IMG/VR virus record: IMGVR_UViG_3300019781_000026
Coordinates: 1-40,080 of that record
Length of the DNA stretch: 40,080 nt
Origin: a virus
Taxonomy: Duplodnaviria > Caudoviricetes
Strand: one strand, 5' to 3'
Shown: piece by piece, positions 1 through 40,080 of the stretch
How the letters are laid out: the number at the start of each line of letters is the position of its first letter
How positions within the stretch are numbered: the stretch's first letter is position 1
Notes under the pieces: model-generated
The model's input: the letters and a program-made list of their open reading frames with translations, nothing else
The model's database searches: none
What the model was told of the DNA's origin: nothing
Translations under genes and position numbers: made by a program

Positions 1-127
1 GATAAAGCATACCGCCGGGCATAAGATAACCCGCTACCATGTCGCTGGGCATCGTTCACTTTATCAACTACTATGCGGGTAAGGCTGCTGATATATTCCC
101 CGGATTCGTGCAGCAATATCGTTTCTA
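1..127. repeat. Terminal direct repeat, copy 1 (circular assembly overlap)
   Basis: 1-127 is identical to 39954-40080. 127 nt matches a common assembler k-mer size, and the repeat lies inside a CDS that reads through the join. Confidence 0.95.
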
Positions 128-338
128 CGAAATCAGCACCTTCAATTACACAAGTGGGTTGAATAACCGATATGCCATGCGAATTTAGTGCAGGAAGCAC
201 CGCCTCCCGGACTGAATTAATATCGGCATAGTTTTTTTTAAAGAACGGGTTAACCGCATCTTTTTTAGCGTTGCTCATTTCTTTTTGCGCCTTCACGAGG
301 GCGGCAGAAACGAGGGCTATTGTTGGTGAACAGTTCAT
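1..338 (-). CDS. erf: ERF-family single-strand annealing protein, 5' part (continues across the join to 39716; 191 aa total)
   Basis: Manual translation from ATG at 338: MNCSPTIALVSAALVKAQKEMSNAKKDAVNPFFKKNYADINSVREAVLPALNSHGI...LLHESGEY, continuing into AQRHGSGLSYARRYAL...EDDD. These are ERF motifs. Confidence 0.9.
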   Translation of the reverse strand, partial: MNCSPTIALVSAALVKAQKEMSNAKKDAVNPFFKKNYADINSVREAVLPALNSHGISVIQPTCVIEGADFVETILLHESGEYISSLTRIVVDKVNDAQRHGSGLSYARRYAL

Positions 339-367
339 TGTTTTTAGATTTAGTTTGAATGATGGTG

Positions 368-399
368 CTAAGATACGGTTGTTATGTTTAAACCGCAAA
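368..399 (-). promoter_or_regulatory. Bacteroidota-type promoter for the erf/replication operon
   Basis: Minus strand TTTG-N20-TATCTTAG, close to the consensus TTTG-N19-21-TAnnTTTG. Confidence 0.65.
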
Positions 400-432
400 A
401 TAAATGTTTGCAACATCGTTACAAATTTACTT

Positions 433-464
433 TTTGCTAATTTGGTTTAAAAGTATAAACTTTG
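433..464 (+). promoter_or_regulatory. Bacteroidota-type promoter for the HTH gene (probably leaderless or near-leaderless mRNA)
   Basis: TTTG(433-436)-N20-AAACTTTG(457-464), with ATG at 470. Confidence 0.55.
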
Positions 465-469
465 TAGCT

Positions 470-661
470 ATGAAAAAAATGACTATAAAACAGTACGCCG
501 ATAAATGCGGAATAAGTGTGCAGGCTGCACATAAGCGGCTGGCATCTATTGAAAATTACCGGGAGATTGTAAGTTTTGAACGTATTAATAAAAATTTCTT
601 TCTCATAGAAGTCAATACCCGTAAGGGTTTTACTGGAAATGCAACATTGTTGCAAAAATAG
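470..661 (+). CDS. Small HTH DNA-binding protein (Cro/repressor-like); likely start 470 rather than 404
   Basis: MTIKQYADKCGISVQAAHKRL is a helix-turn-helix pattern. The gene sits at the divergence point of the two transcription arms. Confidence 0.7.
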   Translation: MKKMTIKQYADKCGISVQAAHKRLASIENYREIVSFERINKNFFLIEVNTRKGFTGNATLLQK

Positions 662-662
662 T

Positions 663-695
663 TTTGGTTTATACGTTTAAACTGCCTTATCTTTA
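663..695 (+). promoter_or_regulatory. Bacteroidota-type promoter for the early + strand operon
   Basis: TTTG(663-666)-N21-TATCTTTA(688-695), upstream of ATG 733. Confidence 0.6.
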
Positions 696-732
696 CAGGG
701 TCAATATGACGAAACAATAAAAACTTATCAAA

Positions 733-975
733 ATGACTTACAAATTAACAGTTACGGAAACAGGGAACAAAGCCGGTAAATTTTCTTACACAGTTGTTGA
801 TGAAAACGGAACTATTATTTCTACCCGTAAAAGTAACAGGGAGTATGTGGCCTGCACTATTAATGGCTCATATTATTTTGGCCGGTTGGATTTGATAGGT
901 AAAGGCGATCACGGTAAGCAAGTAAAATGGTGTATTGAGCATTCTCAGGAAGTTGTCCCTATTGCATATAAATAA
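733..975 (+). CDS. Hypothetical early protein
   Basis: 80-aa ORF with an A-rich leader, following a promoter. Confidence 0.75.
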   Translation: MTYKLTVTETGNKAGKFSYTVVDENGTIISTRKSNREYVACTINGSYYFGRLDLIGKGDHGKQVKWCIEHSQEVVPIAYK

Positions 976-1010
976 CCTTCCTGTTTCCTGATAAGTTCAG
1001 GACGGGCGAC

Positions 1011-1035
1011 TAACCGGACGTAAGCGGTTATTTTT
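1011..1035 (+). terminator. Rho-independent terminator-like hairpin
   Basis: TAACCG-N8-CGGTTA followed by TTTTT. Confidence 0.55.
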
Positions 1036-1070
1036 ATTAACCGGGGTAGCACCCAATAAAACGAAAAAAG

Positions 1071-1331
1071 ATGGTAGAGTATTTAGATAAGGTAGTGTTT
1101 AATTTCATTACCGTTACAGGGCATCAGGTAGATGTATCTTATATTTCTACTGGAGAATTAAATAAAGGTCGGGCAGAATACCGGGTGTATGTATCGTTTG
1201 CTGGTAAAATAGGCAGACCACAAGGTACATATTGGGGGTATATTAATAAAACCAATGCCGGTAAATATCTATCCGAATTTCTAAAAACGGATTATGCCAA
1301 ACAGTGTGCTATTAATATACCAGTAAATTAA
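1071..1331 (+). CDS. Hypothetical protein
   Basis: 86-aa ORF in the early operon. Confidence 0.65.
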   Translation: MVEYLDKVVFNFITVTGHQVDVSYISTGELNKGRAEYRVYVSFAGKIGRPQGTYWGYINKTNAGKYLSEFLKTDYAKQCAINIPVN

Positions 1332-1335
1332 TTAT

Positions 1336-1419
1336 ATGACCACTACCTATCCCGACACCCCCCTCCCCTATAACGTGTGGGTTATTTATATTCACTACTT
1401 AAACCAGTTGTACAAATGA
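1336..1419 (+). CDS. 27-aa microprotein MTTTYPDTPLPYNVWVIYIHYLNQLYK
   Basis: Fills the gap between ORFs; its TGA overlaps the next ATG (ATGA at 1416-1419). Confidence 0.5.
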   Translation: MTTTYPDTPLPYNVWVIYIHYLNQLYK

Positions 1420-1625
1420 AACTATCATTCCCCTCCCAGCAAGGTGATTACACCGGCCACCGGTATCATAAGAAGTCAGTAGATCTCGGTAAGGCATGGG
1501 CTAAGCATAAGCAGCTATTAGATGAAGAAGTAGAACGCCGCAAAGACTGGCAGCCGGGTTATCAACCTTTGAACGAAACCGCTATTAACAATTACCACGA
1601 AAACGAATTGTATGAAAGAGATTAA
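1416..1625 (+). CDS. Hypothetical protein (start revised from 1377 to 1416)
   Basis: ATG coupled to the upstream microprotein stop; overlaps the next gene. Confidence 0.6.
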   Translation: MKLSFPSQQGDYTGHRYHKKSVDLGKAWAKHKQLLDEEVERRKDWQPGYQPLNETAINNYHENELYERD

Positions 1626-1929
1626 CCTACCCCCGTTTTATGTGGGGCAAAGAGTGGTGGCTTTGCGAAGTCATAGCCAAAATAAGTTTAAAAAAGGGTC
1701 TGTGCATATTGTAAAAGGGTGTAAAAATAGTTGCTGTGGATGGCTTGTTAATATAGGAGTATCGTCTATGCGCTATAAATGGGAGTGTTCCGATTGTGGT
1801 AAAACTAATCCATCCGATGGCGTATGGTGGATGGCGGCTTACTGCTTCGCCCCTATCGAACCCACCTTCCAATCAATCACCATGCGGGAAACAATCGAAA
1901 TCGAATCACCTTTAATATCTGTAAACTAA
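1612..1929 (+). CDS. Hypothetical Cys-rich (zinc-ribbon) protein
   Basis: CKNSCCG and CSDCG motifs; coupled to its neighbours. Confidence 0.7.
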   Translation: MKEINLPPFYVGQRVVALRSHSQNKFKKGSVHIVKGCKNSCCGWLVNIGVSSMRYKWECSDCGKTNPSDGVWWMAAYCFAPIEPTFQSITMRETIEIESPLISVN

Positions 1930-2105
1930 TGACCGATCAACTTCTTGAAATCCGGCATCAGCTTCAAACCTTGCCAGGGGGTAGCATTTTCGCACAAGCT
2001 ATCCGCAACGGCGTGCAAGTGGATTTTAACCAGGCGGCAGATAATTATACCTTAGTAGCTGACATTGTCGGCGAAGATTTACTAACCTCAATAATGGAAT
2101 TATGA
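1929..2105 (+). CDS. Hypothetical protein (MTDQLL..., start revised to 1929)
   Basis: TAATG coupling with the upstream gene and ATGA coupling with the methyltransferase. Confidence 0.6.
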   Translation: MTDQLLEIRHQLQTLPGGSIFAQAIRNGVQVDFNQAADNYTLVADIVGEDLLTSIMEL

Positions 2106-2704
2106 AAGTGCTTAACCTGTATGCCGGTATTGGCGGCAACCGGAAACTTTGGGAAGGTCATGATGTAACCGCTGTCGAGATAAACCCAGAAATAGCAGAA
2201 GTATATGCCCACCAATTCCAAAACGATACTATTATAATTGGGGATGCTCACCAATACTTATTAGACCATTACGAAAAATTTGATTTTATAGCATCTTCTG
2301 CCCCATGCCAATCCCATACTCGAATGATGAAATTTACCAGGCATAAATTAAAAAGGTATCCTGATATGTCTTTGTACCAAGAAATTATTTTTTTACAGCA
2401 TTTTTTTAAAGGGGTTTGGTATGTAGAAAATGTAATCCCATATTATACACCACTAATTTCACCTACTGTAAAATGCGGGAGGCATTTAATATGGGCTAAT
2501 TTTAGTATAAATCCGCTTGAGATTAAGCAACCAAAAAACACCATAAACCTTGCCAGCGTTGCCGGTAAAAAAGTTATGATGGACTGGCTGGGAATCCATT
2601 ATGAAAAAAATATTTACTATGAAGGGAACCATTGCCCTGCGCAAATTCTTAGAAACTGTATGCACCCAAAATTAGGACTTCACATATTAAACTCCATACC
2701 ATGA
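2102..2704 (+). CDS. Short DNA (cytosine-5)-methyltransferase
   Basis: Motif I LYAGIGG, catalytic motif IV PCQ, motif VI ENV, C-terminal RNC motif X-like segment. Confidence 0.85.
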   Translation: MKVLNLYAGIGGNRKLWEGHDVTAVEINPEIAEVYAHQFQNDTIIIGDAHQYLLDHYEKFDFIASSAPCQSHTRMMKFTRHKLKRYPDMSLYQEIIFLQHFFKGVWYVENVIPYYTPLISPTVKCGRHLIWANFSINPLEIKQPKNTINLASVAGKKVMMDWLGIHYEKNIYYEGNHCPAQILRNCMHPKLGLHILNSIP

Positions 2705-2856
2705 ACCTCCCCTACTCCCTGATTGATACTGTAATCGTATTAAGCATATTGTTTATCGTTTTCTTTTGGGCGTTGCGATTACCCCGTAAGAAACCAGGTA
2801 AGGTAGTAAAGCACCCTTCAGCGGAGTTGGATGAACACGAGCAACGGATTAGTTAA
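2701..2856 (+). CDS. 51-aa single-TM membrane protein
   Basis: MNLPYSLIDTVIVLSILFIVFFWALRLPRKKPGK...; ATGA overlap with the methyltransferase stop. Confidence 0.6.
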   Translation: MNLPYSLIDTVIVLSILFIVFFWALRLPRKKPGKVVKHPSAELDEHEQRIS

Positions 2857-2874
2857 TTATTAAACCCCTAACCA

Positions 2875-3651
2875 ATGAACAAACAGTATATAGCAGACTA
2901 CCCGAACCGATTATTGAGGGAAGTTCCAACGATTAGTAAGCCGGAACCAGTACCGGGAATTGTAAACGCTGAATATGCCAATCGTTGGATTGAATGGCAA
3001 AGACACATGGCCTCTCTCACCACCTACCCGGCCTCATGGCTAACCCCTGAAATGGATGGAAAGGAGATGGAATTGGACAAGGATTTTGTAGTAGGATATG
3101 AGGTGGCTGCTAAGTCGGTTATAGAATGGGAAACAGTTACTAAAGATATATACGATATGCGACCTGATAAACACCGCCGCATCATCGCCCTGCCCCCCCC
3201 GGCAGAAGCAGCGAAGGAGGAAATAGATATTGAGCAACTGGCCGAAGATTGTTTTAATAATATGAAATCACTGAACCCAAAAGGAGGACTAAAGGAATTT
3301 ATTCGTATGGCTTTTTTAGCTGGCAGAAATTCTTTACCCGCACCATCCTCCCCGTCACCAACTAAGGGGGAAAGTGTAGTAACAATAGATTATTGTGATG
3401 AACTACTTAAAGAGCAGTCCGAAACCTTTTTAAGAATTATTGAGTTAAGGGATAAGGAGATTGAAAGGTTGAAAGACATATTAACCACCACCCCTGCAAG
3501 AGATGAAGCGGTGGGGCAAGAAAACAATCTCCATTATTTCAGAGAGGGCTACAAGTATCACCGGGGATTTAATGAAAAAGCAGTACCATATGACGAAGCT
3601 GCCGAAATAACAGTATTAAAATGGTTTTCAGCATTAACCAACAATAAGTAA
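2875..3651 (+). CDS. Hypothetical mosaic early protein
   Basis: 258 aa of short helical blocks separated by Pro-rich linkers. Confidence 0.75.
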   Translation: MNKQYIADYPNRLLREVPTISKPEPVPGIVNAEYANRWIEWQRHMASLTTYPASWLTPEMDGKEMELDKDFVVGYEVAAKSVIEWETVTKDIYDMRPDKHRRIIALPPPAEAAKEEIDIEQLAEDCFNNMKSLNPKGGLKEFIRMAFLAGRNSLPAPSSPSPTKGESVVTIDYCDELLKEQSETFLRIIELRDKEIERLKDILTTTPARDEAVGQENNLHYFREGYKYHRGFNEKAVPYDEAAEITVLKWFSALTNNK

Positions 3652-3655
3652 CTAT

Positions 3656-3934
3656 ATGCCTACATGGATAAAATGCCCGAAATGTGATGGGCAAGGAACG
3701 GTAAGCAAGCCTCCTTATGTAGCTGGTGACGTTCACCAATGGTCATCAACAAGTGCTGTGTTTCCTTGTAATGTTTGCAACGGGGAAATGGTATTGTTTG
3801 TACCTGACGAACAAGAGCAACCGCAGGAGGGAATGTGGGAAGATGTTTTTGATACTGCACAGGATTGCCATTTTACAACGTTCTTGAAAAATGTAACCCA
3901 CTTCACCATACACCGTAAAACAGATAAGCAATGA
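3656..3934 (+). CDS. DnaJ-type zinc-finger protein
   Basis: CPKCDGQG and CNVCNGE motifs. Confidence 0.7.
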   Translation: MPTWIKCPKCDGQGTVSKPPYVAGDVHQWSSTSAVFPCNVCNGEMVLFVPDEQEQPQEGMWEDVFDTAQDCHFTTFLKNVTHFTIHRKTDKQ

Positions 3935-4114
3935 CACCTAAGTTACTTATATTTTTAAATCAGTTTTTGCGACCACGATTGGGATACGAAAAGATATTTT
4001 AGACAAGAACCGGGACAATGCAAAAGATTTGTTGATATAAAAAAATGTATTAAATGCCGGAAAAGAAAAATAATATCCATGCTTGAAAGGGCTAAACTAA
4101 AATCTAAGCAATGA
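3931..4114 (+). pseudogene. Frameshifted small zinc-binding protein (MTPKLLIFLNQF / FCDHDW...CIKC...KQ)
   Basis: The frame of ATG 3931 stops at about 4002. The +1 frame after the T5 run (3964-3968) encodes FCDHDW...KCIKCRK and ends in TGA overlapping ATG 4111. Confidence 0.55.
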
Positions 4115-4380
4115 CACCGGAAATAAAAAGTAAGATAGACGAGAAATCTGATGAGTACGGTTTTCAAATCCCCTATAATGGAACAGATGAGTTTTATAAT
4201 AAAGATAAGGTTGTTGGTTTTCAATCCGGCGCAACCTTCGGCTATTCATTAGCAGAGGGGGAAATAGAACGGTTGAAAGGGTTGATAAAAAACCTATACA
4301 CAATGTACAATCGGGAGGTTATGTTCCCGGATACGTTAGAAAAACATTGGCAACAATTCAAAACCAACAACAATTTATAA
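4111..4380 (+). CDS. Hypothetical protein
   Basis: 89 aa; shares an EIERLK block with ORF 2875. Confidence 0.7.
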   Translation: MTPEIKSKIDEKSDEYGFQIPYNGTDEFYNKDKVVGFQSGATFGYSLAEGEIERLKGLIKNLYTMYNREVMFPDTLEKHWQQFKTNNNL

Positions 4381-4398
4381 CCCCTAAAATATAGAAGT

Positions 4399-4800
4399 AT
4401 GGAAAAGAAAACCCGAATTGCTCAAAGCGAGATTATTGAAAATATTCTTATGGAAATCCCGTTGCAAACGAAAATTGGAGTTGCTATGCAATTAGAATAC
4501 ATGGGTATTCTTTCTGACTTGGGATTAAGGGAATGTAAAAGTTGGGGTGATGATGAAAATGAATTACTTTCTAAGTTAATGGAGCTGGCAAAAAAGCAGA
4601 CAGAAAGAATAATGGAAATTTTAAACGAAACGCCTCGTGCCTCGGCAGAATTTAAATTGGAGGATTGGCTGAAAAATGAAAAAAGATACAAATGCCTGCT
4701 ATGTGGTAGAGATACGTTCACCCAAAAATCACCCCATAATTGCAAAAACGGATTTAGGAAAACCGGGCTGTTTTGGCAAGAAATAAAAGAGTCAGACTAA
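4399..4800 (+). CDS. Hypothetical protein with C-terminal zinc finger
   Basis: CLLCGR...PHNC motif. Confidence 0.7.
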   Translation: MEKKTRIAQSEIIENILMEIPLQTKIGVAMQLEYMGILSDLGLRECKSWGDDENELLSKLMELAKKQTERIMEILNETPRASAEFKLEDWLKNEKRYKCLLCGRDTFTQKSPHNCKNGFRKTGLFWQEIKESD

Positions 4801-4901
4801 AAACATAAATGCCCGTCCTGCGGAGATGAAGTGATTGGTATTTGCACTTGTTTTCAAGGTGGATATTTTTAAACAAACCCCTAACCTCTAAACAATAAAG
4901 T

Positions 4902-5342
4902 ATGGAACGAAAAGAAATTGAAGGCCGAATAGAAGAAAATGAGTCTATGTTAAAAATGGCTGAATTACACATGGACGAAAGAGCTTGCATGGTTTTGAGG
5001 CAACGTATTTTTAATTTAGAAAAGTTGCTTGACGAACCCCTCCCCCCACAGCCAGAGAAGGGAGAGGCGAAGGGAATGGAGGAAGTGTTGTCTAAAAACT
5101 ATTCATGTGTTTGCGGTGAAATGTATAAGATTAGAAAAATGGTTGACCCTTTATGTACCTATTGCGAACATGGCGATACAATGAAAGAAATGATGTCCGA
5201 GTGGGCTTCCCTCGTATCAGCCGATAAGGATAGCACCATTAAGGAGTTGAGGGAGGCTTTGGAGATAACGTACAAATCACTTGCTACATACGGTAGTCAC
5301 CCTATAATTGAAATTAGGGTTAATGCAGCACTAAATAAATAA
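4902..5342 (+). CDS. Hypothetical mosaic protein with CxC...CxxC block
   Basis: 146-aa ORF with Pro-rich linker and CVCG...CTYC. Confidence 0.7.
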   Translation: MERKEIEGRIEENESMLKMAELHMDERACMVLRQRIFNLEKLLDEPLPPQPEKGEAKGMEEVLSKNYSCVCGEMYKIRKMVDPLCTYCEHGDTMKEMMSEWASLVSADKDSTIKELREALEITYKSLATYGSHPIIEIRVNAALNK

Positions 5343-5402
5343 ACCTATACTTCGCCCTTACTAACGAAGAATTACAAATTAACCCCGAAAAAATAAAATG
5401 AT

Positions 5403-5828
5403 ATGGATACTATACAAGGGAATAAGTTGATAGGAATATTTGATGGGTGGTATCAAAAAGAATTGCCAAAGAACGGTGATATTAATTGGTTTCATCCTGT
5501 CTATTCAACTAAGATTACTAATTCTGTAACCATACCTTCAAGACCAGAAAATTTCAAATACCACACCTCTTGGGATTGGCTAATGCCGGTTGTTGAGAAG
5601 ATAGAATCGTTATGGATAAACGGAACTCAACCCCTTTGTAAAATTGAGGGGAATTATGTGCATATAGTTCATGAAGTGGGGTATCATAATATAGATTATG
5701 CCTATAATTCAAATGAAAAAATAGATAACCAATTAGGGGGCGGTGTTTACCCCAACACAAAAACTAAAATAGAAAATTTATATAAAGTAGTAATTCATTT
5801 CATCACATGGTACAACCAGCAATCCTAA
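5403..5828 (+). CDS. Conserved-looking phage hypothetical protein (possibly phage ABA-sandwich-like)
   Basis: NKLI..F.G and KYHTSWDWLMPVVEKIE motifs, recalled from Bacteroidota phage proteins. Confidence 0.65.
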   Translation: MDTIQGNKLIGIFDGWYQKELPKNGDINWFHPVYSTKITNSVTIPSRPENFKYHTSWDWLMPVVEKIESLWINGTQPLCKIEGNYVHIVHEVGYHNIDYAYNSNEKIDNQLGGGVYPNTKTKIENLYKVVIHFITWYNQQS

Positions 5829-5873
5829 CCCCCGCCTGGCTGATGATTGAGTTAACCTTTAAAATAAAAAGAA

Positions 5874-6263
5874 ATGAGCAGAGTAATTTTTGTAGGGATG
5901 CACAATAAGCCGGGGATGAAACCACTTGATAGTAAAACTATGTCAGGTAAAATGATTGATGCGGTTATAAAAGAATTGCCTTTTCAATGTACAAAATCGA
6001 ACCTCTGCGAAATAGAATATTTTCCTAAAGACAAAAAAGAAATATTGGTAGGCAACATTACTTGGAATCAGAAGTATGAACCTACTCCCGACACAATAAT
6101 TGTTCTGTTAGGCCAATGGGTGCAAAAGAATTTTCTATTAACAGAGGCGCAAATTGTAAAATTACCCCACCCCGCAAGCTGCATGGGCAGTGTGAATAAA
6201 GATGCTTACCTAAAGACGGCTATTGAAAGGATTATGAAGGTTTCTAACCCATCACCTGCTTAA
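5874..6263 (+). CDS. Minimal uracil-DNA glycosylase superfamily protein
   Basis: VIFVGMHNKPG (motif A-like), SGKMID, SNLC, IVLLG and LPHPAS (motif B). Confidence 0.65.
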   Translation: MSRVIFVGMHNKPGMKPLDSKTMSGKMIDAVIKELPFQCTKSNLCEIEYFPKDKKEILVGNITWNQKYEPTPDTIIVLLGQWVQKNFLLTEAQIVKLPHPASCMGSVNKDAYLKTAIERIMKVSNPSPA

Positions 6264-6274
6264 TCTTGTTGTAG

Positions 6275-6790
6275 TTACGCCCCAATCTCAAAGTGCATCC
6301 AATCGTAATTTTTCTCCCGGCCCAATCCTACAAAACCATGCTTATAAAAAATATCATTCATAGCTTTATATTCAGGCCGGGCAAATCTTGCAGTCTTTGA
6401 AGTTTCTTTAAGTGTATTACGGGCCGGGTCAAGGTCAATCGCTATTCCCCAAGCGTGGCGGCTCCATTTCGTTTTAGAACCTCTTTGCAGCCTTACGTTT
6501 ACACAACCGCCGAAAAGGTCAATACCTAACCTGTTTATTTCAGAGTAGCCGTAATGAGCCAGCAAATCAGTAAAGACGGCGGCTAAGTTTGCCGCTATTA
6601 GTTTATGGCATTGAATTTTGCTGACAGTCTTTGTGGTGTCCCAAGCTATCCGCATTGGGTATGGCAGTAATATAGATTGAAGGTTGTCCGGGTCTCCCGG
6701 TTGTCCGTACTTGGCAATAATCTGGCTGTCGTTTAACATAGATTTCTTTTTATGTTTAGCGTATAAATGGTAGTATAAAAATCCTAACAT
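6275..6790 (-). CDS. Endolysin, peptidase M15 family (alternative start 6739)
   Basis: [10 protein letters not shown] (SxHxxGxAxD) and DWMHFE zinc-peptidase motifs. Confidence 0.9.
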
Positions 6791-6792
6791 GG

Positions 6793-6882
6793 TTACGGTT
6801 TTTTACGTTTCTTCTTAATAGCCGGGTAAACCAGCACCCCGTTCTTTCGGTAGCGGCGGCGTATGTTGTGGATTACTATCAT
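6793..6882 (-). CDS. 29-aa strongly cationic peptide [29 protein letters not shown]
   Basis: ATG overlaps the spanin TGA; its TAA lies 2 nt before the endolysin ATG at 6790. Confidence 0.5.
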
Positions 6883-7409
6883 ACTGGCTTTTTTGTTTTG
6901 CGATATATAAAACCAATCAGCCCAAGTGCCAATATTCCCCAAGTTATGAATGATGATTTGCGCCACTTGTTGCGTTTGGATTTCATATCATCGTACTCAG
7001 CGGTACGTTTCTCAAGTTGTGTAATCGCAGATAACCTTTCGATACTGCACAGGTCTAAAGCTGCTGTATTTGTTACCCGCATAGTATCTGTTATGGTAAT
7101 TGTTTTTGTTACCACTTTGCCGGGTAGCTGTACCGTTTTTATAATGGTAACAGTATCTTCAAAAACTTTTACTTCTGTTATTGTGTCAATCGTATTACCC
7201 CACAAAGTATCGTACATGATAACGCTATCACCTTTTAATACTGAATCTTTGCATGGATAAATTCTACTGCAATAATCAGCCCCGATTGCCGGGAAGGTGG
7301 CCACCGCCTTACCATGCTGCACGGTGGCTTTACGCTGATTGTAGCAACCGCCTAATGTCATTACGAATAACAGTAGAACGGTTGCAATAACGAATAGGAG
7401 TAGCCTCAT
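6879..7409 (-). CDS. Unimolecular-spanin-like lipoprotein
   Basis: Lipoprotein signal (LGGC lipobox), beta-rich periplasmic part, coiled coil and C-terminal TM followed by basic residues; adjacent to the endolysin. Confidence 0.75.
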   Translation of the reverse strand: MRLLLFVIATVLLLFVMTLGGCYNQRKATVQHGKAVATFPAIGADYCSRIYPCKDSVLKGDSVIMYDTLWGNTIDTITEVKVFEDTVTIIKTVQLPGKVVTKTITITDTMRVTNTAALDLCSIERLSAITQLEKRTAEYDDMKSKRNKWRKSSFITWGILALGLIGFIYRKTKKPV

Positions 7410-7594
7410 TTGCCTCCCGTGTTAATCGTTGTTGTTGTCATCAATCGCAAAATGATATTGCCGATTGTAAGAACAAAGCCTGCAATCTTCGCTACTTGCC
7501 CCGAAGGGAAAGCACTTGAAAATTCGCCTGCTGCGGCTACTAACAGTCCAATTATGTTGAACCATAGCGTTTTGCTTTCATACCAATTTTTCAT
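7406..7594 (-). CDS. Holin-like 2-TM protein
   Basis: KNWYESKTLWFN N-terminus, two hydrophobic helices, LRLMTT tail; lysis cassette position. Confidence 0.7.
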   Translation of the reverse strand: MKNWYESKTLWFNIIGLLVAAAGEFSSAFPSGQVAKIAGFVLTIGNIILRLMTTTTINTGGK

Positions 7595-7605
7595 ATATCT
7601 AATTT

Positions 7606-7965
7606 TTAGTTTATTGAATCCGCTTTATCTGTTTTTTCATCTATCACATTTCTTATTCTCCTTTCTCCTTTTGTTTTCCCGTACTGAATAACATAAGAAC
7701 CAAAGAAACCAACTACAAAAAAAGAAGTCGCTTTCCATCCTGATATTTTGGAGTACGCCCCTTCAACTTCGTTATAGATAAAGTACCATGCAGCGACTGA
7801 TACAAAGGATAGCATGATGGAAAACCTATCCAAATATACATAATCTTTATACCAATCAAAAGGGACGTTGCCTACTCTTGCTGTCTTGTTCAAGTTAATC
7901 AACTTGCAAAGACAGTGAGCAAAAACGCCCAAAAGTCCGATTAAGAAAATTACAATGATATTCAT
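7606..7965 (-). CDS. 3-TM membrane protein (holin/antiholin candidate)
   Basis: Three hydrophobic segments and a charged C-terminal tail. Confidence 0.65.
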   Translation of the reverse strand: MNIIVIFLIGLLGVFAHCLCKLINLNKTARVGNVPFDWYKDYVYLDRFSIMLSFVSVAAWYFIYNEVEGAYSKISGWKATSFFVVGFFGSYVIQYGKTKGERRIRNVIDEKTDKADSIN

Positions 7966-7968
7966 ACA

Positions 7969-8397
7969 CTAATGATTTTTTAAATATTTTTCTATCCCCT
8001 TCTCACAATCCGCACTCCCGATGGAAGTAATTATAAACCTCACCACCTTACTTCGCCTTGTCAGATAATACAATGTTATTACTAACGCCAATCCACCTAC
8101 TGTAATTTGAAAAACAATATTGTAAATATCGTCTTTCTGAAAAATAAGATAGTAAGCCGCAAACAAACATTCCGCTATCGCTGCCGCCCTGCTTACATAA
8201 CAGAACTTAAAACTAAACGCAACGGCTAACATAAACAACGGGAATAGTAAGTTAGTCCCTACTGCCATGTTAAGATACATTCCGTTCCGGTAATAAAAAT
8301 CAGCGTCAATAAAATAAAGAACATTTGCCAACACTTGCAAGGTTACCAGTATCACCGGAAACCAAGAAATAGTAAGTATTGACATCCTTTTAATCAT
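7969..8397 (-). CDS. 4-TM membrane protein
   Basis: Four hydrophobic segments; translationally coupled. Confidence 0.7.
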   Translation of the reverse strand: MIKRMSILTISWFPVILVTLQVLANVLYFIDADFYYRNGMYLNMAVGTNLLFPLFMLAVAFSFKFCYVSRAAAIAECLFAAYYLIFQKDDIYNIVFQITVGGLALVITLYYLTRRSKVVRFIITSIGSADCEKGIEKYLKNH

Positions 8398-8912
8398 TTG
8401 CTATGTTTAGCGCATCCAACGGAAACAATCACCGTCCCATCTTCTTTACGAGGTACAACGGCATGGTAGTCTATAATTTTCAAAGTTCTTGTCCTGCCTG
8501 TTTTTATCGTATAACTCCCCGAAATATATTTAGTCCCGGTACTTATATTACTACTCCATTCTTTCCATGCCCTTTCCCGGTCTGTATCAATTATAAAATT
8601 AGTCCAGCCCGAACCTTTCATTTGTTCTTGTGTTGTTTCAAACAGTTCGCATAATGCCTCGTTAGCCAATACACATAGTCCCTGATGGTCGCAGATAAAA
8701 AAGCAATCATGCAGTAGCATTACAAGGCCATCTATTTTGCCTGAAACGAAATCAATGCTTTGCGTGTTGGTGTCAAGTTCCTTTTTATTTTCTTCGTATT
8801 CTTCTAAGAACTTTATTAACTCTTTTATCCGGTTGTACATCCAACGTAAGCCGCCAAAGAATACCCCCACTAAGGTTAATAATGTGAGCCATTCTTTCCA
8901 GTTAAAAATCAT
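8394..8912 (-). CDS. Membrane-anchored PAS-domain protein
   Basis: N-terminal TM, coiled coil, then FFICDHQGLCVLANEALCELFETTQEQMKGSGWTNFIIDTDRE...EDGTVIVSVG, a classic PAS pattern. Confidence 0.8.
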   Translation of the reverse strand: MIFNWKEWLTLLTLVGVFFGGLRWMYNRIKELIKFLEEYEENKKELDTNTQSIDFVSGKIDGLVMLLHDCFFICDHQGLCVLANEALCELFETTQEQMKGSGWTNFIIDTDRERAWKEWSSNISTGTKYISGSYTIKTGRTRTLKIIDYHAVVPRKEDGTVIVSVGCAKHSK

Positions 8913-9130
8913 TTACTTGTCTTTGTTCTAAAAAGCCATTTATCTAATCTATTGCCTGCCCATCTGCTAAGTTGAAAAAATGTGATACCCCCGAAAAGCA
9001 TTAATACTAATATTAACACCCCCGTAAATACCGATAAGGCCAATGTATCAAATAGACCGTGATGAAAAGCCAACGATACCGCCCTTTCCCCTGTTCCGAT
9101 ACTGCCCAAAATAAAAGATGTTTTACTCAT
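8909..9130 (-). CDS. Small membrane protein
   Basis: Long hydrophobic segment and basic C-terminus. Confidence 0.6.
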   Translation of the reverse strand: MSKTSFILGSIGTGERAVSLAFHHGLFDTLALSVFTGVLILVLMLFGGITFFQLSRWAGNRLDKWLFRTKTSK

Positions 9131-9318
9131 TACTTGGGTTTTGGTGTTCCTACTGTTCCTGAATTAATAGCCGTTGCAATCGCTTCCGCTTCCTCTAAGG
9201 TATCGAAAATTACGGCATCATTTACATTACCCCATTGACAACGGGCGTATTCCGGGTTATAGGAGATCATGTAAAGTTTCGTTGTCTCGTTGATTTTTAC
9301 TACAAATTCTTGTGGCAT
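9130..9318 (-). CDS. Hypothetical protein
   Basis: 62 aa; TAATG coupling with the next gene. Confidence 0.6.
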   Translation of the reverse strand: MPQEFVVKINETTKLYMISYNPEYARCQWGNVNDAVIFDTLEEAEAIATAINSGTVGTPKPK

Positions 9319-9339
9319 ATGTTTAGTTTTTAGTTATTA

Positions 9340-10086
9340 TTAATATATTGCTACCCATGAAGGTATTACACTTGCCGTTATAGCACTCATGTTTATCGTT
9401 GCGGGCAAATCCGTTCCGGTGGATGTGCCATACAATTTCGCTGAATTAGTAAACCCTAATGCTGTCCCGGCCATTGCCAAGTTATTTAATGCCACCCCCG
9501 AAGCCAATGCAGGTGCTGTCGTTTGCGCCGATTGGTTGTAAATCATAGCAACTACATAATTGCCCGGAGCCGCAACGTAAGGGGTAGTAAAGGCTATTGT
9601 CTGTACTGCGTTAGCAGCACTTTTCCATAAGTTTGAATTGTTAGCGGATGAAGCAACTAACGTTAGTAGCCCGGTTGTAGTGTTGTACCTGTATAATCCG
9701 ATACGATTATTATTGTCCCCTGTATAATTACCCAAGACACGGACATACACTTTCATACCAGTAAGTGTTGAAGGCTTTGGGACGTATATACTTGTGTACT
9801 TTATCTGCCCATCTACCAATGCCGTTGATACGTTGGAATAAAATAACCGCTGCCCCACCGTTTCGGCAATTATATTACTCCCGTAATATTGATAAGAAAG
9901 CACATCGTTATTGGCAACGGTAACTCCCATTGCACCCCACCAAATTGGTATGCCGGTGTTCGAATATACATTGGTCACTAAAACACTATCGGTTTCATTA
10001 AATTTTATAAAAGGGACGTTACTATGGTAAACAACTGTTTGACTATTTGCAATACTACTCAGTAGTAATAATATTATTAATCTCAT
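9340..10086 (-). CDS. Signal-peptide-bearing beta-rich protein (fibre/adhesin accessory candidate)
   Basis: MRLIILLLLSSIANS|Q signal; Thr/Ala/Asn-rich jelly-roll-like body. Confidence 0.75.
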   Translation of the reverse strand: MRLIILLLLSSIANSQTVVYHSNVPFIKFNETDSVLVTNVYSNTGIPIWWGAMGVTVANNDVLSYQYYGSNIIAETVGQRLFYSNVSTALVDGQIKYTSIYVPKPSTLTGMKVYVRVLGNYTGDNNNRIGLYRYNTTTGLLTLVASSANNSNLWKSAANAVQTIAFTTPYVAAPGNYVVAMIYNQSAQTTAPALASGVALNNLAMAGTALGFTNSAKLYGTSTGTDLPATINMSAITASVIPSWVAIY

Positions 10087-10853
10087 GGGAATGGTTTAAA
10101 AAATAAAAAGAAATTACTTGTATTCGTTGTCGCTCTCACTTTATACGCTATGGCTATTTCCCCCCAATCAGCACTACCCGATAATGTAGCCGGTGCTGTT
10201 TCAGTAGCGGCCCCTGATAACTTATACATACTTCGCATTCTCGTTTCCCCATCTGCTATTCCGTATAAGGTATATCCTGATCCGGCCGCAGATACAGCCG
10301 ATGTAAATTGAGTGCCTACAGTAGCTACAATCAATTCACCTGTTGCCGCTGTTGTCAATGTAGATACAGAAGGCGATGTTGATGTTCCAGTACCAGAACT
10401 ACTTGCATCAATTACAGTAGCGTTAGTAGTTTCACAGCCACTATATTCATCAACCGCCACTAACACATAGTTAGGGTCTGCATCACTAAGCGTTACGGTG
10501 ACAGATGTTACCCCTGAATTTACCTGTACCCCGTACGCCTGATATATTCTGAATGATGGCGAACCGCTACTCGTTACCGGGGAACTAACTACATAAGTAT
10601 TGCTGGCATTATCCGTAACTGATGTTACAGTAGTAGTTGTATTGTTATTGATATAAATACTAACAACTGCTAAATTATTCTGCGTTGTGGAAATCGTTGT
10701 GACCACAGTAGTAGAAAACCCATTCGAACCATCCTGAGTTTGCACCGCCGCCGCTGCCGTTACTTTTTCAGGTCTATGAATAGCGGTTAAGCCTGCCGGT
10801 TCGTAGGCAATGAATGCTGAACATAGAATGAATAGTATAATAAGTAGTTTCAT
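10083..10853 (-). CDS. Signal-peptide-bearing Ser/Thr-rich beta protein (receptor-binding/adhesin candidate); start revised to 10853
   Basis: MKLLIILFILCSAFIA signal-like N-terminus; ATG immediately after the upstream TAA; NFFLFF C-terminal motif. Confidence 0.75.
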   Translation of the reverse strand: MKLLIILFILCSAFIAYEPAGLTAIHRPEKVTAAAAVQTQDGSNGFSTTVVTTISTTQNNLAVVSIYINNNTTTTVTSVTDNASNTYVVSSPVTSSGSPSFRIYQAYGVQVNSGVTSVTVTLSDADPNYVLVAVDEYSGCETTNATVIDASSSGTGTSTSPSVSTLTTAATGELIVATVGTQFTSAVSAAGSGYTLYGIADGETRMRSMYKLSGAATETAPATLSGSADWGEIAIAYKVRATTNTSNFFLFFKPFP

Positions 10854-10855
10854 AG

Positions 10856-13852
10856 TTAATCCAAATATATTTGAGCCACATAATCCCATTTAGTATCGGT
10901 TGTATTATAAACGAATCCCCAGTATGCGTAATAAGTCCCCCTTATTGTTGAAGGGAGTGGTAAACTTGTACTGCCCCTAAAAACAGAGTTCCAGGTAGCC
11001 GTTCTATTTGTCCCGTCACCTTTAACTCTTATTGTTAATTTTTGCCCGTGTGCGATGGTTCCCGTTGGGGCGTTGAAAAGCAAATCGCCGGCTTGTGCAG
11101 TTATCACATACAAGTCCGTTACGTCTGCGTTTATCGTTGTGCTGGTGGTGTATGATGCGGCTGATACAACTTGGGGGGTGTAACGTCCCAATGTAGCCCA
11201 CGAAGCGTTACCGCTTGCATCGCTTGTAAGAACTTTGCCAACACCTTGTGCCCCGTCTGTAAGTTTTAGTGTATAGTTTGCGGTTGTTGCACCTGTTGCG
11301 GTTATGTCAAGACCCACGTTTGTTCCGCTTGTTGCGTTGGTGTTAGTTACTGAAATACGGCCACCTGTAACTGTTATTGCGTTAGTACCATTGGCACCGC
11401 TGCTTACAATATTTAAAACTTCGTTCGCCCCCGATTTTGCTGTTCCCGTACTTGTTAAGTCAAGCAATGTCCCCGATGATAAGAAATCGGATGAAATTTT
11501 AGCGGCAATTCCTGTTGTAAAACTATTGGGTACTAATACTTCTAAATACGAAGTAGGAGTCCCATTCCCAATACCTACGTTACCGCCTGACGTAATTAAA
11601 GCGTAATTATTAGTAGCATTACCAACGGATATTGACACTCCTGTATTAGTTGTGTGTGCACCTGCTGCCGAAAATAGTGCAGCCATATTAGCCGCCGAGC
11701 CTGAAGCAGTAGCGTTTATTGCCCTATTAGTTGTAGCTGTTCCACTTGCATTAAAAGTTCCCGCTTCATTTAAAGTACCCGCTCCTGATACAGTTGCGTA
11801 AATTGCCCTGTTAGTTCCTGCACCAGTATATGATTCAAAATACCCTGCTATGTTTGTTGGGGTAGTTCCACTATGCCGATTTGTAACACTCATTCCATAT
11901 GTGGTTATACTTGATGAAGCGTTTGCCCCGCTGACATCTATTTTAAAAGCCGTTTGGTCTCCCGCTGCTGCTGTCCCTGTGACTACTAAGTCTAATAATT
12001 TACCGCCCGCTAATGATGATGAGGCTATGTATTGCCCCGTTCCTGAGGTCAGGCTATTATAAGTTTGTGCGAATGCTGCACTTGTTGTTGCTTGTGTTGT
12101 ATTAGTTGAAGCCAACTGCAACGCCTGCCCGGTAAATGTCATTTGCGAACTTCCCGTCACCGCCCCGCTTGTGCTATACATTACCCTTGTGTCCGCAACC
12201 GTTGTAGTGAGTGCAAGTGTTGGCGTTGTAGTGCTATTCGTTACTGTACCATCGAAGCCGCTGCCGTCTGTGAAAGTGAACGATTGAACCGTTCCGACCT
12301 CCGTAGCCGTTACCGTAAAAGCATTACCGCTTCTACTCATTACTGCAATTCCTGCCCCGGTGATACTAAACGAACCTCCGCCGTCTGATAAGGTTACTAA
12401 CGGTGAAGTAGTACCGCTGAAAGATAACGTCTGAGCAGCACCGCCTGAAGGTACTACCCAAGTTAATACACCATCCCCGGCTACGTCTGTCAATGCACCC
12501 CCGGCAACATAAGCAGGCGGTAAAGAATATATAAGGCTTGTCGCTTGTGCTACTGTTTTAAAAGCGGTGTAGTTTGTTCCGCTGCCGCTTGGTTCTAATA
12601 TTCGCATTTCCCCGGAAGAAACCCCGTTGGTTAAAATTACATTGCCCGTAAATGTATGGCCTGCGGAGGCAAAATATTCGATTGATGATGTTGGGTCTAT
12701 TATATTAATATATGTACTATTCACGCTGCCTCCAATATCACCTATTGTAACATTCCCCGTATTATTTATATCTAATAAATTGCCATACGCCGTACTACTC
12801 ACTGTCATACCCCCCAATGCCGGGACTCTTACCCGTTCAACACTATCCGTTCGGATAACAAAGTCAACGCTGTCATGTGTACCAATGTAGTTAATGGTGG
12901 CTGATAACCCTGTATTACCCGTTACCCCCCAATAACTGCCGGTCAATGCCGGAAGATCTGCCGCTACTAAAGCCCGGAAGGTAGGGTTGCCACTACTGCC
13001 GTTCGGTGAAGCGAATACCAAATTTTGCAACTGCGATATTTGAGTAAACGACGTATTATGCGCCGTTTCCGTAGTGGTAAACAACGGTGATAAATCCCCG
13101 GTCGTTCGTAGATACGGGTCTAACATTGCAGATGTATCGGAAATATTCAGCTTCCCACCAAAAGCCATCGTATCAGATACCGTTAACCGATTATTGACGG
13201 CATCCCATCTTACATCATGTGTCCCAGGCGATGTTTGTACACCTTCCCAAACAAACCGTGTTGTATTTAATTTAAAGCTATCTGTAACTATACCGTATAA
13301 CCGCATATCATTAAACTGTAATCCTAACCCAGCCCCGTTAACGGTTCTTTCTTCTTCGATAGTGCCATCGTCTGTATAAATATTTACACCAGCGGACCCG
13401 GTACTATCAATGAAACCAAATATCGAAACGCCGCCTTTTACAAAAAAAACGCTGTCGCTTGCCGTTTTTCTGTAAACAGACGTTACCCATTTATTCGCCG
13501 TATCAGCAGGGGCTAACCCCACACTATCAGTGAAGGCTAAAAAATCATCCGGCCCTTTTGCGTAATAAACGGAATTACCACTTTTGAATACTGCACTAAC
13601 ATAAGTACGCCAGGTTGAATCCGTAAAATAATATAAATCATGATTCAGCGTATCCACCGCAATACCCCCTGCCCTATTCTGCTCATTCACTCTTACGCCA
13701 ACGGGGACACCACCGTAAACCGGCATCCTTGCGCTACTATCCAACTGAATAGATATATAGTCATACCTATTATTAAGTTTGGTATAGTTCGGGGGCCGTT
13801 GCGCTGAAGCGACCGAACTAAGTAGTAATAAAAAAAACAAAATCTTTTTCAT
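10856..13852 (-). CDS. Long tail fibre-like protein with Sec signal peptide
   Basis: Gly/Thr/Ala/Ser-rich beta repeats, GNVGIG..TP and VLTSDASGNASW fibre motifs, C-terminal GQKLTIRVKGDGTNR..TW...YNTTDTKWD domain; MKKILFFLLLLSSVASA|Q signal. Confidence 0.8.
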   Translation of the reverse strand: MKKILFFLLLLSSVASAQRPPNYTKLNNRYDYISIQLDSSARMPVYGGVPVGVRVNEQNRAGGIAVDTLNHDLYYFTDSTWRTYVSAVFKSGNSVYYAKGPDDFLAFTDSVGLAPADTANKWVTSVYRKTASDSVFFVKGGVSIFGFIDSTGSAGVNIYTDDGTIEEERTVNGAGLGLQFNDMRLYGIVTDSFKLNTTRFVWEGVQTSPGTHDVRWDAVNNRLTVSDTMAFGGKLNISDTSAMLDPYLRTTGDLSPLFTTTETAHNTSFTQISQLQNLVFASPNGSSGNPTFRALVAADLPALTGSYWGVTGNTGLSATINYIGTHDSVDFVIRTDSVERVRVPALGGMTVSSTAYGNLLDINNTGNVTIGDIGGSVNSTYINIIDPTSSIEYFASAGHTFTGNVILTNGVSSGEMRILEPSGSGTNYTAFKTVAQATSLIYSLPPAYVAGGALTDVAGDGVLTWVVPSGGAAQTLSFSGTTSPLVTLSDGGGSFSITGAGIAVMSRSGNAFTVTATEVGTVQSFTFTDGSGFDGTVTNSTTTPTLALTTTVADTRVMYSTSGAVTGSSQMTFTGQALQLASTNTTQATTSAAFAQTYNSLTSGTGQYIASSSLAGGKLLDLVVTGTAAAGDQTAFKIDVSGANASSSITTYGMSVTNRHSGTTPTNIAGYFESYTGAGTNRAIYATVSGAGTLNEAGTFNASGTATTNRAINATASGSAANMAALFSAAGAHTTNTGVSISVGNATNNYALITSGGNVGIGNGTPTSYLEVLVPNSFTTGIAAKISSDFLSSGTLLDLTSTGTAKSGANEVLNIVSSGANGTNAITVTGGRISVTNTNATSGTNVGLDITATGATTANYTLKLTDGAQGVGKVLTSDASGNASWATLGRYTPQVVSAASYTTSTTINADVTDLYVITAQAGDLLFNAPTGTIAHGQKLTIRVKGDGTNRTATWNSVFRGSTSLPLPSTIRGTYYAYWGFVYNTTDTKWDYVAQIYLD

Positions 13853-13854
13853 AG

Positions 13855-14157
13855 TTAATTATTTTCGTCCCACATTATAAAAATCTTTTCTTGGTTTACT
13901 ATTGTTAAGAATATAAACCCTCCCATACCATTAATACCGTTCCCCCCTGATAGCTGCCCGTTAAATGGGGTTTCAAAAGTAAAACTACCGTCCGAACTAT
14001 TATAAAGCACTTCCCTGTTTCCAGGCGTTCCGTCTGTTATTATATTGTACCCTATCCCTTCCCGTTTTACGCTTAGTATTTTTCTAAAAGCTAAGGTTGC
14101 AATAGTTATAGAACTATTGCCGGGAACAGTTCCGTATATATGGCTACTAACTTGCAT
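13855..14157 (-). CDS. Tail-associated protein (paralog of the C-terminal domain of 14147-14857)
   Basis: Shares V.REG...I...GTP.NR...Y......F...FN...IF..W with the upstream gene. Confidence 0.7.
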   Translation of the reverse strand: MQVSSHIYGTVPGNSSITIATLAFRKILSVKREGIGYNIITDGTPGNREVLYNSSDGSFTFETPFNGQLSGGNGINGMGGFIFLTIVNQEKIFIMWDENN

Positions 14158-14857
14158 CTTCCGTCCAAATTACAAATATTATTTCACCATCATTAAAAGG
14201 TATTGCCGGGTCAAAAGTAATTGTACTACCCCCCGTATATTTAGCTTGCCGATTAAGGGGTGTTCCTGTATCTACAATATCATGTTCTGTCCCCTCCCTA
14301 TCAACTTCTATTACCGTATGCCCCGCAAACGACCTACCAAAATGACCAACGCCTGATATACCGCTTTCGCCTTCACTCGTTACCCACCAATCTGAATAAA
14401 TAGTTTGGCACTCAACCGGCGGGTTAGGATCAACTTCAGTTATTGTTATGCCGCCTGTCCCCTCAAGTTGTAAATCAAACTCAGCAAAAGCATTCACTTC
14501 GCTGCTTATGTCATCGGTACGAACTAAAAACAAACCAGCTACTACCACAATGCCGCCGGAAACATCTTCGTAAACGAATTGCATTTCTATTTCACTTCGC
14601 CTGATAGCTTCCTGCAAAAAATAGAAATTACTTAATCTCGTTGCCGTGTTCCCGGTAGTTAATACCCCTTGCACACTTCCCCGGCAATCGCTTATCCGTA
14701 CCCGTTTTTTTCTAGATAGCCCGGCGTTAACATCTGTTTTTCCGATTAACTCATTTTCAAATTGAAAGTTGCAACTAAAGGCACAACCAATAGTGACGAA
14801 GCCGCTGCCGGTATTAGCCCGAACACTTACACCGCTGCCGTAAACTTCGTTGCTCAT
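14147..14857 (-). CDS. Second tail-tube-like protein with extra C-terminal domain
   Basis: IGCAFSCNFQFENELIGKT...GSVQG...FDLQLEGTG resembles the TP901-1-type tail tube fold. Confidence 0.7.
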   Translation of the reverse strand: MSNEVYGSGVSVRANTGSGFVTIGCAFSCNFQFENELIGKTDVNAGLSRKKRVRISDCRGSVQGVLTTGNTATRLSNFYFLQEAIRRSEIEMQFVYEDVSGGIVVVAGLFLVRTDDISSEVNAFAEFDLQLEGTGGITITEVDPNPPVECQTIYSDWWVTSEGESGISGVGHFGRSFAGHTVIEVDREGTEHDIVDTGTPLNRQAKYTGGSTITFDPAIPFNDGEIIFVIWTEDAS

Positions 14858-17373
14858 TTGGTAAGGTATTTAAAAGAGTTGCCTGTATATTGTTTATCTA
14901 CGTATTCGTTGCTGCACTCTGCGAAATAGGCCGTCCATTCGCAAAGGTGGCTATCATATTCATAGTGTAAAAGTAAGAATATTCTACCTATTGTATTTAG
15001 GTGAGGGTCTGCCATAACGTAACGGTTCAGCATAGACGGGGCAGGGTTGCTATGGTCAACCGTGCCATCAAAAGTCACCATCGTTCTATTGAACTGATTC
15101 CAAACGTCAAACGATTGAATTTCCCCGAACGGTTTCGGGAACTCCGGGCCGTCTGGTTCTTGTGCTGCATTATAAAATAAACCAGCCAACGGGTATAAAT
15201 AAATGGAGATTGTGATTTCAGCGGCAGATTCGTTTACCGTATCTGCATCGACCGCTATTGCCGTAACGTTACCAACTAAGCTATAATCACAATCGGTTAC
15301 CCTGGAAGTAATGTTATTAGAACTTGAACCAGTTATAACTATTAAAGTCCCAATAGGTAAATTCCAATAACCGGGGAGTGAAAAACTGTTACCGTTTATG
15401 AATGTTGCTGACCCTGTGTAGTAAGGCACTAAATCTCCGGCAATCAATAAGGCCCCTTTAAATAATTTCTTCGGACTATCGGAAATGTACACTTGTTTTT
15501 CTCTTACGTTACGGGTTGCCACGTCCTGCATTACTAACTGTTGCTGTCCGGTATATTTTCGGTATGAACCGTTAACCCATGCAAGGTAATCGAATGTAAC
15601 GCTGTCAATGTAAGTGTCTTTAGTAGCACCATATAACGAACTCCTATAAACGAGAATACGGATATACCCATCAACGGGGAGCTCCGCACTTTCACCATCA
15701 TACAGAGATACGCTTTCAGTTGTTTCGTCCGCTGCATCGCCTTCGTGGTAAAAATATCTCTGGTTCGTCCTGAATGTAGCGGTACATTGTATCCAATATC
15801 TTAAAGTCGGGTCGGTTGCCCCTGTATTTCTGGCATGATGTGTCCAATAAGTACCATCGTTACCGTATAAGCGAACTTGAACGTCCGCATCTCTATACGG
15901 CCCCGAACCGGCAACGTCCGAACTCAACCGCCTTGCAACACCGATAATAAACTTATCCTTTGCACTCATATAAATTTTAGAACTCATAACGAATGTGAAC
16001 CGGGCGGCATCGGCATCTAATACCAAATACCTTTCCGTTTCATAATCGTTAACGAATATTCTCTTTACATAAATGCCAGTTGTTTGTGGGTCATCACTTG
16101 AAGTATTTGACCATAATTTTTCCCAGCAATCTAAATCATAAGTCTTTTCGTTCGGGTCGCTGTCATCTATAACCGCCCCCCTTTCAAAATCAACATTGCA
16201 GGGTATCTCTTCGGGAGTTTCATATTTAAACGTTAACCGGCTTTCTTTTATAAGCCTATCGTTACTCATTACCGGGTCATCATTCATCCAGGAGTACGTT
16301 TGCCCTACTCCTATATTTTTACTATTCGTTTCTGTAAATTTCCCTATGAAATTACCTAAGTAACTCCACTCATAGACTGTATTCGTTGGCAATCCTATTT
16401 CTACTTCATCCACTCTTACTATTCGCCACACTCCCCAATCCTGAAACAGGGTAGCTTCTTCGCCAAGTATTCTTACTAATACTTCATAGCAATTAATGCA
16501 ACTTCCTACTTCGTCCTCAAATGTTTTTGCATCTAAATAATTCCATTTGAAAAAATGCCCGTTGCCGGTATTGTCATTATTCAAGTCTTGTGCTGTTACT
16601 TCCCGGATATTGAACGTAGATTTTATATTTAGGTTAGTTTCAATTTTAGACAATGCCCAGCATATAAAAGATAGAATATCATATTCATTTTCCGGGTTGT
16701 TGCCATCAAAATCAGTTAGCGGTATATCATTTAAAAATCCCAAACCATCCACCGCCACCAAATTAATAACGTTAGGGTCTGGCATAAATTCCTGACTAAT
16801 ATCAGCTAACGATAAGAAGCCAACGAAATTCAACACATCGTCAATATAATAATTAACCCGGAACGAATCATCACCGCCCTGTGAAAAATTATTTATGCTA
16901 ACATCGTTTGACGAATAAATCTGTATATTTAATTGCCTTGCCCGTATCGGCGTAAATTTATCTTCCGCATTATCAATAACAATATCCCGAACCGGGTTAT
17001 CTGTCATTTCTAAAGTAGTTATTTCTTCCTCCGAAGTCCAATAGATATTCCCCGTTGGTGTTTGTACGGTAAAAGTAAATTCATAATCCGCAAAAGGTAA
17101 TGTTATCGTTCGTGGGGAAGTTACACCGCCGGTATTGCTACTCCAATTAACACCACCGTCCGAACTGTAACCTATAGATGTACCCGTTGCATTAGCCGGT
17201 AATGTATCGAAGGTAAAAGTAAATTCAATGTTCGGACCTACTGTTTCCTGTGAAACAACGATATTAAACGGGTTGCTATTGCCGTCTAAAATATCAATAC
17301 GTTTAGTTACCTGGATATTTTCATTCGCCAAGTTGGTTTCAATATCTACATATTCGCCCCGGTATATTCTCAT
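14854..17373 (-). CDS. Large tail tip/baseplate protein
   Basis: 839 aa, acidic and beta-rich, directly after the tape measure; LVAVDGLGFLND motif. Confidence 0.7.
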   Translation of the reverse strand: MRIYRGEYVDIETNLANENIQVTKRIDILDGNSNPFNIVVSQETVGPNIEFTFTFDTLPANATGTSIGYSSDGGVNWSSNTGGVTSPRTITLPFADYEFTFTVQTPTGNIYWTSEEEITTLEMTDNPVRDIVIDNAEDKFTPIRARQLNIQIYSSNDVSINNFSQGGDDSFRVNYYIDDVLNFVGFLSLADISQEFMPDPNVINLVAVDGLGFLNDIPLTDFDGNNPENEYDILSFICWALSKIETNLNIKSTFNIREVTAQDLNNDNTGNGHFFKWNYLDAKTFEDEVGSCINCYEVLVRILGEEATLFQDWGVWRIVRVDEVEIGLPTNTVYEWSYLGNFIGKFTETNSKNIGVGQTYSWMNDDPVMSNDRLIKESRLTFKYETPEEIPCNVDFERGAVIDDSDPNEKTYDLDCWEKLWSNTSSDDPQTTGIYVKRIFVNDYETERYLVLDADAARFTFVMSSKIYMSAKDKFIIGVARRLSSDVAGSGPYRDADVQVRLYGNDGTYWTHHARNTGATDPTLRYWIQCTATFRTNQRYFYHEGDAADETTESVSLYDGESAELPVDGYIRILVYRSSLYGATKDTYIDSVTFDYLAWVNGSYRKYTGQQQLVMQDVATRNVREKQVYISDSPKKLFKGALLIAGDLVPYYTGSATFINGNSFSLPGYWNLPIGTLIVITGSSSNNITSRVTDCDYSLVGNVTAIAVDADTVNESAAEITISIYLYPLAGLFYNAAQEPDGPEFPKPFGEIQSFDVWNQFNRTMVTFDGTVDHSNPAPSMLNRYVMADPHLNTIGRIFLLLHYEYDSHLCEWTAYFAECSNEYVDKQYTGNSFKYLTK

Positions 17374-19460
17374 CTCACTCCCGCCCTCCCTTGCGCCCTT
17401 GACGTTCTTGCGTTCTGTAAAATCATATCATTACCCCGTAATCTACCGGTAACGACTACCCGCTGTAATTGACCGCCACCGCCTAACCCGGCTAACATAC
17501 CCCGCAATTTATCCAACGGGGCAACTACTTCCGGGTTTGATCTGCTGGTTCCCGAACCTTCACCGATAAGGGCAAGTTGTGGGCCGGTAACTAAACCACC
17601 GGAAGCGAAGCCTAATATTTTCCCGAATATGGCACCGAATCCTTTTGCACCCCCTATTCCCCCTGGTAATACTGCACTAAGGATGGCCGCTGTGATAGCG
17701 GCTGAAATAAGTTTTTTAATTAGTTGTGAAACGGCATCGCCGATCCCTTTGAAAAATGCTTTTAAAGGGTTTTCACCTTCTTTTATCGCATCAAATAATC
17801 CTGCAAAAGCAGGCTGTAAAATATTATTTATAACCGTTGCGGCCCGTATTGCCCCGGCTTCAATGCCGCTAAATAATTCTTTTGGTAAGTCAGCGAAAAG
17901 AGTATTAGTAGGGAAAAGACTTTTAAGAATGTTAGCCCGGTCTTTCTCTTTTTGCTCTAATCTTACCGCCGCATCAATAGTAACATCAACCGGTCTATCT
18001 TTAAAATAATCCGTGTACTCCTTGCCTAATACCGCTGCGAACCTTTCTGCATCGGTTCTGTTATCAGTTATAACCTCTTCAGGTGGTGGGTAGTTTACCT
18101 CAACTTCGGGGGTTATTTTTAGTTTTATATCTGTTATGCTAATACCCCCTTGTATGGCAAAATTAATCAGGTCAACTTGTTTCTTTAAATCCTCCCGACT
18201 TAATTTTAACTCAGGGTCAATAGTGACAGAAAACTTCTTGTTCTTAAAATCATCCAAAAACTTTAAAGACTTTTCAAACTCTTGCTGCTTAGTATCAAAA
18301 AATCTTACATCTAATTTTAAGTCAATTTGATTTTTAAAAGCATCTGATAATTTCTTTGCTTCGCTTATTGTGTCAGATACATATTTCTCATAATCAGCTT
18401 TTCGTTTATCTGATAAAGCCTTTGCATCTTGTGCAGCCTTTTCATTAACTGCTTTTTGTTTTTCTTGTTCGTCTGCAATGGCCTTACCTATCTCAACCGG
18501 GATATTCAACAAGTTTAATAAAGTACCTTGTTGTAACCCTTTCAAATCGTTCTCTAAAGATTTAACTTCTTTTCGCACCGCCTGGAATTGCGTTACCGCT
18601 GAAACCCCGGCTTCGTCTAATTTCTTAATGAAGTTTACCGGGATATTTTCTATACTACCAAACTGCTTTATCAGTTTATCCAACTCAGTTGAGTTGCCCC
18701 GGTTAAACGACCTCAATGCTGCATTGCTTTCACCGATATTAATAGATAACCCCGTTTGCTCTTTTCTTAACTCAGCAATCTTAGACTTTATTTTTTCAAT
18801 ACCCTCAACGTTCCGACCTATTTCGTCCGCATTGTTTGCAATGGTTAATGACGGACCTTTGAGACCCGCCAATTCATTTTGCAGCTTTTGCACCTTCCCT
18901 TTAAATTCTAAGGAGTCTTTGAAATTCTCAACATCGGCCTTAATGTCCCGCATCATATTACCGAACTTCCCGGCAGATATTTCAGCCTTACTAAATAAAG
19001 CGTCTGCCCCGAATATGGCCGTTTTCAATCCATCCAAAACACCAATAAGAAGATTCCCGGCTAATTGCCCCACCCCAAAAGCCCCGGCTATTTTAAAGAA
19101 AGATGCAGCCCCGTTATTTGCCGCATTGGATAACGTAGGTATTTGTGTAGCGGTTGTATTAAGAACACCTGATAGGCTTCTTAGTTTAGATCCTGCCAAC
19201 ACACCTGATTCACCAAGTATGGTAAACCCACTTGCCCCGGTTGTTTTTAACGTATTGGCAAGTGCTGTGATTGCACTACCCGCCTGCTTTGTTGATTGAG
19301 AAAATTTTGAAGAAACTGCCGTAGATGCAGTAGTTGCCGTGGATGCTAATTTCGTAAACGAACCCGCTGCCGTGTTCGCCGCCGCTGGTATATCTTTGGA
19401 TAAGGCTCTGACCGCCTGACTAACGTCCGCCCCTACCTGTATTTTAAGACCTTCCGGCAT
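17370..19460 (-). CDS. Tail tape measure protein
   Basis: Ala/Gly/Lys-rich helical protein after the tail chaperones; C-terminal FASGGLVTGPQLALIGE...PEVVAPL motif. Confidence 0.9.
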   Translation of the reverse strand: MPEGLKIQVGADVSQAVRALSKDIPAAANTAAGSFTKLASTATTASTAVSSKFSQSTKQAGSAITALANTLKTTGASGFTILGESGVLAGSKLRSLSGVLNTTATQIPTLSNAANNGAASFFKIAGAFGVGQLAGNLLIGVLDGLKTAIFGADALFSKAEISAGKFGNMMRDIKADVENFKDSLEFKGKVQKLQNELAGLKGPSLTIANNADEIGRNVEGIEKIKSKIAELRKEQTGLSINIGESNAALRSFNRGNSTELDKLIKQFGSIENIPVNFIKKLDEAGVSAVTQFQAVRKEVKSLENDLKGLQQGTLLNLLNIPVEIGKAIADEQEKQKAVNEKAAQDAKALSDKRKADYEKYVSDTISEAKKLSDAFKNQIDLKLDVRFFDTKQQEFEKSLKFLDDFKNKKFSVTIDPELKLSREDLKKQVDLINFAIQGGISITDIKLKITPEVEVNYPPPEEVITDNRTDAERFAAVLGKEYTDYFKDRPVDVTIDAAVRLEQKEKDRANILKSLFPTNTLFADLPKELFSGIEAGAIRAATVINNILQPAFAGLFDAIKEGENPLKAFFKGIGDAVSQLIKKLISAAITAAILSAVLPGGIGGAKGFGAIFGKILGFASGGLVTGPQLALIGEGSGTSRSNPEVVAPLDKLRGMLAGLGGGGQLQRVVVTGRLRGNDMILQNARTSRAQGRAGVR

Positions 19461-20132
19461 TGCTTAATTTTTTTGCGGCCTCTGCTACTTTGAACGAACG
19501 CAATACCTCAAACGCCTTTTCACTTATATTGCCCCTATCCGTATCCGTTGGTAATGGCCATAATTTATTTATCTTACTTGCTACTTTAGCCCCACCCATA
19601 TTAGTAGAGGCTATAATTACTGTCATACGCCGATACATTGCCTGCATCATTATATCCCTATCCCGAAGGCCATTGATAGCTAACACCAACTCCCGGAAAG
19701 TATATTGTCCTAACTCCCAGGGCCGGATTCCAAGTTCTCCAAAGGCAAGCTGTTCGATTCCATCGAAGTCTCTTTCGACTGATCCGCTACCTGATTTTTT
19801 TTTTCAGCGTCTTTTATTAGGTTTTGAACGTCCTCACTATTACGCCAAACCGTAATTATATCAGATAGTATCTGCTTACCTTCTTCCGTTTGTGCTATTT
19901 CATCAATGGCCCGGCTGAAATCTTCCACCGTCAGGATAGCCTGAATATTTTTATTCACACAATTATTTTCATAACCGCTGTGAATTATTCTGCTTAACCC
20001 AATATCGGTTAACGTTCCATCTTCTTCAATCAGCAGATCGGCGTTTTTGCCCGTCCTGATTGACTTATAAGACAGATAACCGAATTTCAGCCCGACCTCT
20101 TTGCCGGCAATGGTGATCCTTGTATAACTCAT
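19444..20132 (-). CDS. Tail assembly chaperone gpGT (programmed -1 frameshift product)
   Basis: A -1 shift at the A10 run (19795-19804) gives KKKSGSGSVERDFDGIEQLAFGELGIRPWELGQYTFRELVLAINGLR..., open into ORF 19444-19689. Confidence 0.85.
19710..20132 (-). CDS. Tail assembly chaperone gpG
   Basis: Lies between the tail tube and tape measure genes; EKKN slippery site near the C-terminus. Confidence 0.85.
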   Translation of the reverse strand: MSYTRITIAGKEVGLKFGYLSYKSIRTGKNADLLIEEDGTLTDIGLSRIIHSGYENNCVNKNIQAILTVEDFSRAIDEIAQTEEGKQILSDIITVWRNSEDVQNLIKDAEKKNQVADQSKETSMESNSLPLENLESGPGS

Positions 20133-20135
20133 AGT

Positions 20136-20585
20136 TTATGATTCATCATATTCATCCAGCACACCAACACCTGTGAACTCCCAGCTAAATGTAAGGAATC
20201 CATCACTACCGGCAGATGCGGCAGCACCAAGATTACCAAAGTAGCCGTTACCAAAGTTGTTGATCGCTTCACCTTCCGTAAATCCACTTGCTGCATCGGC
20301 TTCGCTTATATAGCTGAATTGTACTTTAGTACCATCAACTATAAGGGCTTTAATATCCTGGTAGTTCCCTTCCAATGCAGTAGGTTCTACATTCTGAACA
20401 GCGTTACCGCTTGCGCTAAATGTTGGGATACCTGGTTTTGCTTTGATACCGCAATTAGTCTCTTTAGTTGCAATATCTGCACTTATTGTAAATGTGCTGT
20501 CCTCGGTACATACGATAGTAGTCCAGTCCGTTTCCGGCGGCACCCTGTACTTGAAGTTTATTAGTTTACCTGCTATTTCTGACAT
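20136..20585 (-). CDS. Major tail tube protein
   Basis: TKETNCG and FLTFSWEFTGVG motifs; canonical position. Confidence 0.8.
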   Translation of the reverse strand: MSEIAGKLINFKYRVPPETDWTTIVCTEDSTFTISADIATKETNCGIKAKPGIPTFSASGNAVQNVEPTALEGNYQDIKALIVDGTKVQFSYISEADAASGFTEGEAINNFGNGYFGNLGAAASAGSDGFLTFSWEFTGVGVLDEYDES

Positions 20586-20595
20586 GGTATAAAAT

Positions 20596-21030
20596 TTAAG
20601 ATTGTGATTGTAATTGTAAAACCCTGTGAACGTTTCTAACGATTAAACGGTGATACCTGTTTGTACCATCGTCCTCTGAAATATATGTTGAGTCCCGTCT
20701 TATTACGGAAACAATTTGAATATCATTCTGCGAAGGCAAAGCACAATGTGCAACGTCAACCGGGAAAAGCAACTCACTTATTTCTTCGTCAATCTCCCCG
20801 GCAATAGCATCATTAATCATAGTGCTGAATTTAGTAACCACTTCCGTAATTATAACGGGGTTGCTCACACCGGATTGATTATTGCTACTATCCGTATCAC
20901 TTTCGACACGAAGTAAAACGTAATTGCCTTGTTCAGTAGCCGGGGCATCTACACGGTAAACAGGAACGGGTAACGTACCGTCCAATAATTCAAACCATGC
21001 TTTTAATACCCTGTTAGTTACGTTTATCAT
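20596..21030 (-). CDS. Tail terminator/completion protein
   Basis: Position; VPVY...AP....YVLL pattern. Confidence 0.7.
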   Translation of the reverse strand: MINVTNRVLKAWFELLDGTLPVPVYRVDAPATEQGNYVLLRVESDTDSSNNQSGVSNPVIITEVVTKFSTMINDAIAGEIDEEISELLFPVDVAHCALPSQNDIQIVSVIRRDSTYISEDDGTNRYHRLIVRNVHRVLQLQSQS

Positions 21031-21650
21031 ATCCCGATAATTTTCGGTTGTGTTACACTTGACGGCATTATAACTTTTACCTTGCTTACGTTTGCTATCC
21101 TTGCTTCAACATTACGTACCATTTGCGGCCAAACTATGTGCATCTGCTTAAAAAAATACGGATGCGGTTTCACACCATTCTTTAAGATACTCAAAGCTAT
21201 TGGCCATGCAGCGGCGTAATCTTCGGCGTATCTGCTAACCTTGCTGCCTATTCGCTTTCTGGTTTTTGTGCTGTACCTACCTGTTATACCTTTCCGGGCT
21301 ACCCATCGCACTATCATTCGCAATAGTTCCATAAAATCACCTTTAGGCCAAGTTATGTCAGCAATTAGCTTTTCAGTCCCCGGTATCGGTCGATACTTGG
21401 CTTTAGTTCCAAACTCCATAAAAGGGGCGTAAAACTTTTGAGCCACAATATCATACTTCATATTACTTCCGTAATAACTGATAGCCGAACGCAAAGCACT
21501 CTGGTCTGCCGGTGCATCGTTCTTAGCCAATTTTACCCACTCTTGCGACATCGTTTGCAACTCACCGTCTACAATTTTCGGTAACATTTCAGCAACGGAG
21601 GCAAATTCTGCCTTCAACCCTGCTAATCCTGTTACTTTAACTTTAAACAT
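21027..21650 (-). CDS. HK97 gp10-like neck protein
   Basis: AP.D...LR..I, YAPFMEFGT and KPHPYF motifs. Confidence 0.85.
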   Translation of the reverse strand: MFKVKVTGLAGLKAEFASVAEMLPKIVDGELQTMSQEWVKLAKNDAPADQSALRSAISYYGSNMKYDIVAQKFYAPFMEFGTKAKYRPIPGTEKLIADITWPKGDFMELLRMIVRWVARKGITGRYSTKTRKRIGSKVSRYAEDYAAAWPIALSILKNGVKPHPYFFKQMHIVWPQMVRNVEARIANVSKVKVIMPSSVTQPKIIGI

Positions 21651-21969
21651 CTGACTTACTTGTTGCCGTTAGTCGGTAATAAAATTGCTTCTCATCTATT
21701 GCCCGTATATCCGATATTGTCCACTTACGACCTGAATAAATAACCTTCCAATTACAGTTAGGGTGTAAATCAAAACGAAAACGTATTAGAAAATCTTTTG
21801 TCTCCCCTAATTGCGTTTGCCCATTCTGGTAAGCCCTGAATCCTGTTGGGTTACTTATTTCAGCCCAAAGGTTCCTGCCTACTCCCCTGGTTTCTTCCCA
21901 ATTCCCCGCCGTTGATTGTGCAGAAACATACTGCACTAACTGAATCTGTTTTCTATTGCCTATTGCCAT
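21643..21969 (-). CDS. Head closure/head-tail adaptor (SPP1 gp16-like)
   Basis: WAEI, FLIRF and VIYSGRKWTI motifs; position. Confidence 0.8.
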   Translation of the reverse strand: MAIGNRKQIQLVQYVSAQSTAGNWEETRGVGRNLWAEISNPTGFRAYQNGQTQLGETKDFLIRFRFDLHPNCNWKVIYSGRKWTISDIRAIDEKQFYYRLTATSKSDV

Positions 21970-22523
21970 GCTTTTACCCTCCTATACGGCCTTGCAATAG
22001 CTGCCGCCCGAATAGGTGAACCGGGCAACTCTTCGTCCCCTCTATGTTCATAGGCCCAAGCCACATAAGCTAAAATAGAATCTTCAACCCACTTCGGGTA
22101 ATCGGTATAACCAGCTTCATAAGTCGCTGTAATACGGTTGCAAAACTTATCTACTATTTTCGGGTATTGATTACCGATAATTGTGTAGTCAGTACTTTCA
22201 ATAGTATCACCTTCGCTATCCGTTAATACAACTGAACCAATAAGCGGACCCGGTAATTCATAGTATCCTGCCTGATTTAAAAGAGCTACTGTTAAAGTAC
22301 GGGGAACAATAAATTGACCTGTAAACTTTTCCACCCACATACGGCCTTCTGTTATCATGGCCTCAATAAGTGTGTCATCAAAATCAAATTCTTGTTCCCC
22401 GCTTTCATCACTTGTAAACCCTTCCAAACGTAGATAGTTCTTCGCCTGCGTCAACGTCACCGGTTCGGTAATGTCTCCGCTGTCAAAATCTTCATCTACG
22501 TTTATTTCACGGTTTACTAACAT
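21960..22523 (-). CDS. Head-tail connector (HK97 gp6-like)
   Basis: EPVTLTQAKNYLR, DDTLI, YEAGY and YEHRG motifs. Confidence 0.85.
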   Translation of the reverse strand: MLVNREINVDEDFDSGDITEPVTLTQAKNYLRLEGFTSDESGEQEFDFDDTLIEAMITEGRMWVEKFTGQFIVPRTLTVALLNQAGYYELPGPLIGSVVLTDSEGDTIESTDYTIIGNQYPKIVDKFCNRITATYEAGYTDYPKWVEDSILAYVAWAYEHRGDEELPGSPIRAAAIARPYRRVKAWQ

Positions 22524-22525
22524 GA

Positions 22526-23833
22526 TTAAGAACCTGAATCAAGTGATGCAATACCATCTGCAAATGAATCGTAAACGAAACTATTTACATGGTTTGTTTT
22601 GATATAATGTACTAACCGCATCTCAGCTAAGATAGTAACCAGGTTATTCGTAAAGTCGTTACCATCACGCCCTACTGATACTGTCAATGCTTTTCTTATC
22701 CTTACGTTTGATTTATTGAAGTCACCGATTAAGAAATTGCCAGCGGTTACCAATGTGTTTTCTACAACCCGAACACCCTTAACGGTTGTTCTTTCGTTGG
22801 TTGAGAAAGGAGGCATCAGGTAATGACCGTCTGTACCTTTTTCAAGGTCCAGGCTTGCTGCATCTTCAGGGTGCAATACTATTTCAGTAGGTGTTGTAAA
22901 CTGGTTAGTCGCTATCTGAGCGTATGCAGCACGTAATACGTCTAATCTGTTTGGATCGCTTACCGTGCCAGCCAACCCACCAAAACTGATTGCAGGGGCG
23001 TACTCCAAGATACCTTTTAGGTTAGGCGTAGAACCGTTACCGTTATAAATACCGGCATCGGCTTTAAGCATAATCAGTTCAACCAGTTCCTGATTGATTT
23101 CTGATTGCATAAAATCAATGTCATCCAACATCTCAGTAGATACTTTGATGTAAGCGGTAACTTTTTCAACTTTCTGCGAACGTTCCTGAATGTCGAAATC
23201 TGTTTGTGTTTTTGCAGAACCTTCAGCGGTCATACCTGCAGCTCCAGGGTCAGGGTTTGTTTGCTCTGCCCATTGAACGTACATTTTGTTGGTAGCACCA
23301 ACGTTACACAACTGTAAAAGGAAAGGCTTTCTACGGGCAATGCGGGTTAAACCCATTTCATCATCAGAAAGCAGATAAGGGATAGAGTTAGTACCAACTG
23401 CATCTACATTTGACGTTGTCATGGTACCAGCTACTTTCTGTTCATGCTTATCAATAGATAACGCCTTCCATTGGCCTTTACCCATTTCTTTAATTTCGTC
23501 AATGTTAGAAATAATCCTGCTGGATACTTCCTGACCGAAATTTTTAACCTGTTTGTCTTTGTGCTTACCGCCGATATTGAAAGTCTTTTTATCGGCAATT
23601 AGTTCGTCTTGTGCTGTTATCACCTTTGAAAGTTTTTCCTCCATTGAGGTAATGGTACTTTCTAATGCAGCAACCTTTGGGTCTGCTTTAGGGGCAGCGG
23701 CCTTAAGTTCTGCTAACTGCTCTGTAACCGCTTTAAGTTGTAGTGTTATTTCATCTTTAGCGGCCTTAGTAAGATTTGTTTCAAGTGCAGTCTTGAGAGT
23801 GTCAAGTTTTTCCTGCAATTCTTTTGTGTCCAT
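22526..23833 (-). CDS. Major capsid protein, HK97 fold
   Basis: Coiled-coil delta domain, EGSAK, VSTEMLDD, GNG...LKGI, GDF and ILAEMRL motifs. Confidence 0.95.
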   Translation of the reverse strand: MDTKELQEKLDTLKTALETNLTKAAKDEITLQLKAVTEQLAELKAAAPKADPKVAALESTITSMEEKLSKVITAQDELIADKKTFNIGGKHKDKQVKNFGQEVSSRIISNIDEIKEMGKGQWKALSIDKHEQKVAGTMTTSNVDAVGTNSIPYLLSDDEMGLTRIARRKPFLLQLCNVGATNKMYVQWAEQTNPDPGAAGMTAEGSAKTQTDFDIQERSQKVEKVTAYIKVSTEMLDDIDFMQSEINQELVELIMLKADAGIYNGNGSTPNLKGILEYAPAISFGGLAGTVSDPNRLDVLRAAYAQIATNQFTTPTEIVLHPEDAASLDLEKGTDGHYLMPPFSTNERTTVKGVRVVENTLVTAGNFLIGDFNKSNVRIRKALTVSVGRDGNDFTNNLVTILAEMRLVHYIKTNHVNSFVYDSFADGIASLDSGS

Positions 23834-23845
23834 GAGACATAAGTT

Positions 23846-24508
23846 TTAGAGTGAATTAATGAAGGTGTCAATCACCCCCGTTATCTCATTCGGCTTATGC
23901 TCGTAAGTGGAATTACCCGGCTCCTTGCTAAGTGAACGTATTGAGTTCAAATGTAATTCTATTTCTTTGAATTTTCCATCAGAAAAATTACCTTTTTTTA
24001 ATTTCAGTTCCAGCCAATCAATTTCTTCGGCCAATTCAGAAGCTGATTTAATACCTAACGTTGGCGTTTTTTCATTAGCCCCCCAGTTTGTTAAGGTGGA
24101 ATATTCCCACAACTTCCATTCATAAACTTCCCGAACATCACCTACCATTTTTTCTTTCTTAGCCTCCAATCCTACTGAATGTTCAAGTGACCGGCCATAT
24201 TCTGCATACAATTTGTAATCTTCATAAACATCTTTGCTTAATTGCTTCTTCATATTAAGCTGCCCCAATATTTCAAGGTAAGCAGATGATTGCTTTCCCT
24301 CAATAGGAACTCCTAAAAGCAGGGTGGTATCGTGGTTAAGAAACCATCGAACCCGATTAAAGTTTTCCTTTAGAGTTTTATTGAAACTACCATCCATTGA
24401 CCGGTCTTTACTACTATCCACATTGCCGATAGCATTAGCGGCTACCAACACACGTCCTTTTTCATCCACATCTTTTATCTGGCTATCAAAATTTTTATAT
24501 TGTTTCAT
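23846..24508 (-). CDS. HK97-type prohead protease (start revised to 24508)
   Basis: GNVDS..D....GSF.KTL, FLNHD, HSVG and LWEYSTL..WGAN motifs. Confidence 0.9.
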   Translation of the reverse strand: MKQYKNFDSQIKDVDEKGRVLVAANAIGNVDSSKDRSMDGSFNKTLKENFNRVRWFLNHDTTLLLGVPIEGKQSSAYLEILGQLNMKKQLSKDVYEDYKLYAEYGRSLEHSVGLEAKKEKMVGDVREVYEWKLWEYSTLTNWGANEKTPTLGIKSASELAEEIDWLELKLKKGNFSDGKFKEIELHLNSIRSLSKEPGNSTYEHKPNEITGVIDTFINSL

Positions 24509-24521
24509 AGTTATATTTTTT

Positions 24522-25088
24522 TTACGGGAATACGATAATTTGGATACATCCGGCCCACTCATTTGCAAGGAAGGTTAATATCAAAGTATCTGCATCTGCT
24601 TGGGAATAAATTTGAGATCCCTGATTTAATGACAAAAAAACATGGGTCTTACCAACGGGGAACAACCCACTTGAAGAAATAATAGTATAACCCACGTCAT
24701 CATAAGTATAACTAACTGCGCCGCCCAATGTATTAACGCCAACCGTTGCAACCGGGTTTGAAGTTCCCGTTTGGGTTAACAATGCCATGTAAATTTTTGT
24801 TCCGGTCGGATAACCTACACCCGAACCACCGCCACCCGCATAACCTGGAAACATTGCCTCAATGCCAGTTACAAAGTCAGCCTGAGTAGTACAAGCCACC
24901 CCCTCAAATGAGATATTAGATATATCTACATTTTCGTAGCCGATTTGATCTACATTGAAATTTATTTTAGTAGGAGTGGTTTCATCATAGCCCCACTCAA
25001 TACATCTTGAATCCGGGTCTAATCTTTTAAATAACGTACCGTTATCTTTGAAATCTATATAACTTCCGTTGGTTACAAATGTTAGCAT
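24522..25088 (-). CDS. Hypothetical virion protein (head decoration/fibre candidate)
   Basis: Gly linker then YMALLTQTGTSNPVATVGVNTLG domain; located in the head module. Confidence 0.6.
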   Translation of the reverse strand: MLTFVTNGSYIDFKDNGTLFKRLDPDSRCIEWGYDETTPTKINFNVDQIGYENVDISNISFEGVACTTQADFVTGIEAMFPGYAGGGGSGVGYPTGTKIYMALLTQTGTSNPVATVGVNTLGGAVSYTYDDVGYTIISSSGLFPVGKTHVFLSLNQGSQIYSQADADTLILTFLANEWAGCIQIIVFP

Positions 25089-25099
25089 GACTTTAAATT

Positions 25100-25957
25100 T
25101 TATATCCCAATCATTCTGCCTATTGGTTTTTGACCGGGGTAGATTACTACTGTTGTTTTCCTTTTCGGTATAAGTTCACCGTTGTTGTCTCGTTTATTTA
25201 CATACACGGCCTGGCACCGGCAATTAATCGTACTTGCTGCACTTGCTTTCGGGTCTCCGGGGAACTGTAACCTATCACCATTGCGAACGTCTGTAAATTC
25301 GTCCCCGCTGTCAATCGTTACACCGTTTAGTTCAATGTGGTTTGCGTGTTCGCTTGGCTTCGCCCCCCTTGTTCGGTTATCCACCACCGATACCCATGTT
25401 TTCTGCTGCTCGTATTCACTTGTACTTTCCTGCGCTGCATTGCCCACATTAGAGGCCCGGTTAACTTCCGTTCTCACTATCCTTGCAGCCTGGTATCTTT
25501 CAAAAGGCCAATTCTCTAATTCGTTTATCATACCATCAATACCCAATCCTTCAACCGTGCCTTTTGTAAGTGCTTTCATTAAGGCATCTCTTGTTGTACG
25601 GCTTACTTCAAAAGTTATTTTCTCAATCAAAAATCTGCTTAAATAATCTAAAATAAATCGTGTCCATTCCAAATTAAATCCGAACCCTTTTTTAACGTCT
25701 ATCTGCAAACGCCGGTATGTTAATTGGGCGTGTTTAAGCCCCACCGTTTTATATAGGGTACGGATTATATCATGGAGTTTTTCATTGGAAACATCTACTG
25801 ATAAATTAGTGAATGCCTGGTTATAGCCGCCTTCTTTTAAATCATTAATAACCGCCTGCACTTTAAAGTGTAAAGCCTTACGAACTTTTGGTAAGTAAAG
25901 CAATTCAAATTTCCGGTTAACCCGAACGTACTGCGCTATTAATTCACTTCGTTTCAT
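25100..25957 (-). CDS. Minor head protein (Mu gpF/SPP1 gp7 family; start revised to 25957)
   Basis: ARIVRTEV, KTW....D.RTR...H, FPGDP and INCRC motifs. Confidence 0.9.
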   Translation of the reverse strand: MKRSELIAQYVRVNRKFELLYLPKVRKALHFKVQAVINDLKEGGYNQAFTNLSVDVSNEKLHDIIRTLYKTVGLKHAQLTYRRLQIDVKKGFGFNLEWTRFILDYLSRFLIEKITFEVSRTTRDALMKALTKGTVEGLGIDGMINELENWPFERYQAARIVRTEVNRASNVGNAAQESTSEYEQQKTWVSVVDNRTRGAKPSEHANHIELNGVTIDSGDEFTDVRNGDRLQFPGDPKASAASTINCRCQAVYVNKRDNNGELIPKRKTTVVIYPGQKPIGRMIGI

Positions 25958-26102
25958 AATATCTTTTTGCCCGTTCAAATCTCAATGCTTCCCGTTTCGC
26001 CCGTACTATCGTACAAGTTTTCTCTTTTGGTATAAAAGGGTAATCAATCATTACCTTCTCTTTTATATCCGGCCTGTCTCTATAAATCTTCTTCGGGGTC
26101 AT
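25944..26102 (-). CDS. 52-aa basic protein MTPKKIYRDRPDIKEKVMIDYPFIPKEKTC...
   Basis: Fills the portal-gpF gap and overlaps both neighbours. Confidence 0.5.
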   Translation of the reverse strand: MTPKKIYRDRPDIKEKVMIDYPFIPKEKTCTIVRAKREALRFERAKRYYETK

Positions 26103-27480
26103 TGTTCAATGTGTTATCTACTTCGTTTAATTGAAAGTCCTCAAAAGATTCTCCCATCTGTGCCGTAACTCTTGGCTGATCGTAATACGGGTCATCAATT
26201 TTTTCAAGCCCCAATAATTCAAGAACCCTATTTAATGGCAACCCCCTATCCATTAGCGGGGTTAACCATTGTACCATATCTTTTACATCGTCCTGAATTT
26301 CGCTGTACACGGTCATATCAAAATCAATCACAAACTTTTTATCCAACCCCCACTCACTAACCGCTTTTCTTGTTAGGCTATCCCGCTTCCGGGTTAATCT
26401 TGGCATACAGGCCCTCAACGTTAACGACTTCTCAGCTTCAGCGAAATTGTTATAGGCTTTCTGGTCGTCATTCAATAACTGTGAAGGAACGCCAAACGGG
26501 TTACACAACATTCTTAAGCCCCACTTTTGGGCTTCTATTATTTGCATTTCTTCGCTACTCAGTCCAATAGGCAGCCAACCCATATCATAGCCTCCGATAC
26601 CTATACGGGAGCGGTTTGAAGTCCCGGCCCACTCAGTAGTCATCGTACCTTTCAGCCTACTAACTTCTTCAAACAATAACTCACCGTCCACACTTCCAGG
26701 CGTACCTTTCAAGTGCAATACACCCTTCACCCCTTCGTTTTCAAAACCCGCTGTTTGTGCATCTACCCCGCTATTGCTATTCTGCATCCTTTTTAAAGAT
26801 GCCTTTAGCGGTGACACCCCGTACAAGTTATTACCGTTCACTTGCCAGTCAGGATTCCATGTTTTTTCGTGCAAAATATCTTTAGCCAAATATTCTATTG
26901 TCGGCCATATATTAACGTTATATTTTTCAACTGTTGAAGGGAATGTATCTGTCGCAAATATATTTACATATTGCGCCGGGAGTAAGTTCAACTCTTGCGG
27001 CAGCCCACTATTAGCACCTTTATCTAACATAGTAGCGTAAGTGTAATTGTTACCCATTAGACACTCATAACCGATACCGTTAGCAACAAATTCGTTAAAC
27101 GTTTCAGTCCTATTTGGGTATTTCAATAAGTCGGCCCACTTGCCAGGGTTACCGGCCAATCTTAACGCCTTACGTTGGTAAGCGGCAGCCATTGCGTAAT
27201 CCTTAGCACCCCATGAAGATTTTCGCTGCATCCCTTGTAAGCACTTGTAAGCCGTTTCATCAACGACCTCATAAATTCCCCACGGCGCAACGCGGCACTT
27301 ATCCATTATAAGATTTACAATACTGTAAATAATATCGTTGATATTGTAGCCCTTCGTTAAATAGGTAGTGAGGTTGTCTGTGTAGGATATAAGCCTGCCG
27401 TTTATTAGCTGGTATTGAAACCCGTTATTAGCGGGAATGCTGGATGCTTTACTTTCCAGGCGGCGGCTTAATAGGCTCAT
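26080..27480 (-). CDS. Portal protein, HK97 family
   Basis: PN...T..EF, GNNY, YGVSPL and FGVPSQLL motifs. Confidence 0.95.
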   Translation of the reverse strand: MSLLSRRLESKASSIPANNGFQYQLINGRLISYTDNLTTYLTKGYNINDIIYSIVNLIMDKCRVAPWGIYEVVDETAYKCLQGMQRKSSWGAKDYAMAAAYQRKALRLAGNPGKWADLLKYPNRTETFNEFVANGIGYECLMGNNYTYATMLDKGANSGLPQELNLLPAQYVNIFATDTFPSTVEKYNVNIWPTIEYLAKDILHEKTWNPDWQVNGNNLYGVSPLKASLKRMQNSNSGVDAQTAGFENEGVKGVLHLKGTPGSVDGELLFEEVSRLKGTMTTEWAGTSNRSRIGIGGYDMGWLPIGLSSEEMQIIEAQKWGLRMLCNPFGVPSQLLNDDQKAYNNFAEAEKSLTLRACMPRLTRKRDSLTRKAVSEWGLDKKFVIDFDMTVYSEIQDDVKDMVQWLTPLMDRGLPLNRVLELLGLEKIDDPYYDQPRVTAQMGESFEDFQLNEVDNTLNNDPEEDL

Positions 27481-27613
27481 TTATATATTTTTCTACTGCT
27501 AAGGTAAGTATTTCTATTGATTTATGAATTACACCCCAAATTTGCGCCACTAAATCAGCCGCCCACTCTAACAGTAACAGGGGTATGTAAACGATGTAGA
27601 GGAGTTTTTTCAT
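27449..27613 (-). CDS. 54-aa hydrophobic protein MKKLLYIVYIPLLLLEWAADLVAQIWG...
   Basis: ATG overlaps the TerL TGA; the ORF fills the TerL-portal gap. Confidence 0.5.
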   Translation of the reverse strand: MKKLLYIVYIPLLLLEWAADLVAQIWGVIHKSIEILTLAVEKYINEPIKPPPGK

Positions 27614-28968
27614 ACGCTTGTCGCTGTCATTACAAATTTAGGTTTTAATTCGAACCACATTCGCATTAATATCGCATCCCAAAAGTCAGGACTTCGCCCG
27701 ATAGCTTCTTTAATCTTATCTTTTGGCATTAACCCTTTCTTCATATCGCTATCCAAAAGTTTCTGCTTCACCTGTTCAAACTCCTCAATAATCAAAGGCT
27801 GCATCCAATCTTCACACTCCAAATATAAACCATTTGTATTAATTATTTCAGCCATCCTAAAACCACATTGACTTTTGATGTTGTCAAAATTTTCAACAAC
27901 CGGCTTCCCATTTGCATCTAACGGTTTCTTCGGATCAGCCATTGGCCGGGCATTATTGGTAAATCCTTTAAACCCTCCGAAGTCCTCAACTCCGGAACCC
28001 ATGCCATCGCTATCAACCAGCACATCTGACTTGCCGCATCCCATTCGATGCCGGGCCGCCTCAATATTAGTAGTCGATACCGTTAGTTTCTCTTTTGAAT
28101 AAGCCTGCACTTTACCCCTCATCCCGTTCCACTCTATTATCACAATCCTATCACCACCTAACCGGGCTATGTCAGCGGTGATACACTTACGCCCTTCCGG
28201 TACATGATTGTTTGTGAATACATCAACCGCCTTTTCGTAATCAATTAAACAGGCGGGATCCGTATCAGTTTCCCACTCACCATGCAGCAACCTTTTTTTC
28301 TCATTCGTGTTTAATACCCGCTCCAAATTTTCCAGGTAGCCATCGGGTAGCCGCTTATTATCCTTTGGGAGGGCTTGCACAAATTTCTTCCATACATCTA
28401 AGGTTCCTGACTTATATGGTTTATAGTAATCCCGATATAAATAATTTTTAGAAGGGTTACAAGTTTGTAACAATTTAGGGTGCAACCCGTAAACATCATT
28501 TTTCCAACGGCCTATACTTGCCGATAGATTATTTTTAGCCGCCTCAACTAATTCCCCAGCTTCCTCTATAAAACCCCGTGTCATCTGCATTGAACCGAAA
28601 CGATAGTAATCAGGGTCGCTTGGGGCGTAATCAGCATCGAGTAAATAAATACGGGACTTGTTGTTTAACTCAAAATAATTATCCTGCCCGTTGTACTTCC
28701 AATAAGCTGATGTAATCTTCCAATGTGCGAACACTTCATGTATGGAAGGGATAGTAAACTTACGGATATTAGTAAGCGATTTTCTGGCAATGAAGTAGGA
28801 CGTTTCCGGGTAAATAAAAGCGTCCCCGAAAATAAGGGACACCCCTAAGTAAGACTTACCACTACCTTTTGACCCACCGTAAACAATGTCGGACGTTTCT
28901 TTATCTAACCAATACCGGGCAACCTCTTTCTGCTTTTCATTGCCATATGTGTTGAAGGTTAATTTCAT
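27610..28968 (-). CDS. terL: Terminase large subunit
   Basis: Walker A GGSKGSGKS, Walker B FIEEA, TCNP coupling motif, nuclease ADIA...D and SPDFWDA. Confidence 0.95.
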   Translation of the reverse strand: MKLTFNTYGNEKQKEVARYWLDKETSDIVYGGSKGSGKSYLGVSLIFGDAFIYPETSYFIARKSLTNIRKFTIPSIHEVFAHWKITSAYWKYNGQDNYFELNNKSRIYLLDADYAPSDPDYYRFGSMQMTRGFIEEAGELVEAAKNNLSASIGRWKNDVYGLHPKLLQTCNPSKNYLYRDYYKPYKSGTLDVWKKFVQALPKDNKRLPDGYLENLERVLNTNEKKRLLHGEWETDTDPACLIDYEKAVDVFTNNHVPEGRKCITADIARLGGDRIVIIEWNGMRGKVQAYSKEKLTVSTTNIEAARHRMGCGKSDVLVDSDGMGSGVEDFGGFKGFTNNARPMADPKKPLDANGKPVVENFDNIKSQCGFRMAEIINTNGLYLECEDWMQPLIIEEFEQVKQKLLDSDMKKGLMPKDKIKEAIGRSPDFWDAILMRMWFELKPKFVMTATSV

Positions 28969-29585
28969 TCGTAGATCGAAGGTACCGGGTAAAGTGCCTC
29001 AAAGTTAATAAACTTCGCCGTGTGTTCATTCGTGCTGAAAAACGGGCCGCTTGCAACTTGCCCTTTCTGCCTGATTTTACAGTCGGGCAATTTAACACCA
29101 CCACCGATAAAATTACCGTACAAGGATTTACTTAAGTATTCTTTATTAAACCAATCTACATCATTCGACTCCCGGTATTTCTCCCGGTTAATAACCATTG
29201 GTGTATGTATATCGTAAAACAATCCATCCGGGTAAACATTCATAGTATTGTTACGCCTTACGTTATACTTACCAAATACTTTTGCATCCAATAAAAAGCA
29301 GTTATAATAATTCGGCAATGTTTCGTCAAAATCTTCCCTGGCAAAAATATCGTCATTAGTATATAGAAAATCTTCGTAAGGCGACCGGCTTATTTTAGTC
29401 ATTATATTAAACTCCTTCCGGGGGGTATCTTCCATTGGTATAAATTCCCCTTTGTACCAAAATGGCTTTTCACCAATAAGGCAAACGCCTGATAATGGTT
29501 TGAAGTGCTTAACCAGCGACCTGATTGCATAACGCAACTCTAAACCGTTGTTAATGCAGTTACGGTATGGTATGACCGCTTTTAT
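28965..29585 (-). CDS. Stealth-family hexose-1-phosphate transferase-like protein (5' end lacks ATG)
   Basis: ELRYAIRS, FLYTNDDIF, HTPM and FFSTN...YPVPSIYE resemble Stealth CR2-CR4. The frame extends upstream of TTG 29537 as IKAVIPYRNC. Confidence 0.7.
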   Translation of the reverse strand: MKAVIPYRNCINNGLELRYAIRSLVKHFKPLSGVCLIGEKPFWYKGEFIPMEDTPRKEFNIMTKISRSPYEDFLYTNDDIFAREDFDETLPNYYNCFLLDAKVFGKYNVRRNNTMNVYPDGLFYDIHTPMVINREKYRESNDVDWFNKEYLSKSLYGNFIGGGVKLPDCKIRQKGQVASGPFFSTNEHTAKFINFEALYPVPSIYE

Positions 29586-30427
29586 TTTAAAAATTCTTTA
29601 TACCGTTCTATTAACTTCCCGTTGCTATGTGCCTCATAAATTGGGCATAACGTATCTGCAAAGTCTCTAATTATATTATCAATAGTATTATTTTCAACCC
29701 GTATCGTTTCAGGTAAGTGCCGGAACATTTCACTATCACTTACACCAATAGGACGTTTAACAGACAAAGCGTAATCAATAGCTGAGGATAACCCCCTGCC
29801 ATGTGATTGCCGGTATAAAAATAAATTTATAGTATTCGCTGCCAAAAAATCTAACAAATCTGATTGACTTAAATAATCATGGTTAATCTCAACCTCAATA
29901 CTGCTGCCTTTTAAGATAGCCCTCACCTTGTCAGCCTCCCGTCTTGCTAAGTATCCGTCCCTGTCACCGTACTCAGCGAAAGGTATATTTAATTTAATAG
30001 TAGCAGATTTATATTGCGCTTTCACTATTTCGGCTATCCGGGGGAAGTTTTTATCAGGGAACCCAAAACCAAAACTACCCACCGTAAAATTGTTTGACGG
30101 GGTAACATTATCGCAATTAAATAATGGTCTTATACTGGTATCAATTATTTTGTCAGGCGTAAACTGCATAGCAGCTTCATGAAAAATAGCGTAATGTTTT
30201 ATACTTCTATCAATAACCCCGTCAGTAACAAAGCCTAATGTAGCGTAATGGTAATTGTATAAAACTATGTCGGGTCTTGAGATGGCAACCGCCTGCAAAT
30301 AATCAACTTCATTATTTACCTCTGACAATTCAATATCGAAATGAGGTTTAAGTATGTTGAATAATCTTAAACCATAGTCAGCAACCCCGCATTGTTTAGC
30401 CTTACGGCTTATCATTAATATTTTCAT
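29582..30427 (-). CDS. GT-B (GT4-like) glycosyltransferase
   Basis: CGVADY, SFGFGFPDKNF and GLSSAIDYALSVKRPIGVS motifs. Confidence 0.75.
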   Translation of the reverse strand: MKILMISRKAKQCGVADYGLRLFNILKPHFDIELSEVNNEVDYLQAVAISRPDIVLYNYHYATLGFVTDGVIDRSIKHYAIFHEAAMQFTPDKIIDTSIRPLFNCDNVTPSNNFTVGSFGFGFPDKNFPRIAEIVKAQYKSATIKLNIPFAEYGDRDGYLARREADKVRAILKGSSIEVEINHDYLSQSDLLDFLAANTINLFLYRQSHGRGLSSAIDYALSVKRPIGVSDSEMFRHLPETIRVENNTIDNIIRDFADTLCPIYEAHSNGKLIERYKEFLK

Positions 30428-30908
30428 ACCAATCTTCGTAAATTAACCCAAAATAATTTGGGTCTAAACATTTAACGTCTTTATGCGATCTATTAAATCC
30501 CTTTGTAGTAAGGTACTCATAAATTCTTTGCTGCCGGTCACTTCCCTCCAAATATTGGTTGTGTTCAATAGTGATAAACCGTACATGGCTCCTTTCAAAA
30601 TTAAACTCTTTTATTACTTGTTCTTCTTCACCATCAACATCAATAGATAAGTAGTCAATAACCTTTGGCATCCCTGGAATAACAATTCCCCTACCCGCAT
30701 ACATTTTTAATGTAGCACATTGTCTATTTAATTTCAATTTTTCAAACGCCCCGCCCGGTTCAACACATACACCCTCCCAGCCTGCTGTTTCTAAGGCGTA
30801 TGTATTGCTGCTTTCAATCCCATCATGCGCACCAATATCTACAAAAAAACCATTAGGCCCGAATCTGTTTAATACATATTCATCCTGCCCGGCCTGACTA
30901 TAAAACAT
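30402..30908 (-). CDS. FkbM-family SAM-dependent methyltransferase (start revised to 30908)
   Basis: YSQAGQD, FFVDIGAHDG..SNT, VEP, IDYLSIDVDG and ITIEH motifs. Confidence 0.85.
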   Translation of the reverse strand: MFYSQAGQDEYVLNRFGPNGFFVDIGAHDGIESSNTYALETAGWEGVCVEPGGAFEKLKLNRQCATLKMYAGRGIVIPGMPKVIDYLSIDVDGEEEQVIKEFNFERSHVRFITIEHNQYLEGSDRQQRIYEYLTTKGFNRSHKDVKCLDPNYFGLIYEDWYENINDKP

Positions 30909-31506
30909 AACTAAACTTTTTAAATATTTTTTCTTCTCCAATATAAGCCTTCGCATCCACCTGGTTTAATACTCCTATTCGTGGGACATCTAAGGCATGA
31001 GCAATAGCAAGAGGTAATGATTGCTCCCCTGCAAAGTGATTACAGGATGCAATAATTGTAAATAATTCAGATAGCGACACGAAGCTATTACCTATGTCCT
31101 CGCCTTCTACTTCCGGCCACCTTCCGGCTCTTGCAGGGTGTAAGCTAAAATGTGCAACGTTACGGCTCGATCCTTTTGGCCACTTCATCCATGCTATTCC
31201 GTTAATAGGGACATTAAACATCTTTGAAAGTAATACTGTCCAATTATCACTATACGCCTTACTTCGCCACATATTTAGATTTATTGCATCTTCACCGTTA
31301 TACACTTGAACACTATTAGCGTAATCTTGGAATAATAACACAGGCCTTAATTCTTCTACCGTTTTATCAATATCGTAAATAAACCCGTCTGAATGTAAAT
31401 CCCGGCGATCTGTTATATATAAATCATGTTTACCTGGTGTATTAGCCACCACATACATCATGTGAATTAAATCACCCATCCGACCACCTAAAATAAATTT
31501 AGCCAT
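30898..31506 (-). CDS. GT9-like (heptosyltransferase-like) glycosyltransferase
   Basis: GRMGDLI N-terminal motif; F.G.QS.PLAIAHALDVP C-terminal motif. Confidence 0.65.
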   Translation of the reverse strand: MAKFILGGRMGDLIHMMYVVANTPGKHDLYITDRRDLHSDGFIYDIDKTVEELRPVLLFQDYANSVQVYNGEDAINLNMWRSKAYSDNWTVLLSKMFNVPINGIAWMKWPKGSSRNVAHFSLHPARAGRWPEVEGEDIGNSFVSLSELFTIIASCNHFAGEQSLPLAIAHALDVPRIGVLNQVDAKAYIGEEKIFKKFSYVL

Positions 31507-32836
31507 AAGATTTACCTTGCATAGTTGACTTATAATCAGGATTGCTTACCCAGCCATCCGCAAACTCATTCGTATTTGGGAAGTAAGGAGTATAATCATA
31601 CACCGGGAAATTATATTGATGCCACCCATAACCGATAAACCCCTCCGCTTCGTGCCTATGTGTTAAAGCTGGTTTTGGCCACGTCCGCATTAATTCGCAA
31701 TGTGTCCAAAAAAAAGTACCAGCAAACATAAAGTTACCCACTTTGTGTTCTGGCATTGCACCTATAATCGGTTGAATCCAATGGCAACCTACTGCCCCGT
31801 GTGTTTTTAATTTCTCAACACAATCAGACCAATTAATAACGTTCCAATAAATCATAGACCTTCTCCAACGAATGTTAACCGGGGAAGAATTACTCGACCC
31901 CTTACTGTGAGCATAAAGAATTAACCCATCGTTTAATTTAGAGAACTCCCACATAGGTATCTGTGTCACTTGTTCCCAACCGTTATCGGCTTCAGCTATG
32001 ATATTAAAAAAGATACCTTGCTCAACTAAAAACTGCTTTACCGCTTTTCTATTTCTTATACTACCTACAAGTCCAATGTTAAAAGTAGTAAGGTTGTCAA
32101 TCAATCCTTTTCTTAAGGCGGCTATATGTTCAGTAACGGCATCTCTCCAGTTACCATCGGCAAATACATGATAGAAATGGTGCATTATTATTTCTTTTTG
32201 TTCTTGTTTAAATACGCTTATATGTTCACTCCCCCTTTCCAATCTTTTACCATAACCAGTATCCCATAACGGAGAAACGTTTATTGCCGATACTTGTACG
32301 CATTGCTTCCCCATCTTTAAAACTTGACGGGTTAACGTATGGCCGCCTCCCCTATGTTCAAACCATAACCCTTGCTCCCTGGTCATCACCGGATCACTTG
32401 GGAATTTTATATTAAGTGAACACTCTTTAGTGATGCAATACGCAACGGTCCTAACGTGGGTAGCTACTGCCTGTGAAATTTGCATGGCTGCAATTCCCAC
32501 ATCTGTTTGCATAGCATTTAAGAAAGGGGTAATAAAATCTTTTTGCATTGGGAAAACATCATCTGTAATCCAAAGTAAGCACTCCCAGTCGTTAGGGAAA
32601 TTTTCAAGTCGTTCTTTGAATACGTCTTGAACTGCTCCTATGTCCCGGCCTATGTTGTGACGTGGAATATATTTAACGCCGGGAACGTTACATATTTCTT
32701 TGCATAGTTCTTTTTCTTCGCCGGTATGTATTATGTGTAAATCAATCCCGTGTTGTTCGCATTGCTGCCAGCAGTATAGCCACCTTTTAAGGTTGCTGTA
32801 TCTGTTATAGACTATAACGGCAACGGCTACTTTCAT
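31499..32836 (-). CDS. Two-domain glycosyltransferase (GT-A/RgpF-like N domain plus second GT-like domain)
   Basis: VIVYNR, NIGRDIGA and TDD in the N half; ILYAHSKG, WRR.M and GTFFW in the C half. Confidence 0.7.
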   Translation of the reverse strand: MKVAVAVIVYNRYSNLKRWLYCWQQCEQHGIDLHIIHTGEEKELCKEICNVPGVKYIPRHNIGRDIGAVQDVFKERLENFPNDWECLLWITDDVFPMQKDFITPFLNAMQTDVGIAAMQISQAVATHVRTVAYCITKECSLNIKFPSDPVMTREQGLWFEHRGGGHTLTRQVLKMGKQCVQVSAINVSPLWDTGYGKRLERGSEHISVFKQEQKEIIMHHFYHVFADGNWRDAVTEHIAALRKGLIDNLTTFNIGLVGSIRNRKAVKQFLVEQGIFFNIIAEADNGWEQVTQIPMWEFSKLNDGLILYAHSKGSSNSSPVNIRWRRSMIYWNVINWSDCVEKLKTHGAVGCHWIQPIIGAMPEHKVGNFMFAGTFFWTHCELMRTWPKPALTHRHEAEGFIGYGWHQYNFPVYDYTPYFPNTNEFADGWVSNPDYKSTMQGKSYG

Positions 32837-33087
32837 TTCTTCTTAGTGGTGTCTATTTGCGGACGGACCTGATTGATTATATCCGTCTGCAATGGTACTA
32901 TCACACTATCCTGAATGTACTTAACTTGCCGGGAAGGGAGGTCTGAATTAATCAGTACGTTGTTGATATACTGCATACCGTTTAAATGTTTCTGCCATTG
33001 CTCTAAGGTGAGTTTGACGGTTAACGGTTTCAAGTCAACAAACGCAAAGAACGGGATTAGTAGTAAGAGGGGGAGGAGTTTTTTCAT
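32833..33087 (-). CDS. Small secreted/periplasmic protein
   Basis: MKKLLPLLLLIPFFA signal-like N-terminus; DSV and DTT sequons. Confidence 0.65.
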   Translation of the reverse strand: MKKLLPLLLLIPFFAFVDLKPLTVKLTLEQWQKHLNGMQYINNVLINSDLPSRQVKYIQDSVIVPLQTDIINQVRPQIDTTKKK

Positions 33088-33287
33088 AATGTTTTAAATT
33101 TATTCCATAAAGAAATCATATAGTTTGCAAGTTCTTCTCTTTCTTCCGGTGTCATTTCTTGTGAATCAATGCCTCTATCATAGCCCTCATAAATATCGCC
33201 ATTGGGGTTAATGCCGATTATTTCATTATTGGCATTAATACGTCTGCCTGTTGTTTCAAACAATAAACCATCTTCTGTTATTTTCAT
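33084..33287 (-). CDS. Hypothetical protein
   Basis: 67 aa, ATGA-coupled. Confidence 0.65.
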   Translation of the reverse strand: MKITEDGLLFETTGRRINANNEIIGINPNGDIYEGYDRGIDSQEMTPEEREELANYMISLWNKFKTL

Positions 33288-33529
33288 TTAAGTATGTTTT
33301 TTATAATACGAGGTATTTTAAAGTAATCATAATGAAAAAGAATAGTTTGAAGGTTATCTATAAAATCATACCCGTCATTCCCAATAGTTATTACGGGGTT
33401 CATTACTCTTTTAGAATCCAGTAAAAACGCTTCTTTTATTTCCAAAAATGTATGCTTCACAATATGTGTTAGAAGTGGAACGTCTTGAGTAGACTCATAA
33501 TTTATTTTAATGTAAGATTTCCCTTTCAT
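33284..33529 (-). CDS. Hypothetical protein
   Basis: 81 aa, ATGA-coupled. Confidence 0.6.
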   Translation of the reverse strand: MKGKSYIKINYESTQDVPLLTHIVKHTFLEIKEAFLLDSKRVMNPVITIGNDGYDFIDNLQTILFHYDYFKIPRIIKNILK

Positions 33530-33783
33530 TCTATTACATATTTTAAATATTCTAACTGAAAATTGTTTTGCTCACACGGTGCAAACCATTGGCTTTTCTG
33601 CACCTTAAAAGTATCTAACCATCTGCCGTATAAGTAAGCCCGGTTGCTTGTATCGCTTCGCAGTAACACCGTGTCCCTTGTGTACTTATGGCTTACTATA
33701 TAAGTATGGTTCCCTGGTTCCTGCACATAGTCTTTAGTGCAGGCGGCGAATAGTAGTATTAGGAGTAAATATCTCATATCCAA
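33526..33783 (-). CDS. Small lipoprotein
   Basis: MRYLLLILLFAAC lipoprotein signal. Confidence 0.7.
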   Translation of the reverse strand: MDMRYLLLILLFAACTKDYVQEPGNHTYIVSHKYTRDTVLLRSDTSNRAYLYGRWLDTFKVQKSQWFAPCEQNNFQLEYLKYVIE

Positions 33784-33980
33784 ACTTTTTTACCCCACCC
33801 ATAAACAAATGTACGACCTGACTTCAAAGAGGTGTAAGTTGCTAACTTTTTTTTATGGTCAAGTTTATTTAACTCATACCGTACATTACCGGTTAGTGAT
33901 AAATAGAAATTTTGCATATCTGGTAAGTCCTTCAACTTTCGGAGAGTTAAAACCCCGCAATGAGTGCTTTTATTTGACAT
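33774..33980 (-). CDS. Hypothetical protein (start revised to ATG 33980)
   Basis: The ATG follows the leader terminator; contains MQNFYLSLTG, similar to the orphan NLYFALT motif at 5342. Confidence 0.6.
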   Translation of the reverse strand: MSNKSTHCGVLTLRKLKDLPDMQNFYLSLTGNVRYELNKLDHKKKLATYTSLKSGRTFVYGWGKKVWI

Positions 33981-34070
33981 AAAATAAAAATCCCCTATCG
34001 ACCGGAATCTCAAGGGGAAATTAATTTGAACGAATCCAAATCGTTTTACATTCCGGCGTATAACGATCTG
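33981..34070 (-). promoter_or_regulatory. Structured leader RNA: hairpin plus terminator with complementary loops
   Basis: CAGATCGTT.TAC[GCCGGAAT]GTA.AACGATTTG, then TCCCCT..[GATTCCGG]..AGGGGA-TTTTTATTTT. Confidence 0.65.
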
Positions 34071-34079
34071 TTTGAAATG

Positions 34080-34112
34080 CTAAGATAGTAATTAAATTGA
34101 AAACCCGGTAAA
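34080..34112 (-). promoter_or_regulatory. Bacteroidota-type promoter heading the glycan/structural/lysis gene run
   Basis: TTTA-N21-TATCTTAG; the -7 box TATCTTAGCA is identical to that of the erf promoter. Confidence 0.6.
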
Positions 34113-34127
34113 TAAAAATAAACCGGG
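34100..34127 (-). terminator. Terminator-like hairpin after terS
   Basis: CCCGGT-N12-ACCGGG followed by TTTT on the minus strand. Confidence 0.45.
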
Positions 34128-34163
34128 GAAAATGTAAACCTGTTATATGAGAACATTCAAATC

Positions 34164-34553
34164 CTAAACTATATTCATGCCGGTAATCTGTAGCGGCCCG
34201 CCATCAGCCCCGGTCAGTTCGGTTCGTTCTGCGTATCCACGTTTGCGGCCTTTAGTCCGAAGGTAAAAGGTAATAGCTTGGTCAGAGGGTGGGACCGTGT
34301 AAATATGCTCAGTAGTTTTGTCTTGAACCATAACCCCGTTAACCTTTTCAAACAGTTTGCTTTCTACAAAGTCAATAGCTGATTCTTGGATTTCATCACA
34401 AGCCTCTTTAAATTCTAAGTCGTTTTTAAGCCATTCGTAGAAGGTTGACCGGGCTATGCCTGCATCATGGCAAGCGTTGGTGATAATGCCGTGACGGGCT
34501 TCTAATGCTTCCAGAACAGCCTTCTTTATGTCCGATTGTAGCCTATCTTCCAT
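34164..34553 (-). CDS. terS: Terminase small subunit
   Basis: HTH (ACHDAGIARSTFYEW), AITFYLRTKGRKRGY and ELTGADGGP motifs. Confidence 0.8.
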   Translation of the reverse strand: MEDRLQSDIKKAVLEALEARHGIITNACHDAGIARSTFYEWLKNDLEFKEACDEIQESAIDFVESKLFEKVNGVMVQDKTTEHIYTVPPSDQAITFYLRTKGRKRGYAERTELTGADGGPLQITGMNIV

Positions 34554-34800
34554 ATTTCAAATTTACATACTTTTCTTCAATTACAAAATCTTCGTTTATG
34601 TCGGGGCCGTAGCGGGCGGCTACTTTGAACGGGTAGATAGAGCCCGCAAAGATGCGGACTCCTCGATGTAATGCTGTAATAAGTTTCCGGGTGTTGTCCA
34701 CGTTGTAGAATTTATACAGGTGTTTGGTGGCAAGTTGAACGGTTCTGAAAGTCCCGATCAGTTCCTTTGCTTCGGCGTTGTAAAGTTTGATGGAGGGCAT
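34543..34800 (-). CDS. Hypothetical protein, possibly NUMOD1-like DNA-binding
   Basis: LYN....LIGTFRTVQLATKHL pattern. Confidence 0.55.
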   Translation of the reverse strand: MPSIKLYNAEAKELIGTFRTVQLATKHLYKFYNVDNTRKLITALHRGVRIFAGSIYPFKVAARYGPDINEDFVIEEKYVNLKYGR

Positions 34801-34837
34801 ATAATGGTTTTATAATTAAGTTGCAGAAAACCGCAAA

Positions 34838-35137
34838 GGGTAAGAACTATTGAAATTATGTTACCCGGCTACAATTCAATATGGGTAAGGGTTTCAGCGT
34901 TTTCGGGTAAGATAGGTAGGATAAAAAGCGTTTTTTCACACTTTCCTATATCCATAATACACCCCCTCCCTATTACGCTATATGTAACGCTGTATATTAT
35001 GTATATTAACCCTTGTGTATTTTATATATATTATCTTACCTATCTTACCCAAGTAGGTATAATATATTAATAATCAAAGAACTAAGGTGGTAAGATAGCC
35101 ATGTTTTTTATGTTACCCGGCTCTTACCCTTCTTACC
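34838..35137. repeat. Candidate replication origin (GGTAAG/CTTACC iteron-like repeats)
   Basis: 20-bp inverted repeat 34905-34924 / 35031-35050 (19/20), 15-bp direct repeat TTATGTTACCCGGCT at 34856 and 35108, further GGTAAG/CTTACC copies, AT-rich core; directly downstream of the primase. Confidence 0.7.
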
Positions 35138-35140
35138 ACA

Positions 35141-37276
35141 CTAAAACGTTATTCCTGAACCATTTGGGATAAATGAGCCTTTCAGCTTGTCTTTTTCCTC
35201 AATTAAGTACACATAATTGCCCGATCTTTTTACCCGTTCAAACTTCAATCTTTTCAATTCCATCCCGATTCTTCGCAGGGAATACTTTTGGACAGTTTTT
35301 GTCTCCAAAATGTTTTTAACCTCCGAAGTGGTGAGAAAATAATCGGTGGAATGAGTAAAGAACTTCTGCAGCATTTCGTTTTCAAGTGACACCTCTTGAA
35401 ACTTATCTGTATTTGTTGCCAAGCGGTCAATATCTTCCCGGCTTAATTGCCAATCGTAACCCGATTTGTAAAGGTGCCAGGCTTCCATAATCAGGGACGT
35501 TTTATTGATGGCGTTCATGCTGACTATGTTTACCCCGGTTATTTCAATAGGAATAAGGCGGCGGTTTCCGGTCGGGTCATTAAGTATTTCTAAATCATTA
35601 GTGGTTCCACAAAGAACGGCTAACCGGTCAAGGTCAACGTTCATTTTACCGTAAGGCTCCCGGAGTGTAAACGTTTGTTTAGATAACATGGATTTAAGGT
35701 GCAGGGCATCTTTTTTAGACTTGCCCCCGCATTCGTCATCCATCACTATTAACTTTTGTGTCAGCATTAAATTAAAATCGGTGTCTTTCATTCCAGGGGA
35801 CATTTCGGCGTAATAGCTGCGAAGTTCTGCAGGAAGTAAACGGCGGAAGGCTTCTGTTTTCCCGGTGCCTTGTTTTTCCCCGGCGAAGATCAACATTAAG
35901 GGGGAGTGGTTGCCGTAAGCGGAGGCAATTATTGAAACCAGCCACTTTTTACCGAAATACTTTATTTCGTCTTTAGTCTCGAAGCAGCCGAAAAAAGCAT
36001 CAATAACTCCTTCGTGGTTGTTTTCTTTATTCGCATTGAACCAGTCATGCAGCGGGTTATAATCGATTGTGTTGTTGCTGAAAAGAACTTTACAGAATAG
36101 TTCAAAGGTTAGTTTATCGAACATGATAAGGCAATCGAGATACATGGTGTTAAGATGAATTTCATCTAATATCTTACCATCGTTTTCAAGTTTGCGGGTA
36201 ATAACATTCCGTTTTAATTTGTAGTGATGCTTCAGGTGCATTCTTAAACGGTCAACTAAAGGGGCCGCTTCGTTCGTATCGTTGGCGAAGGCTTGCTGAA
36301 TAATGTCATCTACCCCCGTTATGCCTTCGAACTTTTCTAAATTGGTGGCGATTGTTTTAGCATCCAGACCTGACTTTTTCATGCTGCTGGTTGCGGATGC
36401 AATTTTCTTTGTCCGTTCGGACGTGGTGTTTATTCCTGCCTGCTTTGCGTGCCAGTATATAGTTGCTATCGTTATTTTGTTTCCAGGTCTGCCGTTGCGT
36501 TGTAAAGATTGTGTGTACTGCTTATCGCATATTGTGGGGTCATATTTCGAAGATACCGAACTAAGGGAGTGGAAGTATTGGCGGCCGGCTTCCCCGAATT
36601 GATCTGCTAACCCGAAACCAATATCCCGCCAATCCCGGTAATCTTCAACACAAGAAACGCCCTGATTAACCATTTTATTCACCACTTCGTCAAATTCCGA
36701 TTGAACGAAAATAGTAATCGGGATAGATTTCTTTTTTGGTTTAGGCAGGTACTTTTTAAACGTAAGGCATTTATCATTAACGTATAAATCAGGGTCATAA
36801 GAAACGAACCTTGCCCGGCTTTCATTAATTCCGGTACTGTCAATCAGTAGTTGATACTTTCTTATAAAATAATCGGCGATAGCCTCAAATGAGTCCCGGT
36901 GTTTTTCGGGGTTGATTTTGAATATTACACAAAGTCCGTTTCCGGAACATGAAGCGAATAAAGAAAATATATACGGGTCCTGTTCCAATAGAACACGGGT
37001 AGATTCAACTTCGCTGTTAAGGTCATCGAGGTCAATAGCGATAAGTCCTGAATGTACTTTACAATCGGTGTCTATTCGTTTGCCGAATACACCCGATATT
37101 GTTACGTTTGGCAGCTTTGTTTTTTCTGCCCTGCGGATTTCTTTATCCTGAATGGTACGAATTTTTAGAACGGCATCCTGCCATTTACCTTCTTTTATAT
37201 CAGAAAGGAACTCAAGTATAGTGGTGAACTCTTTACTTTCTGTTTGCTTTACGTTGGAGTAAATGGAGATGTTCAT
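35141..37276 (-). CDS. Primase-helicase (BT4734/VirE-N-like, PriCT-2, VapE/VirE ATPase)
   Basis: HSGLIAIDLD and SCSGNG primase motifs; YRDWRDIGFGL PriCT-2; Walker A QGTGKT, VMDDE, REPYG and GTTN...L.DPTGNRR. Confidence 0.9.
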   Translation of the reverse strand: MNISIYSNVKQTESKEFTTILEFLSDIKEGKWQDAVLKIRTIQDKEIRRAEKTKLPNVTISGVFGKRIDTDCKVHSGLIAIDLDDLNSEVESTRVLLEQDPYIFSLFASCSGNGLCVIFKINPEKHRDSFEAIADYFIRKYQLLIDSTGINESRARFVSYDPDLYVNDKCLTFKKYLPKPKKKSIPITIFVQSEFDEVVNKMVNQGVSCVEDYRDWRDIGFGLADQFGEAGRQYFHSLSSVSSKYDPTICDKQYTQSLQRNGRPGNKITIATIYWHAKQAGINTTSERTKKIASATSSMKKSGLDAKTIATNLEKFEGITGVDDIIQQAFANDTNEAAPLVDRLRMHLKHHYKLKRNVITRKLENDGKILDEIHLNTMYLDCLIMFDKLTFELFCKVLFSNNTIDYNPLHDWFNANKENNHEGVIDAFFGCFETKDEIKYFGKKWLVSIIASAYGNHSPLMLIFAGEKQGTGKTEAFRRLLPAELRSYYAEMSPGMKDTDFNLMLTQKLIVMDDECGGKSKKDALHLKSMLSKQTFTLREPYGKMNVDLDRLAVLCGTTNDLEILNDPTGNRRLIPIEITGVNIVSMNAINKTSLIMEAWHLYKSGYDWQLSREDIDRLATNTDKFQEVSLENEMLQKFFTHSTDYFLTTSEVKNILETKTVQKYSLRRIGMELKRLKFERVKRSGNYVYLIEEKDKLKGSFIPNGSGITF

Positions 37277-37290
37277 AAATTAAAGAAGAT

Positions 37291-37374
37291 AAAAAAGCCC
37301 CGGACGTAGGAGTGTCGCAGGGCTGGTAATAAATCTTACCACCACCGTCTTAAGCTCCTACCCAAAAGACGGCG
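37291..37374 (-). promoter_or_regulatory. Structured primase leader RNA: three hairpins ending in a terminator, loops 1 and 3 complementary
   Basis: CGCCGTCTT[TTGG-GTAGGAG-CTT]AAGACGGTG; TGGTAA[N6]TTACCA; AGCCCTG.GAC[A-CTCCTAC]GTC-CGGGGCT-TTTTT. Confidence 0.7.
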
Positions 37375-37383
37375 ATTATTATG

Positions 37384-37983
37384 CTAAGTTACTAAATCAT
37401 ACTGAATAAAGAACTCCTCAACGGTTTTAATAAACAAATATTCGCCGCCTGCTTTACGTTCAAGTGCTTGCTCTTTAAGTTGCGCCGGGGAAGGTTTGTC
37501 AGATCCAATTTTGATTTCAAACATAACCGACTTGCCTTTAATGGTACTGCTTATATCAGCCGAACCTTTGCGGGTAGAACCTGGAATGAATATACCGTTC
37601 ACTTGCCTGCCTGCCGAACTAATACGAGTTGCCCGGCATCCTTGCCATGTTAGGTATTCAATAATGAACTGTGTTAACCCGTTCGCCGTTCCGGTATCTG
37701 GCATCTTCGGCTCAAGATAATGACCATCGCTGAATGTCAGCGGAAACCGTTCTTTAAACCATGCTTTATGAGCATCATTATAACGCTGGATTAACTCAGG
37801 CGGTATCGTTGACCGTTTGCGTTTTACTTTCTTATCTAACGACTTCAACAACTTCTCCGCTTCGTGTATATCGGCGATAGGCAGGCGAACGAGTGCCTTG
37901 TCAGCAGCTACCTGTAAATCTACACGGTTGCATTTGATGGAACGGTGGTGCCAGATTTGATATTTCACCTCGTCTATGGTCAT
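37384..37983 (-). CDS. VRR-NUC (PD-D/ExK) nuclease/resolvase-like protein
   Basis: GSADIS...FEIK...KPSPAQ...AGGEY motifs. Confidence 0.8.
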   Translation of the reverse strand: MTIDEVKYQIWHHRSIKCNRVDLQVAADKALVRLPIADIHEAEKLLKSLDKKVKRKRSTIPPELIQRYNDAHKAWFKERFPLTFSDGHYLEPKMPDTGTANGLTQFIIEYLTWQGCRATRISSAGRQVNGIFIPGSTRKGSADISSTIKGKSVMFEIKIGSDKPSPAQLKEQALERKAGGEYLFIKTVEEFFIQYDLVT

Positions 37984-38213
37984 AGTACAGCTACCCGGTA
38001 CGAAGTAGGGGTATTGTATTTTGGTGTAAAATTACCAAGTGATGGGCGGGCTTCTTGTATAGTGTTTATTATAGCTGATTCGTCTACCCACCGTTCGTTT
38101 TTGAACGTAATATTATCTCCTTCCTTTAATTCTTTATAGGTAACAATTCTTAGTTGCCCATCTTTGTATCTTCTTAATAACTGCTCTGAGTTGTAAACGC
38201 TTAAATTTTCCAT
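37980..38213 (-). CDS. Hypothetical protein
   Basis: 77 aa, coupled. Confidence 0.6.
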   Translation of the reverse strand: MENLSVYNSEQLLRRYKDGQLRIVTYKELKEGDNITFKNERWVDESAIINTIQEARPSLGNFTPKYNTPTSYRVAVL

Positions 38214-38223
38214 GTTGTTAATT

Positions 38224-38979
38224 TTAAATTGGTTTAAATAAATCTCCTTGCATTATCGCATTATTGTACCGCTTAACGGCGGCTTCGTAATAGTCTTTAT
38301 CCAATTCACACAATATACAGTTTCTACCTTCTAATTCTGCCGCTACTGCTGTCGTTCCACTTCCCCCGTAACCATCAAAAACTAAATCACCAGGATTGCT
38401 ATATGTTTTAATGAGGTAACGAATAAGAGGTAAAGGTTTTTGGGTGGGGTGGTCGCTTTCGGTAGTTCGATTGCCATTAGTAAAATCTAATACTGATATG
38501 GGATTTCTTATACCGCCGTCATCATATCTACCTGCGCCATCTTCTTTAAACTTTCCGTAGTTTGAATTTGTACGGGTATTATTTCGGATGCCATATTTTC
38601 TAACACCCGTTCCTTTTTGGGGGTTAAAAGTCGGTAGTGTATTATAGAAAACAAGTATAGATTCATGATTTCTCATAGGCATTTTATTCGCATTAAGAAA
38701 ACCAGTACCCAAAGCCTTGTACCAAATCAAATCGTACTTAAACATCTTCCTATTGCTATTTATCAGGTCTGCAGCAAATGGTTGAGTTGCGAAAAATATA
38801 AATGCTGCATTCGATTTTCCAACCCGCAACCATTCCGGCCACATCTTCTTGAGGTCAGGCGCTATGTCCCAATCGTTTTGAGTAACGCCAAAAGGGGTGT
38901 CCTGTAAAAATAGGTCAACCGTTCCCGCCTCCATTGTTAGTAGCTTTTCGTAACAATCAATATTCAGTAGTTCAATCAT
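38224..38979 (-). CDS. DNA N6-adenine/N4-cytosine methyltransferase, beta class (start revised to 38979)
   Basis: DLFLQDTPF (DPPY variant), HE.I.VF, HPTQKP and DGYGGSGTT motifs. Confidence 0.85.
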   Translation of the reverse strand: MIELLNIDCYEKLLTMEAGTVDLFLQDTPFGVTQNDWDIAPDLKKMWPEWLRVGKSNAAFIFFATQPFAADLINSNRKMFKYDLIWYKALGTGFLNANKMPMRNHESILVFYNTLPTFNPQKGTGVRKYGIRNNTRTNSNYGKFKEDGAGRYDDGGIRNPISVLDFTNGNRTTESDHPTQKPLPLIRYLIKTYSNPGDLVFDGYGGSGTTAVAAELEGRNCILCELDKDYYEAAVKRYNNAIMQGDLFKPI

Positions 38980-39030
38980 TCCCGTAATTTTACCCCGGCC
39001 TGTCACGCCGGGGCGGTTAGTAGTAAGAGG

Positions 39031-39288
39031 TTAAAAAGGGAGATCTGAATTATCAGCAGCGGGCGGCGCATCTTTTGCGGTGGCCTTCGTTATCTTGCCA
39101 TCGGTCCAAAACACTTTGCCGTTCCCGATATAGGTTTTCGGGGCTTTAGCATCCCGTTGCTCTTTGGTTTGTTCCGCATACATCGAAACGTTCTGCCCGA
39201 ACTTGTTTGTTTCATCATTAACGGCAATCGTATAATTTTTATACGTTCCGTCCGGTTGTTTAAATCCAATACTTATTAATGCTGCCAT
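39031..39288 (-). CDS. Single-stranded DNA-binding protein-like
   Basis: Beta-rich, YIGNGK motif, acidic DLPF tail; near erf. Confidence 0.65.
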   Translation of the reverse strand: MAALISIGFKQPDGTYKNYTIAVNDETNKFGQNVSMYAEQTKEQRDAKAPKTYIGNGKVFWTDGKITKATAKDAPPAADNSDLPF

Positions 39289-39580
39289 TGTTTAGCCGGT
39301 TAAGAGAGCCGGTATCTTTTATTGAATGATTAATACATTTATTCCCAAATAGTTTCTCCCGAATTGATAACGTCCTGCCGCAATCGAAATGAGAACAAAT
39401 GTCAGGTTCCCTGGTTGACACCGGCTGAAACGGTATCGGCTTTAATTTATAGCTTTCATCATTAGCGATCCTTACAACGGACGAATAAGATACGGAAAAT
39501 TTGCGGGCCGTTTCCACCCACGGATTACTTTTTGAATGAAAGTAAATATCAATTCTTGTATCTATTGGTATCGGTGTCAT
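39260..39580 (-). CDS. HTH plus zinc-finger protein
   Basis: TARKFSVSYSSVVRI HTH; CSHFDCG...KCINH. Confidence 0.6.
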   Translation of the reverse strand: MTPIPIDTRIDIYFHSKSNPWVETARKFSVSYSSVVRIANDESYKLKPIPFQPVSTREPDICSHFDCGRTLSIREKLFGNKCINHSIKDTGSLNRLNNGSINKYWI

Positions 39581-39592
39581 AATTGGTTGAAT

Positions 39593-39635
39593 AAAAACCC
39601 CGGCTATTACTTAACCCAAGTTATTCGCCGGGGGT
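39593..39635 (-). terminator. Terminator-like hairpin downstream of erf
   Basis: CCCCGGC...GCCGGGG followed by TTTTT on the minus strand. Confidence 0.6.
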
Positions 39636-39715
39636 GCCAGCATTGTGCTGAAACAAGTTAATCCCGCCCCGGTCCGTCCGGTATTTCAACGGGGAGCAGG
39701 GCGTAATATTCTTTA

Positions 39716-40080
39716 TTATCCATTGGTTTGAAATTTAAGTAATTCGGCCTTAACTTTCTTAACGTCTGTCGGTGTTTTGCATTGAGTAACGGCGATCTCG
39801 GCGGACTCCTTTCTCTTATCATCCATTGTAGAGGTTTTAATTAAGTCAGCCAATTCCTGCATTTCTACTCTTGTTGGTTGCCAAGTGGCGGCAGGGGCTT
39901 TCCCTGTTGCGGCGTTGGCATCATCATCTTCCGTTCCGATATTAGTAATAGAAGATAAAGCATACCGCCGGGCATAAGATAACCCGCTACCATGTCGCTG
40001 GGCATCGTTCACTTTATCAACTACTATGCGGGTAAGGCTGCTGATATATTCCCCGGATTCGTGCAGCAATATCGTTTCTA
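39716..40080 (-). CDS. erf: ERF-family recombinase, 3' part (joins 1-338)
   Basis: Q..GS.LSYARRYAL and EDDD motifs; in frame across the terminal repeat. Confidence 0.9.
   Translation of the reverse strand, partial: ETILLHESGEYISSLTRIVVDKVNDAQRHGSGLSYARRYALSSITNIGTEDDDANAATGKAPAATWQPTRVEMQELADLIKTSTMDDKRKESAEIAVTQCKTPTDVKKVKAELLKFQTNG
39954..40080. repeat. Terminal direct repeat, copy 2
   Basis: Identical to 1-127. Confidence 0.95.

Follow-up and report, generated by a model that had tools for sequence, protein, structure and literature searches.

What could a PAS domain do at the end of a membrane helix, close to the lysis genes of a phage and with no output domain attached to it? This question is raised by a 172-aa protein encoded at positions 8394..8912 (minus strand) of the window, i.e. 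the whole stretch of DNA that was analysed, a complete virus record, 40,080 bp long and bearing direct terminal repeats.

The protein and its genomic setting

Portal, capsid, head-completion and terminase families detected with Pfam among the window ORFs indicate a tailed phage. The capsids closest to that of the window are those of Flavobacterium phages (48% identity) and, for this reason, the host is probably a Gram-negative member of the Bacteroidota. The late operon, on the minus strand, runs from tail-fibre-like genes through ORFs 9130, 8909, 8394, 7969, 7606, 7406, 6879 and 6275. The PAS gene is joined by 4-nt ATGA overlaps to both of its neighbours, a 73-aa ORF with a single TM (8909..9130, minus strand) and a 142-aa ORF with three predicted TM segments (7969..8397, minus strand), the latter matching no family in Pfam and PHROG scans. 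Further along the same strand lie a 119-aa membrane ORF that is holin-like by size and position only (7606..7965), and a 62-aa holin-like ORF (7406..7594) with a weak match to the holin family phrog_34682 (E 0.0065) and homologues that immediately follow the PAS gene in two other loci (L150 and L163). A 176-aa candidate unimolecular spanin follows (6879..7409, minus strand), called from sequence features, as Pfam and PHROG gave no match: it has a signal stretch ending in LGGC22 and a C-terminal hydrophobic stretch, which we take to be the layout of such spanins. The M15 peptidase endolysin (6275..6790, minus strand; Peptidase_M15_4, E 6e-10; phrog_17001, E 3e-54) probably starts at Met18, phrog_6584 aligning to residues 18–170, and a search for a SAR-type hydrophobic N-terminus in this protein detected none. 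The coupling of the PAS gene to membrane protein genes upstream of holin, spanin and endolysin genes, noticed in an earlier sequence-only reading of the locus, is therefore confirmed, with the holin and spanin genes described as holin-like and spanin-like. The same reading had found no kinase or cyclase, and Pfam scans of the window ORFs (14 + 42) agree, with kinase, GGDEF/EAL, cyclase and receiver families in 0/56. A promoter scan performed at chance level (14 found, 12.5 expected).

Two other parts of the window deserve mention. Positions 28965-32836 (minus strand) contain glycosyltransferase-like ORFs and an FkbM methyltransferase gene, flanked by small-terminase-like and large terminase genes, and glycosylation of the virion or of the host surface is a possible function of this block. 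A 129-aa ORF with a weak match to the UDG superfamily (E 0.076) converges on the endolysin gene (5874-6263, plus strand).

ORF translation, Pfam, AlphaFold and Foldseek all contribute to the description of the 172-aa product as a TM-helix-PAS protein. A single membrane helix is predicted at residues 9–25 (8838..8888, minus strand), on the basis of hydrophobicity and the basic residues that follow; this stretch is only moderately hydrophobic (Kyte-Doolittle 1.58 over 17 residues) and escapes detection with a 19-residue window and a threshold of 1.5. An N-terminal hydrophobic stretch is present in 49 of 55 homologues, with the C-terminal flank the more positive in 47 of these 49, consistent with a predicted topology of one N-terminal TMD, N-out/C-in, and with the cytoplasmic C-terminus proposed earlier. 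The putative cytoplasmic helix (residues 26–66; 8715..8837, minus strand) is 37% charged and displays a heptad-like hydrophobic stripe. AlphaFold, supplied with a 15-sequence alignment, modelled a single helix over residues 5–66 and a complete PAS fold over residues 70–170 (8403..8705, minus strand), with a mean pLDDT of 91.3. Three Pfam PAS models scored above their curated cut-offs, PAS_3 (PF08447; 28.6 bits, cut-off 25.6), PAS (PF00989; 26.8, cut-off 22.6) and PF08448; the top Foldseek matches for the model were PAS domains (E 2e-8), and a PDB sequence search gave weak PAS matches. The complete PAS-like domain with five Cys suspected from the sequence thus passes the check by structure prediction. 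The five Cys lie at positions 70, 74, 80, 88 and 167, but conservation is limited to C74, C80 and C88; M98-x-G-x-G-W103, W119 and Y134 are also conserved. The protein ends with the PAS domain and has no output domain, and 0/55 family members match an output-domain family.

Distribution of the family and origin of its parts

A profile search of a word-indexed protein set returned 17 other family proteins. Among the best 150 profile matches from 1.84 billion representatives, 42 were proteins of 168–263 aa with the same layout, the other 108 being longer and nearly all multi-PAS. Short members made up 15/120 and 27/28 of the viral DNA-pattern matches and 30/33 of the metagenome matches; there was no stand-alone member among the 10 GTDB matches, all of which (10/10) were multidomain proteins of 680–2679 aa. 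The nearest Atlas clusters are 99–100% viral. The TM-helix-PAS family is, thus, phage-associated and widespread. The pooled family comprises 94 sequences, non-redundant at 70%, from viral and metagenome contigs; conservation at G78, C80, N84, M98, G100, G102 and W103 is partly circular in this set, these positions being partly fixed by the DNA patterns, and Cys counts were therefore redone on 55 profile-found proteins.

Relatives were sought in other collections. Searches of viral-contig loci with P0001, A1 and A2 yielded no confirmed relative. Against 50,697 cultured-phage records, tblastn gave nothing at E 0.01–0.1 with three full-length members, weak N-terminal matches only (E 0.3–0.8) with a fourth and nothing at E 5 with the N-terminal 67 residues of the window protein; no TM-helix-PAS fusion was found in these records. 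When longer fused forms were sought, two proteins were retrieved, in which the match spanned 34–40% of the query; this is weak evidence. Two members, L175:6626-7387 and P0134, have a Cys-rich C-terminal extension after the PAS, with two CxxC/CxH-like motifs.

The PAS domain is under purifying selection: of 13 pairs compared, 8 had a usable dS, with a dN/dS from the PAS onward of about 0.07–0.18 (four other pairs were saturated and one was nearly identical). A single PAS consensus is common to phages that differ widely in their base composition and in the genes they carry. Both C74 and C80 are present in 41/55 members, versus 9/388 cellular PAS domains chosen with the same profile. In the canonical PAS register, we take these two residues to be cross-strand neighbours at the edge of the pocket, an arrangement that would be compatible with a redox dithiol or with a metal site. 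W119 is found in 83/94 and Y134 in 93/94 family sequences. No signature of a known cofactor-binding class was established. The flavin-bonding Cys of LOV/FMN domains is absent, the equivalent stretch, which is presumably in register with the LOV helix-E Cys motif, being G-x-G-W in 94/94 sequences (a count partly selected by the DNA patterns). According to a published account, heme PAS domains (FixL/DosP, Aer2) have a His that is invariant, located in either helix F or helix E, and FAD PAS domains (NifL, Aer, MmoS) have a helix-F Trp plus His and/or Asn (PMC10468136). Here, His reaches at most 6/94 at any column of residues 95-107 and 109-125, and 16/94 at residue 108. The domain may bind FAD, W119 being the putative counterpart of the NifL Trp, but W119 is also present in 195/426 cellular PAS domains, and no His is conserved with it.

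The anchor and helix are related in sequence to PAS-less single-helix proteins of phage lysis cassettes. Residues 1–54 of the window protein match phrog_1009 (E 2.2e-6), and a PHROG scan of the 55 members assigned 15 to phrog_9869, 10 to phrog_1009 and two to phrog_15431. An N-terminal, PAS-free profile matched Thermobifida phage P1312 gp40 (E 8e-8), Wheelbite gp68 (3e-7), Mufasa8 gp22 (1e-6) and Javan14 gp58 (6e-4) among 8,990 ORFs; these E-values are optimistic, since the four loci were pre-selected from weak tblastn matches, a pre-selection of which the PHROG scan is independent. P1312 gp40 (phrog_9869) overlaps an amidase gene, Javan14 gp58 (phrog_1009) is followed immediately by a holin and a lysin, and phrog_15431, the family of Wheelbite gp68 and Mufasa8 gp22, is annotated as holin, although the "holin" labels of these PAS-less relatives are database annotations. 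The proteins of the three families resemble the TM-helix-PAS proteins in anchor-helix sequence, in their position in or near lysis cassettes and in an NGG-type helix motif present in about half of the family (28/55; 50/94 with a looser pattern), and differ from them in having no PAS; the motif is absent from the 172-aa protein of the window. P1312 gp40 (L192:2704-3147), a 147-aa single-TM helix protein of phrog_9869, carries the label "sensory protein kinase CreC", which is likely to be a mis-annotation.

An origin in phage proteins, rather than in kinases, is also suggested by the distribution of the N-terminal module. Its profile matched one of 110 long PAS proteins (P0037, TM-coil-PAS-PAS, without a kinase domain), and a second N-terminal alignment, searched against 401 genomes of the Parapedobacter phylum, gave no credible match: its one match (E 4e-4) was a 379-aa ORF that was read as an aminotransferase and judged to be due to chance. 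P0037 itself is a 363-aa family member arranged as TM-helix-PAS-helix-PAS, without an output domain.

Neighbouring lysis genes

The 70 loci collected fall into 45 clusters including the window, of which 28 have at least 4.3 kb of flank and 16 have short flanks. An endolysin-type gene lies within about 4 kb in 10/28 well-flanked clusters, or in 12/28 if putative ones are counted, and at least seven different catalytic types are represented. These genes encode CHAP-like enzymes in L050, L144 and L145 (just below the cut-off in L050 and L145; identified with phmmer and PHROG in L144), M15 enzymes in L126 and L157, and also in the L134 cluster (there in the cluster mate L129, on the opposite strand), a muramidase in L150, a GH108 enzyme in L165, a destabilase in L166 (opposite strand) and an Amidase_3 in L175, with putative endolysins in L137 (DUF5675) and L151 (GH75). 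Endolysins were also found in 4/16 short-flank clusters (L011, L161, L176 and L177). The controls, initially a set about half of which was one repeated gene family, were cut to 22 independent loci and contained one amidase, one holin and one SH3 protein (1–3/22). Enrichment over these controls gave a Fisher p of 0.014, 0.033 or 0.11, depending on the count, the strictest (10/28 versus 3/22, p 0.11) not being significant, and scanning depth was unequal, the hitless test loci having received an extra six-frame scan (180 of 201 extra ORFs) and the controls none. The link between the family and lysis genes is, thus, a moderate enrichment and not a rule. The linkage to endolysins anticipated from the window holds in unrelated phages in 10–12 of the 28 clusters, with no endolysin recognised in the other 16–18/28.

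Other aspects of the neighbourhood are less specific. Small membrane neighbours are not significantly enriched (22/39 versus 7/21, p 0.11). The holin-like genes beside family members are mostly unrelated to one another, which argues against one specific partner. ORF 7606 and the neighbour in L162 have no detectable relation (E 1.4). In the reverse test, no PAS was found in 86 loci carrying relatives of the window endolysin or holin-like gene (0/86), so the PAS is dispensable for this type of cassette and constitutes an optional addition. PAS-less TM-helix genes do occur in loci with related endolysin or holin-like genes and, in L194, one occupies the same slot, directly before a related holin-like gene (78% identity).

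Several of the loci without a recognised endolysin (L016, L062, L133, L140, L139, L146 and L164) have HNH, ERCC4, ClpP, terminase or sugar-biosynthesis genes around the PAS gene. In L016, L062, L133 and L140, where no nearby lysis gene was recognised, the PAS gene lies in a block of sigma-like, HTH, HNH, ERCC4 and ClpP genes that precedes long packaging-type genes. The complete genome G005 encodes, at L282:2821-12577, a thymidylate synthase, an amino acid:DNA transferase, a 5-hmdU kinase, an aldo-keto reductase and an FAD oxidoreductase, which constitute a DNA hypermodification set.

Proposed role and competing explanations

By analogy with known systems, there is about an even chance that the 172-aa protein is an accessory lysis regulator of the LysF1b kind that has gained a PAS input. 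Its anchor and helix, related to PAS-less phage lysis-cassette proteins, would have acquired a PAS, and this PAS would tune the timing of holin triggering, the signal travelling inwards from the PAS to the membrane helix. No enzyme output would be needed, because the PAS would signal to its own membrane helix. A more specific version, in which a thiol- or ligand-sensing PAS on a single-helix lysis regulator lets the holin clock read the cytoplasmic redox or energy state at the protein level, with the membrane helix as the only output, is tentative and somewhat doubtful.

LysF1b of mycobacteriophages (Girr gp35, NormanBulbieJr gp33; DUF2746/PF10874) shares with the window protein a single N-terminal TMD, a predicted N-out/C-in topology, basic residues after the TMD, a charged cytoplasmic helix and an ATGA overlap with a membrane gene of the lysis cassette (PMC13056207). 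The 37% of charged residues over residues 26–66 falls within the 30–50% that characterises the LysF1b helix. LysF1b is a 92–150-aa protein consisting of the helix only, whereas the window protein has 172 aa, a C-terminal PAS and a probable Gram-negative Bacteroidota host, and 0/55 family members match DUF2746/PF10874 at E<=0.01. Lysis is efficient only if LysF1b is present, and this protein seems to act on a 2-TMD partner as an activator, not as an inhibitor (PMC13056207); LysA2b of phage D29 similarly promotes lysis with activation of a 2-TMD partner (10.64898/2026.08.27.747656). The antiholin envisaged in the sequence-only reading is not, therefore, the best analogue, as the characterised proteins of this topology promote lysis.

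Other systems resemble the protein in part. The gp25 releasin of phage Mu (DUF2730) also has a single N-out/C-in TMD, a cytoplasmic domain and an endolysin gene nearby (PMC9239132), but its partner is a SAR endolysin, whereas the window endolysin has no SAR-type N-terminus and holin-like genes are present; none of the 55 members matches DUF2730 (PF10805). VqmA of vibriophage VP882 is likewise a phage PAS sensor linking host killing to a host signal, but is a soluble PAS-HTH transcription factor acting in the lysis-lysogeny switch, whereas the window protein is predicted to be membrane-anchored (PMC8284805). The families matched by the 55 members include no HTH DNA-binding domain. The signal for the RI protein of phage T4 is superinfection, and its site of action is the periplasm. 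T4 lysis inhibition, with holin T and antiholin RI, is another case of signal-dependent holin timing (PMC11413866), but RI has no PAS and no sequence relation to the window protein was found.

The protein may, alternatively, be a lysis-cassette membrane protein in which the PAS is a non-sensing cap for constitutive dimerisation or folding, which seems unlikely. PAS domains do mediate dimerisation, as in VqmA (PMC8284805), the helix-F His is unconserved and the LOV-type Cys absent, PAS-less relatives occupy the same slot, and purifying selection is compatible with any structural role. However, the PAS-less relatives do without a cap, and the conservation of C74/C80 (41/55 versus 9/388), W119 (83/94) and Y134 (93/94) exceeds the obvious needs of one.

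A late-expressed membrane sensor that does something other than time lysis (for example, by serving in superinfection exclusion, in assembly at the membrane or in the control of packaging), riding in a cluster of membrane genes of the late operon, is quite improbable, even though members adjoin terminase genes (L139, L146), lie in the HNH/ERCC4/ClpP block (L016, L062, L133, L140) or are located between tail-fibre-like and head-tail genes (L077, L127). The absence of an endolysin near L127 is uninformative, because 0/61 ORFs of 90–520 aa in G005, the complete genome that holds this locus, match an endolysin family, its lysis genes simply being unrecognised, and a 74-aa membrane ORF directly follows the PAS gene there; moreover, D29 LysA2b is also encoded away from its lysis cassette (10.64898/2026.08.27.747656). 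The kinase decoy envisaged earlier, taken here as a dominant-negative partner of a host PAS histidine kinase or cyclase that blocks an envelope-stress or defence response, is very unlikely: the PAS does resemble that of cellular kinases (longer proteins, nearly all multi-PAS, account for 108 of the 150 best profile matches) and kinase input segments share the TM-helix-PAS layout, but the N-terminal module is nearly absent from the long PAS proteins and Parapedobacter-phylum genomes searched, as described above, and a PAS consensus constant across phages of different composition and gene content is a poor fit to the tracking of separate host kinases.

Both the burst size and the fitness of a phage depend on when lysis occurs, and a regulator with a gained PAS input would therefore be of interest. 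External inputs into lysis known so far are superinfection, as in lysis inhibition by T4, and switches at the level of transcription, of which VqmA is an example; fusion of a PAS to a membrane helix of the lysis cassette would create a post-translational link from host physiology to holin triggering. A full-text literature search, with most subscription papers outside its reach, found no publication describing a lysis-cassette protein with a PAS, and the term "PAS" does not occur in the accessible text of PMC9671378. Some of the PAS-less relatives discussed above may be among the LysF1b-like proteins in the supplements of PMC13056207. The protein is real and represents an undescribed variant of the single-helix lysis-cassette proteins, with a putative sensing role. 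Natural versions with and without the PAS, together with the conserved Cys pair, make the idea directly testable, and provide a handle on the large uncharacterised families phrog_1009 and phrog_9869.

Two further observations concern genes next to the PAS gene in other phages. In one subgroup (L137:7362-7956, L163:4973-5582, L167:1657-2263, L176:2909-3524 and L150:3179-3589, the last sharing one gene of the pair detectably), two conserved small membrane genes form a pair immediately upstream of it, and their products are candidate dedicated partners of the PAS protein. Close relatives differ in the gene that converges on the PAS-holin pair, which is phrog_3000 in L134:5837-6382 and L123:1507-2052 and an M15 endolysin gene in L129:1701-2186, which suggests that phrog_3000 is perhaps an unrecognised endolysin.

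Follow-up and report, generated by a model that had tools for sequence, protein, structure and literature searches.

The genome and its post-adaptor genes

The window, i.e., the whole stretch of 40,080 nucleotides that was analysed, is a 40-kb HK97-type siphovirus genome that has terminal repeats; a search for a tyrosine or serine integrase found none. The phage is uncultured and its hosts are likely Chitinophagaceae bacteria of soil or freshwater. Behind the hub and adaptor genes and before the lysis genes, in the conventional slot of siphovirus fibres and receptor-binding proteins (RBPs), three tightly coupled minus-strand genes encode products of 998, 256, and 248 amino acids (aa). The features of this gene run are as follows:

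6275..9318, minus strand: lysis cassette of the same gene run, downstream, with membrane proteins, a holin-like gene, a spanin-like lipoprotein, and an M15 endolysin
6879-7409, within the lysis cassette: spanin-like lipoprotein, with 6 glycosylation motifs versus 0.8 expected
9340..10086, minus strand: exported-looking protein of 248 aa, beginning with MRLIILLLLSSIANS, Gln at +1; match to phrog_14726, tail fibre (E 4e-5)
10083..10853, minus strand: exported-looking all-beta protein of 256 aa, beginning with MKLLIILFILCSAFIA, with a leader, a pro-segment of about 16 aa ending in KVTA, and then a domain
10856..13852, minus strand: fibre-like protein of 998 aa, beginning with MKKILFFLLLLSSVASA, Gln at +1
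13802..13852, minus strand: Sec-type fibre leader MKKILFFLLLLSSVASA, 17 aa, with A-S-A at -3 to -1 followed by Gln (rule-based call)
13855..14157, minus strand: adaptor-like protein of 100 aa, leaderless; the C-terminal domain of the tube-like protein is homologous to it
14147..14857, minus strand: second tail-tube-like protein of 236 aa, leaderless, with an extra adaptor-like domain; match to phrog_1407, major tail protein (E 5e-11)
14854..17373, minus strand: tail-tip hub protein of 839 aa, leaderless, with relatives among the structural proteins of Cellulophaga and Flavobacterium phages

From the adaptor through the three leader genes, spacing is 2 nt, 2 nt, and then an ATGA overlap, with neither a terminator nor intergenic room between the adaptor and fibre genes. 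The GC content of the leader-gene region (0.41-0.48) is near that of the remaining genome, and promoter scans of the window stayed at chance level (TANNTTTG, 40 seen versus 49.9 expected).

Architecture of the three proteins

The 998-aa protein is composed of a leader, a conserved mature N-terminal domain of about 80 aa, a sequon-rich proximal part of 340 aa, a mosaic shaft rich in Gly, Thr, and Ser, and a C-terminal beta domain. This is the layout of fibres and RBPs, with a conserved N-terminal part, a mosaic shaft, and a variable binding or enzymatic tip, in which the N-terminal domain is likely the one that docks on the virion. In relatives, the slot is occupied by proteins with tailspike-type domains, including K1-lyase C-terminal, GDSL esterase, beta-helix, S74, BppL_N, BNR, and laminin G domains. 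The window fibre itself had no match in Pfam, PHROG, NCBIfam, or PDB (the latter by phmmer, with nothing significant), a sequence search of solved structures with the three leader proteins and the tube-like protein gave nothing usable, and ESM Atlas matches to fibre residues 18-160 (PTL_trimer and Mtd_N clusters), all under 0.9 and with TM under 0.5, are leads only. Moreover, the fibre N-terminus and the 256-aa and 248-aa proteins had no tblastn match in 50,697 cultured-phage records, and queries with the full-length fibre and with one member of its family led to no viral loci.

The 248-aa protein was modelled with a pLDDT of 88.6, and BFVD matches to the model liken its C-terminal beta-sandwich, which is likely receptor-binding, to the tips of minor tail and collagen-fibre proteins. 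Its gene is the sole tail-fibre match (phrog_14726) when 64 ORFs of the window are compared with PHROGs, in agreement with the sequence-only reading that there is no other obvious long fibre gene. The 256-aa protein gave an all-beta model with a pLDDT of 91; its three best clusters are 87-91% viral, and its domain also occurs without a leader in other phages. The three genes likely encode the side tail fibre of the phage, together with two accessory tips for host binding. A holin or membrane-protein reading was ruled out, the bodies being large, all-beta, and soluble according to the models of the 248-aa and 256-aa proteins.

Leaders and their conservation

Leaders were called by a rule-based test (basic n-region, hydrophobic h-region, and small residues at -3 and -1), not by SignalP. 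The Sec/SPase I pattern is clear for the 998-aa and 248-aa proteins; the 256-aa protein lacks a clear-cut cleavage site, its candidate AFIA|Y having Phe at -3. The sequence-only reading had described three consecutive leader-bearing ORFs, two of which obey the Q-rule (Gln at +1), and both observations held, Gln being found in the 998-aa and 248-aa proteins and the middle start being corrected to 10853. The longest ORF of the 256-aa gene starts at 10889 and, if used, would overlap the last 12 codons of the fibre gene; at 10853, the TAACT-ATG context is identical to that of the fibre gene, a comparison by which mis-called starts were ruled out.

Of 58 window genes, 7 tested positive: besides the three fibre-slot genes and the spanin-like lipoprotein, these are two small genes whose products look exported and one gene that was probably called falsely. 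None of the 16 other virion and packaging genes between 13855 and 28968 was positive. Across 10 related loci, a leader was called in 0/97 upstream virion ORFs, and chance hydrophobic starts were ruled out by these controls. The first post-adaptor gene of the related loci has a leader in nine of nine cases and Gln in eight. In 16 further viral loci, one of which repeats locus L001 and some of which are near-duplicates, a leader gene lies directly behind the tube-like gene in all 16, with Gln in 15/16 and an adaptor-like gene directly upstream in 14/16. The sequence-only reading had also looked to homologues for the leader, and the same rules find it kept in 146 of the best 149 members of a fibre family of 720 clusters, with Gln at +1 in 131; the search profile included the leader, which biases it to leader-bearing matches, and all 149 match a leader-free profile too. 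Since fibre-family members are related, such pooled counts overstate independence. Among homologues of the 248-aa protein, a leader is present in 73/119 and Gln in 63/119, and among those of the 256-aa protein in 24/39 and in only 4/39, respectively. Relatives of the latter carry a pro-segment ending in V/A-x-A ahead of the mature domain, and Cys11 is not kept in its homologues.

Another reading is that the leaders stay uncleaved and act as inner-membrane anchors, so that the fibres are tethered there or held on a platform for assembly; the odd leaders of the L001 fibre and of the 256-aa protein, which lack Gln and include a pro-segment, might suggest this. This is very improbable, however, given the short h-regions (8-11 residues), the A-x-A/G sites, and the Gln at +1 in 131/149, which correspond to the SPase I pattern (PMC5837995); besides, an N-in anchor would also place the body in the periplasm.

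Enrichment of O-glycosylation motifs

The Bacteroidota O-glycosylation motif, D-[ST]-[AILVMT], marks non-cytoplasmic proteins (PMC12871550), and it was counted with the reversed motif as control. In the fibre family, observed/expected ratios are 3.4, 2.6, and 2.3 in residues 100-200, 200-300, and 300-400, and drop to 1.2 at residues 600-900, the reversed motif giving about 1.0-1.2. Forward counts exceed reversed ones in 106 of 134 proteins and fall below them in 15, and controls from the same phages gave ratios of 0.87 for leaderless virion ORFs and 7.2 for spanin-like lipoproteins. The full-length window fibre has 9 motifs versus 5.7 expected (p 0.11), and a 350-aa stretch of it, picked post hoc, has 9 versus 2.1 (p 1e-4). 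No enrichment was seen in the two short proteins, in leader-bearing 248-aa homologues (80/79), in 34 homologues of the fibre shaft (104/125), or in gp091-095 of Cellulophaga phage phi10:1 (5/12.7). The conserved motif within the fibre N-terminal domain may be structural; D-S-T at this position also occurs in a leaderless, non-Bacteroidota-like match.

The enrichment in the fibre family thus argues for periplasmic exposure and constitutes independent support for export, and the longest protein is likely sugar-tagged in the periplasm. The sequence evidence gives good support to Sec/SPase I export of all three proteins. The sequence-only reading had gone further, having the fibre exported, matured in the periplasm, and joined to the virion during or after lysis; its first step gained support from leader conservation, Gln at +1, and motif enrichment, while periplasmic maturation and joining at lysis are still what we infer. 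Because the leader is conserved, the three proteins are not filed as conventional cytoplasm-assembled fibres.

A dual fate, in which the virion is supplied in the cytoplasm by a leaderless isoform that starts internally, or by an unexported fraction, while the exported fraction acts otherwise, would fit the in-frame GTG at codon 37 of the 256-aa gene, about where leaderless homologues start, and the lack of a leader call in 15/39 (256-aa) and 46/119 (248-aa) homologues. It seems improbable, since the sequence ahead of this GTG is GC-rich, in contrast to the AT-rich starts, the fibre N-terminal domain has no conserved internal Met and starts right at the Gln, so that an internal start would truncate it, and the motif enrichment implies periplasmic exposure.

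A phage family, with surface display unlikely

The mature N-terminal domain of the fibre occurs in 1/301 Chitinophagaceae genomes, and there beside tail genes, so it belongs to a phage family. No T9SS or autotransporter domain was found in 26 exported phage proteins or in 64 fibre-family members, and no beta-barrel anchor or lipobox was seen either. T9SS cargo, an autotransporter, and a lipoprotein surface adhesin were thus rejected for want of a C-terminal sorting domain, a barrel anchor, or a lipobox, and a prophage moron was rejected as well, there being no integrase, no intergenic room or terminator, and the domain in a single one of the 301 host-family genomes. Display on the infected cell as an adhesin, which had been raised as an alternative, is weakened by the missing T9SS or autotransporter signal and integrase.

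Comparison with known phages and fibres

Relatives of the 839-aa hub are structural proteins of Cellulophaga phages phi10:1, phi18:1, phi12:1, and phi17:1 and of Flavobacterium phage 11b, and the 236-aa tube-like protein weakly matches phi10:1 gp089 (hhalign E 2e-4, probability 44). In the siphovirus phi10:1 (KC821618), gp091-095 all have a leader and Gln and, as in the window, lie after hub and tube-like homologues and before lysis genes; gp091-094 are structural by MS/MS according to GenBank notes, as is a leader-and-Gln run, gp085-087, in the podovirus phi18:3 (KC821620), with the caveat that MS/MS of purified lysate may pick up co-purifying proteins. The GenBank notes shown for both phages say nothing on leaders. 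The mature proteins of phi10:1 and phi18:3 have no detectable homology to those of the window, and those of phi10:1 lack motif enrichment, so what connects them is gene order and the presence of leaders. In phi18:1 and 11b, the fibre slot holds leaderless proteins, those of phi18:1 being structural by MS/MS annotation. That the three proteins are virion parts, as the sequence-only reading presumed, is thus supported indirectly, through the fixed slot, the fibre-tip fold of the 248-aa protein, the tailspike domains of relatives, and the MS/MS annotation of phi10:1. For a homotrimer attached to the tail, as expected of conventional side fibres, the pertinent observation is the indirect one of MS/MS annotation in the non-homologous phi10:1 proteins.

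The proteins may otherwise be exported without entering the virion, either remaining in the infected cell's envelope or being set free at lysis to act as soluble adhesins, decoys for receptors, helpers in capsule degradation, exclusion factors, or cargo of vesicles, with the virion recognising the host by the 839-aa hub alone. The envelope is the usual end point of exported proteins; clusters of relatives hold PKD, lyase, and lipoprotein genes; the same exported modules are found in one siphovirus and one podovirus; and MS/MS of virion preparations may hold co-purifying material. Moreover, Matrishin et al. describe five Q-rule genes (SPase I leader, Gln at +1) of unassigned function in Porphyromonas gingivalis phages and interpret them as modifiers of the host envelope (PMC10367356). 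One of these proteins is, however, a 144-aa non-fibre protein, unlike the fibres of the window (PMC10367356). Such a non-virion role is unlikely, as no outer-membrane export signal was found, the lack of an integrase means no lysogen for display, no terminator or intergenic room separates adaptor and fibre, the leader gene is constantly paired with tube-like and adaptor-like genes, and leaderless structural genes fill the slot in phi18:1.

Filamentous phages synthesise virion proteins with a signal peptide, their coat proteins (M13 pIII and pVIII) being Sec-dependent. However, these remain in the inner membrane and are added to a particle that is being extruded, with no lysis and no tail. The MAT fibres of Bdellovibrio bacteriovorus show that export of such fibres, with folding outside the cytoplasm, is feasible; they combine a signal peptide, a conserved beta-rich N-terminal domain, a mosaic phage-like fibre, and a variable tip (PMC10769870). 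MATs, compared here by description, are chromosomal and located on the bacterial surface, whereas the window genes belong to the late genes of a phage and are linked with tail genes. For tailed phages, no report of Sec-exported virion fibres was found in the freely accessible literature at the level of titles and abstract starts.

Proposed assembly in two compartments

Tailed-phage particles are taken as complete in the cytoplasm before lysis, and the L-shaped fibre of T5, pb1, is made there. In T5, p140 (a tube duplicate) and p132 (collar) form the ring and collar on which the N-terminus of pb1 is grafted, and the collar is absent when the fibre is absent, i.e., they co-assemble (PMC10038345). 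The second tube-like protein and the small protein that precede the fibre gene in the window resemble this arrangement in layout only, with no sequence match between window proteins and solved T5 proteins. If the window fibres are exported, co-assembly of collar and fibre in the T5 manner is ruled out.

The probable course is that the fibres, once exported, complete their maturation in the periplasm and attach at lysis to tails built in the cytoplasm. The three proteins would leave through the host Sec pathway and, according to established host biology, undergo SPase I cleavage, pyroglutamate formation, and, in the virion-proximal 400 or so residues of the fibre, O-glycosylation. Having no route across the outer membrane, they would wait in the periplasm until holin and endolysin action removed the inner membrane barrier and the fibres could meet the tails. 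At that point, the long fibre would bind, by its conserved N-terminal domain, a leaderless adaptor ring near the tail tip, in a p140/p132-like layout with the 100-aa adaptor-like protein as candidate socket, and the short proteins would bind the fibre or the particle. The predicted complex of three copies of the mature N-terminal 93 residues of the fibre with one adaptor scored 0.06 and 0.01 against a mark of 0.32, with no folded controls, and speaks neither for nor against docking. Since modules are common to a siphovirus and a podovirus, docking need not take place on the tail adaptor of the window.

A wider statement, that many Bacteroidota siphoviruses and podoviruses build head and tail in the cytoplasm and have their fibres finished in the periplasm by host signal peptidase, glutaminyl cyclase, and O-glycosylation, so that lysis is the last assembly step and the stalk bears host glycans, seems slightly favoured. 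If so, particles would be armed only at inner-membrane failure, and a fibre exported, host-modified, and added at lysis would represent a second assembly route for tailed phages. Host genes for Sec, glutaminyl cyclase, and O-glycosylation would affect phage infectivity, and the host range or stability of the progeny could depend on the glycans of the previous host. Moreover, sorting of bacterial and phage genes on the basis of signal peptides would discard such fibres as host cargo.

Genome organization and the leader-bearing genes

The record of 40,080 bases carries direct terminal repeats (CheckV estimate 60%) and, by PHROGs and Pfam, belongs to an HK97-type siphovirus with minus-strand genes. 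No tyrosine or serine recombinase was found in the window, the controls being positive in 14/14 and 12/14 genomes. Since a relative of the tube-like gene sits in one bacterial genome, a Chitinophagaceae MAG, this family is suggested as the host. The main features are the following.

Window, minus: terminase, portal, protease, capsid and head-tail connectors (PHROGs, Pfam)
20136-20585, minus: tail tube (PHROGs, Pfam)
17370-19460, minus: tape-measure-sized gene
14854-17373, minus: hub, 839 aa
14147-14857, minus: second tube-like protein (phrog_1407, E 5e-11)
13855-14157, minus: leaderless 100-aa protein (the adaptor), between the tube-like protein and the three leader genes
10856-13852, minus: fibre, 998 aa
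10083-10853, minus: 256-aa protein
9340-10086, minus: 248-aa protein
After the three leader genes, minus: membrane proteins, spanin-like lipoprotein, M15 endolysin (PHROGs, Pfam)

The tube-like and 100-aa genes before the fibre gene recall the layout of T5, where the side fibre is anchored by the tube duplicate p140 and the collar protein p132 (PMC10038345); sequence comparison gave no link to T5. The 100-aa product shares homology with the C-terminal domain of the tube-like protein.

The presence of leaders on three consecutive genes, first proposed from inspection, was borne out in the window sequence. Spacing along the run is 2 nt, 2 nt and finally an ATGA overlap, and the adaptor and fibre genes have no terminator between them. 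The middle gene in all likelihood starts at 10853, not 10889, because its TAACT-ATG context is identical to that of the fibre gene. A home-made leader rule (not SignalP), requiring a basic n-region, an uncharged 8-residue hydrophobic window and small residues at -3/-1, called 7/58 window genes and 0/16 of the other virion and packaging genes. The comparison set comprised 10 related loci of 22 fetched, after removal of the contig of the window itself, 5 loci ending too early and 6 near-duplicates. Here the rule called 0/97 ORFs as far as the adaptor, itself counted; the first post-adaptor gene carried a leader in 9/9 loci reaching that far, with Gln at +1 in 8. Extra leader genes often lie behind it.

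Outside the tail module, the window has two small leader genes (32833-33087 and 33526-33783, minus), one SPase I-like and one with a lipobox-like Cys, and similar small helical genes with leader and Gln stand behind the fibres of five related loci (L005, L006, L012, L016, L020). The small leader genes are candidate periplasmic chaperones or exclusion proteins.

The fibre family

The first post-adaptor genes agree over the N-terminal ~80 residues of the mature protein, which form a shared domain, and diverge beyond it. With a cut-off of E 0.001, a profile search for the family gave 720 clusters. In the best 149 of these clusters the rule called a leader in 146, leaderless members being under-counted because the search profile contained the leader, and all 149 match a leader-free profile too. 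Gln occupies +1 in 131 of the best 149. Retention of the hydrophobic leader as an uncleaved anchor is very unlikely beside this residue.

A scan of viral contigs yielded 48 loci. In the 16 strongest, one of which repeats the related locus L001 and several of which are near-duplicates, the tube-like gene is followed at no more than 1.5 kb by a leader gene in 16/16, with Gln in 15 and an adaptor match in 14. The 32 weak, partial loci occur in other phages, with neither upstream gene and with no leader call, many starts being unresolved; leaderless relatives of the module therefore exist among ordinary phage proteins. Among 301 Chitinophagaceae genomes the mature domain was found in one, the MAG, where the best match adjoins tail genes, and thus the family is a phage one rather than a captured host gene. 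A second phage-like contig of this MAG (L031:1468-1851) encodes a fibre domain with leader and Gln, with differing upstream genes and no adaptor-profile match.

The window fibre had no family match, and its 64 homologues mostly match the shaft (residues 250-500). Relatives carry tailspike-type parts in the same slot (K1-lyase C-terminal domain, GDSL esterase, beta-helix, polysaccharide lyase, laminin G), and 7/64 family members scanned have K1-lyase C, S74, BppL_N, BNR, pectate-lyase-like, beta-helix or laminin G matches.

The short proteins

The 248-aa protein matches tail-fibre phrog_14726, and its model (pLDDT 88.6) resembles minor tail and collagen-fibre proteins of Streptomyces, Gordonia and Mycobacterium phages. 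The 256-aa protein has an all-beta model (pLDDT 91), and the Atlas clusters closest to it are 87-91% viral. Leaders are present in 24/39 and 73/119 homologues of the 256-aa and 248-aa proteins, respectively. Leaderless forms of the former start at the beginning of its mature domain, which makes the leader an addition to a phage module of known type. A dual fate, in which an internal start also yields a cytoplasmic form, would agree with such starts; it is improbable.

A pro-segment of 15-25 residues separates leader and mature domain in the 256-aa family (window 10754-10808, minus) and in the L001 fibre (L001:9186-9305); these segments end in K-x-x-A or V-x-A, which suggests a second processing step.

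Glycosylation motifs

In Bacteroidota, D-[ST]-hydrophobic motifs are glycosylated on non-cytoplasmic proteins (PMC12871550). The full-length window fibre has 9 motifs vs 5.7 expected (p 0.11), all within its first 340 residues, a stretch picked after looking (p 1e-4); the same stretch, unaltered, holds 38 vs 11.6 in nine relatives. Across the 149-member family, whose counts are not independent because its members are related, the observed/expected ratio is 7.0 at residues 18-100, partly owing to one conserved, possibly structural site, then 3.4, 2.6 and 2.3 over the next three 100-residue blocks, 1.6 at 400-600 and 1.2 at 600-900. Past residue 100 the ratio for the reversed motif is 1.0-1.2; forward motifs outnumber reversed ones in 106/134 proteins and are fewer in 15. 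Leaderless virion ORFs have a ratio of 0.87. The excess is an independent sign of export.

Against this, no enrichment was seen in those homologues of the 248-aa protein that carry a leader (80/79), 34 shaft homologues of the fibre (104/125) or gp091-095 of the cultured Cellulophaga phage phi10:1 (5/12.7). Among 256-aa homologues the motif is depleted with the leader (4/21.5) but not without it (14/13), which may reflect glycosylation avoidance.

The window's spanin-like lipoprotein (6879-7409, minus) has 6 motifs vs 0.8 expected, and six such proteins (window, L003, L005, L006, L013, L014) have 27 vs 3.7; by motif content, spanins are likely glycosylated.

Cultured relatives and virion membership

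The hub finds matches in 12 Cellulophaga and Flavobacterium phage records. In the siphovirus phi10:1 (L026), the hub homologue gp088 is followed by tube-like gp089 (weak match), gp090 and gp091-095, which have leader and Gln in 5/5. GenBank notes give gp090-094 as 'structural protein, experimental MS/MS', and gp095 by similarity only. In the Cellulophaga podovirus phi18:3 (L029), gp085-087 have leader and Gln and are MS/MS-annotated in the same way; they have parts in common with phi10:1 gp092-094 (57-83% identity). None of the remaining 8 proteins with MS/MS annotation in the two fetched stretches shows a leader by eye. This annotation reportedly derives from Holmfeldt et al. 2013. The mature leader proteins of both phages have no detectable homology to those of the window, and in phi18:1 and 11b the fibre slot holds leaderless genes, those of phi18:1 being MS/MS-annotated.

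The exported proteins could instead be non-virion helpers: Q-rule proteins noted in P. gingivalis phages were read as envelope modifiers, one of them a 144-aa protein (PMC10367356). This is unlikely, and membership of fibre and tips in the virion is the likely case.

Proposed route of the exported fibre

Neither T9SS sorting domains nor autotransporter domains turned up among 26 exported phage proteins and 64 family members, and the window's three proteins have no conserved lipobox; by established rules they would stay periplasmic until lysis. We regard as fairly probable a route in which fibre and tips are exported through host secretion, lose the leader, are capped with pyroglutamate (PMC5837995) and, with the fibre stalk glycosylated, dock on the leaderless adaptor ring once lysis mixes the compartments. 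The sequence-only reading of an exported fibre joining the virion holds for export, which conserved leaders and the motif make highly probable; the timing of joining and the docking site we infer. Possible gains, speculatively, would be a stalk stabilised by host glycans and particles armed at release only.

Phage-like fibres are exported in Bdellovibrio as MAT fibres, on a bacterium (PMC10769870), and phage DGR targets are described in a Bacteroides phage study as lacking signal peptides (PMC6199706). A literature search by title and abstract start gave no report of Sec-exported fibres in tailed phages. The feature is real and conserved: the part, a side fibre plus accessory tips, is of a known kind, and no published description of its route was found.

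Other genes of the window

The genes for the small and large terminase subunits are separated by five genes (28965-32836, minus). One encodes an FkbM methyltransferase (PF05050); the other four have no Pfam, PHROG-named or NCBIfam match and by eye resemble glycosyltransferases. A possible role of the five is cytoplasmic modification of capsid or tail. Between the head-morphogenesis and protease genes, 24522-25088 (minus) encodes a leaderless 188-aa protein with a Gly-rich linker and C-terminal beta domain, without family match, possibly a head decoration or short head fibre. Immediately behind the three exported genes is a leaderless 62-aa gene (9130-9318, minus; phrog_23382, unknown function, E 0.002). 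The first large lysis-cassette gene (8394-8912, minus) combines an N-terminal membrane helix with a PAS domain (PF08447, E 1.7e-6) and could encode a sensor-type lysis regulator.

Follow-up and report, generated by a model that had tools for sequence, protein, structure and literature searches.

A two-hairpin RNA leader, whose loops are complementary to each other and whose second hairpin is shaped like an intrinsic terminator just ahead of a start codon, occurs twice in the phage genome studied here and turns up, with differing loop codes and a near-constant total length, in dozens of its phage relatives. The kissing-loop design is real in this family, and chance is refuted at the family level; covariation, a second copy in the same genome and a set of 69 distinct elements support the preliminary description of the leader as an RNA attenuator with real loop-loop pairing. 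The leader likely sets how much transcription reaches the genes behind it, and we put at about even the chances that it does so as a ligand-free transcription attenuator acting in cis, in which the kiss would keep the terminator from closing.

The window, i.e., the whole stretch of DNA analysed, is an entire virus record of 40,080 bases with direct terminal repeats. It belongs to a tailed phage whose genes include Erf, a DNA methylase, a nuclease-like gene, a primase-helicase, the small and large terminase subunits (terS and terL), portal, head and tail genes and an endolysin. Contigs of its relatives found in named genomes are mostly from Bacteroidota, and the element-bearing ones have the labels Chitinophagaceae, Ferruginibacter or Bacteroidota, which indicates the host group. 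No window protein scanned matched an integrase or repressor family, and integrases were present in 2 of 40 records (2 of 18 near-complete ones); an integrase- or repressor-linked role for the leader is thus unsupported. Some other places in the window deserve mention in their own right. A PAS-fold protein (8394-8912, minus strand; Pfam PAS_3, E 2e-6) lies within the lysis region, and an 85-aa ORF (39031-39288, minus strand) with homologues in 12 of 18 other records, both with and without the element, ends in an acidic SDLPF tail, which we take to resemble that of single-strand binding proteins. The tail chaperone gene has a gap of 249 nt on its 3' side (19460-19710); in siphophages a frameshift extension is usual after this gene. 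Two hairpins with non-complementary loops, the second followed by a U-run, lie between early ORFs (970-1075, plus strand), and G+C-rich hairpins at 39575-39720 (minus strand) end in a strong terminator-like stem with a U-tract just upstream of ATG 39580, where structure scans detected neither a kiss nor a box.

The leader of the first copy (copy A) is about 94 nt long and separates a promoter-like box from the start codon at 33980. All the parts listed for it in the preliminary description (promoter box, hairpin, terminator hairpin, U-tract, ATG 33980 and upstream hairpin) are present on the minus strand, as laid out here together with the neighbouring genes.

34164 to 34553, minus strand: terminase small subunit (phrog_4044, E 3e-13), neighbour upstream of copy A
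34104 to 34127, minus strand: upstream hairpin with a short U-run (-10.8 kcal/mol, z -2.1)
34078 to 34087, minus strand: promoter-like box TATCTTAG(CA) of copy A, box proper 34087-34080, a variant of the Bacteroidota -7 element TAnnTTTG
34037 to 34070, minus strand: hairpin 1 of copy A, loop GCCGGAAU at 34057-34050, kissing bases 34056-34050
34019 to 34036, minus strand: A/U-rich linker of copy A, 18 nt (family median 16)
33991 to 34018, minus strand: terminator-shaped hairpin of copy A, loop GAUUCCGG at 34009-34002, kissing bases 34008-34002
33981 to 33990, minus strand: U-tract of copy A, read from the sequence, ending at the start codon
33774 to 33980, minus strand: first gene behind copy A, 68 aa, without a family match
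27610 to 33777, minus strand: rest of the unit most plausibly under copy A, i.e., four small ORFs, five larger ORFs and terL, its extent judged from the portal box
27497 to 27506, minus strand: promoter-like box before the portal gene, 26 nt upstream of its ATG, without a kissing leader

The upstream hairpin is probably a terminator that separates terS transcription from the leader. Profile scans gave no family match for the 68-aa ORF, and an Atlas search returned sub-threshold matches only (best feature score 0.80), a lead at most; of the five larger ORFs, one matched an FkbM methyltransferase, one a PHROG of unknown function and the others had no assignment. The two loops form the 7 Watson-Crick pairs originally claimed. 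The eighth, G-U pair is also present, although it takes U34001, the closing base of the terminator loop, and therefore competes with the terminator stem. Just 15 of 65,536 8-mers pair as well with loop 1, as do 2 of 1,680 permutations of loop 2. In a fold without the kiss, the terminator tip favours a UCCG tetraloop register that hides three of the seven kissing bases (whole leader -24.4 kcal/mol in this register vs -22.6 kcal/mol). A conserved leader peptide was rejected, the AUG-UAA of hairpin 1 being missing, by eye, from the second copy.

That second copy (copy B), found by a structure scan before the primase gene (37391-37277, minus strand), has the same design and an unrelated 7-bp code, GUAGGAG/CUCCUAC.

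37382 to 37391, minus strand: copy B's promoter-like box, TAACTTAG(CA), which overlaps the nuclease-like gene at its stop codon
37341 to 37376, minus strand: hairpin 1 of copy B, kissing bases 37361-37355 (GUAGGAG)
37325 to 37340, minus strand: linker of copy B, 16 nt, itself able to form a 5-bp hairpin
37277 to 37324, minus strand: terminator-shaped hairpin of copy B (37324-37296, kissing bases 37312-37306, z -4.3), U-tract and spacer to the primase ATG
35141 to 37276, minus strand: primase-helicase gene behind copy B (phrog_15962; VapE-like, PriCT_2, BT4734-like)

A strict scan of the window returned these two sense elements and a reverse-complement shadow of copy A, vs 5 hits in 60 block shuffles, and their architecture is therefore not a product of chance. 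The broader scan gave 3 hits vs 24 in 100 shuffles (6 of the 24 with a kiss of at least 7 pairs); its third hit (7839-7726) was discarded, as it falls inside an ORF and no start codon follows it. Nowhere else in the window do both loop codes occur together. Behind the primase gene lies an A/T-rich, non-coding-looking stretch (34795-35145) with CTTACC-type words repeated on both strands, as expected for a replication origin.

Taken by itself, copy A might pass for chance complementarity in an ordinary promoter-terminator region, as its fold is only modestly better than shuffles (z -2.1) and no close sequence relative was found by blastn in phages, by exact pattern in viral contigs or by a single-protein terS scan. 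It is a singleton among the sequence clusters, so that its membership rests on architecture. Set against this are the second copy, the shuffle controls, the covariation described below and the fit of copy A to the family geometry (a rod of 31 helical steps and a linker of 18 nt), and we give chance virtually no credence. The position of copy A after a terminase gene is also not singular, since placement after terS or terL recurs in four other loci (L012, L018, L019 and L025).

Loci were gathered around anchor genes (terL, terS, primase and the nuclease-like gene), 2.41 Mb from relatives that are not fully independent, and the broader scan gave 114 hits there vs 8 in one shuffle per locus. On the anchor-gene strand lay 108 of the 114, and the kiss reached at least 7 pairs in 85 of the 114 vs 1 of 8 in the shuffles. 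The hits comprise 77 distinct sequences. Inspection by eye removed 10 of them, which lay on the opposite strand, lacked a start codon nearby or had an implausible fold; the 2 window copies were added, and the resulting 69 curated elements show 56 different kiss codes, each of 6-9 pairs. Two subtypes can be told apart: 47 elements have the kissing partner within or beside the terminator's apical loop, and 22 have it in a 3' bulge beneath an additional apical hairpin. The kiss duplex has a median of -9.3 kcal/mol, the sense strand folds better than the antisense in 64 of the 69, and non-cognate loops form 6 or more pairs in 175 of 4,692 combinations. Copies sharing one genome always differ in code (the window, L183, L216, L248, L253, L255 and G028).

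Complementarity is itself a criterion of the scan, and an independent test was therefore made on the 22 bulge-type elements, aligned with MAFFT without fitting to the structure. The loop covariation predicted for homologues is there: kiss columns are paired in 98.9% of cases, vs 30-42% of cells when the partners are slid by 1-3 columns, with two-sided, compensatory changes in 7 of the 8 kiss pairs, a score reached by none of 500 shuffles. These pair counts hold for the bulge subtype only, MAFFT alignments of the apical subtype being out of structural register. A covariance model (R1), for which RNAalifold took the kiss itself as the main helix, strongly found three new bulge-type elements and missed both window copies; it scored 0/5 in five genomes, one with a known apical element among them, and such a blank is uninformative.

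The scan sorted 106 distinct sites that follow the nuclease-like gene into 56 elements, 6 kiss-less terminators and 44 sites without a terminator. On inspection by eye, loop complementarity is present in five of the six kiss-less cases, in two of them over 5 pairs and in three further downstream, and the sixth is without a box, while at least 6 of the 44 are elements overlooked by the scan. A box followed by a terminator without loop complementarity was seen at none of the 106 sites (scan plus the 50 uncalled sites by eye). In four loci (L229, L246, L251 and L252) another conserved hairpin, without terminator or kiss, lies over the stop codon of the nuclease-like gene. Nineteen whole or partial records hold 0-2 plausible copies each, 14 being positive by scan, one more by eye and four without the element, which is thus dispensable; the primase of these four is placed shortly behind the nuclease-like anchor gene. 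In four loci element pairs lie close together (L183:1844-2649, L216:2153-3103, L253:1981-2445 and L255:2-1204), and in three of them the first element leads an HNH-type endonuclease gene; these pairs suggest that leaders travel with, or get duplicated by, mobile cassettes. A bulge-type pattern matched the GTDB collection and viral contigs 10 times each; 9 of the viral matches and none of those from GTDB passed the scan. A search of 1.38 Mb from two Bacteroidota genomes produced no convincing host copy, just 14 weak hits, 13 of them without a following ORF, and the motif looks phage-specific on this small host sample.

Every curated element has its U-tract 6-25 nt before the next ATG, a statistic biased by the dropping of opposite-strand and ORF-less hits, and at such a distance the downstream genes must be read through the terminator. 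From the 67 first genes found, a selection of 47 was scanned, giving 10 primase-type, 3 helicase, 2 Lin1244_N, 7 HNH/GIY-YIG, 2 other and 23 without a hit, a tally that partly reflects the anchor genes. The 10-mer TANCTTAGCA has four copies in the window, where 0.31 would be expected and a count of 4 came up in 1 of 100 shuffles; all are on the minus strand and ahead of gene starts, i.e., before Erf, the primase, copy A and the portal. The consensus given for the Bacteroidota primary-sigma -7 element is TAnnTTTG (PMC7366714). At 366-375 (minus strand), the same promoter-like box stands 37 nt before ATG 338 with no leader structure; this ATG likely starts the Erf gene, which would span the terminal repeat. 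A box 22-26 nt before the portal start was present in 4 of 8 genomes compared. The stretch most plausibly under copy A is thus 33980-27610, and a promoter without a leader likely serves the structural genes in addition. The run downstream of copy A is near-gapless, as described (4 gaps of more than 20 nt among 39 ORFs), but a late-gene switch for the whole glycan, structural and lysis run is not supported, the portal having its own box and most copies leading primase, helicase or homing-endonuclease genes.

The dimensions of the element follow a length rule. The further the kiss lies from the box, the closer it tends to be to the U-tract (rho -0.79, n = 69; rho -0.71 across 38 sequence clusters, with none of 10,000 permutations as tight); the scan bounds both distances but does not impose the correlation. 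When the first hairpin is short the terminator is long, and vice versa. Stem, kiss and stem together make a rod with a median of 32 steps (IQR 31-34, n = 68), measuring 31 in both window copies, and the linker has a median of 16 nt (IQR 15-18, n = 68), with 9 of the 68 linkers able to form a hairpin. A helical step spans 2.8 A and a nucleotide 5.9 A, and at these values the linker contour comes to about 1.1 rod lengths; a straight rod would leave the linker with almost no slack. Bulge-type elements are about 20 nt longer with the rod unchanged, and the rule is therefore not a limit on total RNA length.

We propose that the host RNA polymerase would start a few bases past the box and that hairpin 1 would fold at the 5' end of the transcript. 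In copies A and B, loop 2 clears the polymerase only with the 3' end in the U-tract (assuming 14 protected nt), so that the kiss and the closure of the terminator would compete there. If the loops paired first, stems and kiss would make up a rod some 31-32 helical steps long, bridged by a nearly taut linker of 16-18 nt, which would leave the G-C base of the terminator unzipped and allow read-through; if the terminator zipped first, an RNA of 90-95 nt would be released. Early zipping could be aided by the kiss-hiding tetraloop register in copy A and by the linker hairpin in copy B. The race would set a limited, condition-sensitive enzyme dose rather than the timing of a whole late program, the dosed genes being the primase (copy B), small ORFs, putative glycan enzymes and terL (copy A) and homing endonucleases in relatives. 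With a median duplex of -9.3 kcal/mol, the kiss may need no ligand. For the guanidine-IV riboswitch, Lenkeit et al. propose that rigid kissing hairpins stretch the linker and block the outer terminator pairs (PMC7736828), and single-molecule work in support of this describes terminator stem elongation as shortening the linker and hindering the kiss (PMC11611296). The conserved rod and tether fit a steric mechanism of this type. Several points speak against attenuation in cis: the geometry equally fits a stable fold that has both the kiss and a complete terminator, the strain would by our estimate be relieved if the kiss were bent or about 3 bp frayed, no input signal was found, and a fixed dose does not explain so elaborate a leader. 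Moreover, the related Gd4v RNA terminates in its ligand-free state (PMC9788692), and default read-through is not guaranteed.

The same parts could also constitute a small-RNA gene, the kiss being its tertiary fold and the downstream genes living on ordinary terminator leak. Promoter and terminator do delimit a separate transcript, rod and linker (contour about 1.1 times the rod) could be constant because folding demands it, and the linkers look A/U-rich. Yet a start codon lies 6-25 nt behind every curated element, with the curation bias noted, the family shows no conserved surface that would suit a shared target, and the bulge-type terminators (-28 to -40 kcal/mol) are very strong to precede primase genes unaided; all considered, we find this explanation distinctly unlikely. 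A small RNA released by termination, as had been offered, would accompany any termination, but it cannot be the whole story because the ATG behind the U-tract is too close to have its own promoter.

The released product might instead act in trans, the terminator loop of the 90-110-nt RNA pairing with loop 1 of a nascent RNA of the same code, blocking its cis kiss and enforcing termination; if true, this would amount to a self-limiting burst or a genome-copy sensor. Opposite-strand promoter boxes are depleted (4 of 68 elements vs 13.3 expected, primary-sigma box tested), so that no antisense promoter would supply an inhibitor, yet the product carries the complement by design; moreover, same-genome copies always differ in code, the kiss duplex has its median at -9.3 kcal/mol and many copies lead replication genes. 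Code differences are, however, also expected from simple drift of a cis pairing, shut-off over time suits a primase better than terL, and the rarity of integrases does not indicate a role in immunity. Such feedback is, in our judgement, quite improbable. Joined to the preferred cis mechanism, it would yield a mechanical RNA switch that is both protein-free and ligand-free, in which a kissing strut of about three helical turns and a 16-nt tether decide termination and the terminated product of the same code shuts off later transcripts; this we hold to be unlikely, but if true each copy would serve phage replication and nuclease genes as an orthogonal, self-limiting counter of dose or of genome copies.

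Proteins are another candidate for the input, with the kissing complex as a shape-recognised handle by which a host or phage protein would switch termination on or off, the timed switch of the preliminary description. Precedents are Rop-like recognition of a kiss and the Q/N-like release of promoter-proximal terminators. Conservation of structure but not of sequence (56 codes in 69 elements) is what shape recognition expects, a promoter followed at once by a terminator resembles antiterminator-released units, and copies precede replication and packaging units. By contrast, BLASTP clustering (E 1e-4) of 19 genomes found no protein cluster common to element-bearing genomes and missing from the others, a comparison that small diverged proteins or a host factor could escape, and no window protein scanned matched an antiterminator family; the portal box has no leader, and the element is present in phages with unrelated head modules. 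We consider such a protein rather unlikely.

If the kiss were stabilised by a metabolite or ion, as in guanidine-IV, the leader would be an orphan riboswitch. There is a weak bias for an A before the kiss and a G-U at its start, but no position in or around the kiss is near-invariant (the best being a G in 48 and a U in 46 of the 69 elements), the genes serve replication and nuclease functions rather than transport or metabolism, and no convincing copy appeared in the host DNA searched, making a ligand very improbable. The guanidine-IV (GGAM-1/mepA) riboswitch is nevertheless among the closest likenesses (PMC7736828, PMC11611296): it consists of two hairpins with a loop-loop pseudoknot, the 3' one an intrinsic terminator, is about 90-105 nt long, lies in a 5' UTR and is proposed to work by steric antitermination through linker stretching. 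Like this riboswitch and the Gd4v motif, our leader has two hairpins joined by a loop-loop pseudoknot and, by shape and position, a Rho-independent-terminator-like 3' hairpin before a coding gene. It differs from guanidine-IV in lacking conserved loop nucleotides and in a kiss of 6-9 Watson-Crick pairs, in being phage-borne, in leading replication, nuclease and packaging genes instead of guanidine exporters and in having no known ligand. The Gd4v motif (PMC9788692) differs from the leader as well: many nucleotides near its pseudoknot are highly conserved, the genes that follow it in gut bacteria are of the transaminase, GNAT and MATE types, and termination is its default in the assays reported. 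None of the 47 first genes scanned gave a SugE, MATE, GNAT or transaminase hit. The Rfam search proposed earlier found no Rfam 15 family at the gathering threshold, just weak matches (E 0.46 or worse) far below the gathering scores. With no conserved pocket, other genes and no Rfam hit, the leader is not a member of the guanidine-IV family.

Plasmid replication genes of the pT181, pIP501 and IncI types are controlled by antisense-RNA attenuators and pseudoknots. These resemble the leader in variable-code loop-loop pairing before replication genes with termination as output, whereas the leader carries both loops in one transcript and opposite-strand promoter boxes are depleted. A promoter followed immediately by a terminator, in more than one copy per phage, recalls lambda pR'-tR'/Q and HK022 put, but no shared antiterminator gene was found in the leader's case (19 genomes, BLASTP E 1e-4), and put RNAs are not known to act as terminators or to have a kiss as their defining feature. 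We found no description of the motif in the literature searched, subscription papers lying mostly outside it, and as far as searched the element is uncatalogued; supplements of three studies (PMC2864571, PMC5737381 and above all PMC10690425, with 10,006 viral candidates) may hold members.

One riboswitch class has been proposed to use a kissing loop for steric antitermination. The leaders described here have this topology in both of its known forms; they are widespread among Bacteroidota phages, have no ligand pocket and keep to a conserved length rule. They offer dozens of naturally occurring variants with which to examine the control of intrinsic termination by tertiary RNA geometry, and a source of short, mutually non-pairing attenuator parts for use in laboratory strains of Bacteroidota. 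For the phages themselves, the leader is a candidate answer to the question of how small phages that use host promoters limit the expression of primase, terminase and homing-endonuclease genes.
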